A model generated the notes under the pieces. It made no database searches. It was not told the origin of the DNA and saw only the letters and a list, made by a program, of their open reading frames with translations. DNA of 64,000 bases from Dehalococcoidia bacterium (lineage in GTDB: Bacteria > Chloroflexota > Dehalococcoidia > Plut-88900), in contig OZ240219.1 in the NCBI GenBank assembly GCA_965197645.1, positions 1,696,001 through 1,760,000 of the forward strand, read 5' to 3'. Position 1 is the first letter of the stretch, and the number at the start of each line of letters is the position of its first letter. The position numbers were made by a program, and so were the translations under genes. This document shows, in pieces, positions 1 to 64,000 of the stretch.

Positions 1-73
1 GGACGCTGGTCAACTACGTGCTGGACCTGGCCGGTGAATGAGATCGTCGCACAGACGAAGTAGAGCCAACTGA

Positions 74-1207
74 ATGATTCAATCTCTAAGACGACAAAAG
101 AGGGATACAGACGAGGAGGAACGGGAGCGGTTCCTCGGCTATCTTCGAAACGAGCTGGAGTCATTGACCCTGTACAACTCCATGGCGGAGATAGAGAAGG
201 ACTCTGAACGGTCCCAGCTGTTTCGCAACCTGGCCCAGGCGGAAACGCGCCACGTTCGAGTGTGGGCCCGGAAACTGGGTATTGAAGACCCAATCAACCG
301 GATATCAGGTCGCACGACGAGAGTCAAGCTTCTTAGCTTCATCGCCCGGGTCTTCGGCACCCGGTCCGTAATGCCCCTCATCCTGAGAGCCGAGGCGGCG
401 GACATCGACACCCTCAGGGACGACCCCGACGCATCCTCGATTATAGGGGAGGAACGGGAGCACTTCGGCGCTTTGGGCAAGCTGGCGGGTACGGCTGGAT
501 ACGCCCAGATCGTCTCCCTGGAGCGTCGACACTACAGCGGCACGGCCAACGTTCGTGCAGGGGTGTTGGGGTTCAACGATGGCCTAGTGTCAAATCTCAG
601 TCTGGTGATGGGCGTGGCAGGAGCGACTACCGAGGTCGGCTTCATCGTCCTGGCAGGTGTGTCCGGGCTGCTGGCCGGAGCGTTTTCCATGGCCGCGGGA
701 GAGTACGTATCCGTCCGCGCCCAACGGGATATCTACGAGAGAGAGCTGGACGTGGAGCGGGCCGAGCTCAAGGAGGTGCCGGGGCAGGAGGCCCAGGAGT
801 TGGCGATGATCTATCGTGACAAGGGTTTCAGCCGGGAGGAGGCTAGGGCCGTCGCAAATCGCATCATCTCCAATCCCGAGGTGGCCCTTGAGACGTTGGC
901 TCGGGAGGAGCTCGGACTTGACCCGTCCCAGCTTGGCTCGCCCTGGGCTGCCGCTATCAGCTCTTTCATCGCCTTCGCCCTGGGGGCGCTGGTGCCCGTC
1001 TTGCCTCACATGATCGCTTCGGGGATGTTGGGCTTTGCTTTGAGCATCGGGATCAGCGGCGGCATGCTGTTGACCGTGGGCGCCCTCATCGCCGTTCTCA
1101 CCGGTAAGAACGGCATCGTAGGCGGTGTGCGCATGTTGATGGTGGGGGCAACCGCCGCTGCGATAACCTTCGGAATCGGGAATGCCGTCGGCGTTGTCAT
1201 CGATTGA
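74..1207 (+). CDS. VIT1/CCC1 family Fe/Mn transporter with N-terminal rubrerythrin/ferritin-like domain
   Basis: N-terminal ExxH motifs (ETRH, EREH); VIT1 signatures GFNDGLVS, GAFSMAAGEYVSV, LAREELG; C-terminal TM helices. Confidence 0.88.
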   Translation: MIQSLRRQKRDTDEEERERFLGYLRNELESLTLYNSMAEIEKDSERSQLFRNLAQAETRHVRVWARKLGIEDPINRISGRTTRVKLLSFIARVFGTRSVMPLILRAEAADIDTLRDDPDASSIIGEEREHFGALGKLAGTAGYAQIVSLERRHYSGTANVRAGVLGFNDGLVSNLSLVMGVAGATTEVGFIVLAGVSGLLAGAFSMAAGEYVSVRAQRDIYERELDVERAELKEVPGQEAQELAMIYRDKGFSREEARAVANRIISNPEVALETLAREELGLDPSQLGSPWAAAISSFIAFALGALVPVLPHMIASGMLGFALSIGISGGMLLTVGALIAVLTGKNGIVGGVRMLMVGATAAAITFGIGNAVGVVID

Positions 1208-1223
1208 GGAGCAAGCAGGTAAG

Positions 1224-2735
1224 ATGAGGAACCTACCGACAGTATTGCTTGTCCTTCTGATAGGCGCGGTTATCCTCTCGGGATGCAACCCTCGAGGATC
1301 ATCTGACGATGGGGCCTTTTCCGAGTGGATACCGGTCCCGTCCAACGCTGACTTCGTTGTCAGCATTCGCGTAGGCGAGCTACTGGCCGACCCAGACGTC
1401 GCCAGTATCGTCGAGTCCATATCCTTGTTCGACGGTGAGTCTCTAACCCTTGATAGTCTAGTGGCGGAGGCGACGGAGGAGGTGGGGATAGACTTTCGAC
1501 GGGTGAACAGGTTAATCGTATTTGGAGACCTGAATACTGACGAATATTTTGGGGCCCTCATTGAAAGCGATATAGACCAAGAGCTGTTCCTCGCCGAGCT
1601 GGAGGCGTTGCTGAACGAGTCGCCTAGCATTGAGGACTACAAGGGGTACGAACTGCATGTCTTCAGCGACGACGGTGTGACGCTGGTCTGGCTGGACTCG
1701 GACACCGTGCTGGCTGGCGGCCCCAGTTCGGAGGTGGCAAAGGACGTGATCGACGTCGTCGAACGCGATGCCGAGCCGGCGTCTGGCCCGATGATGGGCC
1801 TCTTCGGTACCCTGGGAGAACCTTGGGTCAAAGGCGCGTTCAAGCTACCGGCGGAGCTGGCGAGTGAAGACGAAGTGATAATTTCGGGTCTCGATCTAAG
1901 CCTGCTCACGGAGATCCAATTGATTGGCTTCGTCGTAGACAAGGTGCAGAGTGAGTTTAACGTAGAGGTGTCAATACGGTATCCAACAGAGGAGCGAGCG
2001 GAGGAGGCGGCCGAGGTACTGAACAGTCTCGTCACACTGATAGATGCGTTCACCGACGACGGGTACGCCGCGGGGTACATCGACCGGATCGAGGCATCAT
2101 CGGAAGACACCATCACAAGGGCTACCTACAGCATCACCGTCGAAGAGTTGCTATCGGCGTTCGAGGAGTGGACGGATCTATTGGCGAGCTTCGGGTTGGG
2201 CGATGAATTCTCTTCCTCCGAATCGGTGGAACCCCTGGAGATTGAGGGGACAACCGACCCAACGGACGGAGCTCCCCAATTGCTGGTCGGAGAGCTGTAT
2301 TTTCAGGCCGTTGCAATCGATAGCCGGGAGCATATCCCCGTCGGGCAGGCCGCTCGCTCCTATTCCAGCAACCCGCCTACATCCGGCCCTCATTGGAGCG
2401 CGGTGGGCATTGCGCCAACACCCTGGGGCATCAAGACGGACGTGGTGCCGGACGAGGCTCTGGTGCACAATCTGGAGCACGGCGGCATAGTCATCCACTA
2501 TCAGCCTACGGCCCCTCCAAGTCTCGTAGATCAGCTAGTGAGCTTTGTTCAAAGCCAGCCGAACTATCCCAACGGATACGTTCTGGCCCCGCGAGAAACC
2601 TTGCCCGCCACTATCACCCTGAGCGCGTGGGAATACTATCTCCCTCTGTTCCAGTTTAACGAGCAGCAGATGCGGGGCTTCATAAGCGCGCACTACGACC
2701 AAGGGCCAGAGACATTAGACGGCCAACTCAAGTAA
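1224..2735 (+). CDS. Acidic lipoprotein with C-terminal DUF3105-like domain
   Basis: Signal peptide with lipobox LSGC from ATG 1224 (ORF track starts 1182); C-terminal NPPTSGPHW and VHNLEHG motifs. Confidence 0.7.
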   Translation: MRNLPTVLLVLLIGAVILSGCNPRGSSDDGAFSEWIPVPSNADFVVSIRVGELLADPDVASIVESISLFDGESLTLDSLVAEATEEVGIDFRRVNRLIVFGDLNTDEYFGALIESDIDQELFLAELEALLNESPSIEDYKGYELHVFSDDGVTLVWLDSDTVLAGGPSSEVAKDVIDVVERDAEPASGPMMGLFGTLGEPWVKGAFKLPAELASEDEVIISGLDLSLLTEIQLIGFVVDKVQSEFNVEVSIRYPTEERAEEAAEVLNSLVTLIDAFTDDGYAAGYIDRIEASSEDTITRATYSITVEELLSAFEEWTDLLASFGLGDEFSSSESVEPLEIEGTTDPTDGAPQLLVGELYFQAVAIDSREHIPVGQAARSYSSNPPTSGPHWSAVGIAPTPWGIKTDVVPDEALVHNLEHGGIVIHYQPTAPPSLVDQLVSFVQSQPNYPNGYVLAPRETLPATITLSAWEYYLPLFQFNEQQMRGFISAHYDQGPETLDGQLK

Positions 2736-2862
2736 GAGCTGGGCCGCCCTTAGCCATGTTTCTGGCCAAGATCTTCGTCACGCTAAAGCCGACGTGAATG
2801 ACCCCCAGCCCTGAACGGTCAGGAAGCCACGTGGATGTTCGGAAGGGCTTTTCGATACTCGG

Positions 2863-3834
2863 CTACACCCGGCGACTCTCAGTCAAAATCTCCCTGAGCT
2901 GAGCGATGTCCAGGTTGCCGCCGCTGAGGACCAGCACCACCTTCTTGCCCCTTATCCGGCTCCTGATCTGCAAGGCTCCGGCCAGGGCCGCGGCCCCGGC
3001 TCCTTCAGCGAGAGAGTGGGCCTTCTCCAACAGCATGACTATCGCCGCCTTCATCTCCTCTTCGCTGACCTGAAGGAAATCGTCCAATAGGTCCCTCATT
3101 ATGCTCTGGGTCAGGTCGAAGGGTACCCGGGTGGCCAGCCCTTCGGCGAAGGTCTCCACCTTCGCCTCTACGTGCGTTCGATTCTTCCAGGACAGGTATG
3201 CCGCGGGCGCTTTCTCGGCCCCGACCCCTATGACCTGTATGGCGGGATTGATGCTCTTGGACACGATGGCGGTGCCGCACACTCCGCTTCCCCCTCCTAC
3301 CGGCACCAGAACGACGTCGACGTCCGGGAGGTCCTCGATGATCTCCAGGGCGTAGGTACCGACGCCTGCTATGAGGAGCGGTTCGTTGCCGCTGTGGATG
3401 TACCTGTAGTTGAACTCGGCGGTCAGGCGACCTACCTCTTCTCGGGCCTCGTCGAAGTCGGCGCCGTGGACCACGATCTCTGCACCCAGATTTTCCATGG
3501 CCTCGACCTTGCCCGGGTTGGCGCCTTCCGGCACCACGATGACGGACTTGGTTCCGAACAGCCGGCTGGCGTAAGCCACGGACTGACCATGGTTCCCCGT
3601 GGATGCCGAGATCACGCCCCTGGCTCTCTCGTCGTTGGAGAGCCTGGAGATCAGATTGATGCCGCCCCTGACTTTGAATGCGCCAATGGGTTGGTGGTTC
3701 TCGTGCTTCAGATAGGTCTCGGAGCCCAGGACCTGGCTGAGGCCCGGGTAGTGGATCAGGGGAGTGGGAGGTAGATAAGGGCTGATGACGTCACGCGCTG
3801 ACAAGACGTCTGCCAGTGTTGGGCGATGATCCAT
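2863..3834 (-). CDS. PLP-dependent threonine/serine dehydratase (fold type II, no ACT domain)
   Basis: GAFKVRG PLP lysine, STGNHG, PVGGGSG, LSGGN. Confidence 0.9.
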   Translation of the reverse strand: MDHRPTLADVLSARDVISPYLPPTPLIHYPGLSQVLGSETYLKHENHQPIGAFKVRGGINLISRLSNDERARGVISASTGNHGQSVAYASRLFGTKSVIVVPEGANPGKVEAMENLGAEIVVHGADFDEAREEVGRLTAEFNYRYIHSGNEPLLIAGVGTYALEIIEDLPDVDVVLVPVGGGSGVCGTAIVSKSINPAIQVIGVGAEKAPAAYLSWKNRTHVEAKVETFAEGLATRVPFDLTQSIMRDLLDDFLQVSEEEMKAAIVMLLEKAHSLAEGAGAAALAGALQIRSRIRGKKVVLVLSGGNLDIAQLREILTESRRV

Positions 3835-3952
3835 ATGTCGGGCTCAATGCCTCCTTGGAGGGGATTTGGCCCCATGATAAGAGCGGTCCCGTAGTGGTGC
3901 AATGCTTGATCCGGCGCTGGTTGCAACTTGCCTGTACCGAGTTGAGTTATTG

Positions 3953-3981
3953 TTGAAATGAGTACCGACGCAGTGTAACAT
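3953..3981 (+). promoter_or_regulatory. Putative sigma70 promoter for prkA-rplS-priA
   Basis: TTGAAA-17 nt-TAACAT, followed by strong RBS GGAGGAGG before ATG 4040. Confidence 0.45.
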
Positions 3982-4039
3982 CGAAGGTATGCCATCAGCT
4001 TCGTGGAAGGCTCGACGGAGGAGGAGTCAGGGGTTGTAA

Positions 4040-6109
4040 ATGGACCTGGACAAACTGCTGGAAGAGGCTAGACAGGACCAGGAGAAGCTCAGCTGGGAAG
4101 GTACCTTTGGCGACTATCTGGAGATGGTCATCAAGGACCCCGGATTGGCCAGGCTGTCCCACGCCCGGATCTACGACATGATAATGGGCGCCGGCGTGGA
4201 GACCAATGAGCTGGGCGAGCGCCAATACAAGCTCTTCCTGGATGACCTGTATGGCCTGGAGCGGCCTCTGGAGCGCATCGTTGACTACTTCAGCTCCGCC
4301 GCCAACCGCCTGGAGGTCCGCAAGCGGATACTCCTGCTCCTGGGTCCTCCCAGCACCGGCAAGTCCACCATCGTCAACATACTGAAGAAGGCCCTGGAAG
4401 AGTACACCAGGACCGAAGAAGGCGAGGTCTACTCCATCAAGGGCTGTCCCATGCAGGAGGAGCCTCTCCACCTGATACCGGACCGGCTTCGAGCACAGTT
4501 CGAGAAGGAGTACGGGGTGTATATCGAGGGCGATCTGTGTCCTCACTGCACCTACGTGCTTCGGGACCGATACCAGGGTAAAGTCAAAGAGGTGCCTGTG
4601 GAACGGATCGTGCTCAGCGAGCGGCAGGGTGTCGGCATCGGCACCTACGTAGCGACCGACCCGGAGTCCCAGGACATCACCCGTCTCGTCGGGTCTATAG
4701 ATTCGTCCTTCGTCGGGAAGGATAGGGTGGAGACGGCCGGCAAGACCTACCGATTGGACGGCGAGCTGAACGTGGCCAGCCGCGGCGTCATGGACTTCAT
4801 AGAGATGCTCAAGTGCAACGAGCTGTTCCTGACCACTCTGGTGACGGTGACCCAAGAGCAGACCATCAAGATGGGCAGGTTCGGCACCGTCTACGTGGAC
4901 GAAGCGATAGTGGCCCACAGCAACGAAGGCGACTATCGCGCCTTCGTTGAGAACCAGCACACCGAGGCGCTGCAAGACCGGATAGTGTTGGTAAAGATCC
5001 CCTATAACCTCAAGCTGAGTGAAGAGACCCGCATTTATCGGAAGCTGCTTCAGGGGACCGAGACCGACAAGGTCCACTTCGCTCCTCTCACCCTCAACGT
5101 GGCGAGCACCCTGGCGATCCTGTCCAGGCTGGACACCTCGAAGAAGAGCGGGATGTCCATCATGGACAAGCTGGCCCTGTACGATGGCCAGCACGTGCGA
5201 GGATTCAGCCGTAAGGACGCGATAGAGCTGCAGGACAAGTCCACGGACGAAGGCCTCACAGGCATCTCTCCCAGGTACGTGGTGAACCGGCTCTCGGCTT
5301 TGAGCTCCGATCCGGACCTGAAGTGCATCGATCCCATGACTGCTCTTCAGGCCCTGGCGGACGGGCTGGACCAGCACATACCTATCTACGAGCAGACCAT
5401 GGAGCCGGTGGACGGTCAACAACAGCAACCCCGGCGTTCGAGGGTTACGGGTCTTACTTCCAAGGAAGACTACTTGAAGGGCCTGCAGACCATATTCATC
5501 GAGGCCCGTGATGGGTACAGGGAGCTGGCGAAGAAGGAGTTTCGAAAGGCCTTCGTGGACTCCTTCGAGCACCAGGCTCGGAACACTTTCAATACCTACG
5601 TCAAGAACATCACGGCCTATGTGAACGACGACAAGATCATCGATGAAGGGTCCGGGCAAGAGCGGGAGTCGGACGATCGGTTCATGAGGCAGATCGAGGA
5701 CTCCGCTTCAATCCGAGGGCATAATCGCGATGCCTTTCGGAAGGAAGCGCTCGACCGCTTGAGCTACCTAAAGGAGAGGGGTCGGGAGATCGATTACACC
5801 AGCCATGATATCCTTAAGGACGGCATCGAGAGGCGACTGCTCCCGGACGGCCGCGAGATAGAGCAGGTACTGCACTCCGGCAGAATATCCGATGAGGAAC
5901 GAAGGGAAAAGCTTGAACAGGTCCGGAAGCGGTTGGTAGATCATTTCGGATACTGTCAAATCTGCTCTGCAAAGCTGGTAGACTACGTGGCATCGGATAC
6001 CAGCGATTCAAGAGAGCTATACAGGGGAAGGAGAGAACCGACAAACAGAGAACTTGAGCCGATAGGACAAAGGCGAGGCTTGTTCAGCTGGTTGTTGGGC
6101 GATAGATAG
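4040..6109 (+). CDS. prkA: PrkA/YeaG family AAA+ serine protein kinase
   Basis: Walker [42 protein letters not shown], GYCxxCS C-terminus. Confidence 0.85.
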
Positions 6110-6114
6110 AAACT

Positions 6115-6477
6115 ATGAGTCCTCTTATAAAAGTCGATGTAGCAGACATAGTCAAGGTGGAACCCAACCCAGACGTCCCCCGCATCGAGTCGGGGCAGAC
6201 GGTCAAGGTCCACTTCAAGGTCGTCGAGGGAGAGCGGGAGCGGGTCCAGGTGTTCCAGGGAACGGTCATCCGGGTGCGCAATGGCGGCCCGGACGCCAAC
6301 TTTACCGTTCGGCGCATCTCCCACGGAGTGGGCGTGGAGCGCACCTTCCTTCTACACTCCCCCAGACTTCAAAAGGTAGAGGTGGTCCGCCACGGCAGGG
6401 TCAGGCGGTCCCGGCTCTACTACCTGAGGCAACGGTCCGGCAAGGCCGCCCGCATCCGAGAGAAGCGCTTCAACTAG
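6115..6477 (+). CDS. rplS: 50S ribosomal protein L19
   Basis: [39 protein letters not shown]. Confidence 0.97.
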
Positions 6478-6548
6478 TGGCGCCCTTGGGAACGGACCTC
6501 TTTCCGTGCCCGGAGGCGCAAGCTCGGACCGGAAATGCTCGCTTGTAG

Positions 6549-9011
6549 ATGAGCTTCGCAGAGGTAGCAGTAGACGCCCCTTGGACGCAACAGAGGACAT
6601 TTAGCTACTCCGTTCCCAACGAGCTCTCCGTACAGGCAGCCCAATCGGTCTGGGTCCCCTTCGGACGGCGGGTCCTTCAGGGGATAGTTTACGAGATTGG
6701 CCCCACCTCCGCGGTCGAAGAGACCAAGGACGTAATCTCCGTAATCGATCCTTCTCCCCTTTTGTCGCAAGCACAGCTAAATCTGGCCCGCTGGATCTCA
6801 GGGCGCTATCTCACCTCCCTGTTTGACGCCACGGCCCTGATGCTTCCCGCTGGTTTTCGCAGGCGAATCCTCACCTTCTTCTCCATCGCTCCGGTCTGCC
6901 ATGACAAGCCTTCAAGCCCCGGTCAGAAACGGGTCTTCGATTACGTGCAACGCCGGGGCACGGTGGAGCTGGAATCCATGAAGAAGGGTCTTGGCGTCAA
7001 GGCGGTCAATGCGGCGGAAAGAATGGCCAAGAAAGGCATTCTAAATCGTGAATGGCGTTGGGCCAGGCCGAAAATAGGGCCCAAGTACGTCAATGCTGTA
7101 CGGCTGGCCATCGACAAAGACGAAGCTGCCATTCAGATGGAGGCGCTGAGGAAAAAGCGGGCTACCCGGCGATCGGCTCTTATCGGGGCCCTGGTAGACC
7201 ACGACGGGCCAATCTCATCCACCGAGCTGCGGGGCTTGGACATCGATCCCTCAGTGGCGAGAGCGCTGGAGGAGCAGGGGCTGGTAACCATCGAACGGGT
7301 CCGCGTGCACCGGGACCCGTTGGGATACAAGAGCTTCCAGCGATCTTCCCAGCCCCGGCTCACCCGACACCAGCAGGAAGCCTGGCAGACCGTATCCGAT
7401 TCCATGGACCGGGGTGAAGCGAGACCGTTCCTTCTATACGGGGTCACCGGCAGTGGAAAAACCGAAATATACCTCAGAGCCCTGGAAAAGGCTGTGGCCC
7501 TCGGTAAGCGGGGCCTGGTCCTCGTGCCGGAGATATCTCTCACGCCCCAGACCATCGACCGGTTCGGCTCCCGATTTCCGAACAGGGTTGCAGTGCTCCA
7601 CAGCCGGTTGTCCCTGGGGGAGCGGTTCGATGAGTGGTGGCGGATAAAAGAGGGGCAGTTCGACGTGGTGATAGGCTCGAGGAGCGCGGTCTTCGCCCCT
7701 CAGCCGGACCTGGGTCTGATTGTGCTCGACGAAGAGCATGACGCCGCATACAAGCAGGCCGACCCGGCGCCCCGGTATCACGCTCGAGAGGTGACATTGA
7801 AGCTGGCCCGGGAGACCGGCGCCACGGTCGTGTTGGGAAGCGCTACCCCGGACGTCGGCATCTACCACAGGGCTAGCCAGGGTGAGTTCCAGCTACTGGA
7901 GCTGCCCGAACGGATTATCGCCAACGGCCCCTCGCTCCGAGAGGACAACGGCTCTGCGCAGTACCAGGTGAAGGAGAAGCCGCAGCTTCCCCAGGTACAG
8001 GTAGTCGACATGAGGGCGGAGCTGCGAGAGGGCAACAGGAGTATCTTTAGTAGTGCCCTCACCGGGGCCATAGACTCCGCTCTGTCCAGCAGGGAACAGA
8101 TAATCCTGTTTATCAACCGCCGGGGGACCGCGGCTTTCATCCAGTGCCAGGACTGCGGCTACTCCTCCAAATGCAAGAGATGCGAGGTAAGTCTGACGTA
8201 CCACTCGTCCTGGGAACGGCTGGTGTGCCATCACTGCGGCTACAACACCACCAGGCCGAAGACCTGTCAGGAGTGTGGCAGCCAGCGGCTCGGCTATCTG
8301 GGTCTAGGGACGCAAGGGGTGGAGGAGGAGATGCTCAGAGCTTTTCCCAGCGCCAGGTTGCTCCGCTGGGACAGAGACGTCACTGGCGGCAAGCACTCCC
8401 ACGAGGAGATACTGCAGAAATTTCTTTCCCACGAGGCCGATGTACTGATAGGGACCCAGATGATAGCCAAGGGCCTGCACATGCCCCGGGTGACGCTGGT
8501 AGGGGTGATAAGCGCCGACGTCGGCATCAACCTGCCGGACTTTCGGGCGGGCGAGAGAGTATTCCAGGTATTGAATCAGGTGGCCGGGCGGGCCGGCCGC
8601 GGGCCTTTGGGGGGCAGCGTGATAGTCCAGACTTTCAACCCGCACCACTATGCCATCGAAGCGGCGGCCCACCACGACTACGCCGGGTTCTACAAGCAGG
8701 AGATGACCTATAGAAGGCATCACCATTACCCTCCCTTCAGCAGGCTCGCCAGGCTGGTCTATACCCACACAGGTATGGCCCAAACCCGTGAGGAGTCCCA
8801 GCGGATGGCCAAGGAGCTGAGACGAGAGGTGGAGGTCAAGGGGACTCCAAACACGGACGTCCTGGGCCCGGTGCCCTGCTACATACCCAGGGTTAGAGGC
8901 AGGCACAGGTGGCAGATTCTGGTCAGAACGTCCGAACCTGAAGTGCTCCTAAAAGATATCCCGTTGCCGGAGCGATGGGCAGTCGATATAGACCCGGCAA
9001 CCCTTCTTTGA
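6549..9011 (+). CDS. priA: Primosomal protein N' (replication restart helicase)
   Basis: GVTGSGKTE, DEEHD, GSATP, four CxxC Zn motifs, GTQMIAKG, QVAGRAGR. Confidence 0.96.
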   Translation: MSFAEVAVDAPWTQQRTFSYSVPNELSVQAAQSVWVPFGRRVLQGIVYEIGPTSAVEETKDVISVIDPSPLLSQAQLNLARWISGRYLTSLFDATALMLPAGFRRRILTFFSIAPVCHDKPSSPGQKRVFDYVQRRGTVELESMKKGLGVKAVNAAERMAKKGILNREWRWARPKIGPKYVNAVRLAIDKDEAAIQMEALRKKRATRRSALIGALVDHDGPISSTELRGLDIDPSVARALEEQGLVTIERVRVHRDPLGYKSFQRSSQPRLTRHQQEAWQTVSDSMDRGEARPFLLYGVTGSGKTEIYLRALEKAVALGKRGLVLVPEISLTPQTIDRFGSRFPNRVAVLHSRLSLGERFDEWWRIKEGQFDVVIGSRSAVFAPQPDLGLIVLDEEHDAAYKQADPAPRYHAREVTLKLARETGATVVLGSATPDVGIYHRASQGEFQLLELPERIIANGPSLREDNGSAQYQVKEKPQLPQVQVVDMRAELREGNRSIFSSALTGAIDSALSSREQIILFINRRGTAAFIQCQDCGYSSKCKRCEVSLTYHSSWERLVCHHCGYNTTRPKTCQECGSQRLGYLGLGTQGVEEEMLRAFPSARLLRWDRDVTGGKHSHEEILQKFLSHEADVLIGTQMIAKGLHMPRVTLVGVISADVGINLPDFRAGERVFQVLNQVAGRAGRGPLGGSVIVQTFNPHHYAIEAAAHHDYAGFYKQEMTYRRHHHYPPFSRLARLVYTHTGMAQTREESQRMAKELRREVEVKGTPNTDVLGPVPCYIPRVRGRHRWQILVRTSEPEVLLKDIPLPERWAVDIDPATLL

Positions 9012-9013
9012 GG

Positions 9014-9042
9014 TTTACAAGTTTTAGACCATTTCATAAAAT
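9014..9042 (+). promoter_or_regulatory. Putative sigma70 promoter for def-cca
   Basis: TTTACA-17 nt-TAAAAT in AT-rich gap; RBS GGAGG before TTG 9116. Confidence 0.55.
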
Positions 9043-9115
9043 GTAGCCCGATTCAATCCTGTGGTCGGCACGGCCTTAATATCTAGTCTAGAAAGCAAAC
9101 TGGTGGAGGCCTAAC

Positions 9116-9643
9116 TTGGCGGTTCGTCCCCTTAGAGTCGTGCCCGATCCGGTCCTTCGGCAGAAGGCCAAGAAGGTACGAAACATAGACGCCTCTATAC
9201 GCAGGCTGGTCGAGGATATGATCGATACGATGCGGGCCAACCATGGGGTTGGGCTGGCGGCGCCCCAGGTTGGCGTGTCCCTCAGGGTTATAGTAATCGA
9301 GATACCGGAGGAGCCGGTACTGACCATGGTCAATCCGGAAATAGTGAAAAGGTCCGGACTGCGGGATGTAACCGAGGGCTGTCTCAGCGTGCCCGGCTAT
9401 CGAGGCGAAATCAAGCGCGCCGAGACGATCACTGCCAAGGGACTGGGCCTTGACGGCAAAGTGGTACGGATCAAGGGCCAGGAGCTTCTCGCCCAGGCTC
9501 TGGAGCACGAAACTGGACATATTCAGGGCAACCTATACACTGACTTGCTGGAGAGCATGGACGATCTCTACAGGCTGGAGCTGGCAGAGGAATCGCCGAG
9601 GATCCATGCCGCCGATCCAGTATCCCACGGTACGGATAGTTGA
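9116..9643 (+). CDS. def: Peptide deformylase
   Basis: GVGLAAPQ, EGCLS, HETGH (variant of HExxH); TTG start. Confidence 0.93.
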   Translation: MAVRPLRVVPDPVLRQKAKKVRNIDASIRRLVEDMIDTMRANHGVGLAAPQVGVSLRVIVIEIPEEPVLTMVNPEIVKRSGLRDVTEGCLSVPGYRGEIKRAETITAKGLGLDGKVVRIKGQELLAQALEHETGHIQGNLYTDLLESMDDLYRLELAEESPRIHAADPVSHGTDS

Positions 9644-11130
9644 ACACTGAAACAGAGATAGATACCAACGCTGTCCCTTTCCTGGGGCAGCTGGCAGCAC
9701 ATATCCGAGACCACGCCGGCGAAACCTACCTGGTTGGCGGGTTCCTGCGGGACACTCTCCTGGGTCGATCGACCGGTGACATCGACCTGGCGGTTACGGG
9801 CCCCTTCGAGTCCCTGGCTGGGACCATCGCAGACTCCTTGAACGGTACCCTCGTAGTGCTGGGCAAAGAGGAGCGGGTTGCCCGGGTAGTCTTATCCACT
9901 GACGAAGTCCGCCAGATAGACATCACGCCCATCACCGAGGACATAGCCTCGGATCTGGCGCGCCGAGACTTCACCATAGATGCCCTGGCCGTCTCACTGG
10001 ATTACGCAAACGGCGCACCCTGCGTTGCCGACGTCATCGATCCATTCGGCGGGGTGAAGGACCTTCGAAAAGGGGTAGTCCAGGCAGTGGGTACGGAGGT
10101 CTTCCGAAACGATCCGGTGAGGATGATGAGGGCGGTCCGGCTGTCGGCCGAGCTCGGCTTCTCCATAGACCGGGACACTCGGACCCTCATCAGAAGAGAC
10201 TGCCAGCTGTTGAAGGGAGTACCGGCCGAACGGACAACAGCCGAGTTGTGTCTCATCCTCGCCTCGAACCGCACACACCAATCGCTTGGACTGATGGAGG
10301 ACCTGGGCCTGCTGCGACTGATCATACCGGAGCTGGATGAAAGCATAGGCGTAGAACAGCCGAAGGAACACTACTGGGAGGTCTACGAGCATTTGCTGGA
10401 AACGGTACGCGCCGTCGAGCAGGTCATGGGCGAGACCACCGAAGAGCCCGATGCGTTCATAGGTTCCCTGGACTGGACTGGCGAGTACCTTCATTACCTG
10501 AATGAAGAAATGGCGGGTCCCTGCTCCAGGCGGGGCCTTGCGAAACTGGCGGCGCTTCTACACGACGTGGCCAAACCCCGGACCAAGACCATCCAACCCG
10601 ACGGTAGGATGAGGTTCTTCGGCCACTCCCAAGTTGGAGCCGAAATGGTGGGCCCAATCATGAGGAGGTTGCGGTTCGGTACGCGGGAGACGAGGCACGT
10701 GGAAGCCATAGTACTCCACCATCTCCGGCCGGGCCTGATGAACAGCCCCGGAGAGCCACCCACGCCTAGGGCGATCTACAAGTTCTTCCGCGACGCCGGC
10801 CGCTCCGCCGTGGACACCGTTCTGGTCAACCTATCCGATTACAGGGCCACCCGCGGGCCGATGCTTACCTGGGATGAATGGACCAGATACACGGAAAACT
10901 GCAAGCGTATCCTATCCAAGGGTCTGGAACAGAAGGCCCCTCGCCCTAAGCCCCTGGTCACGGGACATGATCTGATGAAGACGCTGCGAATATCCGAGGG
11001 CCCGCTGGTGGGAAGGCTGCTCGAAGAAGTTAGGGAAGCCCTGGCTGCCGGAGAGATCGATACCCGGGAGCAGGCCCTGGAACTGGCCGGGAAAAAGGTT
11101 GGAGCCTCGGTATCTGAAAGTACCGATTGA
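9640..11130 (+). CDS. Class II tRNA nucleotidyltransferase with HD domain (probably CC-adding type)
   Basis: VGGFLRD..DIDL, DLARRDFT, DPxRxxR, LHDVAKP HD domain. Confidence 0.85.
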   Translation: MNTETEIDTNAVPFLGQLAAHIRDHAGETYLVGGFLRDTLLGRSTGDIDLAVTGPFESLAGTIADSLNGTLVVLGKEERVARVVLSTDEVRQIDITPITEDIASDLARRDFTIDALAVSLDYANGAPCVADVIDPFGGVKDLRKGVVQAVGTEVFRNDPVRMMRAVRLSAELGFSIDRDTRTLIRRDCQLLKGVPAERTTAELCLILASNRTHQSLGLMEDLGLLRLIIPELDESIGVEQPKEHYWEVYEHLLETVRAVEQVMGETTEEPDAFIGSLDWTGEYLHYLNEEMAGPCSRRGLAKLAALLHDVAKPRTKTIQPDGRMRFFGHSQVGAEMVGPIMRRLRFGTRETRHVEAIVLHHLRPGLMNSPGEPPTPRAIYKFFRDAGRSAVDTVLVNLSDYRATRGPMLTWDEWTRYTENCKRILSKGLEQKAPRPKPLVTGHDLMKTLRISEGPLVGRLLEEVREALAAGEIDTREQALELAGKKVGASVSESTD

Positions 11131-11183
11131 AATCCGTTGCAATTCGTTAATAAACAATAGTGAAGGACTAAGCTGGAGTCGAT

Positions 11184-13601
11184 TTGTTCTCTATTCTCAG
11201 ACTGTTAAGGTATTTGCCGAAGGGCAACGCCCTTCGATTGCTGATAGTAGGCGTGATCTTCGTCCTGGGGCTCATGGCCTTGGCGTTCAACGACCTTTCC
11301 CCCTTTGGCATCGACCGGCAGGGGTTCAGGCAAGGGCTGGACATACAGGGCGGGAGCCACCTGGTGTACGAGGCCCGAGCCGACGAGGACGGGGATATCA
11401 ACGTTACACAAGCCCAGATGGAGGGAGTTGCCAGAATCATCCGCAGGCGGGTGGATGCCTTCGGAGTCGCAGAGCCCATAGTGCAGCGGGTCGGCGACCA
11501 TCGGATCATGGTCCAGATTCCCGGAGTAAGGGACGTGGAGAGGGCCAAGAAGCTGATCGGCGCCACGGCCCAACTGGACTTCCGGGAGCAGAGACTTCGA
11601 GAAGACGGCACCCCCGTTATCGATCTGAACGGGAGCATAATCTGGGACCCGGCCATGGGCACCGGTCGCAGCGGGCAGGCGGTGCACCTGACGGGTCAGT
11701 TCATGCTGCCCAACTCCCAGGTGATCGTTGATCCCACGACGAACCTGCCCAACGTGGCGTTTCAGCTCAATGGCGATGGAGCCAGGCTCTTCGAGCAGAT
11801 CACCGAAAGGCTTCTCGGCCAGCCCCTGGGAATCTTCCTGGACGATCTCTTGATTTCCGCTCCCACCGTTCAAGCGGTAATCCGTGAAAACGGTGTGATT
11901 AGCAACCTCAGCTTGGACGAGGCGGAAGACCTGTCCATTGAGCTTAACGCAGGCGCCCTGCCCATACCAATAGAGCTCATCCGGGAGCAGGACGTGGACG
12001 CTACGCTGGGGCAGGAATCGGTGGACAAGAGCATGGTGGCCGCGGTGATTGGCCTGCTGGCCGTGTTGGTCTTCATGATGCTCTACTACCGTCTGCCCGG
12101 AGCGTTGGCGGCGTGCGCCCTGGTGATTTACGGCATCGTGGTGCTTTGCTCCTTCAAGCTGATACCCGTCACCCTGACCCTATCGGGTCTCGCAGGGTTC
12201 ATACTCTCCATCGGTATGGCGGTGGACGCAAACATCCTGATATTCGAACGTCTGAAAGAGGAGCTCAGGTCCGGAAGAAGTTTGAGAGCCGCCGTCGAGG
12301 CCGGATTCAACCGTGCCTGGCCGGCTATCCGAGACAGCAACGTGTCCACCCTGCTGACCTGCGGCATCCTGTTTTGGTTCGGCGATAAGCTGGGTACCCC
12401 GCTGGTGACCGGGTTCGCAGTGGCCCTTGCCATCGGTGTGGTTACCAGCATGTTTACGGCCATGTTCGTAACCCGCAGCTTCCTCCGGTTCTTCATCGGC
12501 CCCAACCTGGAGACCAAGCTGCATTACTTCAACGTGGACAGAAGAGTTCAAAACGATGAAGACCGAGAGGCAGCGCCGGCGGTCGGCAGGTTGGAGAACA
12601 CCCGGCTAAATCTGGTGGACCGGCGGATGTGGTACATCATTATCTCGGCGATAGTGATACTGCCCGGTTTGATGTCCCTGATCTTTCCACCGGCCTTCAA
12701 GCTCGGCATCGAGTTCTCCTCCGGCGCCACTATAGAGGTATCGTTCATCAATCCCCAGGACGTCGGGCTGCGGAGAGAAGCCCAGGTAACCACCTCGGCA
12801 ATCAGGGACGAGGTAGCCAACCTCGGGCACGGGGACGCCATCGTCCAGAAGCTGGGGTCCAACTCGTTCCTCATTCGAACGAAGGCACTGGCCTCCGGGG
12901 AGCTGGACGATCAGGGCAACGTGGGTCCATCAGAGAGCGAGATGATCAAGAATGCCCTGGAGAGGAGATACGGTCCAACCAGCATAGACAAATTCGAGAT
13001 ATCCTTCGTCTCGGCGATTGTAGCCGCGGAATCGGTGCGCAACGCGGGCATCGCAGTCCTCGTGGCTATATTGGGCATCTTCGTGTACATCGCCTACGCT
13101 TTTCGCAAGATGCCCCACTTCTTCCGGTATAGCTTCGCCGCAATCATCGCTCTCTTCCACGACGTGATCATCATCCTCGGGCTCTTCTCCATCTTGGGCA
13201 AAGTCATCGACATGGAGATCAGCACCATGTTCATCACCGGGCTGCTGGCGGTGATCGGCTACAGCATCAACGATACCATCGTAGTGCTGGACAGGGTGCG
13301 AGAGAACGTTCAGAACCGGGCGGGCGAGAGCTTCGAGCAGATAGTGAACAACAGTCTCCTGGAGACCATGGGCCGATCTATGAATACCAGTCTCACGACT
13401 GCGTTCATGCAGATATCTCTGCTGGTCATAGGCGGCGCCACGCTAAAGCCCTTCATCCTCGTCCTGTTTATCGGTACAATAGTCGGGACGTATAGCTCTA
13501 TCTTCATCGCTACGCAGCTGCTGGTTATCTGGGATAAGCAGGAGTTCGGGCAGCTGTGGCGCAGAGTGCAGGTCAGACTGGCCGGAGCCAGGGAAAACTA
13601 G
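11184..13601 (+). CDS. secDF: Fused protein translocase subunit SecDF
   Basis: SecD motifs GLDIQGG, GMAVDANILIFER; SecF motifs GIEFSSG, GYSINDTIVVLDRVRE in one ORF; start codon uncertain. Confidence 0.92.
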   Translation: MFSILRLLRYLPKGNALRLLIVGVIFVLGLMALAFNDLSPFGIDRQGFRQGLDIQGGSHLVYEARADEDGDINVTQAQMEGVARIIRRRVDAFGVAEPIVQRVGDHRIMVQIPGVRDVERAKKLIGATAQLDFREQRLREDGTPVIDLNGSIIWDPAMGTGRSGQAVHLTGQFMLPNSQVIVDPTTNLPNVAFQLNGDGARLFEQITERLLGQPLGIFLDDLLISAPTVQAVIRENGVISNLSLDEAEDLSIELNAGALPIPIELIREQDVDATLGQESVDKSMVAAVIGLLAVLVFMMLYYRLPGALAACALVIYGIVVLCSFKLIPVTLTLSGLAGFILSIGMAVDANILIFERLKEELRSGRSLRAAVEAGFNRAWPAIRDSNVSTLLTCGILFWFGDKLGTPLVTGFAVALAIGVVTSMFTAMFVTRSFLRFFIGPNLETKLHYFNVDRRVQNDEDREAAPAVGRLENTRLNLVDRRMWYIIISAIVILPGLMSLIFPPAFKLGIEFSSGATIEVSFINPQDVGLRREAQVTTSAIRDEVANLGHGDAIVQKLGSNSFLIRTKALASGELDDQGNVGPSESEMIKNALERRYGPTSIDKFEISFVSAIVAAESVRNAGIAVLVAILGIFVYIAYAFRKMPHFFRYSFAAIIALFHDVIIILGLFSILGKVIDMEISTMFITGLLAVIGYSINDTIVVLDRVRENVQNRAGESFEQIVNNSLLETMGRSMNTSLTTAFMQISLLVIGGATLKPFILVLFIGTIVGTYSSIFIATQLLVIWDKQEFGQLWRRVQVRLAGAREN

Positions 13602-13611
13602 GGGGTAGGAA

Positions 13612-14487
13612 ATGAGAGAGAAGCTGATTCCGCTGGAGCAGGTCAGCAAGCTGGTCCGGGACGGAGACCAGGTGCTGATGATGGGCGGCATGGAGTTCAC
13701 GCCCATGGCCGTCCTGAGAGAGATAGTCAGAGCCGGGGTCAAGGACCTCCACACCGTCGGAGTGGTAGGCGGGGCCATGAACCTGGACTTCCTCATCGGG
13801 GCCGGCGTCACAAACACCGTCGAAACCTGCGACCTGAGCCTGCCCCCGTATGCTCGGGTGGCTCCCAACTACCTGCGATACCAGAAGGCCGGCCGGGTCA
13901 AGATGAAGGACAACACCTGAGGGATCATGTACAGCATGGTCCAGGCTGGATCAATGGGAGTCCCCTTCGTGCCCACCCTTGGATACGCGGGCACCGACAT
14001 CCTTGAGCGTAGAGAGGACTTCAAGGTGATTCCACACCCCTTCGCGGAGGGTGAACGGATTGTGGTCGCCGAAGCCATTACCCCGGACGTGGCCCTCTTC
14101 CACGGCCCCAGGGCCGACAGGTTCGGGAATGTCCTGGCCGCGAATACGGGAGAGGCGCTGACACTGGCGCTGGCCTCCCGCAAGGTCATAGTCTCCGTCG
14201 AAGAGATTGTTGACGAGGTATCACCTCACGACCACGCCGGAGAGTACATACCCGCCCTGAACGTTACCGCGGTGGTGCATGCTCCCTTTGGGGCGCACCC
14301 CACCGGATGTCCCGGTTTCTACGAAGAAGACGTGGCCCACGTACAAGAGTACGTGGAGGCCTCGGCCTCCGACGATGCCTTCTCCGGGTACTTGGAGAGA
14401 TACGTCTTCGGCCCCGGGAGCCACGACTCTTATCTTGATAGGGTCGAGTTGAAGACCGAGGAGAAGGTGCCGGGACCGGTAGGTTAG
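13612..14487 (+). CDS. Family I CoA-transferase-fold alpha subunit (GctA/IpdA-like), probable selenoprotein with in-frame TGA at 13918-13920 (residue 103 of 291)
   Basis: ORFs 13612-13920 and 13927-14487 are in the same frame, joined by TGA-GGG-ATC; together they give one full-length alpha subunit (VRDGD, PDVALFH..RADRFGN, VSVEEIV, APFGAHPT). Confidence 0.8.
13921..13965 (+). promoter_or_regulatory. Putative bacterial SECIS hairpin
   Basis: CAGC 13932-35 pairs GCTG 13945-48; inner TG/CA closes a GUC loop 19 nt after the UGA; GATC/GATC or GGGA/TCCC lower stems. Confidence 0.5.
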
Positions 14488-15233
14488 TGTCCACTACCGG
14501 CGCCGACTGCAAACTGGAAGAGTACCTAGCGGTCCTCCTGTCGCGGGAGGTGCGGGACTTCGAGACCTCCGCCTGTGGAGCGCTCTCCTTCATACCGGCG
14601 GCCGGCCTGATCCTCGCCGAGTCTACTCACGCCTCTCACGGGGAGTACATCATCCTCGGCAGCCCGGCTTACCAGCCCTTCGCCTCTCCCAAAGACTTCC
14701 ACTACTTGGCCCAACGCGGGCAGATGGACCTGTTCTTCATCGGGGCAATCGAGATCGATAAGAGGGCGAATTTCAACCTCCACCTGATCGGTGACCCCGA
14801 CGAGCCGGATGTCCGGATGCCCGGCGGATACGGTACGGGCCTGCTTTACTACGCCGTGCCTCGCATCGTGCTGTTCCGTACCAAGCACGACAGGCGGACG
14901 TTCGTGGAAGAGGTCAATTTCGTGTCGGGGGCCGGCACGTCCCCCGAGGGGATAGCCAGGCGAAACCGAGAGGTCAGGGTGATCACACCGATGTCGATTA
15001 TGGAGCTGGACACGGAGACCCGTCTGCTAAAGCTGGTCTCGATACATGCCGGATACACCCTGGACGACGTTCAGGCAAACACTGGATTCGATCTGGGAGT
15101 GGACGGCGAAGCTCCGGTGACGCCTCCACCGACGAACGAGGAACTGACGAGTCTTCGTACCGTAGCGAAGCAGCGGATGATCGAGAGCGATACCTACGCC
15201 GATCTGGCCAGGTCTCTGATCAGAGAGCCCTAG
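14487..15233 (+). CDS. Family I CoA-transferase-fold beta subunit (GctB/IpdB-like)
   Basis: GAIEIDKRANFN, RMPGGYG, RTFVEEVNFVS, VQANTGFDL; GTG start overlaps alpha stop. Confidence 0.85.
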   Translation: MSTTGADCKLEEYLAVLLSREVRDFETSACGALSFIPAAGLILAESTHASHGEYIILGSPAYQPFASPKDFHYLAQRGQMDLFFIGAIEIDKRANFNLHLIGDPDEPDVRMPGGYGTGLLYYAVPRIVLFRTKHDRRTFVEEVNFVSGAGTSPEGIARRNREVRVITPMSIMELDTETRLLKLVSIHAGYTLDDVQANTGFDLGVDGEAPVTPPPTNEELTSLRTVAKQRMIESDTYADLARSLIREP

Positions 15234-16326
15234 CCCGTCTCAACCAGCTTTCGTCGAACCCGGGGCCGGTGTAGACGTTCTTGAGGGTGCGGACCCTTTC
15301 GATCCGCTCTTCAGCCAGCCGGTCTGCGGCTTGGGCCGTGGTCACTCCGTCCGCCTTGGACTTGGCTATGACGTTGGTCATCGTATCGTACACGTTGGCG
15401 GTCATGTCCATGGCGGCTTCCCGGCTGTAGCCCCCTATCTCGCACGCCACGGTTATGATCCCGCCGGGATTGATGGCGTAGTCCGGGGCGTAGAGAATTC
15501 CCGCATCGTGGAGCTCTTTGGCGTGCTCATCTTCCAGGAGCTGGTTGTTGGCCGCTCCGGCGACGATGGGGGACTTGAGCCGGGGTATTGTGTCGCTGTT
15601 TAGGACTCCGCCCAGAGCGCAGGGGGAGAAGATATCGCACTCTACGTCGTAGATATCATCAGGGCTGACTATAGTGGCGCCCATTTCGGAAGCCATGGCT
15701 ATTCGACCCTCGTTAATATCGGCGGCGATGATGTGAGCGCCTTCCTCTTTCAGGTACTCGGCGAAGCTGTAGGCGACCTTGCCGAATCCCTGTATTGCTA
15801 CCGTCTTACCCTCCAGCGAGTCTGAGCCGAAGACCTCTTTGCAGCAGGCCTGAGAGCCTTTGTAGATTCCATAGCCGGTGATCACCTCTGCGCCACCCAG
15901 ACCGCCCCGGGCCTCGGGCAGGCCCGATGCGTAGGGCGTCTCCTTCCGGACGTTGACCAGGTCGTCCACCACCGTACCCACGTCTTCAGTGGTGAGGTAC
16001 CGGCCGCCCAGGGTGTTGATGAATCGACCGTGGGCGCGGAACAGAGCTTCGGTCTTATCGGTGTTGGGGTCGCCGATGATGAGGGCTTTGCCGCCGCCCA
16101 GGTCCAGTCCGGCGAGGGAAGACTTGTAGGTCATGGCCCTGGCTAGGCGAAGTACGTCGAGAAGGGCCTCTTCTTCGGTGGCGAAGGGCCACATGCGGGT
16201 GCCGCCACAGGCCGGGCCCAGGGTGGTATCGTGAACGCAGATGAGGGCTTTCAGCCCCGCTTCCTTGTCGGTATAGATGGCCAGCTCTTCGTACTCGTAC
16301 TGGCCCATGTAATCGAAAATCTTCAA
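15220..16326 (-). CDS. Leu/Phe/Val dehydrogenase
   Basis: LGPACGGTR, MTYK, LGGGK, EDVGT, GFGKV, GAANNQL; converges on and overlaps the beta subunit by 14 bp. Confidence 0.92.
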   Translation of the reverse strand: MKIFDYMGQYEYEELAIYTDKEAGLKALICVHDTTLGPACGGTRMWPFATEEEALLDVLRLARAMTYKSSLAGLDLGGGKALIIGDPNTDKTEALFRAHGRFINTLGGRYLTTEDVGTVVDDLVNVRKETPYASGLPEARGGLGGAEVITGYGIYKGSQACCKEVFGSDSLEGKTVAIQGFGKVAYSFAEYLKEEGAHIIAADINEGRIAMASEMGATIVSPDDIYDVECDIFSPCALGGVLNSDTIPRLKSPIVAGAANNQLLEDEHAKELHDAGILYAPDYAINPGGIITVACEIGGYSREAAMDMTANVYDTMTNVIAKSKADGVTTAQAADRLAEERIERVRTLKNVYTGPGFDESWLRRARAL

Positions 16327-16473
16327 GGAGTCACCTCCACCGGTTCAATCAAAGCGCGATGGGGCAAGAGCTAGCTTTATTGGATGTTTCGACAGCCCCC
16401 CCCGCTGTGCGACCCTATGATAACACACGGTGCTGCCTATCGACCGGGGATTCGGGAGTTGCGGAGCTGGTCT

Positions 16474-17727
16474 CTACTCGGGGGAAGCTGTGGTCTCGGA
16501 GATGAGGGCTTCCCCTTCCGAGATGAGCTCCCGTTTTCTCTGCTCGGACCAACCCCTGGAATCGGACATCGAGTCGACGTAGGCTTTGAGGGAGTCCAGC
16601 GGGGTCATCGACTCTACGGACTGATCGCCCAGCCTGACGGTGCGCTCCCTTTCCACCTCTCTGGATATGGATGCGACGAAGTGGGCGTCGGACAGGGCTC
16701 TGCGGATCTCCGCCTCGCGGATGCCGGCGTCCAGCTCTGAGGGGACCTTGATGCGGAGGCGGACTATGGCGTCGGCGATCGAGTGTCGCTGTACCTCCCG
16801 GAGTACGACAGCCGTCGGGTCCAGATCGTCGGGTTTGACGTCGATGTCGATGGTGACGAAACGCCTGGCCTTTACCTGGTGGAACTGGTAGGAGGTAACC
16901 CGCTGGCCCTGGGGCAACGACGGGTCTATATCGACTACGTAGAATCCCTTGTCGTCCTTCTCTTCGCCGAAGTCCACCCGCTGCAGGCTGCCGCAGTACA
17001 CGACGGGCGGCGATTCGTTCAGCACCTGCATGCGATGGATGTGGCCGAGGCCGACGTAATCGAAGGTGGGCTGTGAAACGGTGCTTCGGAGCAGGACGTG
17101 ATCGCTGCCGACCATCATGCTCCGCTCCGAGCCGAGGGTGGCTTCGGATATGGACACGTGGGCGGTGAGGATGGAGGGGATGGAGGCGTCGAGGGCCTGG
17201 GACTCCTTCAGCACGTGGGCGGTCAGGATGTCCTCGATGCGCCGGTTCATCTCGTCGAAGGTGAGATTCTTTGCGGTGTCTCTCGCCAGGAGGACGCTGC
17301 GTCGAGGCCAGGGGATGGCGACGATCTGGACGGGGCCGGAGCGGGTCTCTATTCGGGTTGTGCCGGCGGTCCCGGCTACTGTGACGTTGTCGATGGCCAG
17401 GGTATCGAATATCTCGATGGCGGTGGCCCGGGCGAGGGCATTGGGTAGATCGTGGTTTCCCACCAGGAGGAAGACCTTGATGCCCTCTCCCGCCAGGCGG
17501 CCGATGCGCTTGGCGAACTCTCGCTGCTGGGTCTGGTTGGGCTCTCTGCTCTTGTAGGCGTCCCCGGCGAAGAGGACCAGGTCCACGGAGCTTTCTATGG
17601 CGAAGTCCACCAGCTCGTCGAAGGCGGCGAGGAAGTCTCCCATGCGGGTGGAGAGGCCGGTGGCGGGATCGGTGCGGCCATAGTTCTCCACGCCGATGTG
17701 CAGGTCAGAGAAGTGGAGTATACGCAT
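16474..17727 (-). CDS. sbcD: SbcD/Mre11 family DNA repair nuclease
   Basis: SDLHIG, AGDAY, VGNHD, AH, LGHIH phosphoesterase motifs; GSLQRVDFGE. Confidence 0.92.
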   Translation of the reverse strand: MRILHFSDLHIGVENYGRTDPATGLSTRMGDFLAAFDELVDFAIESSVDLVLFAGDAYKSREPNQTQQREFAKRIGRLAGEGIKVFLLVGNHDLPNALARATAIEIFDTLAIDNVTVAGTAGTTRIETRSGPVQIVAIPWPRRSVLLARDTAKNLTFDEMNRRIEDILTAHVLKESQALDASIPSILTAHVSISEATLGSERSMMVGSDHVLLRSTVSQPTFDYVGLGHIHRMQVLNESPPVVYCGSLQRVDFGEEKDDKGFYVVDIDPSLPQGQRVTSYQFHQVKARRFVTIDIDVKPDDLDPTAVVLREVQRHSIADAIVRLRIKVPSELDAGIREAEIRRALSDAHFVASISREVERERTVRLGDQSVESMTPLDSLKAYVDSMSDSRGWSEQRKRELISEGEALISETTASPE

Positions 17728-17931
17728 TAGGGGTGGGGTTGGGTATTTTACCTAGGGTTTGCGCCGGATTGACGCCGAACTCACTCGTCTAGTGTGCTGC
17801 TCCCTATGGAGACCTCAATGATAACAAACGGACGAAAAGAACGCCGGCGTTTACTGAAGAAGACGTTCTCTTGGGTTAAGTCCCGAATGCTATAGGTATC
17901 GCGGCTATGCTACAATGACATTGATTATGGT

Positions 17932-18375
17932 CTAGAATGGCAAATCGTCTGCTACCATCACGGGATCGTCTGAATTGCTTTCCCAATCAGCCAGCGCCCA
18001 CATTCCTTGGCCAAGACTCACAAATCTGGCGTCAGAACTTAGGTGAGCACCTGTATTCTTGACGGGGTCTTCCCCGGGTACATTGATGCCATAGTCAAGC
18101 AAATTGTCGTATATCGCCTTATAGTGCAATGGGGTTTGAGCACACCCCAGTATCTCGAACATCGTATCGTGCAAATCTTCTGACCGCAGTTGTTGACCTG
18201 CGGTGGCTCCTTCCCACTGGGAGTAGTCAGCGAGCATACCTCGATAATTCTCAACTTTCTCAGCGATGTGGTCGTATGAGGCTTGTGCCTCCTTCAATTG
18301 CCTGTCGCGATCTCCCAACTCTGCCTCCAACTCTTTCAGGCGTTTCGTTACGTCGCGGATTACGATACTACTCAT
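17932..18375 (-). CDS. Coiled-coil + HARE-like winged-HTH protein with SSB-like C-terminal DDLPF tail (147 aa)
   Basis: RBS AGGAGGAGG before ATG 18375; heptad-rich N-terminus; EILxxAxxPLHYKxI...AHLSSDARF...GxGxWxLxxW; ends VADDLPF. Confidence 0.7.
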   Translation of the reverse strand: MSSIVIRDVTKRLKELEAELGDRDRQLKEAQASYDHIAEKVENYRGMLADYSQWEGATAGQQLRSEDLHDTMFEILGCAQTPLHYKAIYDNLLDYGINVPGEDPVKNTGAHLSSDARFVSLGQGMWALADWESNSDDPVMVADDLPF

Positions 18376-18430
18376 AAAATTCCTCCTCCTAGCCCTTGAC
18401 AACATGACCCTAGTGTGTTCAATGAATGTG

Positions 18431-18502
18431 TGGAGAGGACGGGTATCGAACCCGCATCACCCGACTCTAACTCGGGTATCTTCCCCATTAGAAGACCTCC
18501 CC
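18431..18502 (-). tRNA. Non-canonical tRNA/tRNA-like gene: Ala-type acceptor, anticodon UAG, no encoded CCA
   Basis: GGGGAGG/CCUCUCC-A acceptor, U8, D-loop AAUGGGGA, anticodon arm CCCGA-GUUAGAG-UCGGG, 4-nt variable loop, T-arm GCGGG-UUCGAUA-CCCGU. Confidence 0.75.
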
Positions 18503-18667
18503 ACGACGTGCATTCGGTAGGGTTTGCCCCCCGCCACCGGATCCCCGCAAGGGACCAGTGGCCAATGCCGAAGGTACGTGTGGCCCAGGTAGGGATTGCA
18601 CGTACAGCATTAATTGGTGTTGCAGCACCAGCTGATACTCCTGTGATCTCAGGCCCCTGCCTGGGCC
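18503..18667 (-). ncRNA. Putative structured non-coding RNA or leader upstream of the tRNA-like element
   Basis: GGCCCAGG-C-AGGG pairs CCCT-A-CCTGGGCC closing an 87-nt module; second 60-nt module GCATTGG...CCGAATGC with internal hairpins; starts at the predicted TSS. Confidence 0.5.
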
Positions 18668-18673
18668 ACATCC

Positions 18674-18703
18674 ATTGTAGGGCAGCGCATGATACGCCGT
18701 CAA
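18674..18703 (-). promoter_or_regulatory. Sigma70-type promoter for the ncRNA-tRNA-like-HTH unit
   Basis: TTGACG (18703-18698)-18 nt-TACAAT (18679-18674); +1 would fall about 18667. Confidence 0.65.
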
Positions 18704-18775
18704 TCGGAATATGAAGCAATTTTCCCCATGTAGTGTCCACCCGTCTCGTGCCTGCCGCAGAATGGCCATCGATAG

Positions 18776-19027
18776 TCAGTTATCAACCCGTACGATGGAG
18801 TGACCCATGGCCGGCCCCAACTTCGCTGGCAGGCCGTTCCGCCTACAATGAAGTCTGGCGAAGGCTGCCATCTTCCTGCGAGTCACCTCGAGGAATGTGT
18901 TTCCGTCCCATCCTCCAGCCCATTCCGTTGCACGTCCCATTCCGGCTAAGGCGAAAAGAAAGCTGTACACCGGCTCTGGTGGTCGGTTGAGGTACGAGAT
19001 TTTAACTACACCCACATCGAGTCCCAT
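18776..19027 (-). CDS. Small hypothetical protein, possibly 3'-truncated
   Basis: G-rich RBS before ATG; globular-looking N-terminus (MGLDVGVV..WAGGWDGNTFLE); C-terminus looks random. Confidence 0.4.
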   Translation of the reverse strand: MGLDVGVVKISYLNRPPEPVYSFLFALAGMGRATEWAGGWDGNTFLEVTRRKMAAFARLHCRRNGLPAKLGPAMGHSIVRVDN

Positions 19028-19099
19028 GCTGTTCCCCCCGTTGAATTTGGTCCAGCATTGTATCGGACCCGCGGCGATTTGAGAGGACCCTAACGGAAA

Positions 19100-19208
19100 C
19101 CCTCACCCCTGGCCCCTCTCCCTTAGCAAGGGAGAGGGGAATAAGAACAGGTGGGGGACACCCCCATACCCCCGTCAAAAGGGGCAAGGCCCCTTTGGAA
19201 TCCCCCCT
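19100..19208. repeat. REP-like palindromic elements
   Basis: CCCTCACCCC-TGG-CCCCTCTCCCTT-AGC-AAGGGAGAGGGG perfect hairpin, then GGGGACACCCCC...AAAGGGGC-AAG-GCCCCTTT-GGAATCCCC. Confidence 0.65.
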
Positions 19209-19286
19209 GTATCGACGGCTAGTTGGGAGAAATCAGGTGGGGAACCCCCGGCTCTCGTTTCGGGGTTGAGGAAAGGGCCGGTGGCC

Positions 19287-20612
19287 TCAGCTCTCTAGCT
19301 GGTTTCGCAGGGCGTCCGCCAACCCGTCTATACTCACCCGCTCCTGGGCCATGGTGTCCCGGTTGCGGACGGTGACCTGGTGGTCATCCAGGGAGTCGAA
19401 GTCCACGGTGACGCAGAGGGGCGTGCCGATCTCGTCCTGCCGGCGGTAGCGGCGGCCGATGCTCTGGGCATCGTCGTACTGGGCCCGGAAGTGGGAGCGC
19501 ACCTGGTTGAAGACCTCCCTCGCCTTGGGCAGGAGCTTTTCGTTGCGGCTCAGGGGCAGGACGGCCACCTGCACCGGGCAGAGGTCTTTGTGCAGCTTCA
19601 GCAGGACTCGGGTCTCATCGCGGACCATCTCCTCGTGGTAGGCGTCGATGATGAAGGCCAGGGCGGCCCTGTCCACGCCGGCGGCAGGCTCGATGACGTA
19701 GGGCAGGACGTGCTCCTTGGCATCGTTGTCGAAGTAGGTTAGCGAGCGGCCGCTGCTCTGGGAATGCTGCTTGAGATCGTAGTCGGTGCGGTTGGCGATG
19801 CCCTCGAGCTCGGACCAGCCCATGGGGAAGAGGTACTCGACGTCGGAGCAGGCCTTGGCGTAGTGGGCAAGCTCATCGGCCTCGTGGGGCCGGAGGCGCA
19901 GGTTTTCCTTTCGAATGCCCAGGTCAACGTACCAATCGAACCGCTCCTGAATCCAGTACTCGAGCCACTCGTCGTCGGCGCCGGGGTTGACGAAGAACTC
20001 CATCTCCATCTGCTCGAACTCCCGGGTACGGAAGGTGAAGTTGCCGGGAGTGATCTCGTTGCGAAAGGACTTGCCTATCTGGGCGATGCCGAAGGGGAGG
20101 CGCTTGCGGGTGGAGGTGAGGACGTTTTCGAAGTTGACGAAGATGCCCTGGGCGGTCTCCGGCCTGAGGTAGACGGTGGCGGCGTCCTCCTCGACGGGGC
20201 CCATGAAGGTCTTGAACATCAGATTGAACTGTCGAGGATCGGCCAGATCGCCCCCGCAGTCGGGGCAGGTGTCACCCTCGAGATCGTCGGAGCGAAAGCG
20301 GTGATGACAGACCCGGCACTCGACGAGGGGGTCAGAGAAGCTGTCCAGGTGCCCGCTGGCCTTCCAGACATCGGGATGGAGAAGGATGGCCGAATCGAGG
20401 CCGACGACGTCGTCCCTCCCGTGTACCATCGATCGCCACCACGCCTCCTTGACGTTGCGCTTGAGCTCGACGCCCAGGGGGCCGTAGTCCCATACGCTGC
20501 CGAGGCCGCCGTATATCTCGCTGTTCTGAAAGATCAGCCCCCGGCGCTTGCACAGGGACACGATCTTCTCCATCGTCACTACGTCCGAAGTTTGGGTCAC
20601 AGGGGTCTCCAT
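19287..20612 (-). CDS. glyQS: Glycine--tRNA ligase, alpha2 type
   Basis: [58 protein letters not shown]; start ATG 20612 or GTG 20600. Confidence 0.95.
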
Positions 20613-20762
20613 CGTGGTCGGTAGTCGGTAATGTACGGGTCTGACGCTTTTTCGAACGTTAACAATTTCGTCCAGGCATGTCAAAAGCGGATTTGAGTAG
20701 CGTCTTGACTGGGCAAGGCGCGATATGACAGACTAGGTCGTTGCTTCGGTAATCAGTCACAG

Positions 20763-21398
20763 ATGCTAATAGACCTTCACAATCACACCTGGCCCGCTTC
20801 CGACGACAGCCTGTTAAGTCCCGAGGAGCTGATAGAGAAGGCGAAGGCCGCCGGCATGGACGGCATCTGCATAACCGACCACGATTGGTTCTGGGACCCG
20901 GAGGAGGTCAAGCACCTGGGTGAAAAGATGGACTTCCTGGTGATTCCCGGCGTGGAAATCAATACCGAGGAGGGCCACCTGCTGGTCTTTGGACTGGAGG
21001 AGTATGTGTTCGGGATGCATAGGGCCTCCTTCGTGAAGAACGAGTTGGAGAAGAACGGCGGCGGAGCGATTATCGCCGCCCACCCCTATCGCAGGCAGTA
21101 CAAGCCGGAGCACGATGCAGAACAGTATCAGGAATCGTTGGAGAAGGCCGCCCGAAAGGGGATCTACGCCGTGGCCGATGGCATCGAGGTGATGAACGGC
21201 AGAGGTAAGGACCTGGAGAACAACTACTCCGGTGAGCTGGCCGGGATGCTGGGCATGAGCGGCGCCGCAACCAGCGATGCCCACCAGCAGCACGACATCG
21301 CCAAGAACGCCACCCGGTTCGAGCGCAGGATCACCGGCCTAGAGGACCTGATCACCGAGCTGAAAGCGGGCCGGTTCAAACCCGAGCCCCTTAGATAG
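20763..21398 (+). CDS. PHP-domain metal-dependent phosphoesterase
   Basis: DLHNHT, ITDH, GVE..GH, AHP, SDAH. Confidence 0.85.
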   Translation: MLIDLHNHTWPASDDSLLSPEELIEKAKAAGMDGICITDHDWFWDPEEVKHLGEKMDFLVIPGVEINTEEGHLLVFGLEEYVFGMHRASFVKNELEKNGGGAIIAAHPYRRQYKPEHDAEQYQESLEKAARKGIYAVADGIEVMNGRGKDLENNYSGELAGMLGMSGAATSDAHQQHDIAKNATRFERRITGLEDLITELKAGRFKPEPLR

Positions 21399-21434
21399 GC
21401 TACTTCCACTTCGGGCCTATCGGCGAGGATAGCA

Positions 21435-22436
21435 ATGCAAGCTGCAACTCCCCAGAATGACGTAGTACTGCAGGTCAAGAACCTCCACTCCTATTACAAC
21501 ACCAAGGAGGGAGTAGTTAAGGCCGTCAACGGTGTGACCTTCGATCTGCGGAAGGGCACCGTACTGGGAATCTTGGGCGAAAGCGGATGCGGCAAGACGG
21601 CCACGGCGCTATCCCTGCTCAGGCTGCTGCCCTTTCCTGGAGAGACCGTCGAGGGCGAGGTGATACTGAACGGCCGGGACCTGCTATCGCTGGATGATGA
21701 AGAGATAAGGCTGGTGCGAGGCTACGAGATGGCCATATCGTTCCAGGACGCCTCCAACGCACTCAATCCGGTGGCTACCGTGGGCGAGCAGGTCGGCGAG
21801 ATATTCTCGGCCCACTTCGAGATGACGGGGGAGGAGGCTGAGGAACGGGCCATAGATGCCCTCGACCGGATGGAGCTGCCCGACCCGGAGGAGCTGGTAA
21901 GACGGTACCCGTTCCAGATCAGCGGCGGCATGGCCCAGCGGGTGATGATGGCGATGGCGCTGGCCCTCCAGCCGGACGTACTGATCGCCGATGAGCCCAC
22001 GTCGGCCGTGGACGTTACGGTCCAAGCCTACATGGTGGGGCTGCTGAGGAAGCTGAAGGAGGAGCAGGGAGCCGCCATTATCCTCATAACCCACGATCTG
22101 GGGGTCATCGCCCAGCTAGCTGACATGGTAGCGGTGATGTACGCCGGATCGATAGTGGAGTACGCCGATACGGACACCCTTTTCAAACGGCCTTCCCATC
22201 CCTATACGTCGGCACTTATAGAATCCGTGCCCAGGATGGACATGCCCCACAAGATTCTGAAACCGCTGAGAGGCGCGCCTCCCAGCCTGTTGGACCCGCC
22301 CGAAGAGTGCTCCTTCCTTCCCAGGTGCCACAAGGCGATGACCCACTGCCGGATCTCGCCGATGCCGGCGTTGGAAGAGTTTGAATCGGGACACAGTGTG
22401 GCCTGTTACAATCGGGTGCTCCACGACTGGGCCTAG
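21435..22436 (+). CDS. Oligopeptide/dipeptide ABC transporter ATPase (OppD/DppD-like)
   Basis: GESGCGKT, ISGGMAQR, IADEPT, ITHDL, Cys-containing C-terminal domain. Confidence 0.92.
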   Translation: MQAATPQNDVVLQVKNLHSYYNTKEGVVKAVNGVTFDLRKGTVLGILGESGCGKTATALSLLRLLPFPGETVEGEVILNGRDLLSLDDEEIRLVRGYEMAISFQDASNALNPVATVGEQVGEIFSAHFEMTGEEAEERAIDALDRMELPDPEELVRRYPFQISGGMAQRVMMAMALALQPDVLIADEPTSAVDVTVQAYMVGLLRKLKEEQGAAIILITHDLGVIAQLADMVAVMYAGSIVEYADTDTLFKRPSHPYTSALIESVPRMDMPHKILKPLRGAPPSLLDPPEECSFLPRCHKAMTHCRISPMPALEEFESGHSVACYNRVLHDWA

Positions 22437-22500
22437 GCAGGGCAGGCCTTGCACCCATAACATGATAGAAGAGAGAGCAACATCCGAATCCGCACCCCCC

Positions 22501-22541
22501 TGTCATTGCGAGACCCGACGAAGTCGGGGCGTGGCAATCTA
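22501..22541. repeat. Short palindromic element (GTCATTGCGAG...GTGGCAATCT type)
   Basis: TGTCATTGCGAGA-CCCGAC-GAA-GTCGGG-GCGTGGCAATCT between convergent genes. Confidence 0.55.
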
Positions 22542-22623
22542 GCTACGTCTGGACGTTGCTCCGCCCCAGGTTGTTCTTCCATCCCGCTTTCGAACGAGGC
22601 TAGGGCGGGCTCGTCCTGGGGTG

Positions 22624-23652
22624 TTATTCGGTCCGGCGTGGAGGAACGCGAGACTGGGCCAGTTCGATGACCAGCAATTCCAGTGAGAGCTTTTCCGGAA
22701 GCTCGCCGGACTTGAAGGCCAAGTCAGCCTGCAGCATCTGTCGGTAGGCGCCCTTCAGCTCTTCGGTACGGTAGACGGCGGACTGGTCTAGCACTTTGCC
22801 GAGAGCGTAATCCGAGCTCAATCCCGCCGCTCGGCCGATATCCTGCCTGGATCCTCCCCGACGTTCCAGGTCCTTTGCAAGGGTGAGCATCCGGTACTGC
22901 CTGGCGAGCATGGTCATTACGTAGGAGGACGAGGCGCCGGACCTATACAGCGTGTCCAACTCGAGACAGGCCCGGGCGGGTCGTCCCTCTACAACAGCGT
23001 CCACCAGAGCGAAAATGTTGGACTCCCGAGAACCCGCTACCAGCCTCTCTACGTCCTGTTCATCTATCGGGCGGTCCAGGGCGAACACGGAGAGCTTGTC
23101 TATCTCGGCAGCCAGTGCCCAGAGGGACCCTCCTGCCGCGTGAGCCAGCCGTCTCACCGCTTCCGGGGTGATGGTAGAACCGGACTTGGAGGCGCGGTGC
23201 TGAATCCATTGATTAAGTCGTGATCCTCTCAGCGGGGTGAACTCCTTTGCCTCGGCGAGGGGAGAGAGGAGCTTGAGCATGGCGTTTTGCTTCTTCAGAA
23301 GTCCATCGACGAAGACCAGTGCCGTCGTTTCGGGCAGTGCCTGGAGGGAATCAGCGATGGATTGCCAGTCCTTTATGTTGGAGGAGTCCTTCCGCCGGCC
23401 GGCTGCTCCCCTTCGACCTCGGCGGTCCCTTTCCTCCCAACGGCCCAGAAAACCCTCGACGACGACCAACCGCCGGGGGCCGAGGAAGGGTACGGTTGAT
23501 GAGGCCATCAGAAGCTGGTCCGGGGTCAAGTCCGGGCCCTGGAGCCTGCTGGTGTTGGTCTCCAGCATGTCGGGCGGCCCCAGGTCGGCCTTCAACTCCT
23601 CGAGGGCCTCTCGCCGAGAGTAGTCGTTTTCGCCGAAGTAGATATGGATCAT
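22624..23652 (-). CDS. holA: DNA polymerase III delta subunit
   Basis: YFGENDY, PFLGPRRLVVV, EIDKL, IFALVDA, DLAFKSG. Confidence 0.88.
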   Translation of the reverse strand: MIHIYFGENDYSRREALEELKADLGPPDMLETNTSRLQGPDLTPDQLLMASSTVPFLGPRRLVVVEGFLGRWEERDRRGRRGAAGRRKDSSNIKDWQSIADSLQALPETTALVFVDGLLKKQNAMLKLLSPLAEAKEFTPLRGSRLNQWIQHRASKSGSTITPEAVRRLAHAAGGSLWALAAEIDKLSVFALDRPIDEQDVERLVAGSRESNIFALVDAVVEGRPARACLELDTLYRSGASSSYVMTMLARQYRMLTLAKDLERRGGSRQDIGRAAGLSSDYALGKVLDQSAVYRTEELKGAYRQMLQADLAFKSGELPEKLSLELLVIELAQSRVPPRRTE

Positions 23653-23661
23653 GCAGATCGA

Positions 23662-24942
23662 TCAGGTGGGTGTCGCGGTAATTCTAGGGCTGCGGGCGAG
23701 AAGGGTCAAAATCGCAGCGACGGCCAGCCCTACCAGGAAAATCCAAAAGGCGATGGTGAAATCTCCAGTACGATCGGCTATCACGACGGTGAGTAGAGGA
23801 GCCGCGGCGAAGGCGCAGCCGGTGGTAAACGAGACGACGCCCCGTATGCTCCCCAAGAATGTACGTCCAAAGTAGTTGGCGAAGAGCTGGGAAGTCAACG
23901 GGTCCATGCCGGCGACACCGGTGCCAAAGCAGATGGCCCACAAGACCATAAAGGGAACGTTGGTGGCATGGATCAGAAACAGCATGCCCACGCCGGCGAA
24001 GATGAAAGCGCCCGCCGCCGAGTACTTGGGGTTGACCCTGTCGGCGACCAGGAGCCAGATAGCCCGGCTGGTAAAGCTGGACACCGTTACAAGAGTCGCT
24101 CCAGTAATGGCGACGTCATCGGAGAAGTTCCCTTTGAGGTAGGTGACGCCGTTGATGAGGACCCCGGCCAGCGCCGACAGACCCAGATTGGTCGCGATCA
24201 GGATTAGCCAAAAGGGGGCGGTCCGCATAGCCGATGCCAATGTCCAGGAGACGCCCGATATGTGAGGGGTCGGTCTCGTTGCTCCGGCATGGGGTCCCGT
24301 GGGCGAATCTCCGTCTGGGAGAAGGCCGATATCTTCGGGGCTGCGCCTCATCAAGAGACTGTTCGCCGGCACCAAAACGGCGGCGATGATGATGCCCATG
24401 ATCAACCAGGTGGCCCTCCATCCGACCCCGGATACCATTACCTGGGTCAGAGGCAGCAGAATGATCCCGCTCAAGGGCCGTCCCATGGTGGCCATGATGA
24501 GCGCCTTGCCCCTGCGGCGGGTGAAGAACTTCGAGACCACCGTCGGCACCACGAGGGAGGCGGAGGCGTTCATCAGGAAGGCCACAAGCAGACCGAACAC
24601 AAGATAGTACTGCCACAGCTCTTGCACCTGGCTAACCAGGGCTATGCCCACGCCGCCGGTTAACGAGGCTATGGCCATGATGGCCCGCGGGCCGTTCTTC
24701 CGGTCCACCAGGGGTCCAACGAAGGGACTGACAACCGTGCCCACGATGGCGGAAATGGTTATACCCCAGACGATCTCGGTGAGGGACCAGCCCAGGTCTG
24801 CATCGTCGGCCATGGGCTTGATGAGCACGGCGAAGGCGTAGCCGGCGAAACCGGCCCCTCCGAAGTTGTTGGCGAAGCCAAGGGCTACTATCCACCACCC
24901 GTAGAAGGGACGCTGTCCGGTTATGGTGGGGAGCCTGGGCAA
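23662..24942 (-). CDS. MFS transporter (MCT/OFA-like)
   Basis: FYGWWIV start, ~12 TM segments, FFTRRRG, PEDIGLLPDG. Confidence 0.88.
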   Translation of the reverse strand: MPRLPTITGQRPFYGWWIVALGFANNFGGAGFAGYAFAVLIKPMADDADLGWSLTEIVWGITISAIVGTVVSPFVGPLVDRKNGPRAIMAIASLTGGVGIALVSQVQELWQYYLVFGLLVAFLMNASASLVVPTVVSKFFTRRRGKALIMATMGRPLSGIILLPLTQVMVSGVGWRATWLIMGIIIAAVLVPANSLLMRRSPEDIGLLPDGDSPTGPHAGATRPTPHISGVSWTLASAMRTAPFWLILIATNLGLSALAGVLINGVTYLKGNFSDDVAITGATLVTVSSFTSRAIWLLVADRVNPKYSAAGAFIFAGVGMLFLIHATNVPFMVLWAICFGTGVAGMDPLTSQLFANYFGRTFLGSIRGVVSFTTGCAFAAAPLLTVVIADRTGDFTIAFWIFLVGLAVAAILTLLARSPRITATPT

Positions 24943-25076
24943 GGGTGTAGTCGGCGGTGGGGAGAGATATCGCCCGTGTAGGGTACATCAGTTAGGGGCG
25001 GGACACTAGAGTTGGAAGGAGCGGTTGGCGAAGCGATCGGCGCCTCGCCGAATCGCGGCGGAGAATCAGGTCGTCT

Positions 25077-26381
25077 TCACGGGGCCGGTCTTGGTTCGGG
25101 GATGGAAGGCTTCTTGGCAAACAGCATGAGGACGGCGCAGAGGAGGAAGACGGCCAGGAAGAGGGTGAAGGGCAGGGTGTAGCTGTCTGTGACATCGTAC
25201 ATCCATGCGGCGAACACGGGTGCGCCGGCCATGGTCAGAAAGGTGACCGGCGAGGTTATGCCCCTTATCGATCCAAGGAAGGTCCGGCCATAGTAGTCGC
25301 CCCAGGCCAGGGCCGGTAGGGGCGATATCCCCGATACGCCGGTCCCGTATACCGCACCCCAGAGCACCAGCATCCAGAAGCTGTGGGCGTTCAAGAGCAG
25401 GATCACGGCCAGGCCGGGTAGGGCGAAGGTGAAGGCCGTCGAGAGGCGAATGTCGATCCGATCGGCCAGGAATGCCCACGGGAGCTTGCCGGTGAGCGAG
25501 AGGGCAGAGAAGACGGCAAAAGCAATGGTAGCTTCGCTCGAGCTGAAGCCCTGGGCATCGTCGGTGGCGTAGGCGAAGAAGTTGATGAGGATGGCGAGAA
25601 AGGCCATCATTGCCAGGCTGTTGGCAGCGAGGATCAGCCAGAAAGCACGGGTCCGGATGGCCTCCCGCATCGTCCAAGGGTAATCCTTGGCCTGGGCCCG
25701 GAGTGAATGGCCGTCGCCTTCGAGATCGGACAGGGAGTTGGAGTCACCATCGGGCCGCAGGCCTATGTCCTCGGGGCTGCTCCGCATGAACAAGAGACAC
25801 CAGGGGGTGGCCACTGCCCAGATGGTGAAGCCCAGAATGGTCCAGGCGGTCCGCCAGTCGAAGGATGAGATGAGGAAGTTGGTGTATGGGGCTATCAGCA
25901 TGCCGCTGGAGGGCAGTCCCATGCTGGCGAAGGATAGCGCCATGCCCCGCTTGCGCACGAACCATTTGGAGACGATGGTGGGCACGATGAAAGCCGGGAA
26001 GGCCTGGAGACCGAAGATCCCGGCGACGAAAAAGACCCCGAGGAACTGCCAGATGGCCTGGACTTGTCCAGCGGCTATCATCATCAGGCCTATGACGAAG
26101 GACCCGGCGCCGGTGACGAGCCGAGCGCCGTACCTCTCGTCCAGCAACGTCCCGATGTAGTGGCCGAAGATGGCGGCGGCGATCATAGCCAGTGAAGCCG
26201 CGGCAACGATGGAGCTGCGGCTCCAACCAAGGTCGTCCGCCATCGGTTTGACGAAGACGCTGAAGCCGGAGGAGCCGACGCCGGCCGTGGTCAGGTTCAG
26301 GACGTATCCCAGGACAACGATCCGCCAGCCGTAGTAGAACGCCGACCTCTTGGATGTTTCAGCTACGGCTTCGTCGGCCAT
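25077..26381 (-). CDS. MFS transporter (MCT/OFA-like), paralog of neighbour
   Basis: YYGWRIV, WFVRKRG, PEDIGLRPDG, YYGRTFLGSIRG. Confidence 0.88.
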   Translation of the reverse strand: MADEAVAETSKRSAFYYGWRIVVLGYVLNLTTAGVGSSGFSVFVKPMADDLGWSRSSIVAAASLAMIAAAIFGHYIGTLLDERYGARLVTGAGSFVIGLMMIAAGQVQAIWQFLGVFFVAGIFGLQAFPAFIVPTIVSKWFVRKRGMALSFASMGLPSSGMLIAPYTNFLISSFDWRTAWTILGFTIWAVATPWCLLFMRSSPEDIGLRPDGDSNSLSDLEGDGHSLRAQAKDYPWTMREAIRTRAFWLILAANSLAMMAFLAILINFFAYATDDAQGFSSSEATIAFAVFSALSLTGKLPWAFLADRIDIRLSTAFTFALPGLAVILLLNAHSFWMLVLWGAVYGTGVSGISPLPALAWGDYYGRTFLGSIRGITSPVTFLTMAGAPVFAAWMYDVTDSYTLPFTLFLAVFLLCAVLMLFAKKPSIPEPRPAP

Positions 26382-26399
26382 GGGATCGATGATGACGGC

Positions 26400-27302
26400 T
26401 CAGCTGATGGGGAGAGTGAGCTGACGTGCCGGGGGCGGGTTGGAGGGCCGGGGCATCGTTCTGGTCGTGAGGGAGTAGGTGCGGCGGAGCTCCCGGAGTC
26501 GTTTCGCGACGCCATCCTGGAACCGCTTAGAGGCGTAGGCCCCGGGATAGAGGCGCAGATATCCGGGCAGCAGGTGAGGGTACTCTTCCCTCATGAAACC
26601 GAGGAAGTGGTCCCGTGTGCCGTCCTTGAGGTGGAGCACCTGCCCATCTAGGAACCGGGCGCCATTGGCGGATGCGGCTCGGACCACCTCCCGAAGGCCT
26701 TCCAGGCTATCGGTGATGCCGGGTACTATGGGCGCCAGGAGCACGCCGGCGTTGATTCCCGCGCGGGCCAGCCGCTCCAGGGCAACCATGCGTTTCTCGG
26801 GGGGAGGTGTGCCCGGCTCCAGCCGTCTCGCCAGGTCTGTGTCTATGGTGGTCATGCTGAAGCAGACCGTGGCGTCGGCGTGGCGGGTCAGGTCTGATAG
26901 TATGTCTATGTCGCGGATGATCATGCTTCCTTTGGTGACCATGCGCACCGGGCTTCGGTAGTCGGCGAATGCCTCCAGGCATTGGCGGGTCAGTCGATAT
27001 TTGCCCTCGATGGGCTGGTACGGATCGGTGGCCGTTCCCACCGCTACCGGCTCCCTGCGCCACGACCGCCTGGACAGCTCCTGTCGAAGCACCTCGGCGA
27101 CATTGGTCTTGACGATGATAACACCGGTGAAATCGTCCCCCACGTTCAGGTCGTAATAAGAGTGGTAGCGGCGGGCGAAGCAGTAGTGGCAACCGTGGAC
27201 ACAGCCCCTGTAGGGGTTGAGGGACCAGTGAAACTGCATGCCTCGGACTTTGTTGAGGGCGCTGCGGCAAGGGGTCTCTTCGTAGCGAACGCGGGCCGAC
27301 AT
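26400..27302 (-). CDS. Radical SAM protein, Rv2578c/SPL-like DNA repair family
   Basis: NPYRGCVHGCHYC, GTATDPYQPIE, LEPGT, APIVPGITD. Confidence 0.88.
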   Translation of the reverse strand: MSARVRYEETPCRSALNKVRGMQFHWSLNPYRGCVHGCHYCFARRYHSYYDLNVGDDFTGVIIVKTNVAEVLRQELSRRSWRREPVAVGTATDPYQPIEGKYRLTRQCLEAFADYRSPVRMVTKGSMIIRDIDILSDLTRHADATVCFSMTTIDTDLARRLEPGTPPPEKRMVALERLARAGINAGVLLAPIVPGITDSLEGLREVVRAASANGARFLDGQVLHLKDGTRDHFLGFMREEYPHLLPGYLRLYPGAYASKRFQDGVAKRLRELRRTYSLTTRTMPRPSNPPPARQLTLPIS

Positions 27303-27340
27303 GGGGCGGCCTCCTTAGAAAGGGTGCCGCTAGGATATGA

Positions 27341-27356
27341 TAGAACAACCGTGCTA
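27341..27356. promoter_or_regulatory. Putative LexA (SOS) box
   Basis: TAGAAC-AACC-GTGCTA, one mismatch to GAAC-N4-GTTC, lying just downstream of a minus-strand TTGACT (27361-27356). Confidence 0.55.
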
Positions 27357-27437
27357 GTCAAGGACTGTCGTCATCCAGCTTCGTTGGGAAGGTTAAGGAA
27401 GGGGCAATCTCCTCTCAGTGCGCATGTTACCACTTTG

Positions 27438-27467
27438 TTGACACCTTCGAAATCCGAGCCATACAAT
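27438..27467 (+). promoter_or_regulatory. Sigma70 promoter for ychF-hemW
   Basis: TTGACA-18 nt-TACAAT. Confidence 0.65.
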
Positions 27468-27511
27468 CGAAACGAAGGCCCTGGCATATCGAGCAGAAAG
27501 CGGGATGCGGT

Positions 27512-28603
27512 TTGGATATCGGGATCATCGGGCTATCCGGAAGTGGCAAGTCCACCATCTTCAACTGCCTGATTCGCGGCAACGTCGATGGATCGGGACA
27601 GGGCGATCGGGTAAACCTCGGCGTGGCCAAGGTGCCCGACCCGCGACTCGATCGCCTTGCCGGGATATTTCAGCCGGAGCGGATAGTGCCGGCGGAGGTC
27701 CGGTACGTGGACGTACCCTTTACTCCTCGGGGCCTGGGAAAGACGGAGGGGTTCTCGGGGCAGCTGCTCAATCACCTGAGCAAGTGTGATGCTCTATTGC
27801 ACGTGGTGCGAGAGTTTGGTGAGCCGTCGGTGCCCCACGAGGAGGGAAGCGTCGATGCCGAGCGGGACATCGCAACCATGGACCTGGAGCTGGCCTACTC
27901 GGACATGGGCATTCTGGAACGGCGACGTCAGCGACTGGAAGACACTCTAAAGGGGGCCACGGCCCAGGAACGGCAACCGGTGCTGCGAGAGCAGGCGTTG
28001 ATCTCCCGGATCGAAGAGGGCTTGGAGAACAGTGTCAACGTTCGGGAGCAACAGATCGCTCCCGATGAGTCGAAGTCGATAAGCGGCTATCAGTTCCTTA
28101 CCGCGAAGCCGATGCTCCTGTTGGTCAACATCGGTGAGGAGGACCTTACCCGGATGGAGGAGCTTGAAGCCGACATGGCGGAGCGGTACCGGCGGCCGGG
28201 GGTGGGGACGGCGATGGTATCGGCGAAGCTGGAGGAGGAGCTGGCCCAGCTGGAGGAAGACGAGGCCCAGGTGTTTCGAGACGAGATGAACGTGGGGGAG
28301 CCGGCCACCGATAAGATCCTGCGGCGCTCCTACGATCTGTTGGGGCTGGTATCCTTCTTCACCACCGCCTCCAGCGAGGTCAGGGCCTGGTCCGTCCCCC
28401 GAAACACGGAGGCAGTCAAAGCGGCGGGCCGGATACACACAGATATGGAGCGGGGGTTCATTCGCGCAGAGGTGATAGGGTATGACGACCTGGTGGAGTG
28501 CGGCGGTCTGGCCGAGGCCCGGAAACGAGGGTTGTTGCGTTTGGAGGGGAAGGGTTACCAGGTCCAGGATGGAGACGTGATCACCTTCCTGTTCAATGTG
28601 TGA
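27512..28603 (+). CDS. ychF: Redox-regulated ATPase YchF
   Basis: GLSGSGKST, VPDPRL, FLTAKP, AGRIHTDMERGFIRAE, EGKGYQVQDGD..FNV. Confidence 0.93.
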   Translation: MDIGIIGLSGSGKSTIFNCLIRGNVDGSGQGDRVNLGVAKVPDPRLDRLAGIFQPERIVPAEVRYVDVPFTPRGLGKTEGFSGQLLNHLSKCDALLHVVREFGEPSVPHEEGSVDAERDIATMDLELAYSDMGILERRRQRLEDTLKGATAQERQPVLREQALISRIEEGLENSVNVREQQIAPDESKSISGYQFLTAKPMLLLVNIGEEDLTRMEELEADMAERYRRPGVGTAMVSAKLEEELAQLEEDEAQVFRDEMNVGEPATDKILRRSYDLLGLVSFFTTASSEVRAWSVPRNTEAVKAAGRIHTDMERGFIRAEVIGYDDLVECGGLAEARKRGLLRLEGKGYQVQDGDVITFLFNV

Positions 28604-28607
28604 GCCG

Positions 28608-29912
28608 ATGAACAGTCCACCTCGCCAGCGCAAGGGACCGATGACCCTGGGACTCTATCTGCACGTACCCTTCTGCGTGACCAAGTGCAACTACTGTGAT
28701 TTCAACACCTACGCCGGTATAGAAGACCTGATGCCGGCGTATGTCGATGCCCTGGTACTAGAGATCGGTATGTGGGGTCGGGTGGTGGATGGAGGCCCTC
28801 AAGTGGACACAATCTTCTTCGGCGGAGGCACCCCCTCCCACCTACCCGTGGAACAGATACGCAGGATCGTGGAAGCTTGCAATAATGCCTTCGACGTCGG
28901 TCTTCGTGCCGAGGTTACCCTGGAGTCCAACCCGGGAGACCTGACGTCCAGCCTGCTGGAGGGGCTGGTATCGGCAGGGGTGAACCGGCTGAGCATCGGT
29001 GTGCAGAGCTTTCACAATCGACATCTGGCGGCGCTGACCCGCAGACACTCGGCCGAGGAGGCGGTGAATGCCTTTCGAAGGGCCCAAGACGCCGGGTTCA
29101 CCAGCGTGAATCTGGACCTGATGTACGGCCTACCGGAGCAGTCTCTGCAGGAGTGGCAGGAAACCCTGGCCCAGGCGATGGAGCTGAGACCGGAACATCT
29201 GTCCCTGTACGCTCTGACCCTCGAGGAGGGAACGCCTCTTCATCGGAATGTTCGCCAGGGGACGGTGGCGGATCCTGACCCGGACCTGGCAGCCGACATG
29301 TACCTGCTCACCGAGGAACGGCTGGACAGAGCAGGCTACCGGCACTACGAGATCTCCAGCTGGGTGTTGCCCGGCCACGAGTGCCGGCATAACCTGGTCT
29401 ACTGGCGAAACCTGCCCTACCTCGGTATGGGGGCTGGGGCCCACTCGGGTTACGGGGGTTACCGGTTCTCCGACGAAAGGAGCCCGCGGAGGTACGTCGA
29501 GAGGGTTTCCCGGCTGGCGCAAGCGCGGAAGGAGAGCATCCACACTGATGTTTCGGAGGAGATGCTGAGGACGGTCGCACCCATCGACCAGCTGGAGGCC
29601 ATCGACCAGGGGTTGGAGATGGCAGAGACGATGATGCTGGGGCTGCGGCTCGAAGAGGGGGTCAGCTATGCCGGGTTCGAGGAGCGGTTCGAAAGGTCGT
29701 TGGAATCGGTGTATGGGACGGAGATCAGGGAGCTTGAGGGGCTGGAGCTGCTGGAGAGGCGGCCATCTACCCTCGGGCATGTTCCCCACGATGGCGGAGT
29801 CGACGGGAGCAAGAAGGCGAAAGACGGCGGGACGGAATCGGTGCGATTGACGTCCAGGGGCCGGTTGCTGGGCAACGAGGTGTTCAGCAGGTTTGTCGAG
29901 GTGCGGGTATAG
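28608..29912 (+). CDS. hemW: Radical SAM heme chaperone HemW (HemN-like)
   Basis: YLHVPFCVTKCNYCDF, GGGTPS, YEIS, HNLVYW; start 28608 or 28641. Confidence 0.88.
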   Translation: MNSPPRQRKGPMTLGLYLHVPFCVTKCNYCDFNTYAGIEDLMPAYVDALVLEIGMWGRVVDGGPQVDTIFFGGGTPSHLPVEQIRRIVEACNNAFDVGLRAEVTLESNPGDLTSSLLEGLVSAGVNRLSIGVQSFHNRHLAALTRRHSAEEAVNAFRRAQDAGFTSVNLDLMYGLPEQSLQEWQETLAQAMELRPEHLSLYALTLEEGTPLHRNVRQGTVADPDPDLAADMYLLTEERLDRAGYRHYEISSWVLPGHECRHNLVYWRNLPYLGMGAGAHSGYGGYRFSDERSPRRYVERVSRLAQARKESIHTDVSEEMLRTVAPIDQLEAIDQGLEMAETMMLGLRLEEGVSYAGFEERFERSLESVYGTEIRELEGLELLERRPSTLGHVPHDGGVDGSKKAKDGGTESVRLTSRGRLLGNEVFSRFVEVRV

Positions 29913-29988
29913 GTGTGCTCTGCCCCGTCTCGTTGCCCGTGCCATACCGCTCTGCTATTCTGAATCAGACCATGTACGAGGGTAATCT

Positions 29989-31851
29989 TTGTATGTCATA
30001 GGCACAGCGGGACACGTAGACCATGGGAAGTCGGCGCTGGTCCAGGCGCTGACCGGCATCGATCCGGACCGGCTCCAGGAGGAGAAGGAGCGGGGCCTGA
30101 CCATCGATCTCGGGTTTGCCTGGTTGACCCTGCCCAGCGGGCGTGAGGTCAGCATCGTCGACGTTCCAGGCCACGAGCGATTCATAAAGAACATGCTGGC
30201 CGGTGTGGGAAGCATAGACCTGGCCCTGCTGGTTGTTGCCGCCGACGAGGGGGTCATGCCCCAGACCCGGGAGCACCTGGCCATAGTCGATCTGCTCAGG
30301 ATCGACCGCCACCTGGTGGTGATTACAAAAAAGGACCTCGTGGAGGACGACTGGCTGGAGCTGGTTGAGGCCGATATCCAGGACGCCATCGAGGGGACGA
30401 GCCTGGAAGGGGCACAGATAATGGCGGTCTCGTCGATCACGGGAGACGGGCTGGACGACCTGGTGGCTGCCGTCGATGGCATGCTGCAAGAGGCGACCCC
30501 GAAGCAGGATATCGGCAGGCCGAGGCTGCCCATCGATCGCACGTTCACCATATCGGGATTCGGGACGGTGGTAACGGGTACGCTGATAGATGGCAAGCTG
30601 ACCGTCGGGCAGGAGGTCGAGGTCGTTCCGGGAGCGATAAAGAGCCGCATCCGGGGCATCCAGACCCACAAGAACAAGGTGGAGGTGGGGTCTCCGGGAT
30701 CGAGGGTGGCGGCCAACATATCGGGAGTGGGGCACGCGGAGATACGCAGGGGCCAGGTCCTCACTTCTCCCGGCTGGCTCAGAGAGAGCACCGCCGTTGA
30801 CGTTCGACTACGGATCATCCCGGATTGCCCCATCTCGATAAGACATAATGCCGCGGTGACCCTTCACATGGGCACCAGCGAGACGCCGGCCCTGGTGAGG
30901 CTGCTGGACTCGCAGGAGCTGGAGCCGGGCGCCGAGGGTTGGGCCCAGCTGCGGCTCCAGGACCCGATCGCCTTCATCAAGGGAGACCTGTTCATCATCC
31001 GGTCCCATCTGGGGACCCTGGGGGGCGGCGAGGTGGTAGAGACCCAGCCAAAACGGCACAAGCGTTTCCACGACAAGACCGTGGAGCGGCTGGAGGTGCT
31101 GGCTCAAGGTACTCCTGGGCAGGTGTTGATCAAAGTGCTGGAGTCCTCGGAGCCGCTTTCGGTGAAGAACCTCGTTCGAATAAGCACTCTCGCCGAGGAT
31201 ACGGCCAGGGAAGCCGTGCGGGCCCTGCACGAGGAGAAGGGGATAGTGGTGCTGGGAAAGGATGGACTCCAGGGCAATCCTCTCCTTTATTCCTATGCGG
31301 GGTGGCAGACTGTCAGGGAGAACAGTGAGGAGTACCTGCGGGGATACCACGAGCAGAACCCGCTGCGGCCGGGGGCGCCCAAGGAGGAGTTCCGCGGCAG
31401 GTTGAAGCTCTCGGCCCAGGCCTTCCCCCAGGTAATGGAGCGGCTGAAAGAGGAGGCAGTAGTCGTGGAAGAGGGTGCATCGGTGAGGCTACCCTCTCAC
31501 ACCCGGACGGTTAGCCAGGGCCAGCAGCAGGAGATAAACGCCTATCTGAAGGCGCTGGCCGGCAATCCCTTCTCGCCACCGACGGATATATCGATACTGC
31601 CGGAGCTGCTGTCAGGCCTGGTGGAGGAAGGCAAGGTGATCCGGGTCAGTGGAGACGTGGTCTTCGAGGCCGGTGCCTATCAGAAGATGGTCGACCAGGT
31701 GGTAGAGGAGGTGAGAGCGGAGGGCAAGGTGACAGTGGCGAGGGTAAGGGATATGTTCAAGACCAGTCGCAAGTACGCGCTGGCGTTTATGGAGTACCTG
31801 GACCAGGAAAAGATCACCCGTCGGGTCGGGGACGACAGAGTGCTGAGGTGA
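29989..31851 (+). CDS. selB: Selenocysteine-specific elongation factor
   Basis: [28 protein letters not shown]-terminal winged helices ending SRKYA..LEYLD..TRRVGD. Confidence 0.95.
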
Positions 31852-31920
31852 GGCGAGTATGGTGACCATTACTACCCCCTGGCCGGGTCAGCGATTTAGC
31901 AAACCGGGAGGCGCCTAGAT

Positions 31921-33174
31921 ATGTCCTTGGACATGGAAAAGACGGTGGGGCAGATCGGGGACATGGTGGAGCTGCTGAAGGGTGGGGAGGAAGAGTGGGG
32001 AAGACACCTGCGAACCGCCCTTTCGACGCTGGACGAGGCCGGCGCCGACCCGGTTTCCCTGCAACACAAGCTATCGTTAGCCGCCGACAAGGTGACCTGG
32101 CTGGTGGCCGGGGTTGACGAGCCACTCACCGCCCGGTATCCCGCACCCGAGCTGCCGGCCGACTTTTCGGTCCTCGCAACCGACGGCTCCGATATGGACG
32201 TCGACCGGCACGGAGCGGCGAGCTGTTACCTCATCAACATCGGCAGCGTGACGCTGAAGTACGGAAGCCGGCCCGATGCTGCCCTGGAGAGCGAACCTCG
32301 ATTGTACGCCGACGAGGAGGACATGGTACTGCGGGACCCGACTTCCAACCAGGAGCAGATGGTGACCGGCCAGGTTCTGGGGGCCAAACGGATGGTGGAG
32401 GAGTGTCGAGCGCTGCGCAGGATGATCGAAGAACGGGTCGCGGACGAACCCGCCTTGGCGCTGCTGGATGGCTCTCTCATACTGTGGAACCTGGGAGGCC
32501 GAGCCGTCCCCGATTTCGTGCTGGACGCCCTTCTGCACCGGGGACTGATGAAGGAGCTGAGCGCGTTCGAAGCGGCGTCCAAGGACAAACGGGTGGCCCT
32601 GGCCAGCTACATCAGCCATCCACGAAGTACCGACGTGGTGAACGCTCTGCGAGTAGCCATATGTCCCCACGAATCAGTGGACTGTGACACCCATTGTTCC
32701 CGGGGCCGAGACGGAAACAAGAGCTGCGGGACCTGCATGTCGAACCCCGCCGATCGAAGGGAATGCGACGAAGTAGCCGGCGTCACCGATAGACATCTGT
32801 TCGGGGAGTTGTTGCAAACCGGAGAGCGATCGGCCCTGTTCCTGAACCGTTCGCAGATAATGAACAGCTACGCTGACGGCCAGAAGATACATTTCTTCTA
32901 CCTGAACGTGGGTGACGAGGTGGCGAGGGTGGAGGTACCTCAGTGGGTCGCCGAGCGTAGAGAGCTGGTCGATCTGCTCCATTCGGTCTGCCTGGACCAG
33001 TGCCGGAAAGGGCACGGCTATCCCATAGCCCTGTCCGAGGCCCACGAGCAGGCGGTGGTGACGGGCGCCGATAGGGAGCAGTTCTGGTTGATGGTGGACC
33101 ATGCGCTGGGGGGCAACGGTCTGTGGCAGGGCGGCTCGGCCAAGAGCGTCAGCAAACGGACGAGGTGGATTTGA
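31921..33174 (+). CDS. nurA: NurA-family 5'-3' nuclease
   Basis: ATDGS, LLDGSL, ARVEVP, GHGYPIALSEAHEQAVV. Confidence 0.85.
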   Translation: MSLDMEKTVGQIGDMVELLKGGEEEWGRHLRTALSTLDEAGADPVSLQHKLSLAADKVTWLVAGVDEPLTARYPAPELPADFSVLATDGSDMDVDRHGAASCYLINIGSVTLKYGSRPDAALESEPRLYADEEDMVLRDPTSNQEQMVTGQVLGAKRMVEECRALRRMIEERVADEPALALLDGSLILWNLGGRAVPDFVLDALLHRGLMKELSAFEAASKDKRVALASYISHPRSTDVVNALRVAICPHESVDCDTHCSRGRDGNKSCGTCMSNPADRRECDEVAGVTDRHLFGELLQTGERSALFLNRSQIMNSYADGQKIHFFYLNVGDEVARVEVPQWVAERRELVDLLHSVCLDQCRKGHGYPIALSEAHEQAVVTGADREQFWLMVDHALGGNGLWQGGSAKSVSKRTRWI

Positions 33175-33280
33175 CGGAGCAGCATCCTACTAGCGCCTCA
33201 CCAGCTCTATGCGGTCCCCGTAGGGTAGAACGTCTGCATTCGGCACTACGTTCAGGAAGCACTTCGCATGTTTCTGCTAT

Positions 33281-34198
33281 CTATTTGTTCCAAGAAGGAT
33301 GGAGTGCGGAAACCAATTCGCTCTCGACTGACAGCCGTGCGCGTTTATCGCCCTTTATCGGATGGAACCACAGATAGAACGCGGTGCCCGTTTTTGCCCC
33401 ATTGAAGATCAGGTTGTTGATTCTACAATTCGTCTCTTGGCCGCCCTTGTAACAGTTCCTAGGTGATATGGTGCCATATCCGGTTGGTCCCCAGCGGGAT
33501 TCTAGATTCTCGCATTCACCGATGTAGAGTGGGTCGTCGCCACCAATAAGGACGTAGATGCCACTCCGCCGCCAACCTCGCGCTACCCGAAACCGGCAGA
33601 ACGGGCCATCACCGTATCTGTTGAGGGGCAGGTCACTATCGTTATGAAACCTGGACTGAGGAAACTCTTTGATGACTGCGCCACTTTCGTCACACACTGG
33701 TAGGATCGGTCCGACGATTCTGAAAGACCGCCCCACAAGGATACGGTCCATTTTGCGGACTTCGACTCTTGAAGGATCAAATCGAAAGCCCTCTCCCCCT
33801 TCTTCGTAGATGTCCTGACGGCTGAGACTCAGGCCTTCGGGCCACACCGCGGTGGGATGAACAGGCCACACCTCTTCCCGGCTCAGCTTACGGTTGCCCT
33901 CCGGGGACCTCCGCCGCCGGAAAAGCAGAGTTTCCGCGTCCATGTCGACCTCGCTAGTCTCCCACCCCGGCACGACCCAGGCAAGAGCGTGGCTGTGACC
34001 GTTGCTCTCGCTTGGATTTTCCCACCACTGGCGGTAACGACATGCGGACGGAGGCAGGTTGAAACCGAGGATCAACTCTATCTCGGCGAAGGAGGTCCTC
34101 CACTCCCGGTCCTGAATACCGCACAGGTGAGTGTACAACCTCTGGTACTTGCCCCGATTCGCCATCGCTCGATACTTCTGTGCTCGGTCTATCGCCAT
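33281..34198 (-). CDS. Two-domain hypothetical protein: small N-terminal KY..L/SFAEIE/WWEN domain fused to a GIY-YIG nuclease domain
   Basis: GIYVL..LYIGECENL..R, GQETNCRIN, terminal E..L..P.WN; start uncertain (34219, 34198 or later). Confidence 0.6.
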   Translation of the reverse strand: MAIDRAQKYRAMANRGKYQRLYTHLCGIQDREWRTSFAEIELILGFNLPPSACRYRQWWENPSESNGHSHALAWVVPGWETSEVDMDAETLLFRRRRSPEGNRKLSREEVWPVHPTAVWPEGLSLSRQDIYEEGGEGFRFDPSRVEVRKMDRILVGRSFRIVGPILPVCDESGAVIKEFPQSRFHNDSDLPLNRYGDGPFCRFRVARGWRRSGIYVLIGGDDPLYIGECENLESRWGPTGYGTISPRNCYKGGQETNCRINNLIFNGAKTGTAFYLWFHPIKGDKRARLSVESELVSALHPSWNK

Positions 34199-34367
34199 GG
34201 AGAGCCACCTTCTGTTCACCAGCCAATCGGAGTTGTTTGTACAGCATGATTATAGTTAATACCCTTTTATCAAGTGTTTGCATGCGCCAAAGGGTGATCG
34301 TCGGCCAACCCAGGCTGAGGAGATGGGTACACTAGACTTGGGAGCCTATCCCGCAGTGCGGAACTGG

Positions 34368-36095
34368 CTAGAGGCCGCGTGCTTCCGCTCTGCCGAGGAC
34401 CTCGACGCCGCCGTGGAGCAGACCGCTCTCGGGGTCTATCAGGACCCCGCCCGGCTTGGCGAAGGCGTACTCGCTGTAATCGGTGCCGCCGTCGACCATG
34501 CGGTGACCTCGTTGGGCCAGCTTCTCCACGATCTCCTCATCGATCTCGTTGTCGTACAGGGTGTATCGCTCGCTGCAATCCACCCTGGGGGCGGCGATGG
34601 CATCCTGGACGCCCATCCCGTGGTCTATGACGTTCATGGTCACCTGGGTAACGGCATTCATTATCCGTCGACCCCCGGGTGCTCCGATGGCCAGGAATGG
34701 CTTGCCGTCCCGCATCACCATCAGGGGGCCCATGTTCACCAGCGGCCGTTTGTAACCCTCGATGGAGTTGGCCCGATTCGGCTCCGGGTGGAACCAGATC
34801 ATCCCGCCGGCCATCTGTACGCCCGTGCCCCTGGGCACCACCATCGATTGGCTGGCTATGGTGTGGGTGCAGGAGACCATGTTCCGGTCTTTGTCTACTG
34901 CACTGATGTGGCTGGTACTCGACGGCGGCGTGAGTCCCGATGGCTGGAAGGCGAGCTCGGGCTTGGGCGAGTCATCGAACTGCCACGGGTCGTGAATCGC
35001 CTTCGCCTCGTAGGCCGTCCATGGGTGTACGTCGCTACCCTCCAATGCTGCGTTCTCCGCATCTATCTCGCCGGCCACAGATGCCCCGTAGCCCGGAGAC
35101 AGCATGCCTTTCATGGGTACGGGGACGAACTGGGGGTCTCCCAGGTAGTGGTACCTATCGGCGAAGGCGTGACGGGTCCCCTCGATGAAGGTGTGAAGGT
35201 ACTCGACGGAGTTGTGTCCCAGGCTGCCCAAGTCGAAGCTGTTGAGGATGGAAAGGGTCTCCAGCTCGGTGATTCCTCCGTTGGCCACCGGTATACCCAG
35301 GATGTCGTGGCCGCGGTAGCTGACCCGTGCGGGTTCCATGAAGGTGGGTTCGTAGTCGGCCAGGTCTTCGGATGTGACGAGGCTTCCACCCGTGCTCATC
35401 TCGTCGACGATGGCCGCGGCTATATCGCCCCGGTAGAAAGCATCGGGGCCGTTTTTCGCTATGAGCCTCAGCGTCTGGCCCAGGTCCCTCTGTACCAGCT
35501 TTTCGCCCGCGCCGTAAGGGAACCCGTTGTTGAGAAAGATGGAGGCCGCCTCGGGGAAACGGGTCAGCACCGCCATCTCCGTAGCCAGGGTCGCTGCGCC
35601 GAAGGGAAGCAGATGGAACCCGTTTTCGGCGTAATGTATGGCCGGTTCCAGGACCTGCTCCAGGGGCAGGGAGCCGTAGCGCTGGTGGGCCTGGCAGAAG
35701 CCGGCGACGCTGGTGGGTACCGTTACGCTTCGGTGTCCGTGAAGGTTCTCATCTCCTTCCACCTCTTTGATGGCGATGGAGTCGTCGGCTGAGCCCAGCA
35801 CGTTGTACATATCCACGGTGGCGACCTTGGGGGCACGGGGGCAGAACTCCAAGGCCACCGTTTCGTTGCGGTCGGCTACGTGGATGAGCATGAACCCACA
35901 GCCGGCGATACAGACCTCGAAGGGCTCGACGACCCAGGAGGTGGCCGCGGCGGCAAAAGTAGCATCGATGGCGTTGCCGCCGGCTTTCAGCATCTCGTAC
36001 CCGGCCTCGGCCGAATGGGGATGGTTGGCGGTGATCAGCCCGTTGCTTGCGACGACCTCTTCCTTGCTGGTCCGTTTTCTCGTTCGTAACGCCAT
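34368..36095 (-). CDS. ggt: Gamma-glutamyltransferase family Ntn-hydrolase
   Basis: GGNAIDA, catalytic STSHIS, GAPGG; RBS GGAGGAG before ATG 36095. Confidence 0.85.
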   Translation of the reverse strand: MALRTRKRTSKEEVVASNGLITANHPHSAEAGYEMLKAGGNAIDATFAAAATSWVVEPFEVCIAGCGFMLIHVADRNETVALEFCPRAPKVATVDMYNVLGSADDSIAIKEVEGDENLHGHRSVTVPTSVAGFCQAHQRYGSLPLEQVLEPAIHYAENGFHLLPFGAATLATEMAVLTRFPEAASIFLNNGFPYGAGEKLVQRDLGQTLRLIAKNGPDAFYRGDIAAAIVDEMSTGGSLVTSEDLADYEPTFMEPARVSYRGHDILGIPVANGGITELETLSILNSFDLGSLGHNSVEYLHTFIEGTRHAFADRYHYLGDPQFVPVPMKGMLSPGYGASVAGEIDAENAALEGSDVHPWTAYEAKAIHDPWQFDDSPKPELAFQPSGLTPPSSTSHISAVDKDRNMVSCTHTIASQSMVVPRGTGVQMAGGMIWFHPEPNRANSIEGYKRPLVNMGPLMVMRDGKPFLAIGAPGGRRIMNAVTQVTMNVIDHGMGVQDAIAAPRVDCSERYTLYDNEIDEEIVEKLAQRGHRMVDGGTDYSEYAFAKPGGVLIDPESGLLHGGVEVLGRAEARGL

Positions 36096-36339
36096 CTCTA
36101 TCTCCTCCCGGTACGGATTGCTCCAAAGAAATGAATGGGCACCGGCATAGCAGAGGATAGCACCGCTTCGAGCCGATTGCACGCCGGGCGATATCGCAGG
36201 CCAGGATGTATTCTGATAGAATCCAGCCGGTAGCGGAACCACAGATTAGGCCTTTCGGCGCCGCGACAGGAGTGGGTGAGAGGTCCCGATCGACACCCAG
36301 TCCGGACACCCTATCAAAGCCCAGTGAGGATACGACCGG

Positions 36340-37188
36340 GTGAGCATAAAGATAGAGGACATCGAAGCCAACGGCATGAGGTTCCGTTGCCGTACGGCCG
36401 GTGAGACCGGGGAACCGGTGGTACTGCTTCACGGTTTTCCCGAGACGTCCCACATGTGGACCCCCTTGATGGAGTCGCTGGCCACACAGGGGTATCGTTG
36501 CCTGGCGCCGGACCAGAGGGGATACAGCCCCGGCGCACGACCGGAAGAGACGGAGCACTACAGCTACGATCACCTTGCGAGCGACGTCATCGCACTCGCT
36601 GACGCGATGGGATTTGGAAAGATACACCTTATCGGTCACGACCACGGGGCCGGGGTGGGATGGGCCACGGTCTTCCGAAATCTGGACCGGATGCAAAGCT
36701 GGACCGCCCTATCGGTTCCGCACGTCGCCGCCTTCGTTAATGCGATACGCACCGACCCCGACCAGCAGGAGCGCAGCACCTACATCGGATTCTTCGTGAA
36801 GCCCGAGGCGCCGGAAAAGGAGCTGTCCGCCAACGATTACCAGAGCTTCAAGGAGTGGTGGGCCCTCAGCTCCGCAGAGGAGGTGGAGGACTATCTATCG
36901 GTGTTCCGGCAGGAGGGAGCGCTGACAGCCGCCTTGAACTGGTATCGGGCGGGACTGATTGGGGCGGGCGCCCCTCTGCTGTCCGTCGGTTCGATTTCCA
37001 CGCCTACGCTGATGATATGGGGCAACCAGGACGATGCCATAGGCCGCAAATCCAACGAAGACGCGCCCCAGTACATGACCGGGCCCTACAGATTTGTCGA
37101 GCTGGACGCAGGCCACTGGCTCGTCCAGGAAAAGACCGAGCGGGTAATCGACGAAGTGCTCCAGCACCTCAGGGCCAATCCCTTATGA
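36340..37188 (+). CDS. Alpha/beta hydrolase (epoxide hydrolase/dehalogenase-like)
   Basis: LHGFPE, DQRGY, GHDHG nucleophile Asp, LNWYR, AGHW. Confidence 0.88.
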   Translation: MSIKIEDIEANGMRFRCRTAGETGEPVVLLHGFPETSHMWTPLMESLATQGYRCLAPDQRGYSPGARPEETEHYSYDHLASDVIALADAMGFGKIHLIGHDHGAGVGWATVFRNLDRMQSWTALSVPHVAAFVNAIRTDPDQQERSTYIGFFVKPEAPEKELSANDYQSFKEWWALSSAEEVEDYLSVFRQEGALTAALNWYRAGLIGAGAPLLSVGSISTPTLMIWGNQDDAIGRKSNEDAPQYMTGPYRFVELDAGHWLVQEKTERVIDEVLQHLRANPL

Positions 37189-37263
37189 GTTGACCAGGTC
37201 TGGCGCTGTGGCTAGTATCGGTGACGCCCGGCTAACTATCGAGAGGCAGACGGAGCCTGGAAC

Positions 37264-38496
37264 ATGAACTTCGAACTGGAGTATTCCCCGGAGCAGGAGA
37301 GCTTCCGCCGCGAGGTACGGGACTGGCTTGGCAAGAACGTTCCGGACGACCTGGAGTTCCCCGTAGACTCCGAAGACCTGACCTTCGAACAGTACCGGAA
37401 ACGCAGAGACTTGGGCCGGGCGTTGGGCAATAAGGGCTGGCTGTGGCCGGCGGCGCCGATGGAGTATGGCGGCGGCGGGCTGTCGATGGACCGGGCGATA
37501 ATCATAACGGAGGAGCTGGACAGACTCGACCTGTCGCTGCCCCCCTACTACGATACTGGAGGCGCCCTGGGAGGAGCCTCCATACTGGTGTGGGGCTCCG
37601 AGGAGCAGAAGAAACGCTTCCTTCCTCCAATCATGAAGGGAGAGGTGCGTACCTGGCAGCTTCTGAGCGAACCGAACGCCGGTTCCGATCTGGCCGGCGT
37701 CCAGACCACGGCCATCCGGGACGGTGACGAGTACGTGATAAACGGTCAGAAGATATTCGTCGGCAGCGATCATGGCGCCGAGCAGTCCTGGATGATATGC
37801 GTCACGGATCTCGATGGGGAGCGCCACAAGAACGTCTCCTGGCTGGTTGTGCCCATGGACCTACCCGGGATATCGGTGCAGCCGATGGACCTGCTCGCCA
37901 CCAGTGGAGAGGGAGGCGGCGGCACAGGCAAGAAGAACTCGGTCTACTTCGATAATGTGCGTGTGCCCGCCTTCAACCTGGTGGGGGGAGAGAACAAGGG
38001 CTGGGATGTAGCCACGACCCACCTGGAGTTGGAGCACGGCGGAGGCGGCACGGTACGTAGGAACACCCTCGTAGACCGGTTTATCCAATACTGCAAGGAG
38101 ACCCATCGCAACGGCGCTCCCTTGAGCAAGGACCCGGACGTCCGTCAGAGGCTGGTGGACATCTATATCCAGGCGGAGGTCTCCAGGCTGTTCGGACTGA
38201 GGAACTTCTACCTCGCCAACGCCGACAAACCCCGCTCCTACGAGGGGCCCCAGTCCAGCTATTTCGACAAGATGTCCGGTCTGGACATATCGGAGCAGAT
38301 GCTGGATATCCTGGGCCCCTTCGCATTGGTGAAGGACGATAAGTGGAGCGTACTGAATGGGGCTATAGAGATGTACCAGCGGACGGCCATCGTGGACTTG
38401 CATCCGGGGGGAACGGCGGATATTCAGAAGGTGATCATGTCCAGGCGAATCGGCATCGGCCGGCCAACCAGAGAAGCAGCGGGCGCACTGGCCTAG
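37264..38496 (+). CDS. Acyl-CoA dehydrogenase subunit
   Basis: SEPNAGSDLA, INGQKIF, VYFDNVRVP, GGTADIQK. Confidence 0.9.
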   Translation: MNFELEYSPEQESFRREVRDWLGKNVPDDLEFPVDSEDLTFEQYRKRRDLGRALGNKGWLWPAAPMEYGGGGLSMDRAIIITEELDRLDLSLPPYYDTGGALGGASILVWGSEEQKKRFLPPIMKGEVRTWQLLSEPNAGSDLAGVQTTAIRDGDEYVINGQKIFVGSDHGAEQSWMICVTDLDGERHKNVSWLVVPMDLPGISVQPMDLLATSGEGGGGTGKKNSVYFDNVRVPAFNLVGGENKGWDVATTHLELEHGGGGTVRRNTLVDRFIQYCKETHRNGAPLSKDPDVRQRLVDIYIQAEVSRLFGLRNFYLANADKPRSYEGPQSSYFDKMSGLDISEQMLDILGPFALVKDDKWSVLNGAIEMYQRTAIVDLHPGGTADIQKVIMSRRIGIGRPTREAAGALA

Positions 38497-39600
38497 ATGG
38501 ACCTGTCATTAACAGAGGACCAGGAGCAGATAAAGAGAGTCGCGCAGGAGTTCGTCCAGCGGGAGTATTCCAAGCAGGCCCTGGTGGAGATGGATGATAT
38601 GGATGCCGGCCTCACCCTCGATGGATGGGAAAAGGCCGCTGAGATGGGCTGGCCAGGGATGCTCGTTCCTCACGAGTACGGCGGATCGGGCAACTCGCTG
38701 ACAGAGGTGGGAGTAGTGTTCGAGGAGCTGGGCAAAGGCCCGGTGCCCGGCCCCTATTTCACCTCGGGCGTGCTGGCGGCCCTAACGTTCATAGAAGCCG
38801 GGACCCAGGATCAAAAACGGTCTATGCTGCCCGGTATCGCCAGCGGCCGTCGAATCTGCATCCTGGCCTTGACCGAGCCGGACTACGGGTGGGACCCGGA
38901 ATCGGTACGGATGAAACTGGAGCGCCGCAACGGCTCCTATTCAATCAATGGCACCAAGCTCTTCGTACAGGACGTCTTCGGCGCAACAGATCTCGTCTGC
39001 GCGGTGCGGGATGGGGAAGACGTGAGGTTCGTCATGGTCGATGCCCGCGGTCCGGGGGTGAGAGTGCGTCCGCTGGATGGCTTCATCGCCGGAACTGCCG
39101 AGGTAACCTTCGACTCGGTGGAGATCGAAGAATCGAATGTGCTGGCCGGCGGATGGTCCGCATTCCAGCAGGCCGTGCTGAAGGCCGTTCCCATCCTTTG
39201 TGCCTACCAGGTCGGTGGCTGTGAGGCAGTGTTCGATATGTCGGTGGAGTACAGCCGCACCAGGCAGCAGTTCGGCAGGCCCATCGGCCGGTTCCAGCGG
39301 GTGCAGGACCATATAATACGGTTGGCAAATCACCTGGATGCAGCCCGCTGGACCACCTACGAAGCACTGTGGAAGCTGGATAACGGGAAGGACGCCGAGA
39401 CCAGCGTGCACATGGCCAAAGCGGTGGCCAGCGAAGGCTACCTGAAGTCCTGCGACGCGGCCCACGAAGTACACGCGGGGATCGGGATCGACAGGGAGTA
39501 TGGATTGACCTTCCATACCCGGATGTCGCGGACCCTGTATAGCTTCCTGGGCGATCCCACCTACCATAGAAGGAAGCTGGGCGACACCCTAGGCCTGTAA
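38497..39600 (+). CDS. Acyl-CoA dehydrogenase partner subunit
   Basis: Abuts previous gene; RQQFGRPIGRFQ, HEVHAGIG; short type typical of alpha2beta2 ACADs. Confidence 0.88.
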   Translation: MDLSLTEDQEQIKRVAQEFVQREYSKQALVEMDDMDAGLTLDGWEKAAEMGWPGMLVPHEYGGSGNSLTEVGVVFEELGKGPVPGPYFTSGVLAALTFIEAGTQDQKRSMLPGIASGRRICILALTEPDYGWDPESVRMKLERRNGSYSINGTKLFVQDVFGATDLVCAVRDGEDVRFVMVDARGPGVRVRPLDGFIAGTAEVTFDSVEIEESNVLAGGWSAFQQAVLKAVPILCAYQVGGCEAVFDMSVEYSRTRQQFGRPIGRFQRVQDHIIRLANHLDAARWTTYEALWKLDNGKDAETSVHMAKAVASEGYLKSCDAAHEVHAGIGIDREYGLTFHTRMSRTLYSFLGDPTYHRRKLGDTLGL

Positions 39601-39610
39601 TGGCCTGGCT

Positions 39611-42094
39611 TTGCCCGTTCTCCGAGTCGATACAGCGCACGTGGACCCAGCCTCGAAACCCGTCGGCCTGTTAAGCCCTTACCGGGTGCTGGACCTGGCC
39701 GACGAGGGCGGGATCCTAGCCGGCAAGATGTTCGCCGACCTCGGAGCGGACGTGATCGCGGTTGAGCCCCCGGGCGGCAACCCGGTCCGGCACCAGAGGC
39801 CCTTCTACAAGAACGACCCCCATCCGGAGCGCAGCCTGGTCTGGTGGGCCTACTCGGCGGGCAAGCGCAGCGTGACCCTCGACCTGGAGTCCGATGATGG
39901 CCTAAGAGATTTTCGCCTCATGGCCTCCACCGCCGATTTCATTTTCGAGTCCTACGCGCCCGGATACCTGGAAGAGCTGGGCCTGGGGTATGAATCGCTG
40001 CGAAAGGTCAATCCCGCGCTGATAGTGGTGTCCATGACCCCCTTCGGTCAGGACGGGCCCTATTCCGGATATCTATCCTCGGACCTGGTGGGTCTAGCCC
40101 TGGGCGGCCTGGTGAATCTCACGGGCGACGCGGACCGTGCCCCGTTGCGGCCCACCGAGCCCCAGTTCGGCCGGCTCACGGGGGCCTCGGGGGCGGTGGG
40201 CGCTATGGCAGCCCATCACTATCGGACCCTCACCGGCGTGGGGCAGCACGTCGACGTTTCAGGACAACAGGCGGTGGCCCGGGTCCTATCGGAAGCGCCT
40301 GCCACGTGGAGCTTCAGTAAAGTCAACGTGATGCGGGATGGGATCTACCGGGGGATGGCGCGCGGGGTCACGGCTCGTACCACATGGGACTGCAAGGACG
40401 GGTACGTTACCTATTCTCTGACCGGCGGTGGGCTAGGAGGCGGCACCAACGCCCTGTTTCGATGGATGGAGCGGGAAGGGTTCTCCGACGGGGAGGGCGA
40501 GGCGATCGACTGGACCAAGCAGGAGACACGGACGATGTCCCAGGATGTCCTGGACAGGGCCAGCGCCGACGTGGAGGCCTTCTTCATGGCGCACACGAAG
40601 GACGAGCTTTACGCCGGCATGCTAGAGCGCCGGGTACTCTTCTTCCCGGTAAGCACTCCCAGCGATATTCTTGGGGATGCCCAGCTGCAGGCCAGGGACT
40701 ACTTCGTGGAGATCGAGCATCCGGAGGAGAAGGCCAAGTTCCTCTATCCGGGGAGCTTCGTCAAGTCCACGGCGGGACGGGTGGGGGCGCTGCGCAGGGC
40801 GCCGAGAGTGGGAGAGCATAACGAGGAAGTCCTGGCCGAGTCAACGTCCACTCGAAATCCGACTCCCACCGGGAAGAGCTCGGCAAGGGGTGCATTCGAG
40901 GGGCTGAAAGTGCTGGATTTCTGTTGGGTTGCCATCGGGCCCCTGGCGACCCGGTACCTCGCGGACCACGGAGCGACGGTTGTGCGGGTGGAGTCGGGAA
41001 AGAGGGTGGAAACGCTGCGCGGCGCGGAGCCCTATGCGGATGGTGAGCCGGGTATCAACCGGAGCGGCTACTACGCCAACTACAACTGCAACAAATACGG
41101 GATCACGGTGAACCTAGCACACCCCAAAGCCAAAGCCCTGATCGGGCGATTTGTGCAGTGGGCAGACCTGGTGACCGAGAACTTTACGCCGGGCACGATG
41201 GAGCGCCGGGGAATCGGATACGAGGACCTGAAACGGATAAAGCCGGACATCATCATGTTCAGCGCTTCCATGCTGGGTCGGGGTGGCCCCCGCGACCATC
41301 AGCCCGGCTACGGGGGCCTGTTGGGATCGCTGGCCGGGTTCGTGAACCTGTGCGGCTGGCCCGACCGGTCTCCAGTGCCTCCCTACGGGGCCTACACCGA
41401 CTTCTTCCTGGCCCGATTCGCCCTTACCTCCATCGCAGCGGCCATCGACTATCGGAGGCGCACGGGTAAGGGCCAGCACCTGGACCTATCCCAGCTGGAG
41501 GCGGCGCTGCATTTCATATCACCCGCCATCCTCGATTACACCGTGAACGGCCACGAGCAGACCCGGCAGGGAAACGAGGACCCCAACGCCGCGCCCCATG
41601 GCGTGTACCCGTGCAAAGGTGGCGACAGATGGTGTGCTATTGCGGTCCACACGGAACAGCAGTGGGCCGCCCTTCGCCGGGCGATGGGCAATCCGGACTG
41701 GTGCCTCGGAGAGCGATTTGCCGGCCTGGCCAAACGCAAAGAGCACGAAGAACAGCTGGACCGGCTCATCAACCGGTGGACGGTTGGGTACACGCCGGAG
41801 GAGCTGATGGGCCTCCTGCAATCGGTGGGCGTGCCCGCCGGTGCGGTCAACCGGTGCGAAGACCTGTTCAAGGACGTCCAGCTGGCGCATCGGAATCACT
41901 ATATCGAGATGGACCACCCGGAGATGGGCAAACATACATTCGATGGGACCGAGTTCATCCTGCCCGCCTCTCCGGCTCGGTACGAGCGCCCCACACCGCT
42001 GTTGGGCCAGCACAACGAGTACGTCCTGAGGGAGATCCTCGGTATGAGCGACGACGAGGTGGGTGACCTGGTGGCGGAGGGAGTGCTGGAGTAA
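39611..42094 (+). CDS. Tandem-domain CaiB/BaiF (family III) CoA-transferase
   Basis: Two repeats each with VLD..GADVI/GATVV..E, KRSVTLDL/KYGITVNL, GEHN/GQHN; start uncertain. Confidence 0.9.
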   Translation: MPVLRVDTAHVDPASKPVGLLSPYRVLDLADEGGILAGKMFADLGADVIAVEPPGGNPVRHQRPFYKNDPHPERSLVWWAYSAGKRSVTLDLESDDGLRDFRLMASTADFIFESYAPGYLEELGLGYESLRKVNPALIVVSMTPFGQDGPYSGYLSSDLVGLALGGLVNLTGDADRAPLRPTEPQFGRLTGASGAVGAMAAHHYRTLTGVGQHVDVSGQQAVARVLSEAPATWSFSKVNVMRDGIYRGMARGVTARTTWDCKDGYVTYSLTGGGLGGGTNALFRWMEREGFSDGEGEAIDWTKQETRTMSQDVLDRASADVEAFFMAHTKDELYAGMLERRVLFFPVSTPSDILGDAQLQARDYFVEIEHPEEKAKFLYPGSFVKSTAGRVGALRRAPRVGEHNEEVLAESTSTRNPTPTGKSSARGAFEGLKVLDFCWVAIGPLATRYLADHGATVVRVESGKRVETLRGAEPYADGEPGINRSGYYANYNCNKYGITVNLAHPKAKALIGRFVQWADLVTENFTPGTMERRGIGYEDLKRIKPDIIMFSASMLGRGGPRDHQPGYGGLLGSLAGFVNLCGWPDRSPVPPYGAYTDFFLARFALTSIAAAIDYRRRTGKGQHLDLSQLEAALHFISPAILDYTVNGHEQTRQGNEDPNAAPHGVYPCKGGDRWCAIAVHTEQQWAALRRAMGNPDWCLGERFAGLAKRKEHEEQLDRLINRWTVGYTPEELMGLLQSVGVPAGAVNRCEDLFKDVQLAHRNHYIEMDHPEMGKHTFDGTEFILPASPARYERPTPLLGQHNEYVLREILGMSDDEVGDLVAEGVLE

Positions 42095-42150
42095 CGGCAA
42101 GGCCGGAGTAAAACAATCCTCGAACCCGCAATCGGGAATCGACCTCAATC

Positions 42151-42801
42151 GTGATAAAATTGGTTGGTGAAGGCCAATCGGTACAGGAGACGTACTTGGG
42201 CGACAGGGTAGGCGAGGTAATCGAAAGCGGCTCCACCGGGTTCGTTGCTCAGGCCTATGAGCTTCACTCCCCTCCTTCCCTGGGCAGCCTCGTCAAGGTC
42301 AAAGGTGGCCAGGGCGAGATCCTGGCCGTGGTCAGCAGCGCCGAGACCTCTTCGATTCAGCCCGGCCGGACGCCAGTAGCCCGGGGGCAAGACGATGCAT
42401 CGGAGGAGGAACTTCACGCCAACAACCCTCAGTTGGAAAAGCTGCTGTCCACCACCTTCACCGGACTGATTCTCGGCCACGTGGTCCACGGCCCGGACGG
42501 TGCAAATGGCGTGCGGGTATACCACCGGCTGCCGCCGCACCCGCCCAAGATCCACGCCTTCGTACTATCGTGTGACACCGACGAGGTAGCCAGGTTTACG
42601 GTGCAGACGGACTATCTGCCCCTGCTAGTTAGCTCGGCCACCGACACCCGGGACGAGCTGATTACCGCCTGTATCAGGTCCCTGGGCCGGGCCCATGCGC
42701 AGCCGAGGGACTACCTCGTCAGGGTTGGCAAAGAGCTATCGCTGCTGCTGGCCGGGGAGCCTCAACGGTTGAGTGCCATACTGAAGGGAATACGTGCTTG
42801 A
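42151..42801 (+). CDS. HAS-barrel-like protein associated with HerA
   Basis: VGEVIES..FVAQ, PSLGSLV, LPPHPPKIH; overlaps herA start; start uncertain. Confidence 0.65.
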   Translation: MIKLVGEGQSVQETYLGDRVGEVIESGSTGFVAQAYELHSPPSLGSLVKVKGGQGEILAVVSSAETSSIQPGRTPVARGQDDASEEELHANNPQLEKLLSTTFTGLILGHVVHGPDGANGVRVYHRLPPHPPKIHAFVLSCDTDEVARFTVQTDYLPLLVSSATDTRDELITACIRSLGRAHAQPRDYLVRVGKELSLLLAGEPQRLSAILKGIRA

Positions 42802-44474
42802 ACGACGATCTGCTCGACCTCAAAACCGACGACACCGATTCATCGAAGCGGCTGGGACGGGTGGTGGGGGGTTCGCTGATGGAGGGGGTCAGGATCAAGC
42901 TGGACGGAGATGTATCGGTTGAGGATATGGCCGTCGGCCGGTACGTGGTCATCGAAGGCGGCCGGCAACGGTTCTTCGGAATGATAACCGACGTTACCCT
43001 CGACAGCATCGATCCGCGGCTAACCATCAACCCGCCCGACATCTCGGACCCCTTTATCGCTGAGGTGTTGTCGGGCACGGCGCTGTACGGGAACCTCAAG
43101 GTGACGCCCATGCTCACCATTGCCGCCGACGATTTCAGCACTATCGAAGGTCCTCAGCCGGTTCGTACGGTGCCTTCCCACTTTTCGGAGTCCAGAGAGG
43201 CCTCGGACCAGGATATGACATCGGTGTTCGGCGGTGAGGACGAGAGGCACTTCTTCATCGGCAATCCGCTGGACATGGAGACCAAGGTCTGCCTCAACCT
43301 GGAAGAGTACGTGAAGCGGAGCAACGCCGTCTTCGGGAAGAGCGGGACGGGCAAGACCTTCCTGACGCGGCTGCTTCTGATAGGGATTCTGCAGAAGGAC
43401 GTGGGGGTCAACCTGGTCTTCGATATGCACGGCGAGTATGGGTGGCAAGGCTCCAGCGAGGGAGGTACGAAGGTCAAGGGGCTCAAACAGCTGTTCCCCT
43501 CCAAGGTGGCGGTGTTCTCCCTGGACCCGCAAAGTGCCCGGCAGCGGGGCGTCAGCACCGACGTGAACGTCGAGATAGGGTACGACGAGATCGAGCCCGA
43601 AGACATTGCCATGTTGAGAGAGACCCTGAACATGAGCGAGGTGGCGTCCCAGGCTGCGTACAGCCTGGAGAGACGGTACGGCGCCAAGAAGTGGCTCTCT
43701 ACTTTCCTCAACCTGGAGGGAACGGACGCCATCTTTGAGCTGGCAAAGGAGATCAACGTGAACGGCGAGGCGCTATCGGCGTTGCACCGTCGGCTGCAGA
43801 CGTTGCGCCGATTGCCCTTTCTGGTAGACAAGCCCCAACAGGACTCGGTGAAGCGGTCCCTGGAGTACCTGGAACGAGGGATCACCGTCGTGCTGGAGTT
43901 CGGGCGGTACGGCGATAATCTGGCGGCGTACATACTGGTCGCCAATCTGCTGAGCCGTCGGATCCACGATCAGTACGTGCGAAGGTCGGAACGTGCCCTG
44001 TCGAGCAATGGCGTCAAGCCCAAACCCCTGGTGATCACCATCGAGGAGGCGCACAAGTTCCTGAACCCGGGGCTGGCCAACCAGACCATCTTCGGAAACA
44101 TCGCCCGGGAGATGCGGAAGTACAACGTCACGCTGCTGGTGATAGACCAGCGTCCCAGCGGCATCGATGACGAGGTGATGTCCCAGATAGGCACCAAGAT
44201 AGCCTGCCTGCTGGACAATGAACGGGACGTAGACAGCGTGCTGACAGGGGTTTCCGGCAGAAGCCGCCTGAAATCGGTGTTGGCGAGCCTGGACAGCAAA
44301 CAGCAGGCCCTTATCTTCGGACACGCACTGCCCATGCCTGTGGTGGTCAAGACCAGGGAGTACGGCTCGGCCGAGTCCTATCAGAGCTTGACCGCTCGCT
44401 TCACCGGAGATAAAGGGAAGGACATGGTAGCCGTCGAGTCCGACCTGGAGGACCTGTGGGGAGAAGGGGAGTAG
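42798..44474 (+). CDS. herA: HerA-family ATPase/DNA translocase
   Basis: N-terminal HAS barrel, GKSGTGKT, FDMHGEY, IEEAHKF, AREMRK, DQRPS. Confidence 0.85.
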   Translation: MNDDLLDLKTDDTDSSKRLGRVVGGSLMEGVRIKLDGDVSVEDMAVGRYVVIEGGRQRFFGMITDVTLDSIDPRLTINPPDISDPFIAEVLSGTALYGNLKVTPMLTIAADDFSTIEGPQPVRTVPSHFSESREASDQDMTSVFGGEDERHFFIGNPLDMETKVCLNLEEYVKRSNAVFGKSGTGKTFLTRLLLIGILQKDVGVNLVFDMHGEYGWQGSSEGGTKVKGLKQLFPSKVAVFSLDPQSARQRGVSTDVNVEIGYDEIEPEDIAMLRETLNMSEVASQAAYSLERRYGAKKWLSTFLNLEGTDAIFELAKEINVNGEALSALHRRLQTLRRLPFLVDKPQQDSVKRSLEYLERGITVVLEFGRYGDNLAAYILVANLLSRRIHDQYVRRSERALSSNGVKPKPLVITIEEAHKFLNPGLANQTIFGNIAREMRKYNVTLLVIDQRPSGIDDEVMSQIGTKIACLLDNERDVDSVLTGVSGRSRLKSVLASLDSKQQALIFGHALPMPVVVKTREYGSAESYQSLTARFTGDKGKDMVAVESDLEDLWGEGE

Positions 44475-44513
44475 GCGGGGTCCGACGTAATCTCGACCCT
44501 GGCCAGGGTCTGC

Positions 44514-46679
44514 TTAGGTGGAGAAGGAGGCTGAATCCATAAACCGGACCAGGACGTTACCGGTGATTCGGGAGACGTTGTTGTCGTAGGCGTTGTGGGA
44601 GAGGGAGGCGCACCAGGCCATCGAGCTGATGGAGAAAACGGCGCCACCAACGCCGGTCTCGAAGAATACCATCTCCGCGGTGTAGTCCTCTTTGATCAGG
44701 CCGTACTTGCCGGTGTGCTCGGTGTGGCCTTCCGAACGGGCCAGGACCAGCTCGTTGGAGGACAGATCGCGGCGAAAGCGGTCCGAGGTGTTGTCCCACT
44801 CCTGGCCGACGGCGCCCCCTCGCAAGCCGAAGTTGCCGATCAGCTCATCGTCTCCAATGCCCTCGAAGATGAACTTGGCCCGGCGGTCGAAGCTGTCGGG
44901 CTGCCGCCGGTAGTAGGTCGAGTGGTCGAAGCCCTGGGCGGAGGTGCTGACCCCGATCAGTTTGTCGGAAGAGCGGCCTGAAAGCCAGGTGTAACCGCCT
45001 CTTTCACCCGTGGTGGACATCTCGTTCTCGCCGGCCCGGTTGGCGTATCGACTTTTCCACAGCTCCGATTTTCTACACTCCATTATCCATGGTCGATCGG
45101 GGTGGTAGGCGACGAGGAAGGAGTAGATGTTGCCGCCCAGCATCATCAGCCGTCCGCCCCGGTGGGTGTAGTCGTGGAGGGCGTCCCACATTCGCGTCGA
45201 AATGTACTCCGGATGGGTCGAGCTAAGGACGACTTGATAAGGCTCCAGGCTAGGCAGTCCTTCGCGGTCCAGGTCCTCATCGGTGATCACGTCGTAGGCG
45301 ATGCCTTCGGCCTCCAGCCAATCGGTCAGGTAGAGGTCGCTGGGATAGCCCTCCCATCTGCGGTGTCCGGGCCGCATGAAGAGGTTGGGGCGTAGGCGGG
45401 AGACGTAGCAGACATCGGTCCCGTCCTTGTGCTGGTCATAGACTGAGGGCCCAAGCTCTGGATGCTCGATGAGATAACGGTCTTCGAGGCCGTACTCCAA
45501 GTACCGGTTGAGGAGCATTTCCTGGGTGGGCTGTTCCCACCAGAAGCGGGAGTTGCCGTAGGCCAGATAGGTACCGGTGGACGCCAGAAGGAGACATTTC
45601 GCCCTCGGCTTATCGGGTGAAGGCCTGACGAAAAAGGGTATGAAGTCCTCGTGGTCTCTCGACTGGACGTGGACGGCGTAGAAACCACTTTTCAGATCGG
45701 TCGGGACGGTCCACTCCACCGAGGGCTGCCATCTGCAGTCTTCTAGACCGTCCTCCAGGAAATGGATGGCTCCATACTCCTCGGGAGCCGCGGACAGCGT
45801 CGAATTGGACCAATTGGAGCCGCAAACACCGCGCATCGGCAGGTTGAGCAGTTGGCCCGATATTCTGTTGGCCGAGACGTCGGTGATAGTGTAGGTGTCG
45901 ATGCCGATGGAGAAGTCCCACGCAGCGACGGTATCATCGGGCAGGTGTCCGGTGGCCAGAGAGGCTATCTCGCTGGGCCTGAGAGCCCGGCTGGCAATGG
46001 CAGGCCTCTCTATCCGACCGTTGAAGTGCTTCTCCGTGACAATCCGCTCTCCACTTCGGCTCTTCGCCTGGGCCCCTACCAGGAAAGGTGTGTCCGGGTC
46101 GCCGATTTCGCCAGCAGGGGCATTGAATACCTCCGATGAAGGACCAGTATCGGCCCCCGCATCATTCAGAGGGTTGCAGTGGATGGATACCTCGCGGGTG
46201 TTGGACTGGTAGGTAGCAGCGATGGTGTACCATCTCCTCGCTTCCAACCGAGTGCCGAGGGCCAGGGACTCGTTGCCCAAGGCCAGCGCCGGCCGCCCCT
46301 CACTATCGATGAGGAGGGCAAACCCCCGCTGTGCATCTCCGGTGTAGCGGGATAGGACCACCTGGTCTCCATTACCGGGCAGGGTGGGGAAGACGTTTGC
46401 TTGAAGAGTGAAATCGGTCAGCCCTGAAAGCAGAGGATGATCATCGATTAGCGCGTAGGAGCCCGGGTGTACAGGCTGAAAGAGGCCCTCATGCTCGCCA
46501 AGAGATGACACCCGCTCGGACTTGATACCCGGCCCCAGCGGGTTGGGATCGTAAGAGACCATACGCACGATCTCAGCGTTGAAGGAGGAGACGTTGGCGT
46601 CGCAGCTAACGTAGCCACGAAGGGTTTCGGCGGGGGCTACGGAGAGGGTATCGGTGTATCCGATGATGCCTTTGGTCAT
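44514..46679 (-). CDS. N,N-dimethylformamidase large subunit-like protein
   Basis: LamG-like domain; YLAYGN, SVYDxHxDG, SRLRP, HPEY, LGGN, GAVFS..W, DNNVSRITxNV; ATG 46679 overlaps small subunit stop. Confidence 0.82.
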   Translation of the reverse strand: MTKGIIGYTDTLSVAPAETLRGYVSCDANVSSFNAEIVRMVSYDPNPLGPGIKSERVSSLGEHEGLFQPVHPGSYALIDDHPLLSGLTDFTLQANVFPTLPGNGDQVVLSRYTGDAQRGFALLIDSEGRPALALGNESLALGTRLEARRWYTIAATYQSNTREVSIHCNPLNDAGADTGPSSEVFNAPAGEIGDPDTPFLVGAQAKSRSGERIVTEKHFNGRIERPAIASRALRPSEIASLATGHLPDDTVAAWDFSIGIDTYTITDVSANRISGQLLNLPMRGVCGSNWSNSTLSAAPEEYGAIHFLEDGLEDCRWQPSVEWTVPTDLKSGFYAVHVQSRDHEDFIPFFVRPSPDKPRAKCLLLASTGTYLAYGNSRFWWEQPTQEMLLNRYLEYGLEDRYLIEHPELGPSVYDQHKDGTDVCYVSRLRPNLFMRPGHRRWEGYPSDLYLTDWLEAEGIAYDVITDEDLDREGLPSLEPYQVVLSSTHPEYISTRMWDALHDYTHRGGRLMMLGGNIYSFLVAYHPDRPWIMECRKSELWKSRYANRAGENEMSTTGERGGYTWLSGRSSDKLIGVSTSAQGFDHSTYYRRQPDSFDRRAKFIFEGIGDDELIGNFGLRGGAVGQEWDNTSDRFRRDLSSNELVLARSEGHTEHTGKYGLIKEDYTAEMVFFETGVGGAVFSISSMAWCASLSHNAYDNNVSRITGNVLVRFMDSASFST

Positions 46680-47044
46680 TCTATCGGCAGTTCCCGGCCG
46701 GTGTGCCGCTTCCACTGGAGCTTGAGCAGCGCCCACTCGGCGTCTTCGAAACGCGTAAAGGGAGATTCATCGAGCACTTCTACCGGGCCGGTGCGGCGGT
46801 CGACGTGTATCTCGGCAATGACCCACTCCTGGTGGGGCTTGCGGCAGAGGATGACGTACCTGCCGTCTCCATAAGGGTTCCCATTCACTGCCTGAAGCCG
46901 GACGATGTTCAACATCTCCTGCACCTCGGGGTCGTGCGGGGCGGCGGGGTTGTCGCGATACCGCTGGGCGAGGTCCGTCCGCGACGGATCGATCTTGCGG
47001 TCTATGAATTCCCGTTCCGGGCCTGTGGGTTCTGGAAAGAGCAT
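46676..47044 (-). CDS. N,N-dimethylformamidase small subunit-like protein
   Basis: Translationally coupled to large subunit; PHQEWVIA, FEDAEWALLKLQW motifs. Confidence 0.7.
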   Translation of the reverse strand: MLFPEPTGPEREFIDRKIDPSRTDLAQRYRDNPAAPHDPEVQEMLNIVRLQAVNGNPYGDGRYVILCRKPHQEWVIAEIHVDRRTGPVEVLDESPFTRFEDAEWALLKLQWKRHTGRELPIE

Positions 47045-47146
47045 GGAAAGCGATTATTGGTCCGGCCTTACCGGTCGATCAGGCACATCTGAGGTGGAGA
47101 ACCATCCCGCCCAGCCGCCGGGACAGGTGGGATGGAACGGGTCTAC

Positions 47147-48094
47147 CTACTTGATTCTAGTGATGATAGAGTCGGCCTGGGATATGGTAGCCTTCATCAG
47201 GTCCTCGGTGCTCAGCACCTCGGTTATGAGGCCTGCGCCTGCACCGCACAGGGCGAGGCCCTCCTCAAGTCTGCCATCCAGCAGGGCGGCGCGCTCCAGG
47301 TCGTCGACCAGGTAGAGGCTCAGCTCTCGTTTCGACCCGTTGCCCCCCTGGAAGATGCTGGAGGCGGCGTTCTTCAGGACCCGCCGTTGCTGGGAGTCGA
47401 CGTTGATGATGGTGGTGCTGGAATCGATGGCGTTGATTATGGCCTCTTTGATGTTGTGGTGGGCGATGCACTCGTGGGTGGCGATGAAGCGTGTCCCCAT
47501 CTGGGCCGCCGTTGCGCCCAGCGAAAGGGCGGCGGCGAGGCCGCGGCCATCGACGATGCCGCCGGCCGCCACCACCGGGATCTCCACTGCGTCAACCACT
47601 TGGGGGACCAGGGCGAAGGTGGGCAGCTCGTTGCGTCCGACCTGGTTGCCGGCCTCGTGGCCCTGGGCCACTATCACGTCGGCGCCCCGTGCTTCTGCCG
47701 CCCGAGCCTCGCTGACCGAGGAGGCCACGTGGAACACGGTGATCCCCGCGTCTTTTATCAGGCCGGTATGGACGTCCGGGCTGCCCAGGGCGGTGAAGAC
47801 CACAGGCACAGACTGTTCAATGGTGATGTTGACGAGGGTGTCCAGCTGGAGGTGTCCCAGGTTCAGGGATACGCCGTAAGGCTTGGTGGTCAAGGCCCGC
47901 AGCTTGCGAAGCTGGGCGTGGTAGTTCTCGGCGATATCTCCATTGGCCGGCAGACCGGCATTGGGCACTATCACACCCAGCCCTCCGGCGTTGGAGACGG
48001 CAGCCGCCAACTCGGCATTGGAGACCCAGCTCATTCCGGCCTGGATGATCGCGTGCTGAATTCCCAGCGACTTGGATAGCTTTGTGGTCTTCAT
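47147..48094 (-). CDS. Nitronate monooxygenase / FabK-like FMN enzyme
   Basis: IIQAGM, VSNAGGLG, GHEAG, AAGGIVDGRG, QMGTRF. Confidence 0.87.
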   Translation of the reverse strand: MKTTKLSKSLGIQHAIIQAGMSWVSNAELAAAVSNAGGLGVIVPNAGLPANGDIAENYHAQLRKLRALTTKPYGVSLNLGHLQLDTLVNITIEQSVPVVFTALGSPDVHTGLIKDAGITVFHVASSVSEARAAEARGADVIVAQGHEAGNQVGRNELPTFALVPQVVDAVEIPVVAAGGIVDGRGLAAALSLGATAAQMGTRFIATHECIAHHNIKEAIINAIDSSTTIINVDSQQRRVLKNAASSIFQGGNGSKRELSLYLVDDLERAALLDGRLEEGLALCGAGAGLITEVLSTEDLMKATISQADSIITRIK

Positions 48095-48228
48095 TGGACG
48101 GCCCCTTTCGGAGCGCGGTACGGAATCCGGCGCTGCACCGGCATAGAAGCAGACCGTTGTAGAGTCGAAACCGTTACTGCTTTAATGTGCGGTGGCTTAT
48201 GGTTCATGGGATGGTGGTTGGATTTGGC

Positions 48229-48257
48229 ATTCTAGTTTTAACGGTGTAGAGTGTCAA
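48229..48257 (-). promoter_or_regulatory. Near-consensus sigma70 promoter
   Basis: TTGACA (48257-48252)-17 nt-TAGAAT (48234-48229). Confidence 0.7.
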
Positions 48258-48327
48258 GTAGTTTGAGGGGGTCGTGATATACTATTGCGATTCTATACCT
48301 AGTACCATTGATTGCAAAGTAGAGCTG

Positions 48328-48510
48328 ATGAAAAAAGACCTGATGGAGATACTCGCCTGTCCTACCTGCAAAGGGAGCCTGGAGCTTTCTGTGGAGGAGG
48401 AGAAGGACGAGGAGATAATTGTCGGTTCCCTATCCTGCGCCAAGTGCTCGGAAAGCTACCCGATAGACGATTCAATCCCCAGTTTTCTGCCCGCTGAACT
48501 GCGCCAGTAA
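48328..48510 (+). CDS. Trm112-like protein
   Basis: LMEILACPTCKGSL..LSCAKC..YPIDDSIP. Confidence 0.85.
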   Translation: MKKDLMEILACPTCKGSLELSVEEEKDEEIIVGSLSCAKCSESYPIDDSIPSFLPAELRQ

Positions 48511-48524
48511 CCCGCTCCACTCCC

Positions 48525-49106
48525 TTACTCTGCGCCCTGCTTGTCCCTATCGACCATATGACCGGTCGGGCTGGGGATGAGGTCGTCAACGAAGAGGGGG
48601 CTCCAGTTGCGTCTCTTGATCTTCCCTTCAAGCTCCACGTCTGCGAGCATCTCGGAGATCGTCTGGCGCCGTACCGGATGCATGTGAGCGGGATCCAGCT
48701 CCACCAACGGGGCCAGGGTGAAGGCCCTTTCGTGTACTCGCGGGTGAGGAATAGTCAGCTGATCGCTATCGACGGTCTCGTCGCCGTAGAAAAGAAGATC
48801 GATGTCTATGGGCCGGGGAGCGTTCCTGAAGCTGAGCAACCTGCCCAACTGCTCTTCGATATGCTTGACGTAGTCCAGCAGTTTGGGAGGGCTGAGATCG
48901 GTGTAGGCGCAACAGACGCAGTTGAGGAACCAGGGCTGGTCCTTGTAGCCGACGGGTTCTGTCTCGTACAGAGAGGAGATACGGGCGACGGTGACATCGG
49001 GTGGCAACAGCTTGAAGGCCTGGGCCAGGTTCGCCTCCTTGTTTCCCACGTTGGAACCCAGTCCCATGTAAACTTTCGTGTGATGGACCAGACTTCTACG
49101 TTCCAT
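48525..49106 (-). CDS. folK: 6-hydroxymethyl-7,8-dihydropterin pyrophosphokinase
   Basis: GLGSNVG, SSLYETEP, PRPIDIDLL, IPHP..ERAF. Confidence 0.94.
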   Translation of the reverse strand: MERRSLVHHTKVYMGLGSNVGNKEANLAQAFKLLPPDVTVARISSLYETEPVGYKDQPWFLNCVCCAYTDLSPPKLLDYVKHIEEQLGRLLSFRNAPRPIDIDLLFYGDETVDSDQLTIPHPRVHERAFTLAPLVELDPAHMHPVRRQTISEMLADVELEGKIKRRNWSPLFVDDLIPSPTGHMVDRDKQGAE

Positions 49107-49974
49107 GGCGCCTCCACTCCGATGTTGATGACCGCCCTCTGACTATGGCATCGGTCATGCGGCAAACCCTGACCATCTGCCGGACATCATGGACGCGGAC
49201 GATGTCCGCTCCGTTGGCTATCGAAAGGGCCACCACCGCTGCCGTGCCCTCGACACGCTGATCCACAGGCAGATCCAGCACCCGGCCTACCATCGACTTT
49301 CTGGATGGACCCACCATAAGCGCGGGAGCGATTCCGACGATCTCGGACAACCGGTGGACCACTTCCAGGTTGTGCTCCATAGTCTTGCCGAAGCCCAGGC
49401 CGGGATCCACTATGACCCTCTCTATTCCAATCCCGTGTTGAACGGCTGTCCGAACGCTTTCCTCCAGCCAGAACCTGACCTCCGAGATCATGTCCGAATA
49501 GTTGGTGCCCTGCTGATTGTGCATCAGGACCACCGGCACGCCTGACTTGGCGACGAGGCTAGCCATGTTGGGGTCGTGCCGGAGGGCCCACTGATCGTTG
49601 ATCATGGATGCGCCGGAGTCCAGGGCTGCCTTGGCTACTTCCGAAGAGAAGGTGTCCACACTGATGGGCAGAGCAGTCTCGTGAGCGATGCGGTCGATGG
49701 CCGGAACGACCCGCTTCAACTCCTCTGCCGGAGCTACCGGTGTGTGGCCCGGGCGAGTGGAGTGGCCGCCAACGTCCAGTATGTCGGCGCCGTCCTCTTC
49801 GAACCGCTTTGCCTGATCAGCGATGGCGTTCAGGTCGCCGCCAAGCCCATCACCCGAGAAGGAATCGGGAGAGACGTTGATGATCCCCATGACGTGGGTC
49901 CGGGACCCCCATCTAAACTCGCGGCCCGGACAAAGGGTTACCGGCCTATCGTCTATTTGAGGGCTGGTGCTCAT
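49096..49974 (-). CDS. folP: Dihydropteroate synthase
   Basis: INVSPDSFS, STRPG, DPGLGFGK, SRKS, VRVHDV. Confidence 0.95.
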   Translation of the reverse strand: MSTSPQIDDRPVTLCPGREFRWGSRTHVMGIINVSPDSFSGDGLGGDLNAIADQAKRFEEDGADILDVGGHSTRPGHTPVAPAEELKRVVPAIDRIAHETALPISVDTFSSEVAKAALDSGASMINDQWALRHDPNMASLVAKSGVPVVLMHNQQGTNYSDMISEVRFWLEESVRTAVQHGIGIERVIVDPGLGFGKTMEHNLEVVHRLSEIVGIAPALMVGPSRKSMVGRVLDLPVDQRVEGTAAVVALSIANGADIVRVHDVRQMVRVCRMTDAIVRGRSSTSEWRRHGT

Positions 49975-50145
49975 TTCCGGTTGGTGAAAGAGGGCTGGCA
50001 GGCAAAGTCATTGTAGCACAAAGGGAGCTAACAGCTTCGGGAACTAGTTGTAAGGGTGGGGATTATCTGATAGCATTACCCAGGTAGCCCATCCGCCCCG
50101 GTCCATGACCGAAAACCCTTCGGAAATTCTGACGCTTACACATAA

Positions 50146-51702
<1,557 letters not shown>

Positions 51703-51879
51703 CATGGAATCGCTTCCAAAATGGCACAGAGCGGCGAATCGGATCGGCGAGGGTTAGGCAAGTGGCGTGGAGAAGAGCCCAGCCGGGAGCCCGAGAGAGG
51801 TGCGAGAGAGTGGAGAGGAATGGGTTGGCGCTCGGAATCCGGAGGAGCCGTGTCAGAGGAGGCCCGAAAACGAGTCGCC

Positions 51880-54147
51880 ATGTCAGATAGACCCGCTGTA
51901 AAGATAACTGACGTAACCTTGAGAGACGGCCACCAGTCGATCCTCGCTACGCGCATGCGCACCGAGGATATGGTCCCTATAGCCGATCAGATCGACAAGA
52001 TGGGCTTCTACTCGGTGGAGATGTGGGGTGGCGCCACCTTCGACGTGGCACACCGGTTCCTGAACGAGGACCCATGGGAGCGGGTGCGGACTCTGAAAAG
52101 GCTGATGCCCAATACCCCGTTCCAGATGCTGCTTCGAGGCCAGAACCTCGTTGGCTACCGGCACTACGCCGACGATGTTGTGAATGCCTTCATCAAGCAG
52201 GCGGCAGCGGTAGGGATTGATATCTTCCGGGTGTTCGATGCTCTAAACGACGAGCGAAACATGGAGTCCAGCTTTGCCGCCATAAAAGAGGCGGGTAAGC
52301 ACGTGCAGGGCACAGTATGCTACTCGCTGACCGAGGAGAGGTTGGGCGGGCCGGTCTTCACCCTGGACTACTATGTTGGCAAGGCCGTGAAGCTGGCGGA
52401 GATGGGGGCCGATAGTCTCTGCATCAAGGACATGAGCGGCCTCATCGGCCCTTACGATGCCTACGATCTGGTCAAAGCCCTCAAAGAGAAGATCAGCATA
52501 CCCATCCAGCTCCACACGCACTACACCAGCGGGATGGCGGCCATGAGCGGCCTCAAGGCCATCGAGGCCGGGCTGGATATACTGGACACGTCGATGGCGC
52601 CCTTTGCCCTTCGATCGTCTCATCCCTCCATTGAAACGATGTCGGCGGCGCTGAAAGACTCTCCCCAGGACCCGCGGCTGGACGTGCGCCGGGCTACCCA
52701 GGTAGGACAACACCTGGAGACGATCTTCCCCAAGTACCGAGACTACCTGGATACGAGTCGGGTGTCGGTGGTCGATACCCAGGTGCTGCGGCACCAGGTG
52801 CCCGGCGGCATGATAAGCAACCTGGCCTCCCAGCTCAGAGAGGCGGACGCCCTCGACAAGCTGGGCCAGGTCCACGAGGAGCTGGTCCAGGTCAGAAAAG
52901 ACCTGGGGTACCCGCCGTTGGTTACGCCCACCAGCCAGATGGTCGGTTCGCAGGCGGTGCAAAACGTGCTGTTCGGGCGGTACAAAGCTATCTCCGGCCA
53001 GGTGAAGGACTATCTGTTCGGGCTGTATGGACGTCCCCCTGCGGAAGTAAATCAAGACCTGTTGAAAGAAGCCCTCAAAGACTATCCCAGGGGCCAGACA
53101 CCAATAACCTCCAGGCCGGCCGACATGCTGGAAGACGAGATGAAGAAGGCCGAGGCGGAAACTAAAGACATAGCCGACGGCGTCGAGGATACGCTGGTCT
53201 ACGTTCTCTTCCCAACCACCGGGATGAGATATCTCAACTGGAAAGCCGGTAAGGAGAAACCTCCGTCTGAGGTCCAGGCTCGGACCTTGGAAGAGGTCAA
53301 GAAAGAAGACGATCTGGTCAAGAATGCCAGGGCGGGCAAGTTGGAAGCCGTAGCTTCCCGGACCGCCGGACCCCGGTCGTTCAACGTCCGGGTTGACGGC
53401 CGGCCGTACCAGGTGGATGTGGAGCCGCTGCCCGACGGCGAGGTCAAGGTGGAGCGGGTCGCACCCGCCGCACAACCCGCACCTGTGCCCAGTCGGCCTC
53501 CGGCCCCGCCGCCTACAACCTCCACAGCACAGCCTGTCCAGCCTCCGGCGCCATCGAGGCCTGCACCCTCGTCGAGGCCCAGCGCATCCCCAGCGGGTGA
53601 CAACGGAAGCATTGTGGCGCCGATGCCGGGCACGCTAATCCGATACGAGGTGGAGGTTGGACAGGAGGTCTCGGCGGGTGAGGTGGTGCTTATTATCGAG
53701 ACTATGAAGATGGAGAACGCGCTGAACGCACCCATCGATGGAAAGGTCACTTCGCTGCCTTGCCAACCCGGCCAGTCCGTGGCTAAAGATGCGGTGCTGG
53801 CGGTTGTGGAAGCGGTCGGCGCCCCCGTTGCTCCGGCGGAGGAAGTGGTGGAGGCCAAGCCGGAACCGGCGCCGCCTGCCCCTGAGCCCCAGCCTGTCGC
53901 GGCGGCTCCCGCCTCTGAGGCCCCGCCCTCGAACGACACCTCGATAAAATCGCCGATGCCCGGCACGCTTATCAGATACGAGGTGGAGGTTGGACAGGAA
54001 GTCACCGAGGGTCAGCCAGTGTTGATAATCGAGACTATGAAGATGGAGAACGCCCTGCCTTCGCCCGTGAACGGCAAGGTTGTATCGCTGCCTTGCCAGC
54101 CGGGACAGTCGGTTCCTAAAGACCATGTGCTGGCCGTTATCGGGTAG
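51880..54147 (+). CDS. Pyruvate/oxaloacetate carboxyltransferase (PycB/OadA/5S-like) with two C-terminal biotinyl domains
   Basis: LRDGHQS, WGGATFD, IKDM, HTH, PGGM, LVTPTSQ; two ETMKME motifs; start 51880 (51850 or 51721 possible). Confidence 0.9.
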   Translation: MSDRPAVKITDVTLRDGHQSILATRMRTEDMVPIADQIDKMGFYSVEMWGGATFDVAHRFLNEDPWERVRTLKRLMPNTPFQMLLRGQNLVGYRHYADDVVNAFIKQAAAVGIDIFRVFDALNDERNMESSFAAIKEAGKHVQGTVCYSLTEERLGGPVFTLDYYVGKAVKLAEMGADSLCIKDMSGLIGPYDAYDLVKALKEKISIPIQLHTHYTSGMAAMSGLKAIEAGLDILDTSMAPFALRSSHPSIETMSAALKDSPQDPRLDVRRATQVGQHLETIFPKYRDYLDTSRVSVVDTQVLRHQVPGGMISNLASQLREADALDKLGQVHEELVQVRKDLGYPPLVTPTSQMVGSQAVQNVLFGRYKAISGQVKDYLFGLYGRPPAEVNQDLLKEALKDYPRGQTPITSRPADMLEDEMKKAEAETKDIADGVEDTLVYVLFPTTGMRYLNWKAGKEKPPSEVQARTLEEVKKEDDLVKNARAGKLEAVASRTAGPRSFNVRVDGRPYQVDVEPLPDGEVKVERVAPAAQPAPVPSRPPAPPPTTSTAQPVQPPAPSRPAPSSRPSASPAGDNGSIVAPMPGTLIRYEVEVGQEVSAGEVVLIIETMKMENALNAPIDGKVTSLPCQPGQSVAKDAVLAVVEAVGAPVAPAEEVVEAKPEPAPPAPEPQPVAAAPASEAPPSNDTSIKSPMPGTLIRYEVEVGQEVTEGQPVLIIETMKMENALPSPVNGKVVSLPCQPGQSVPKDHVLAVIG
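53615..54140 (+). repeat. Intragenic duplication of biotinyl domain
   Basis: Copies start about 53619 and 53952, sharing near-identical DNA (e.g. GATACGAGGTGGAGGTTGGACAGGA, ATCGAGACTATGAAGATGGAGAACGC). Confidence 0.85.
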
Positions 54148-54219
54148 GACCTGGGGTTCGAAACTGCGATTGAAGAACGGCGAGAATAAAGAGAATTTGT
54201 CGAGGGGGAGGAACTCAAC

Positions 54220-55422
54220 GTGGTAGACATGCAGGCCATCAACGCCGCCAAAGAGCACTTTGGGACCGTTCTGGAACAGCAGCTTGCCCGGGTCGAGCGG
54301 ATTAAAGAGAGCGAGGAGGTCACGGACTACACCAAGCTGAATCCGGTCATTATCGGTATTCTGGGGGGCGATGGCATCGGGCCCTTCATCGCCGCCCACG
54401 CCCAGCGGGTCCTCGAGACGATGCTCGCGGAAGAGGTGCAATCGGGCAAAGTGGAGTTCCGCGTGCTTGAAGGCCTGACGATCGAGAACCGTGCCGAACA
54501 CTTGCAGGCCATCCCCGACGACGTGCTGGAGGACATCAAGAACTGCCACGTAACCCTCAAGGGGCCGACCACCACGCCAGAAAAGGGTGACGAATGGCCC
54601 AACATCGAAAGCTGCAACGTAGCCATGAGAAAAGAGCTGGACCTGTACGCCAACATCCGGCCGGTGCGCATTCCCAAAGAGGGGATTGACTGGACCTTTT
54701 TCCGTGAGAATACCGAGGACATCTACGCCGTTGGGAATCAGGGCGTTGGAGTAACCGACGATCTTGCCATCGACTTCCGGGTAATTAGCTCGCCGGGCGC
54801 CGAGAGAATCATCGACGCCGCCTTCCGGTACGCAAAGGACAACGGCAAGGATTCAGTGACGGTCGTTACCAAGGCCAATGTGGTGAAGACCACCGATGGG
54901 CTGTTCTTGGACATGGCCCGTAAGGTAGCGGAGAACTACCCGGACATCTCCTGGGAGGGCTGGTACATCGATATCATGACGGCTAAGCTGATCGACCCCA
55001 AGCGTCGGCAGAGCTTTCAGGTCATTGTGCTACCAAATCTCTACGGGGACATCCTCACCGACGAAGCCGCCGAAATGCAAGGCGGCGTTGGAACGGCCGG
55101 CAGCGCCAACGTGGGGAACAAGTACTCCATGTTCGAGGCTATCCACGGCAGCGCCCCCCGCATGGTCAAAACGGGCCGGGCCCAGTACGCTGACCCCAGC
55201 TCGATGATCCGGGCCGGCGCCATGCTTATGGAGCACATCGGATATCCGGAGCGGGGCCAGAAGCTGAACAAGGCCCTGGACATCTGCGGCCAGTACGAGC
55301 AGAAGGTGGTGCTGACGGGTAGGGACACCGGCGGGACGGGCGATGAGCTCGCCGACTACATCCTCGACACGGTCCAGGCCTCGGACATCGAGTCCCGGTG
55401 GGAGAGCTACGTACACGCCTAA
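54220..55422 (+). CDS. Isocitrate/isopropylmalate dehydrogenase family protein (probably isocitrate dehydrogenase)
   Basis: GDGIGP, KGPTTTP, RENTED, KANV, NLYGDILTDEAA, EAIHGSAP; adjacent to mdh. Confidence 0.85.
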   Translation: MVDMQAINAAKEHFGTVLEQQLARVERIKESEEVTDYTKLNPVIIGILGGDGIGPFIAAHAQRVLETMLAEEVQSGKVEFRVLEGLTIENRAEHLQAIPDDVLEDIKNCHVTLKGPTTTPEKGDEWPNIESCNVAMRKELDLYANIRPVRIPKEGIDWTFFRENTEDIYAVGNQGVGVTDDLAIDFRVISSPGAERIIDAAFRYAKDNGKDSVTVVTKANVVKTTDGLFLDMARKVAENYPDISWEGWYIDIMTAKLIDPKRRQSFQVIVLPNLYGDILTDEAAEMQGGVGTAGSANVGNKYSMFEAIHGSAPRMVKTGRAQYADPSSMIRAGAMLMEHIGYPERGQKLNKALDICGQYEQKVVLTGRDTGGTGDELADYILDTVQASDIESRWESYVHA

Positions 55423-55553
55423 GATGATTCGTTAGAGGCCCGGCGATACGAGGTGCTTTCCTCTCAGTGGAGACCGTTGCCGTATGACCCTGTGCCCTTC
55501 CCACTGAGATGGGGCTGAGTGAAGACAACCAAACCCGAGGGGGTATTATCGGA

Positions 55554-56495
55554 ATGAGAAAGAAGGTAACCATCGTAGGGGCCGGCATGGTCGGCTCCTC
55601 AAGCGCCCAGATGATCGCCGGGCGCGGGTATGCCGATATCGTCTTGATCGATGTAATCGAAGGGTTGCCGCAGGGAAAGGCGCTGGATCTGCTGGAAGCG
55701 GGGCCTGTCGTGGGCTATGACTCCCAGGTTATCGGCAGCAACGACTACGAAGACAGTACCGGTTCTGACATAGCGATTATCACCGCCGGCTTGCCAAGGA
55801 AACCCGGCATGAATCGAGACGATCTCTTGCTGACCAACATGAAAATAGTAACGGAGGTTACCGAGAACCTGGTGAAGCACTCTCCCAACTGCATCTTGAT
55901 GGTGGTGACCAATCCGTTGGATGCCATGGCCTATCTCGCATACAAGTTGAGCGGGTTTCCCCGCGAGCGGGTCGTAGGAATGGCGGGAGTGCTGGATACG
56001 GCCCGATTTAGGACCTTCTTGGCCCTAGAGCTGAATGTATCGGTTGCGGATGTATCGGCCTATGTGCTCGGCGGCCACGGCGATACCATGGTGCCGCTGG
56101 TCAGATACACCACCGTTGGAGGCGTTCCCATAGAGGAACTGATATCCCAGGACAGAATAGACGCCATAGTGCAGCGCACCAGGACCGGCGGCGCTGAGAT
56201 AGTGCGGCATCTGAAGACGGGGAGCGCCTTCTACGCTCCTGCCGCGGCGATAACCCAGATGGTGGACGCCATAGTCCTCGACAAAAACCAGGTGTTGCCC
56301 TGTGCCGTTTACCTTCAGGGCGAGTACGGCATCAACGACCTGTTCGTGGGGGCGCCGATCAAGCTGGGCGCTGGAGGCGTCAAGGAGATAATCGAGATAA
56401 AGCTCTCCAGCCAGGAGAAGGAGGCCCTAAACAACTCGGCAGAGGCCGTACGGGACCTGGTGGAGGTTATGAGGGCTAAGGAATCCGTAGCATAA
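55554..56495 (+). CDS. mdh: Malate dehydrogenase (LDH-like)
   Basis: [35 protein letters not shown]. Confidence 0.94.
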
Positions 56496-56641
56496 GCAGG
56501 TTACATATGCAGGTAGAAGGGACGGCCTCGATGTATCAAGACCGCCCCTTTTTGTTTGGATTCGGAGACGTCGGAAGATATCCGTTGGTGGGATCGGCCG
56601 CCTACTGGTAAACTTACCAGACCCGTTCGAGGAGGTAGGAG

Positions 56642-57001
56642 ATGGTAAAGACCAAGGGGCTTACCCATCTGAACCTGTCGGTCAAGGACATTCACAAGTC
56701 GCTCAAGTTCTATCAGGAAGCCTTCGGGATGGAGGTGCAGTTCTGGGTGGAGGACAACATGGTGTTCCTGAACACCCCCGGCTGCAACGACACCTTCACG
56801 CTCCAGCAGGCCCAGGAAGGCGAACAGGTTGGACCGGGAGGCGGGTTCAGCCACTTCGGATTCCAGCTGGATGGAGACTTGGACCAGGCGATCAGCGAGG
56901 TACAAGCGGCCGGAGGGGAGCTGATGAACCGGGGAGAGCACGCACCGGGACAGCCCTACGCTTACTTCAAAGACTTCGATGGATACGTCATAGAAATCTA
57001 A
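56642..57001 (+). CDS. VOC/glyoxalase family protein
   Basis: HLNLSV..FY..FG, HFGF, YFKDFDGYVIE; RBS GGAGG. Confidence 0.88.
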   Translation: MVKTKGLTHLNLSVKDIHKSLKFYQEAFGMEVQFWVEDNMVFLNTPGCNDTFTLQQAQEGEQVGPGGGFSHFGFQLDGDLDQAISEVQAAGGELMNRGEHAPGQPYAYFKDFDGYVIEI

Positions 57002-57047
57002 GGGCCGCTGGATAACTCAGGTGCGCCCAATACGTTAACATCTATCT

Positions 57048-58079
57048 ATGAGGTTCCGGTGGGCGAATCTGCTCCTTCTCTTATTGTTGGCCTCCGAGTT
57101 GGTCACAGGGCTGCTCAGCTACACCTCGGGGTCTGCAGGGCAGAAGTACTTCGTAGACCTGCACGGCATCGGGGGCTGGGCGATAGTGGGGGTACTGGTC
57201 TGGAAGTACCAGAACATTCTCCCGGCCCTCAAATCAGACCGGAGGCTGACGGCATCCCGGTTGGCCTTTCTGTTGCTTCTAGCACTCCTTGTCGCGACGA
57301 TGGCGGCGGGCATCCTGTGGACCTTCACCAACCCGCCGAGGATACTGGGGATCAGTGTGATCACCTGGCACGTGATTCTGGGGGTGGGCCTCACGCCGTT
57401 CCTGCTCTGGCACCTGGTAGTGCGGCGTCGCGGGTTGCCCTCCCTGAGCTACACCGAGGGACGGCGCACCTTCCTCAGGTTTTCCGCCCTGGGTCTGGCG
57501 GGTCTGGCGCTGTGGAGGGTTACGGACGTGGTCAAAGGGCCGTTGGGCGTGGCCGGGGCCGCTCGGCGGCACACCGGCTCCTATGAGAGGGGAAGCTTCT
57601 CGGGTAATCAGTTCCCGGTAACGTCGTGGCTGTTCGATAACCCTGCTCCTGTAGACGTCTCCGCCTGGAAGTTGAGGGTGGACGGCGCCGTCGACCAACC
57701 GCTGGAGCTGACCTACGATCAGCTGGTCCAGGACGCCGAGATCACCGCCACCCTCGATTGCACCGGCGGTTGGTACTCGACCCAGGAATGGCAGGGCATA
57801 GCCGTGTCTCGACTGCTGACGAGAGCCAGACCGATGTCAGAAGCCGAAAGCGTTACCTTCTGGTCGACGACGGGGTACTACCGGCGGTACTCGTTGGCCG
57901 ATGCGCGAAGTTCGTTGCTGGCGACACACGTAGGCGGCGAAAAGCTGGCCCACTCCCACGGGTTCCCGTTGAGGTTGGTCGGGCCGGGCAAGCGAGGCTT
58001 CAACTGGGTCAAGTGGGTTCACCGGATTGAGGTAAACACCACCTCGAGCTGGCTCCAGCCGCCCCTTCCCCTGCAGTAG
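57048..58079 (+). CDS. Membrane-anchored sulfite-oxidase-family molybdoenzyme
   Basis: Four N-terminal TMs, internal RRTFL, LDCTGGW Mo-ligand Cys, HGFPLRL..GFNWVKW. Confidence 0.82.
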   Translation: MRFRWANLLLLLLLASELVTGLLSYTSGSAGQKYFVDLHGIGGWAIVGVLVWKYQNILPALKSDRRLTASRLAFLLLLALLVATMAAGILWTFTNPPRILGISVITWHVILGVGLTPFLLWHLVVRRRGLPSLSYTEGRRTFLRFSALGLAGLALWRVTDVVKGPLGVAGAARRHTGSYERGSFSGNQFPVTSWLFDNPAPVDVSAWKLRVDGAVDQPLELTYDQLVQDAEITATLDCTGGWYSTQEWQGIAVSRLLTRARPMSEAESVTFWSTTGYYRRYSLADARSSLLATHVGGEKLAHSHGFPLRLVGPGKRGFNWVKWVHRIEVNTTSSWLQPPLPLQ

Positions 58080-58080
58080 G

Positions 58081-59013
58081 TTAGTCGCCGAAGGCGTCTT
58101 GGTAACGGGTGTTGAACTCCTCCGGGGTGAAGGAGTACTCCTGCGGGCCCTGCACCTCTATGGCGAAGGAGGCGCATACAGCACCCATCTGGGCCGCTTC
58201 GACCAGGCTCCTTCCCTCGACAAGCCCCTTGATAAGCCCACCCCGGTAGGCGTCTCCGGCGCCGGTGGGGTCGACCAGGGTGTCGGGGCGGGGTATGGGG
58301 GCGATCGGCAGGTCTTCGGCCTCGGTGGTTATCACCGATCCCTCCTCCCCTTTGGTGGTGATGATAGATCCCGTCAGGGCAAGCAGCTGGTCCTTGGACA
58401 GGCCGGTCTTGGTCTTGACCATCTCCAGCTCGTAGTCGTTGGAGATGAGGACTTGGGAGCCCTGGATGCACTCGGCCATTCGGTCGCCGTCCCAGATGGG
58501 TATCGATTGGCCGGGGTCGAAGATGAAGTTGGTGCCCTTGGACTGGTACACCCTGGAATAGGCCATCATGTCGTCCAGGTTGCCGGGCGCCACGATGCCT
58601 ATGCTGGCGACAGCGTCGGCGGACTCGAGGTCGAACTGGGAGGCGAGCTTCATGGCCCCCGCGTTGAATGCGGTAATCTGATTATCGGCCATGTCGGTGG
58701 TGATGTAGGCGCTGGCCGTGGCCTCCTCATCGATGATGCGGATGCTGTCCCGGGATATGTTGTGCTGATCCAGCCACTGGAAGTAGCGATCGTAGTCGTG
58801 GCCGATGGTGGCCATGATGGTGGGGTCCTCACCCATCAGCGATAGGGCATAGGCGATGTTGCCTGCCGTACCCCCCGGGCGTTCGGTGAGTCCGTTCACC
58901 GGGAAGCTGACGTTGATCATGTGCAGCTTGTCCGGCATCAGATGGTCGGAGAAGCGGCCGGGAAAGACCATGATACGGTCGTAGGCGATGGAACCCGATA
59001 CGTATATCTGCAT
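58081..59013 (-). CDS. PfkB carbohydrate kinase (adenosine kinase-like)
   Basis: GSIAYD, GGTAGNIA, FDPGQ, NDYE, DPTGAGDAYRGG. Confidence 0.88.
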   Translation of the reverse strand: MQIYVSGSIAYDRIMVFPGRFSDHLMPDKLHMINVSFPVNGLTERPGGTAGNIAYALSLMGEDPTIMATIGHDYDRYFQWLDQHNISRDSIRIIDEEATASAYITTDMADNQITAFNAGAMKLASQFDLESADAVASIGIVAPGNLDDMMAYSRVYQSKGTNFIFDPGQSIPIWDGDRMAECIQGSQVLISNDYELEMVKTKTGLSKDQLLALTGSIITTKGEEGSVITTEAEDLPIAPIPRPDTLVDPTGAGDAYRGGLIKGLVEGRSLVEAAQMGAVCASFAIEVQGPQEYSFTPEEFNTRYQDAFGD

Positions 59014-59095
59014 GGCGGATCAGAAGGGCTGTTGCACCGCAGAGATGGTACTTGCGCCGGTTGGAGGTGTCAATACGAGTTTCACAGCCTGGAGG

Positions 59096-61036
59096 TCATT
59101 GGTAGGTAGGATCGGGTGGCGGCCGCGTCTTCGTCAGCCCGACTCTACGTCTGATTTTTGCGCCCCACTCTGTAGGCCACAGGACGGCCAGCGTGAACAG
59201 AAGGGCGCCTGCGATAAACAAGACCAGGGCAAGCAGCTGGAGTCCCGAAAAGTACTCGTTGGCAGCGTTCTGGACGATGGTGTAGAGCTTGTCCGCCACC
59301 AGCAGCTTCGTGCCGTCCAGGCCACTAAGGGCGTCCTCCCGCTCATTTTCTATTAGATCTGAACCCTGCACCGACCAGACGCCACCCGCTGCGATGAGGA
59401 TTATCAGGGATGAGACGGTGAGCACGCCTAGCGCCCAGGCTAACCGGCTGCTCCATCTTCGGCCGCCGAGGAACCCGATGATTGTCAGCACGGCCAGCGC
59501 TATCAAGGAGGAGACCCACTGGAAGATACGGACGCTGCCTATTCTCTCGCGGCCTTTATCCAGCTCTTCCAGACGCTCACCCTCGTCGGCATCGATCATG
59601 TCCTGACGAAAGTCGGCAGCTGTATATGTCCACCCGTTGCGCAAGGCATCTCTAACATCATCCAGCACTCGGGGGCCGTCGTCCCCGAACTCGGTCTCCA
59701 GGTCACCTCGCAAGTCCTGAACGGTGTAGACCCAGCCGTCTTTGAACAATTCCCGCATATCATCTATCAGCTCGACGTTATGCTCGTCTCCGGAATCGAT
59801 GAGCGCTTGGCGAAGGTCGGCCTCGGTAAAGGTAACGCTGTTCGGAATCAGTGTGTCAACCTGCTCTTGAACGGGTCCGGATATGTCAATACGCGCCTGG
59901 TCAAGGAGGTCTGCCGCAGTGCTGCCGGGCGGGATGCATGCCGGTAGACCGGTCTGATCGAAATGAAGTGCCTCTCCCGGCCCACAGACGGAAGACTGCT
60001 CGACGAGGGCCACCAGCCGGGCCGTGGCGATATCCTCGATGACCGTGGCGGCATCCCTTTTGTTATCCTCCAGGGAAATGGTCACCGATAAAGCATCGGT
60101 ACGGCCCACGAGGTAAGGGCCGGAACTGTCGACTACCCTATCCACCTGCTCCTGCACCCAGTCGTCCGGAGCGGTCTGCTGCAGTGCCGAAAGTATCTCT
60201 TCCTCCGACACTGTTACTCCGTAGGGCAGACCGAACCCGCCCTGGACCGATTCTTGCACCTTGGGATTGATGACCTCGTCGTAGAGGATACTGTGTGTAT
60301 CTCCCTCTTGCAGCAGGTCCTTCACCTCCTCAAGGGCGATATCCGCTCGGTCAGCCAGCTGAACGTCTATGCGGAACGAATCTCTATCCCCGACGATGTA
60401 AGGCGTGAGTTCGTCTATGACGGCCCTCACCTGGGCTTCGACCCATTCCGGGGAGACGACGGCTCTGGCAGAGCGGACCAGTCGCTCGTCGGTTAAGGGA
60501 ATGCCGAACGGCAGTGAACTCCGGTCCTCCAGGGCCTTGTCGGCTTCTGGTTCGACGACCTCGGCGAAGAGGAGGTCATAGGTGTTGGCCTTGATGAATA
60601 GGGCACCGGCCTCATCAACGAGGATCGCGACCCGGTCTTTGGCTACGATGGTGAAGCTAAAGTTGTCCTCGCGCCCGGTGGCGTATCCACCAACCTGCTC
60701 CAACACTTGCTCCACCTGCTCCTGCACCCAGTCCGGAGGCAGGACGCGGTTGACTGCGGCCACTAGCTCATCGGTGGTCAGCTCCGTCGTGTCCAGGGGA
60801 TTGGCGTCGAGATCGCTGCCCAGGTCCTCGGGCTCTTTTGCCCTGGCCTCGTCCAGCACGGAGGCCAGCAGATCGTTCAGCACGAAATTGTAGACATCGG
60901 CCTTTCGAAGCTGTTCTACATAGAAGCTTTCGTTCAGAATGGTGTCGTTGAACCGGACCAGCAGAAGGTTCCCAAGGAGGACGACGAAGAACAGCAGAGC
61001 GAAGGGTATGACGAAGGCACGTCTGACCCAGATCAC
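59096..61036 (-). CDS. Hypothetical membrane protein with repetitive acidic extracytoplasmic domain
   Basis: N-terminal TM, three C-terminal TMs, repeated PxxWVxxQV and (G)WxYTxxDLR units. Confidence 0.65.
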   Translation of the reverse strand: MIWVRRAFVIPFALLFFVVLLGNLLLVRFNDTILNESFYVEQLRKADVYNFVLNDLLASVLDEARAKEPEDLGSDLDANPLDTTELTTDELVAAVNRVLPPDWVQEQVEQVLEQVGGYATGREDNFSFTIVAKDRVAILVDEAGALFIKANTYDLLFAEVVEPEADKALEDRSSLPFGIPLTDERLVRSARAVVSPEWVEAQVRAVIDELTPYIVGDRDSFRIDVQLADRADIALEEVKDLLQEGDTHSILYDEVINPKVQESVQGGFGLPYGVTVSEEEILSALQQTAPDDWVQEQVDRVVDSSGPYLVGRTDALSVTISLEDNKRDAATVIEDIATARLVALVEQSSVCGPGEALHFDQTGLPACIPPGSTAADLLDQARIDISGPVQEQVDTLIPNSVTFTEADLRQALIDSGDEHNVELIDDMRELFKDGWVYTVQDLRGDLETEFGDDGPRVLDDVRDALRNGWTYTAADFRQDMIDADEGERLEELDKGRERIGSVRIFQWVSSLIALAVLTIIGFLGGRRWSSRLAWALGVLTVSSLIILIAAGGVWSVQGSDLIENEREDALSGLDGTKLLVADKLYTIVQNAANEYFSGLQLLALVLFIAGALLFTLAVLWPTEWGAKIRRRVGLTKTRPPPDPTYQ

Positions 61037-61131
61037 CCGGAGCGCCTCCCGTTGACGGGATAAACTCTAGCGATCCTCCGCGATAGCGCAACTAGCGGAA
61101 ACGACAAGATTCGAGAGGGGGAGGACAGGCT

Positions 61132-62010
61132 TTAGGTTGCCAGCTTGGCGGTGAGCGGCTTGGTGGAGACGATGTGCTTGTTCAGCCCGAGTTCCTTGGG
61201 GGAGATGCCCAAGGCCAGGCCGAGAAACTGGGGCAGGTGGATGACGGGCAGTCCTATCTGGGTACGCTTTCGCTTCTCGGCCCGGGGCTGGCCTCCGTCC
61301 AGGTTGAGGTGACACAGGGGACAGGGGGTGACCATGACATTGGCCCCTTCGTTCTTGGCCTCGATCAGATGGTCACCGGCCATTCCTATGGATGCGGCCT
61401 CGTTCATGGTGAGGATGGGGAACCCGCAGCACTTGGTCTTGCCGCTGTAGTCGACCGCTATGCCGCCCAGCACCGAGGTTATCTGCTCGATGTAGGTGTC
61501 CCTGTCCGGGTTCTCATCGAATCCGAGGATCTCTGTGGGCCGGAGCACGTAGCAGCCGTAGAAGGGGGCGGCACGGACGCCCTCCAGGGGACGCACCACA
61601 AGCTCCTTGAGCTTGTCCAGGCCCACCTCCTCTACGATGACCCACATGAAGTGAGTGATCCGGGTGGTGCCTTTGTACTCCAAGCCCTCCTCGGCCAGGG
61701 TCTCGTTGACCTTGGCCAGGTACTCCGGGTCCGAGGTGAGCTTGTGGTTGGCTGCGCTCATCACCCCCTGACAGGTGCTGCAGATGGTCATGATGGGGAG
61801 GTCCATCTGCTCGGCCATGGCGAAGGTGCGGGCGTTGAGCGTATCGGCCAACTCAGGGTTGCGCTCGCTGAGGACGCCTGCGCCGGTGCAAGCCGCTTCC
61901 TTTAGCGGGACCAACTCCAGGCCCAGCTTGTCAGCGATGGACAGTGTGGAGTTATACAGCTCTGGGGCGCCGCCCTGGGCAACACAGCCTGGATACCAAG
62001 CGAACTTCAT
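61132..62010 (-). CDS. HdrB-like CCG-domain subunit of succinate dehydrogenase/fumarate reductase (SdhE-type)
   Basis: YPGC, ACTG..CSTC, FYGC, CCG..CPLC. Confidence 0.88.
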   Translation of the reverse strand: MKFAWYPGCVAQGGAPELYNSTLSIADKLGLELVPLKEAACTGAGVLSERNPELADTLNARTFAMAEQMDLPIMTICSTCQGVMSAANHKLTSDPEYLAKVNETLAEEGLEYKGTTRITHFMWVIVEEVGLDKLKELVVRPLEGVRAAPFYGCYVLRPTEILGFDENPDRDTYIEQITSVLGGIAVDYSGKTKCCGFPILTMNEAASIGMAGDHLIEAKNEGANVMVTPCPLCHLNLDGGQPRAEKRKRTQIGLPVIHLPQFLGLALGISPKELGLNKHIVSTKPLTAKLAT

Positions 62011-62013
62011 TCT

Positions 62014-62961
62014 TTATTTCTCATCCAGCTTTTCGAATATCTTCTTGACCTTGTCCGCTCCGGGCCGTTTGTGGTGAATCAGGGGAGGCATTTTGCCTGC
62101 TGCCAGGGCCCTGAGCCCCGTGGGGAGCTGGGCTAGCTGGGCACGGACGTTGGTGTAGCCGTAAGATTCTACAGCGAGGCGCGCTTCGTCCAGCCAGCCG
62201 CTGGCCTTCACGGAGCTAGCGAAGGAGTCGCTGTGGCGAACGCCGTTGTGGTCCTTGTAACCGGCATCCACGGCCTTCCTGCGCAGCTCCAGTATCTGCT
62301 CCATGGGCGCCACGCCCTTGGGGCACACTTCTACGCATTGGAAACAGTGGGTGCAGTCCCATATTCCGCCGGGCTCGCTCAGGATTTTGAGTCGGGACCG
62401 GGGACCTTTGTCGCGTGGATCATCGACGAAGCGAAGGGCCTTGGCCAGGGCGGCGGGGCCGAGGAAGTTCTTGTCCACCTCGAGGACGGTGCAGTCCGAT
62501 ACGCAGGAGCCGCACATGATGCAGCCCATCACCTGGTTGAGACCCAGCATGGAAGAGTTGGGAACGATGTACTCATGGTCCGGCGGCTCTCCGTCAGGCA
62601 GGAGCCAGGGGGTAACGGCCCTAATCTGGTTCCAGAAGACATCGATGTCCACGACCAGGTCTTTGATCACCGGCATGTTGCCGCTGGGCTCCACCAGTAC
62701 CGACGAAGTTCTGGCTAACGCATCGGTCAGCCTGGTGTTGCAGGCGAGCATGGCCTGCCCGTTGATGCGCATGGAGCAGGAGCCGCAGATGGCGCTTCGG
62801 CAGGAACAGCGGAGGGCGAGGCTACCGTCCTGGTACTCGCGGATGTTGATCAGGGCGTCAAGGACGGTATCGTTATCTCGCGCCTGCACTTGGAAATCTT
62901 CGTAATAAGGTTCCTCCCCGGACTCGGGGTTGAACCGGCGGACCTTCAGGTTGACGTCCAT
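62014..62961 (-). CDS. sdhB: Succinate dehydrogenase/fumarate reductase Fe-S subunit
   Basis: CRSAICGSC..LAC, CIMCGSCVSDC, CTHCFQCVEVCP, C-terminal extension. Confidence 0.93.
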   Translation of the reverse strand: MDVNLKVRRFNPESGEEPYYEDFQVQARDNDTVLDALINIREYQDGSLALRCSCRSAICGSCSMRINGQAMLACNTRLTDALARTSSVLVEPSGNMPVIKDLVVDIDVFWNQIRAVTPWLLPDGEPPDHEYIVPNSSMLGLNQVMGCIMCGSCVSDCTVLEVDKNFLGPAALAKALRFVDDPRDKGPRSRLKILSEPGGIWDCTHCFQCVEVCPKGVAPMEQILELRRKAVDAGYKDHNGVRHSDSFASSVKASGWLDEARLAVESYGYTNVRAQLAQLPTGLRALAAGKMPPLIHHKRPGADKVKKIFEKLDEK

Positions 62962-62982
62962 TTGATGACCTTCTAGGTTGAT

Positions 62983-64000
62983 CTAGTAACTTCTGACCTG
63001 GGGTTGCCACTTGGTGATGGTGACTGGGGCGAAATCTATGCGAGCCTCCTCGGGCTGATAGTAGGCCAGCACGTGACGCATCCAGTTATCGTCGTCCCGC
63101 TCCGGGTAGTCCAACCGGGTGTGGGCGCCCCGGCTCTCCTTACGGGTGAGGGCGCTGGCGACTATCGCTTCGGCACAGTCTAGCATGTATCCCAGCTCCA
63201 GTACGAACAGCAGGTTGGTGTTGAACACCCGCCCCTTGTCCTGTGGGACGACCTTCTTGTATCGCTCTTTGAGGTCAGCGATCTTTGATTGGGCCGTGTC
63301 CATGCCCTCTTGATCACGAAATACGGCGACGTGCTCGTGCATGGTCTGACCCATCTCGAGACGAAGCTTGGCGGCGGGCTCGCCGGCGTCATCCCTGGAC
63401 AGCAGCCCTTCGATGCGGGCGACTTCATCGCTAAGATGTCCGTTCAAGACGCGGGGCAAAGGCGTGTTCTGAGCGAACTCCGCGGCCGCGATGCCCGCCC
63501 GCCGGCCGAAGACGACGGTCTCCAGCAGCGAGTTGGCGCCGAGCCGGTTTCCGCCATGGAGGCTTATGCAGGCCACTTCGCCGGCGGCGTACAGTCCGGG
63601 GATGGAGGTGGCGCCATCGACGTCCGTCTTGATGCCGCCCATCTGGTAGTGCATCCCCGGGACTATGGGCACCGGCTCTTCGACGACGTCGATATCGGCG
63701 AACTGTAGGGCCAGCTCGTGGATCTGGGATAGCCGCTCCATGATCACGTCCCTGCCCAGGTGCCGGCAATCGAGGAGGACCGCTCCGTTGACACCCCGGC
63801 CTTCGTCGATCTCGACCCGTTCGGCGCGGGACACCACGTCGCGAGAGGCCAGCTCCATCTTGTTGGGAGCGTAGTAGGGATTGCGAGGGTTGCCCAGGAA
63901 CCGCTCACCCTTGGAGTTGAGCAGATAGGCGCCTTCGCCCCTGGCGGCCTCCGAGAGCAGGGCGCCGTTGGCGGGGAGGGTGGTGGGGTGGTACTGGACC
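62983..64000 (-). CDS. sdhA: Succinate dehydrogenase/fumarate reductase flavoprotein (5'-truncated by window edge)
   Basis: Frame open to the edge: VQYHPT, SEAARGEG, ELASRDVV, HYQMGG, HGGNRLGANSL, ESRGAH. Confidence 0.93.
   Translation of the reverse strand, partial: VQYHPTTLPANGALLSEAARGEGAYLLNSKGERFLGNPRNPYYAPNKMELASRDVVSRAERVEIDEGRGVNGAVLLDCRHLGRDVIMERLSQIHELALQFADIDVVEEPVPIVPGMHYQMGGIKTDVDGATSIPGLYAAGEVACISLHGGNRLGANSLLETVVFGRRAGIAAAEFAQNTPLPRVLNGHLSDEVARIEGLLSRDDAGEPAAKLRLEMGQTMHEHVAVFRDQEGMDTAQSKIADLKERYKKVVPQDKGRVFNTNLLFVLELGYMLDCAEAIVASALTRKESRGAHTRLDYPERDDDNWMRHVLAYYQPEEARIDFAPVTITKWQPQVRSY

Follow-up and report, generated by a model that had tools for sequence, protein, structure and literature searches.

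The minus strand of the 64-kb window (the whole stretch of DNA analyzed here) carries, between a promoter-like sequence and a tRNA gene, a 165 nt segment that is strongly structured and belongs to no RNA family that we could find. We propose, with a little less than even confidence, that this segment is transcribed together with an irregular and probably alanine-accepting tRNA(UAG), as the structured 5′ leader of a unit residing on a small foreign cassette. In order, the unit would consist of a sigma-70-type promoter, two Y-shaped modules, the irregular tRNA (anticodon UAG, without CCA) and possibly a protein-coding gene, ORF147. The tRNA is a more striking part of the locus than the leader, and the initial annotation of this DNA overlooked both that this neighboring tRNA is not an ordinary tRNA-Leu and that the unit in its entirety is an insertion specific to this lineage. 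The features of the locus are listed in Table 1.

Table 1. Features of the leader–tRNA locus and its surroundings.
Feature	Coordinates	Strand	Description
glyQS-sbcD spacer	17728..19286		1559 nt here; 68–503 nt in seven relatives
ORF147	17932..18375	-	N-terminal coiled-coil region and HARE-HTH-like C-terminal domain
Irregular class-I tRNA, anticodon UAG	18431..18502	-	ARAGORN tRNA-Leu(tag); Rfam tRNA, 48.2 bits
Structured leader, two closed modules, 165 nt	18503..18667	-	-78.2 kcal/mol, z -3.73
Module 2, three-way junction	18503..18580	-	z -2.29, shuffles 5/200
Module 1, 87-nt three-way junction	18581..18667	-	-40.9 kcal/mol, z -3.46, 0/200 shuffles
Sigma-70-like promoter (predicted)	18674..18703	-	TTGACG-18-TACAAT, matches 10/12
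-10 hexamer TACAAT	18679-18674	-	predicted +1 is G18667
-35 hexamer TTGACG	18703-18698	-	18-nt spacer to -10
Perfect-hairpin cluster	19048..19205		3′ of glyQS; inverted repeats I2, I6; z -4.29

Organization of the promoter, leader and tRNA

The leader and tRNA unit lies on the minus strand, and all of the sequence features reported for it by the initial annotation are present where they had been placed. Several features of the arrangement bear on its transcription. First, the TTGACG-18-TACAAT sequence is the sole promoter-like site between 17700 and 19400, and none was found on the plus strand of this interval. Shuffled sequences average 1.1 such sites, and since one site is thus the chance expectation, the weight of the promoter comes from its position: G18667, 7 nt past the -10 hexamer, is the first base of the module 1 closing stem. 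The earlier placement of a predicted +1 near 18667, at the first G of this stem, agrees with the position of the promoter (18703-18674), and transcription would begin at G18667. Second, promoter-like sites of the same quality end 7–43 nt before the first-in-operon tRNAs elsewhere in the genome (64 nt for tRNA-Tyr), which validates the consensus for this genome. Third, the window tRNA is 171 nt from its own -10 hexamer, far beyond the usual spacing to a first tRNA, and in this genome promoter distances of 131–266 nt are seen only for the later genes of tRNA operons. The leader thus takes up the space of two tRNA-sized units, and the start of module 1 is as near to the -10 hexamer as are the first-in-operon tRNAs. 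Finally, there is no terminator-like site on the minus strand from 18430 to 17700, nor any between the leader, the tRNA and ORF147; because no terminator follows it, the leader is not a classical attenuator. The tRNA gene lies directly 3′ of the leader end (18503/18502), and we regard the leader as a candidate 5′ part of a tRNA precursor.

Folding of the leader

The stability of the leader was compared with that of dinucleotide shuffles, of which only one in 200 was equally stable, and with a control scan in which 5108 windows, each 165 nt long and taken at steps of 25 on both strands, were folded and energy was regressed on base composition. The leader is the most structured 165 nt stretch in the window, with only seven of the 5108 scanned windows scoring as low; four of these overlap the leader itself and one corresponds to a nearby hairpin cluster (19076-19240). 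When the predicted 240-nt transcript is folded in its entirety (z -4.48), module 1, module 2 and the tRNA form three separate domains. The fold of the leader is real and exceptional, and well beyond chance. The interpretation of the segment as non-coding, strongly structured, lined up with the promoter and built of two modules that close independently is supported.

The opposite strand is no less stably folded (-81.7 kcal/mol, z -5.01, 0/200 shuffles), and so energy alone cannot set the strand; the assignment to the minus strand is based instead on the promoter and the tRNA. The plus strand also invites a different interpretation, namely that the segment is an element acting at the DNA level or from the plus strand, such as a cassette scar or recognition site (folded single-stranded DNA or a recombination site) or an antisense RNA. 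Its plus-strand windows rank first of the 5108, and on this strand the module 1 closing stem turns into 13 uninterrupted pairs. However, the arms are ~60 nt apart, which is unfavorable for a cruciform, and the plus strand has no promoter-like site.

Module 1 folds with the architecture claimed for it. The closing stem pairs GGCCCAGG with CCUGGGCC and AGGGG with UCCCU, forming 8 bp and 5 bp that are broken by a single unpaired C and A, and it encloses the hairpin CCUG-AGAUCA-CAGG together with a long hairpin capped by CUGCAA. The arms of the module constitute inverted repeat I1 (16 nt, 94%). Module 2 is closed by a UUCGG/CCGAA stem lengthened by ACGU pairs and contains a 13-bp GC-rich hairpin; within the narrower limits originally drawn for it (18568-18509) the core has a z of -2.97, with 0/200 shuffles as stable. 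Its remaining element, a GGGG-GGCAAA-CCCU arm, is weakly predicted (pair probability 0.37–0.43). Module 1, module 2 and the tRNA each end in a terminal stem followed by AC.

Two further features of the modules are marginal with respect to chance. The first is the motif GCAA(T/A)CCCTACC, which does occur twice in the leader, as had been noticed, with four copies genome-wide on both strands; a direct repeat matching at 11 of 12 positions is found in 10 of 300 shuffles. The second is a set of three mutually complementary segments with ACGU cores, from which a pseudoknot or switch had been suggested. The segments exist, but among 1000 shuffles 46 contain a 9-nt segment able to pair over 7 bp with each of two separate partners. 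Moreover, the fold loses 9.4 or 12.6 kcal/mol when one or the other alternative pairing is imposed and the ensemble probability of both is ~0, and a switch between alternatives at equilibrium is rejected on these costs.

Comparison with known RNA families and coding potential

None of the 4227 Rfam covariance models matches the leader at gathering scores in a scan of the whole window, in line with the earlier failure to place it in a known RNA family; it thus has no match among riboswitches, T-boxes, 6S, SRP, tmRNA, ribozymes or large non-coding RNAs. When the threshold was relaxed to E<=5 in the interval 17600-19400, nothing but the tRNA was matched, and at E<=10 in 18300-18900 the only rows on the leader are two chance-level matches to unrelated families on the plus strand (E 7.3 and 3.9).

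The modules had been called tRNA-like, and this designation is not supported. The Rfam tRNA model (RF00005, gathering score 29 bits) gives no match on either module at E<=10, its only match in 18300-18900 being to 18431-18502, and ARAGORN calls neither module at default or 80% thresholds. Calls are obtained at 60% thresholds or in metazoan-mitochondrial mode, in the form of poor cloverleaves with mismatched stems that ignore the strong 13-bp helices. A T-loop is missing from both modules, as is an anticodon loop of 7 nt carried on a 5-bp stem.

These observations bear on the possibility that the modules are highly irregular or decayed tRNA-derived units, in a three-gene array (87, ~78 and 73 nt) of which only the last member is recognizable. 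The sizes and spacing of the units fit the tRNA operons of this genome, the 171 nt to the tRNA falling in the range of later genes and module 1 lying where a first tRNA would. Every unit is closed by a terminal stem and then AC, the lax ARAGORN settings call both modules (module 2 being named 'Ala(tgc)'), and irregular tRNA polycistrons with extra loops have been described (PMC5389517). Against this stand the lack of any match to the tRNA model at E<=10 or to ARAGORN at its stricter settings, the mismatches of the cloverleaves that are called, and the missing T-loop and anticodon loop; decay should furthermore cost stability, yet module 1 has a z of about -3.5. We consider a decayed array of this kind rather improbable.

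The leader does not appear to encode protein. Open reading frames across it have third-position GC contents (GC3) of 0.48–0.58, compared with 0.77–0.86 in six native genes, and the five leader ORFs have no Pfam families at E<=1. Both results speak against a protein-coding sequence or a coding relic, and the degenerate coding sequence that the initial annotation had named as its own counter-hypothesis is accordingly not supported. A leader peptide was considered specifically, as a GUG codon following AGGAG starts a frame of 46 codons, two of which are CUA; it was ruled out because this frame continues into the tRNA, its ribosome-binding site is sequestered by pairing and the composition is non-coding. 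The leader is also single-copy in the genome by BLAST and by a fuzzy pattern search, with a covariance model of it finding only itself, which rules out a dispersed palindromic repeat or MITE.

An irregular tRNA with a UAG anticodon

The tRNA downstream of the leader departs from expectation in several respects. First, although it bears a UAG anticodon, it is not a bacterial class II tRNA-Leu, which has a long variable arm and a length of ~85–89 nt; the window tRNA is 72–73 nt long with a variable region of 4–5 nt (Rfam/ARAGORN), whereas the six canonical tRNA-Leu genes of the genome are 85–87 nt. A canonical 85-nt tRNA-Leu(UAG) is encoded elsewhere in the genome. Second, its acceptor stem (GGGGAGG/CCUCUCC) contains G3:U70, which together with A73 constitutes the alanine identity set. 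G3:U70 occurs in only four of the 50 tRNA calls in the genome, the other three being tRNA-Ala genes, and the first five acceptor pairs of the window tRNA are those of tRNA-Ala(CGC). Third, it has no encoded CCA, a property of just three of the 50 calls (the other 47 have CCA), and although its Rfam score is above the gathering score of 29 bits, none of the genome's 47 Rfam tRNA matches scores lower. Nonetheless, it keeps the full cloverleaf, a canonical T-loop and G18G19, and has a fold z of -3.92; the D-arm may form six pairs in the free-energy fold. A GGCCCWGG stem in common with another odd tRNA was dismissed, as this 8-mer is present 1483 times in the genome and there are 12 such hairpin loci.

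The acceptor stem suggests that the tRNA is probably alanine-accepting. It is well established that AlaRS recognizes G3:U70 and not the anticodon (PMC5389517; PMC3874161), so that the window tRNA, if matured, should bring alanine to CUA codons. The coding sequences nevertheless provide no support for a reassignment of CUA to alanine. At eight CUA codons in four conserved genes of the window, relatives have leucine at 50 of 53 aligned residues and alanine at none. As CUA aligns to leucine, the tRNA would be expected to act in mistranslation or in a non-translational role rather than in codon reassignment; it may also be inactive.

ORF147 and the insertion between glyQS and sbcD

ORF147 starts 55 nt past the tRNA, behind AGGAGGAGG, and as the gap between them contains no terminator the two may be co-transcribed. 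The match of its C-terminal domain to HARE-HTH (E 1.3e-4) is under the curated cut-off, and its GC3 of 0.54, compared with 0.77–0.86 in native genes, gives it a foreign appearance. Seven relatives were found, with identities of 40–66% (66% and 63% for the closest two); PHROGs and PADLOC have nothing for ORF147 and no relatives are present in viral contigs.

The surroundings of ORF147 were compared with the corresponding region in 10 family relatives, which have the gene order PHP-glyQS-(sbcD)-dehydrogenase: sbcD follows glyQS in seven, the dehydrogenase is directly next in two, and one differs. The much longer spacer in the window contains a hairpin-repeat cluster and ~340 nt of unassigned DNA in addition to the promoter, leader, tRNA and ORF147, with the last three forming a ~1.5-kb insertion between glyQS and sbcD. 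The relatives have no tRNA within 1.5 kb of glyQS, and it is in relatives that a DUF4258+DUF2283 pair is found at the same spot. As judged from these gene orders, the block is a lineage-specific insertion at a variable spot. The hairpin cluster has five partial matches elsewhere in the genome, and pieces of it are common to many other contigs; it is a dispersed repeat, separate from the leader.

The location of the block in inserted DNA, at a site whose content differs between relatives, would also suit a DNA-level or plus-strand element. However, the leader is present only once in the genome, the Pfam-scanned ORFs from 11184 to 22436 include no recombinase or transposase, and there are no flanking direct repeats beyond chance-level 11-13-mers. 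Considering these together with the arm spacing and the promoter search, we assign such an element a low probability.

Searches for relatives of the unit

Two features of the unit, the leader and the tRNA, were sought widely. BLAST comparison against 40 relatives found the leader in none of them, the single match (in G036) being to 32 nt of the tRNA T-arm, and phage and plasmid collections contain nothing related to the leader. A covariance model built from the single leader sequence (R1) has no match at E<=1 in any of 149 relatives, and the best value among 15 candidate loci searched with filters off is an E of 0.38. A single viral-contig match to the double motif (L064) is a coding tandem repeat and not a relative. 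In four DNA sequencing runs, all from one study, the leader sequence is identical, with no variants.

Searches with ORF147 gave only distant homologues, in five of 60 relatives and five of 400 genomes of the class. Metagenomes yielded two further loci (L042-L043). There is no tRNA at these or at L005-L009, and both of the metagenome loci are without the leader; two loci from class genomes (L046 and L048) have no significant match to R1, and two others (L045 and L047) are the same places as L005 and L007.

In a scan of 185,579 species genomes, a pattern for an Ala-like class-I tRNA(UAG) matches 21 stretches. Seven of the matched sites are tRNAs according to ARAGORN, with the anticodon tag in four (L010, L014, L017 and L023), two of which have a CCA end; the DNA upstream of all four is unrelated to the leader. 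The same pattern matches 11 stretches in viral contigs, none of which is a tRNA(tag).

Alternatively, the structure might have no function and have arisen by chance, or persist as a relic, beside a tRNA pseudogene in foreign DNA that was acquired recently. The leader is an orphan with no homologue in any collection searched, its motif repeat (10/300 shuffles) and alternative pairings (46/1000) are marginal, the tRNA is the lowest-scoring in the genome and without CCA, there is no sign of alanine at CUA codons, and a second structured block, close by, belongs to a dispersed hairpin repeat. It would however be surprising for a relic to contain two adjoining modules that are each far more stable than shuffles, in a region ranking first of 5108 windows, with a promoter that sits exactly at the first paired base and a tRNA that retains its cloverleaf, T-loop and G18G19. 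We regard such a relic as unlikely, though as deserving more weight than the other alternatives.

Relationship to known systems

The leader resembles T-box and riboswitch leaders in being a long, structured 5′ segment in a tRNA-related context, and two CUA triplets within it are complementary to the anticodon of the tRNA that follows. These are buried in helices of the predicted fold, however, and the leader differs further from such systems in that there is no Rfam match at E<=10 and no terminator or anti-terminator following it; moreover, T-box leaders precede mRNA, whereas this one precedes a tRNA.

The spacers of tRNA precursors can be RNAs in their own right, as with the 3′ external transcribed spacer of the E. 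coli glyW-cysT-leuZ operon. The likeness here is that the nucleases which process tRNAs could free a non-tRNA part of the precursor as a stable RNA with a function. The glyW-cysT-leuZ spacer, in contrast, is a 3′ segment acting as a linear pairing site, while the leader is a 5′ segment and highly structured.

The tRNA itself can be compared with the mitochondrial tRNA-Ala(UAG) of Ashbya gossypii, where CUA/CUU are reassigned to alanine (Ling et al., Nucleic Acids Res 2014, PMC3874161). Both are class-I tRNAs with the anticodon UAG and G3:U70 (PMC3874161). In Ashbya no tRNA-Leu(UAG) competes, whereas the present genome encodes a canonical one and its CUA codons align to leucine; the abstract of the Ashbya study mentions no long structured leader such as the one described here (PMC3874161).

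The unit can also be compared with the allo-tRNAs and the polycistrons of irregular tRNA-like sequences near toxin-antitoxin loci described by Mukai et al. (Nucleic Acids Res 2017, PMC5389517), the polycistrons being a class shown by metatranscriptome data. There are several likenesses. First, these systems are extra, non-canonical tRNA genes with Leu-box anticodons, some of which have G3:U70, and odd tRNAs bearing G3:U70 are reported there to be alanylated in E. coli (PMC5389517). Second, several odd units are present per transcript, and some are thought to act outside translation (PMC5389517). In the locus described here, three tRNA-sized closed units would lie behind one predicted promoter, and two of them are not tRNA-like by any model. 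Third, the systems lie near toxin-antitoxin loci (PMC5389517), and here it is the relatives that carry the DUF4258+DUF2283 pair at the same spot. There are also clear differences. Allo-tRNAs are described as having an acceptor stem of 8 or 9 bp with a T-stem of 4 or 3 bp (8/4 or 9/3), together with long V-arms and D-stems, the latter ending in a tetraloop (PMC5389517), whereas the Rfam alignment of the window tRNA gives a 7-bp acceptor and a 5-bp T-stem (7/5) with a short variable region, so that it is not an allo-tRNA of the 8/4 or 9/3 type. The upstream modules here also fail the tRNA tests, and no sequence relative was found. By analogy, the two-unit geometry of the leader fits the irregular-tRNA polycistrons, though its modules fail these tests.

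Possible roles of the leader and tRNA

If the 165 nt segment is indeed the 5′ leader of an irregular tRNA unit, its processing might be expected to follow that of other tRNA precursors. RNase P would cleave between 18503 and 18502 and so release both the tRNA body and, as a stable RNA of ~165 nt, the leader, and the 3′ end of the tRNA would need trimming and CCA addition. AlaRS would then charge the tRNA through G3:U70, which it reads in place of the anticodon. There are two options for the role of the leader: it may be a structured 5′ spacer that paces or gates the maturation of a potentially harmful tRNA decoding Leu codons as Ala, or it may give rise to one or two stable by-product RNAs.

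A more elaborate interpretation would make the leader a novel type of cis-acting RNA device, moving along with a tRNA that naturally mistranslates Leu as Ala, the two forming a mobile, regulated 'ambiguous decoding' module. The two tRNA-sized, RNase-P-adjacent, Y-shaped modules would then control the timing or amount of tRNA maturation, or be released as partner RNAs, while the host bacterium retains its normal tRNA-Leu(UAG). This is speculative, and we hold out little expectation that it is correct.

Whichever role the leader has, the unit, if expressed, would constitute a dedicated promoter-driven gene for a tRNA that is expected to put alanine at CUA (possibly CUG) leucine codons, adjoining an unusually long and stable leader. 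To our knowledge, natural and possibly regulated mistranslation has been documented in only a few systems, and a maturation-gating leader, if this is what it proves to be, would offer a testable answer to the question of how cells tame mistranslating tRNAs. If unexpressed, the locus remains a clear case of an irregular tRNA carried by an accessory cassette that is inserted at a toxin-antitoxin hotspot, and it would call for caution in annotation pipelines that label such genes 'tRNA-Leu'.

A candidate mistranslating or non-translational tRNA

The tRNA gene immediately downstream of the 165-nt structured leader carries features of two different amino acid specificities. It is called as tRNA-Leu(tag) by ARAGORN, and it has the alanine identity elements G3:U70 and A73; its variable region is short, and it has no encoded CCA end. 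The same genome contains a canonical tRNA-Leu(UAG). These features make it a candidate for a natural tRNA that either mistranslates leucine as alanine or has a non-translational role. Class-I tRNA(UAG) genes whose acceptor ends read GGGG...CUCCA are found in four other bacterial genomes, these being MAGs of Dehalococcoidia, Acidobacteriota, Solirubrobacterales and Eremiobacterota, and such genes look rare yet recurrent. One of them (L023) has CCA and a body that is nearly that of a canonical tRNA-Ala.

Coordinates of the features discussed. Numbers are window positions except those prefixed G000:C1 (host genome outside the window) or L0xx (fetched loci, host or other genomes).
Feature	Location	Strand	Remark
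tRNA-Leu(tag)	18431-18502	-	Odd tRNA gene
Canonical tRNA-Leu(UAG)	G000:C1:3172768-3172852		
Class-I tRNA(UAG) genes	L023:3802-3876; L014:6646-6719; L010:1206-1274; L017:1843-1914		
Second odd tRNA-like gene	G000:C1:904114-904202 (L051:2614-2705)	-	Anticodon GAG, 89 nt
ARAGORN 'tRNA-Thr(ggt)'	G000:C1:492888-492982 (L052)	-	95 nt
ORF147	17932-18375	-	
SbcD-like nuclease gene	16474-17727	-	Amino-acid dehydrogenase gene directly downstream
Perfect-hairpin cluster	19048-19205		Directly after glyQS
Example stem from the cluster	19113-19139		12 bp
Low-energy 165-nt windows	52676-52915; 56401-56565; 2626-2840; 58351-58540; 39551-39715		

Other unusual tRNA calls in the host genome

There are two further unusual calls, both lacking CCA. 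The first, with anticodon GAG, is allo-tRNA-like, because in Rfam it matches the tRNA-Sec model best, scoring 25.8 bits and so falling under the cut-off of 47. It has a promoter-like site of its own and, immediately upstream, an 8-bp hairpin (GGCCCUGG/CCAGGGCC) that is the stem of module 1, the first of the two closed modules of the leader, with its middle pair flipped; this 8-mer is common, with 1483 copies in the genome. The second, the 'tRNA-Thr(ggt)', matches nothing in Rfam at E<=1 and is probably a false call.

Genes and repeats around the glyQS spacer

ORF147, downstream of the odd tRNA gene, encodes a coiled coil and a HARE-HTH-like domain. Its GC3 is 0.54, against 0.77–0.86 in neighboring genes, only seven relatives were found among 5.8 billion clustered proteins, and it has no match in either PHROGs or PADLOC. 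No sbcC lies beside the SbcD-like gene, whose immediate downstream neighbor is the amino-acid dehydrogenase gene; the relatives examined share both features.

The perfect-hairpin cluster is a dispersed repeat: elsewhere in the genome it has five partial matches, and many other contigs from the sequencing runs contain pieces of it. In a window-wide scan, five further regions have folding energies that are unusually low for their composition (z of -3.4 to -4.1).

The position after glyQS is variously occupied in family relatives. In L033, L034 and L037–L040 the spacer between glyQS and the gene that follows holds a DUF2283 gene; in L037–L039 a DUF4258 gene is present upstream of it, the two forming a putative toxin-antitoxin pair, and in L033 and L034 the DUF2283 part alone is left. 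The two L037 ORFs were confirmed by Pfam, and the genes in L033, L034 and L038–L040 were recognized from reading the spacer sequences. The spot after glyQS is a hotspot of small cassettes.
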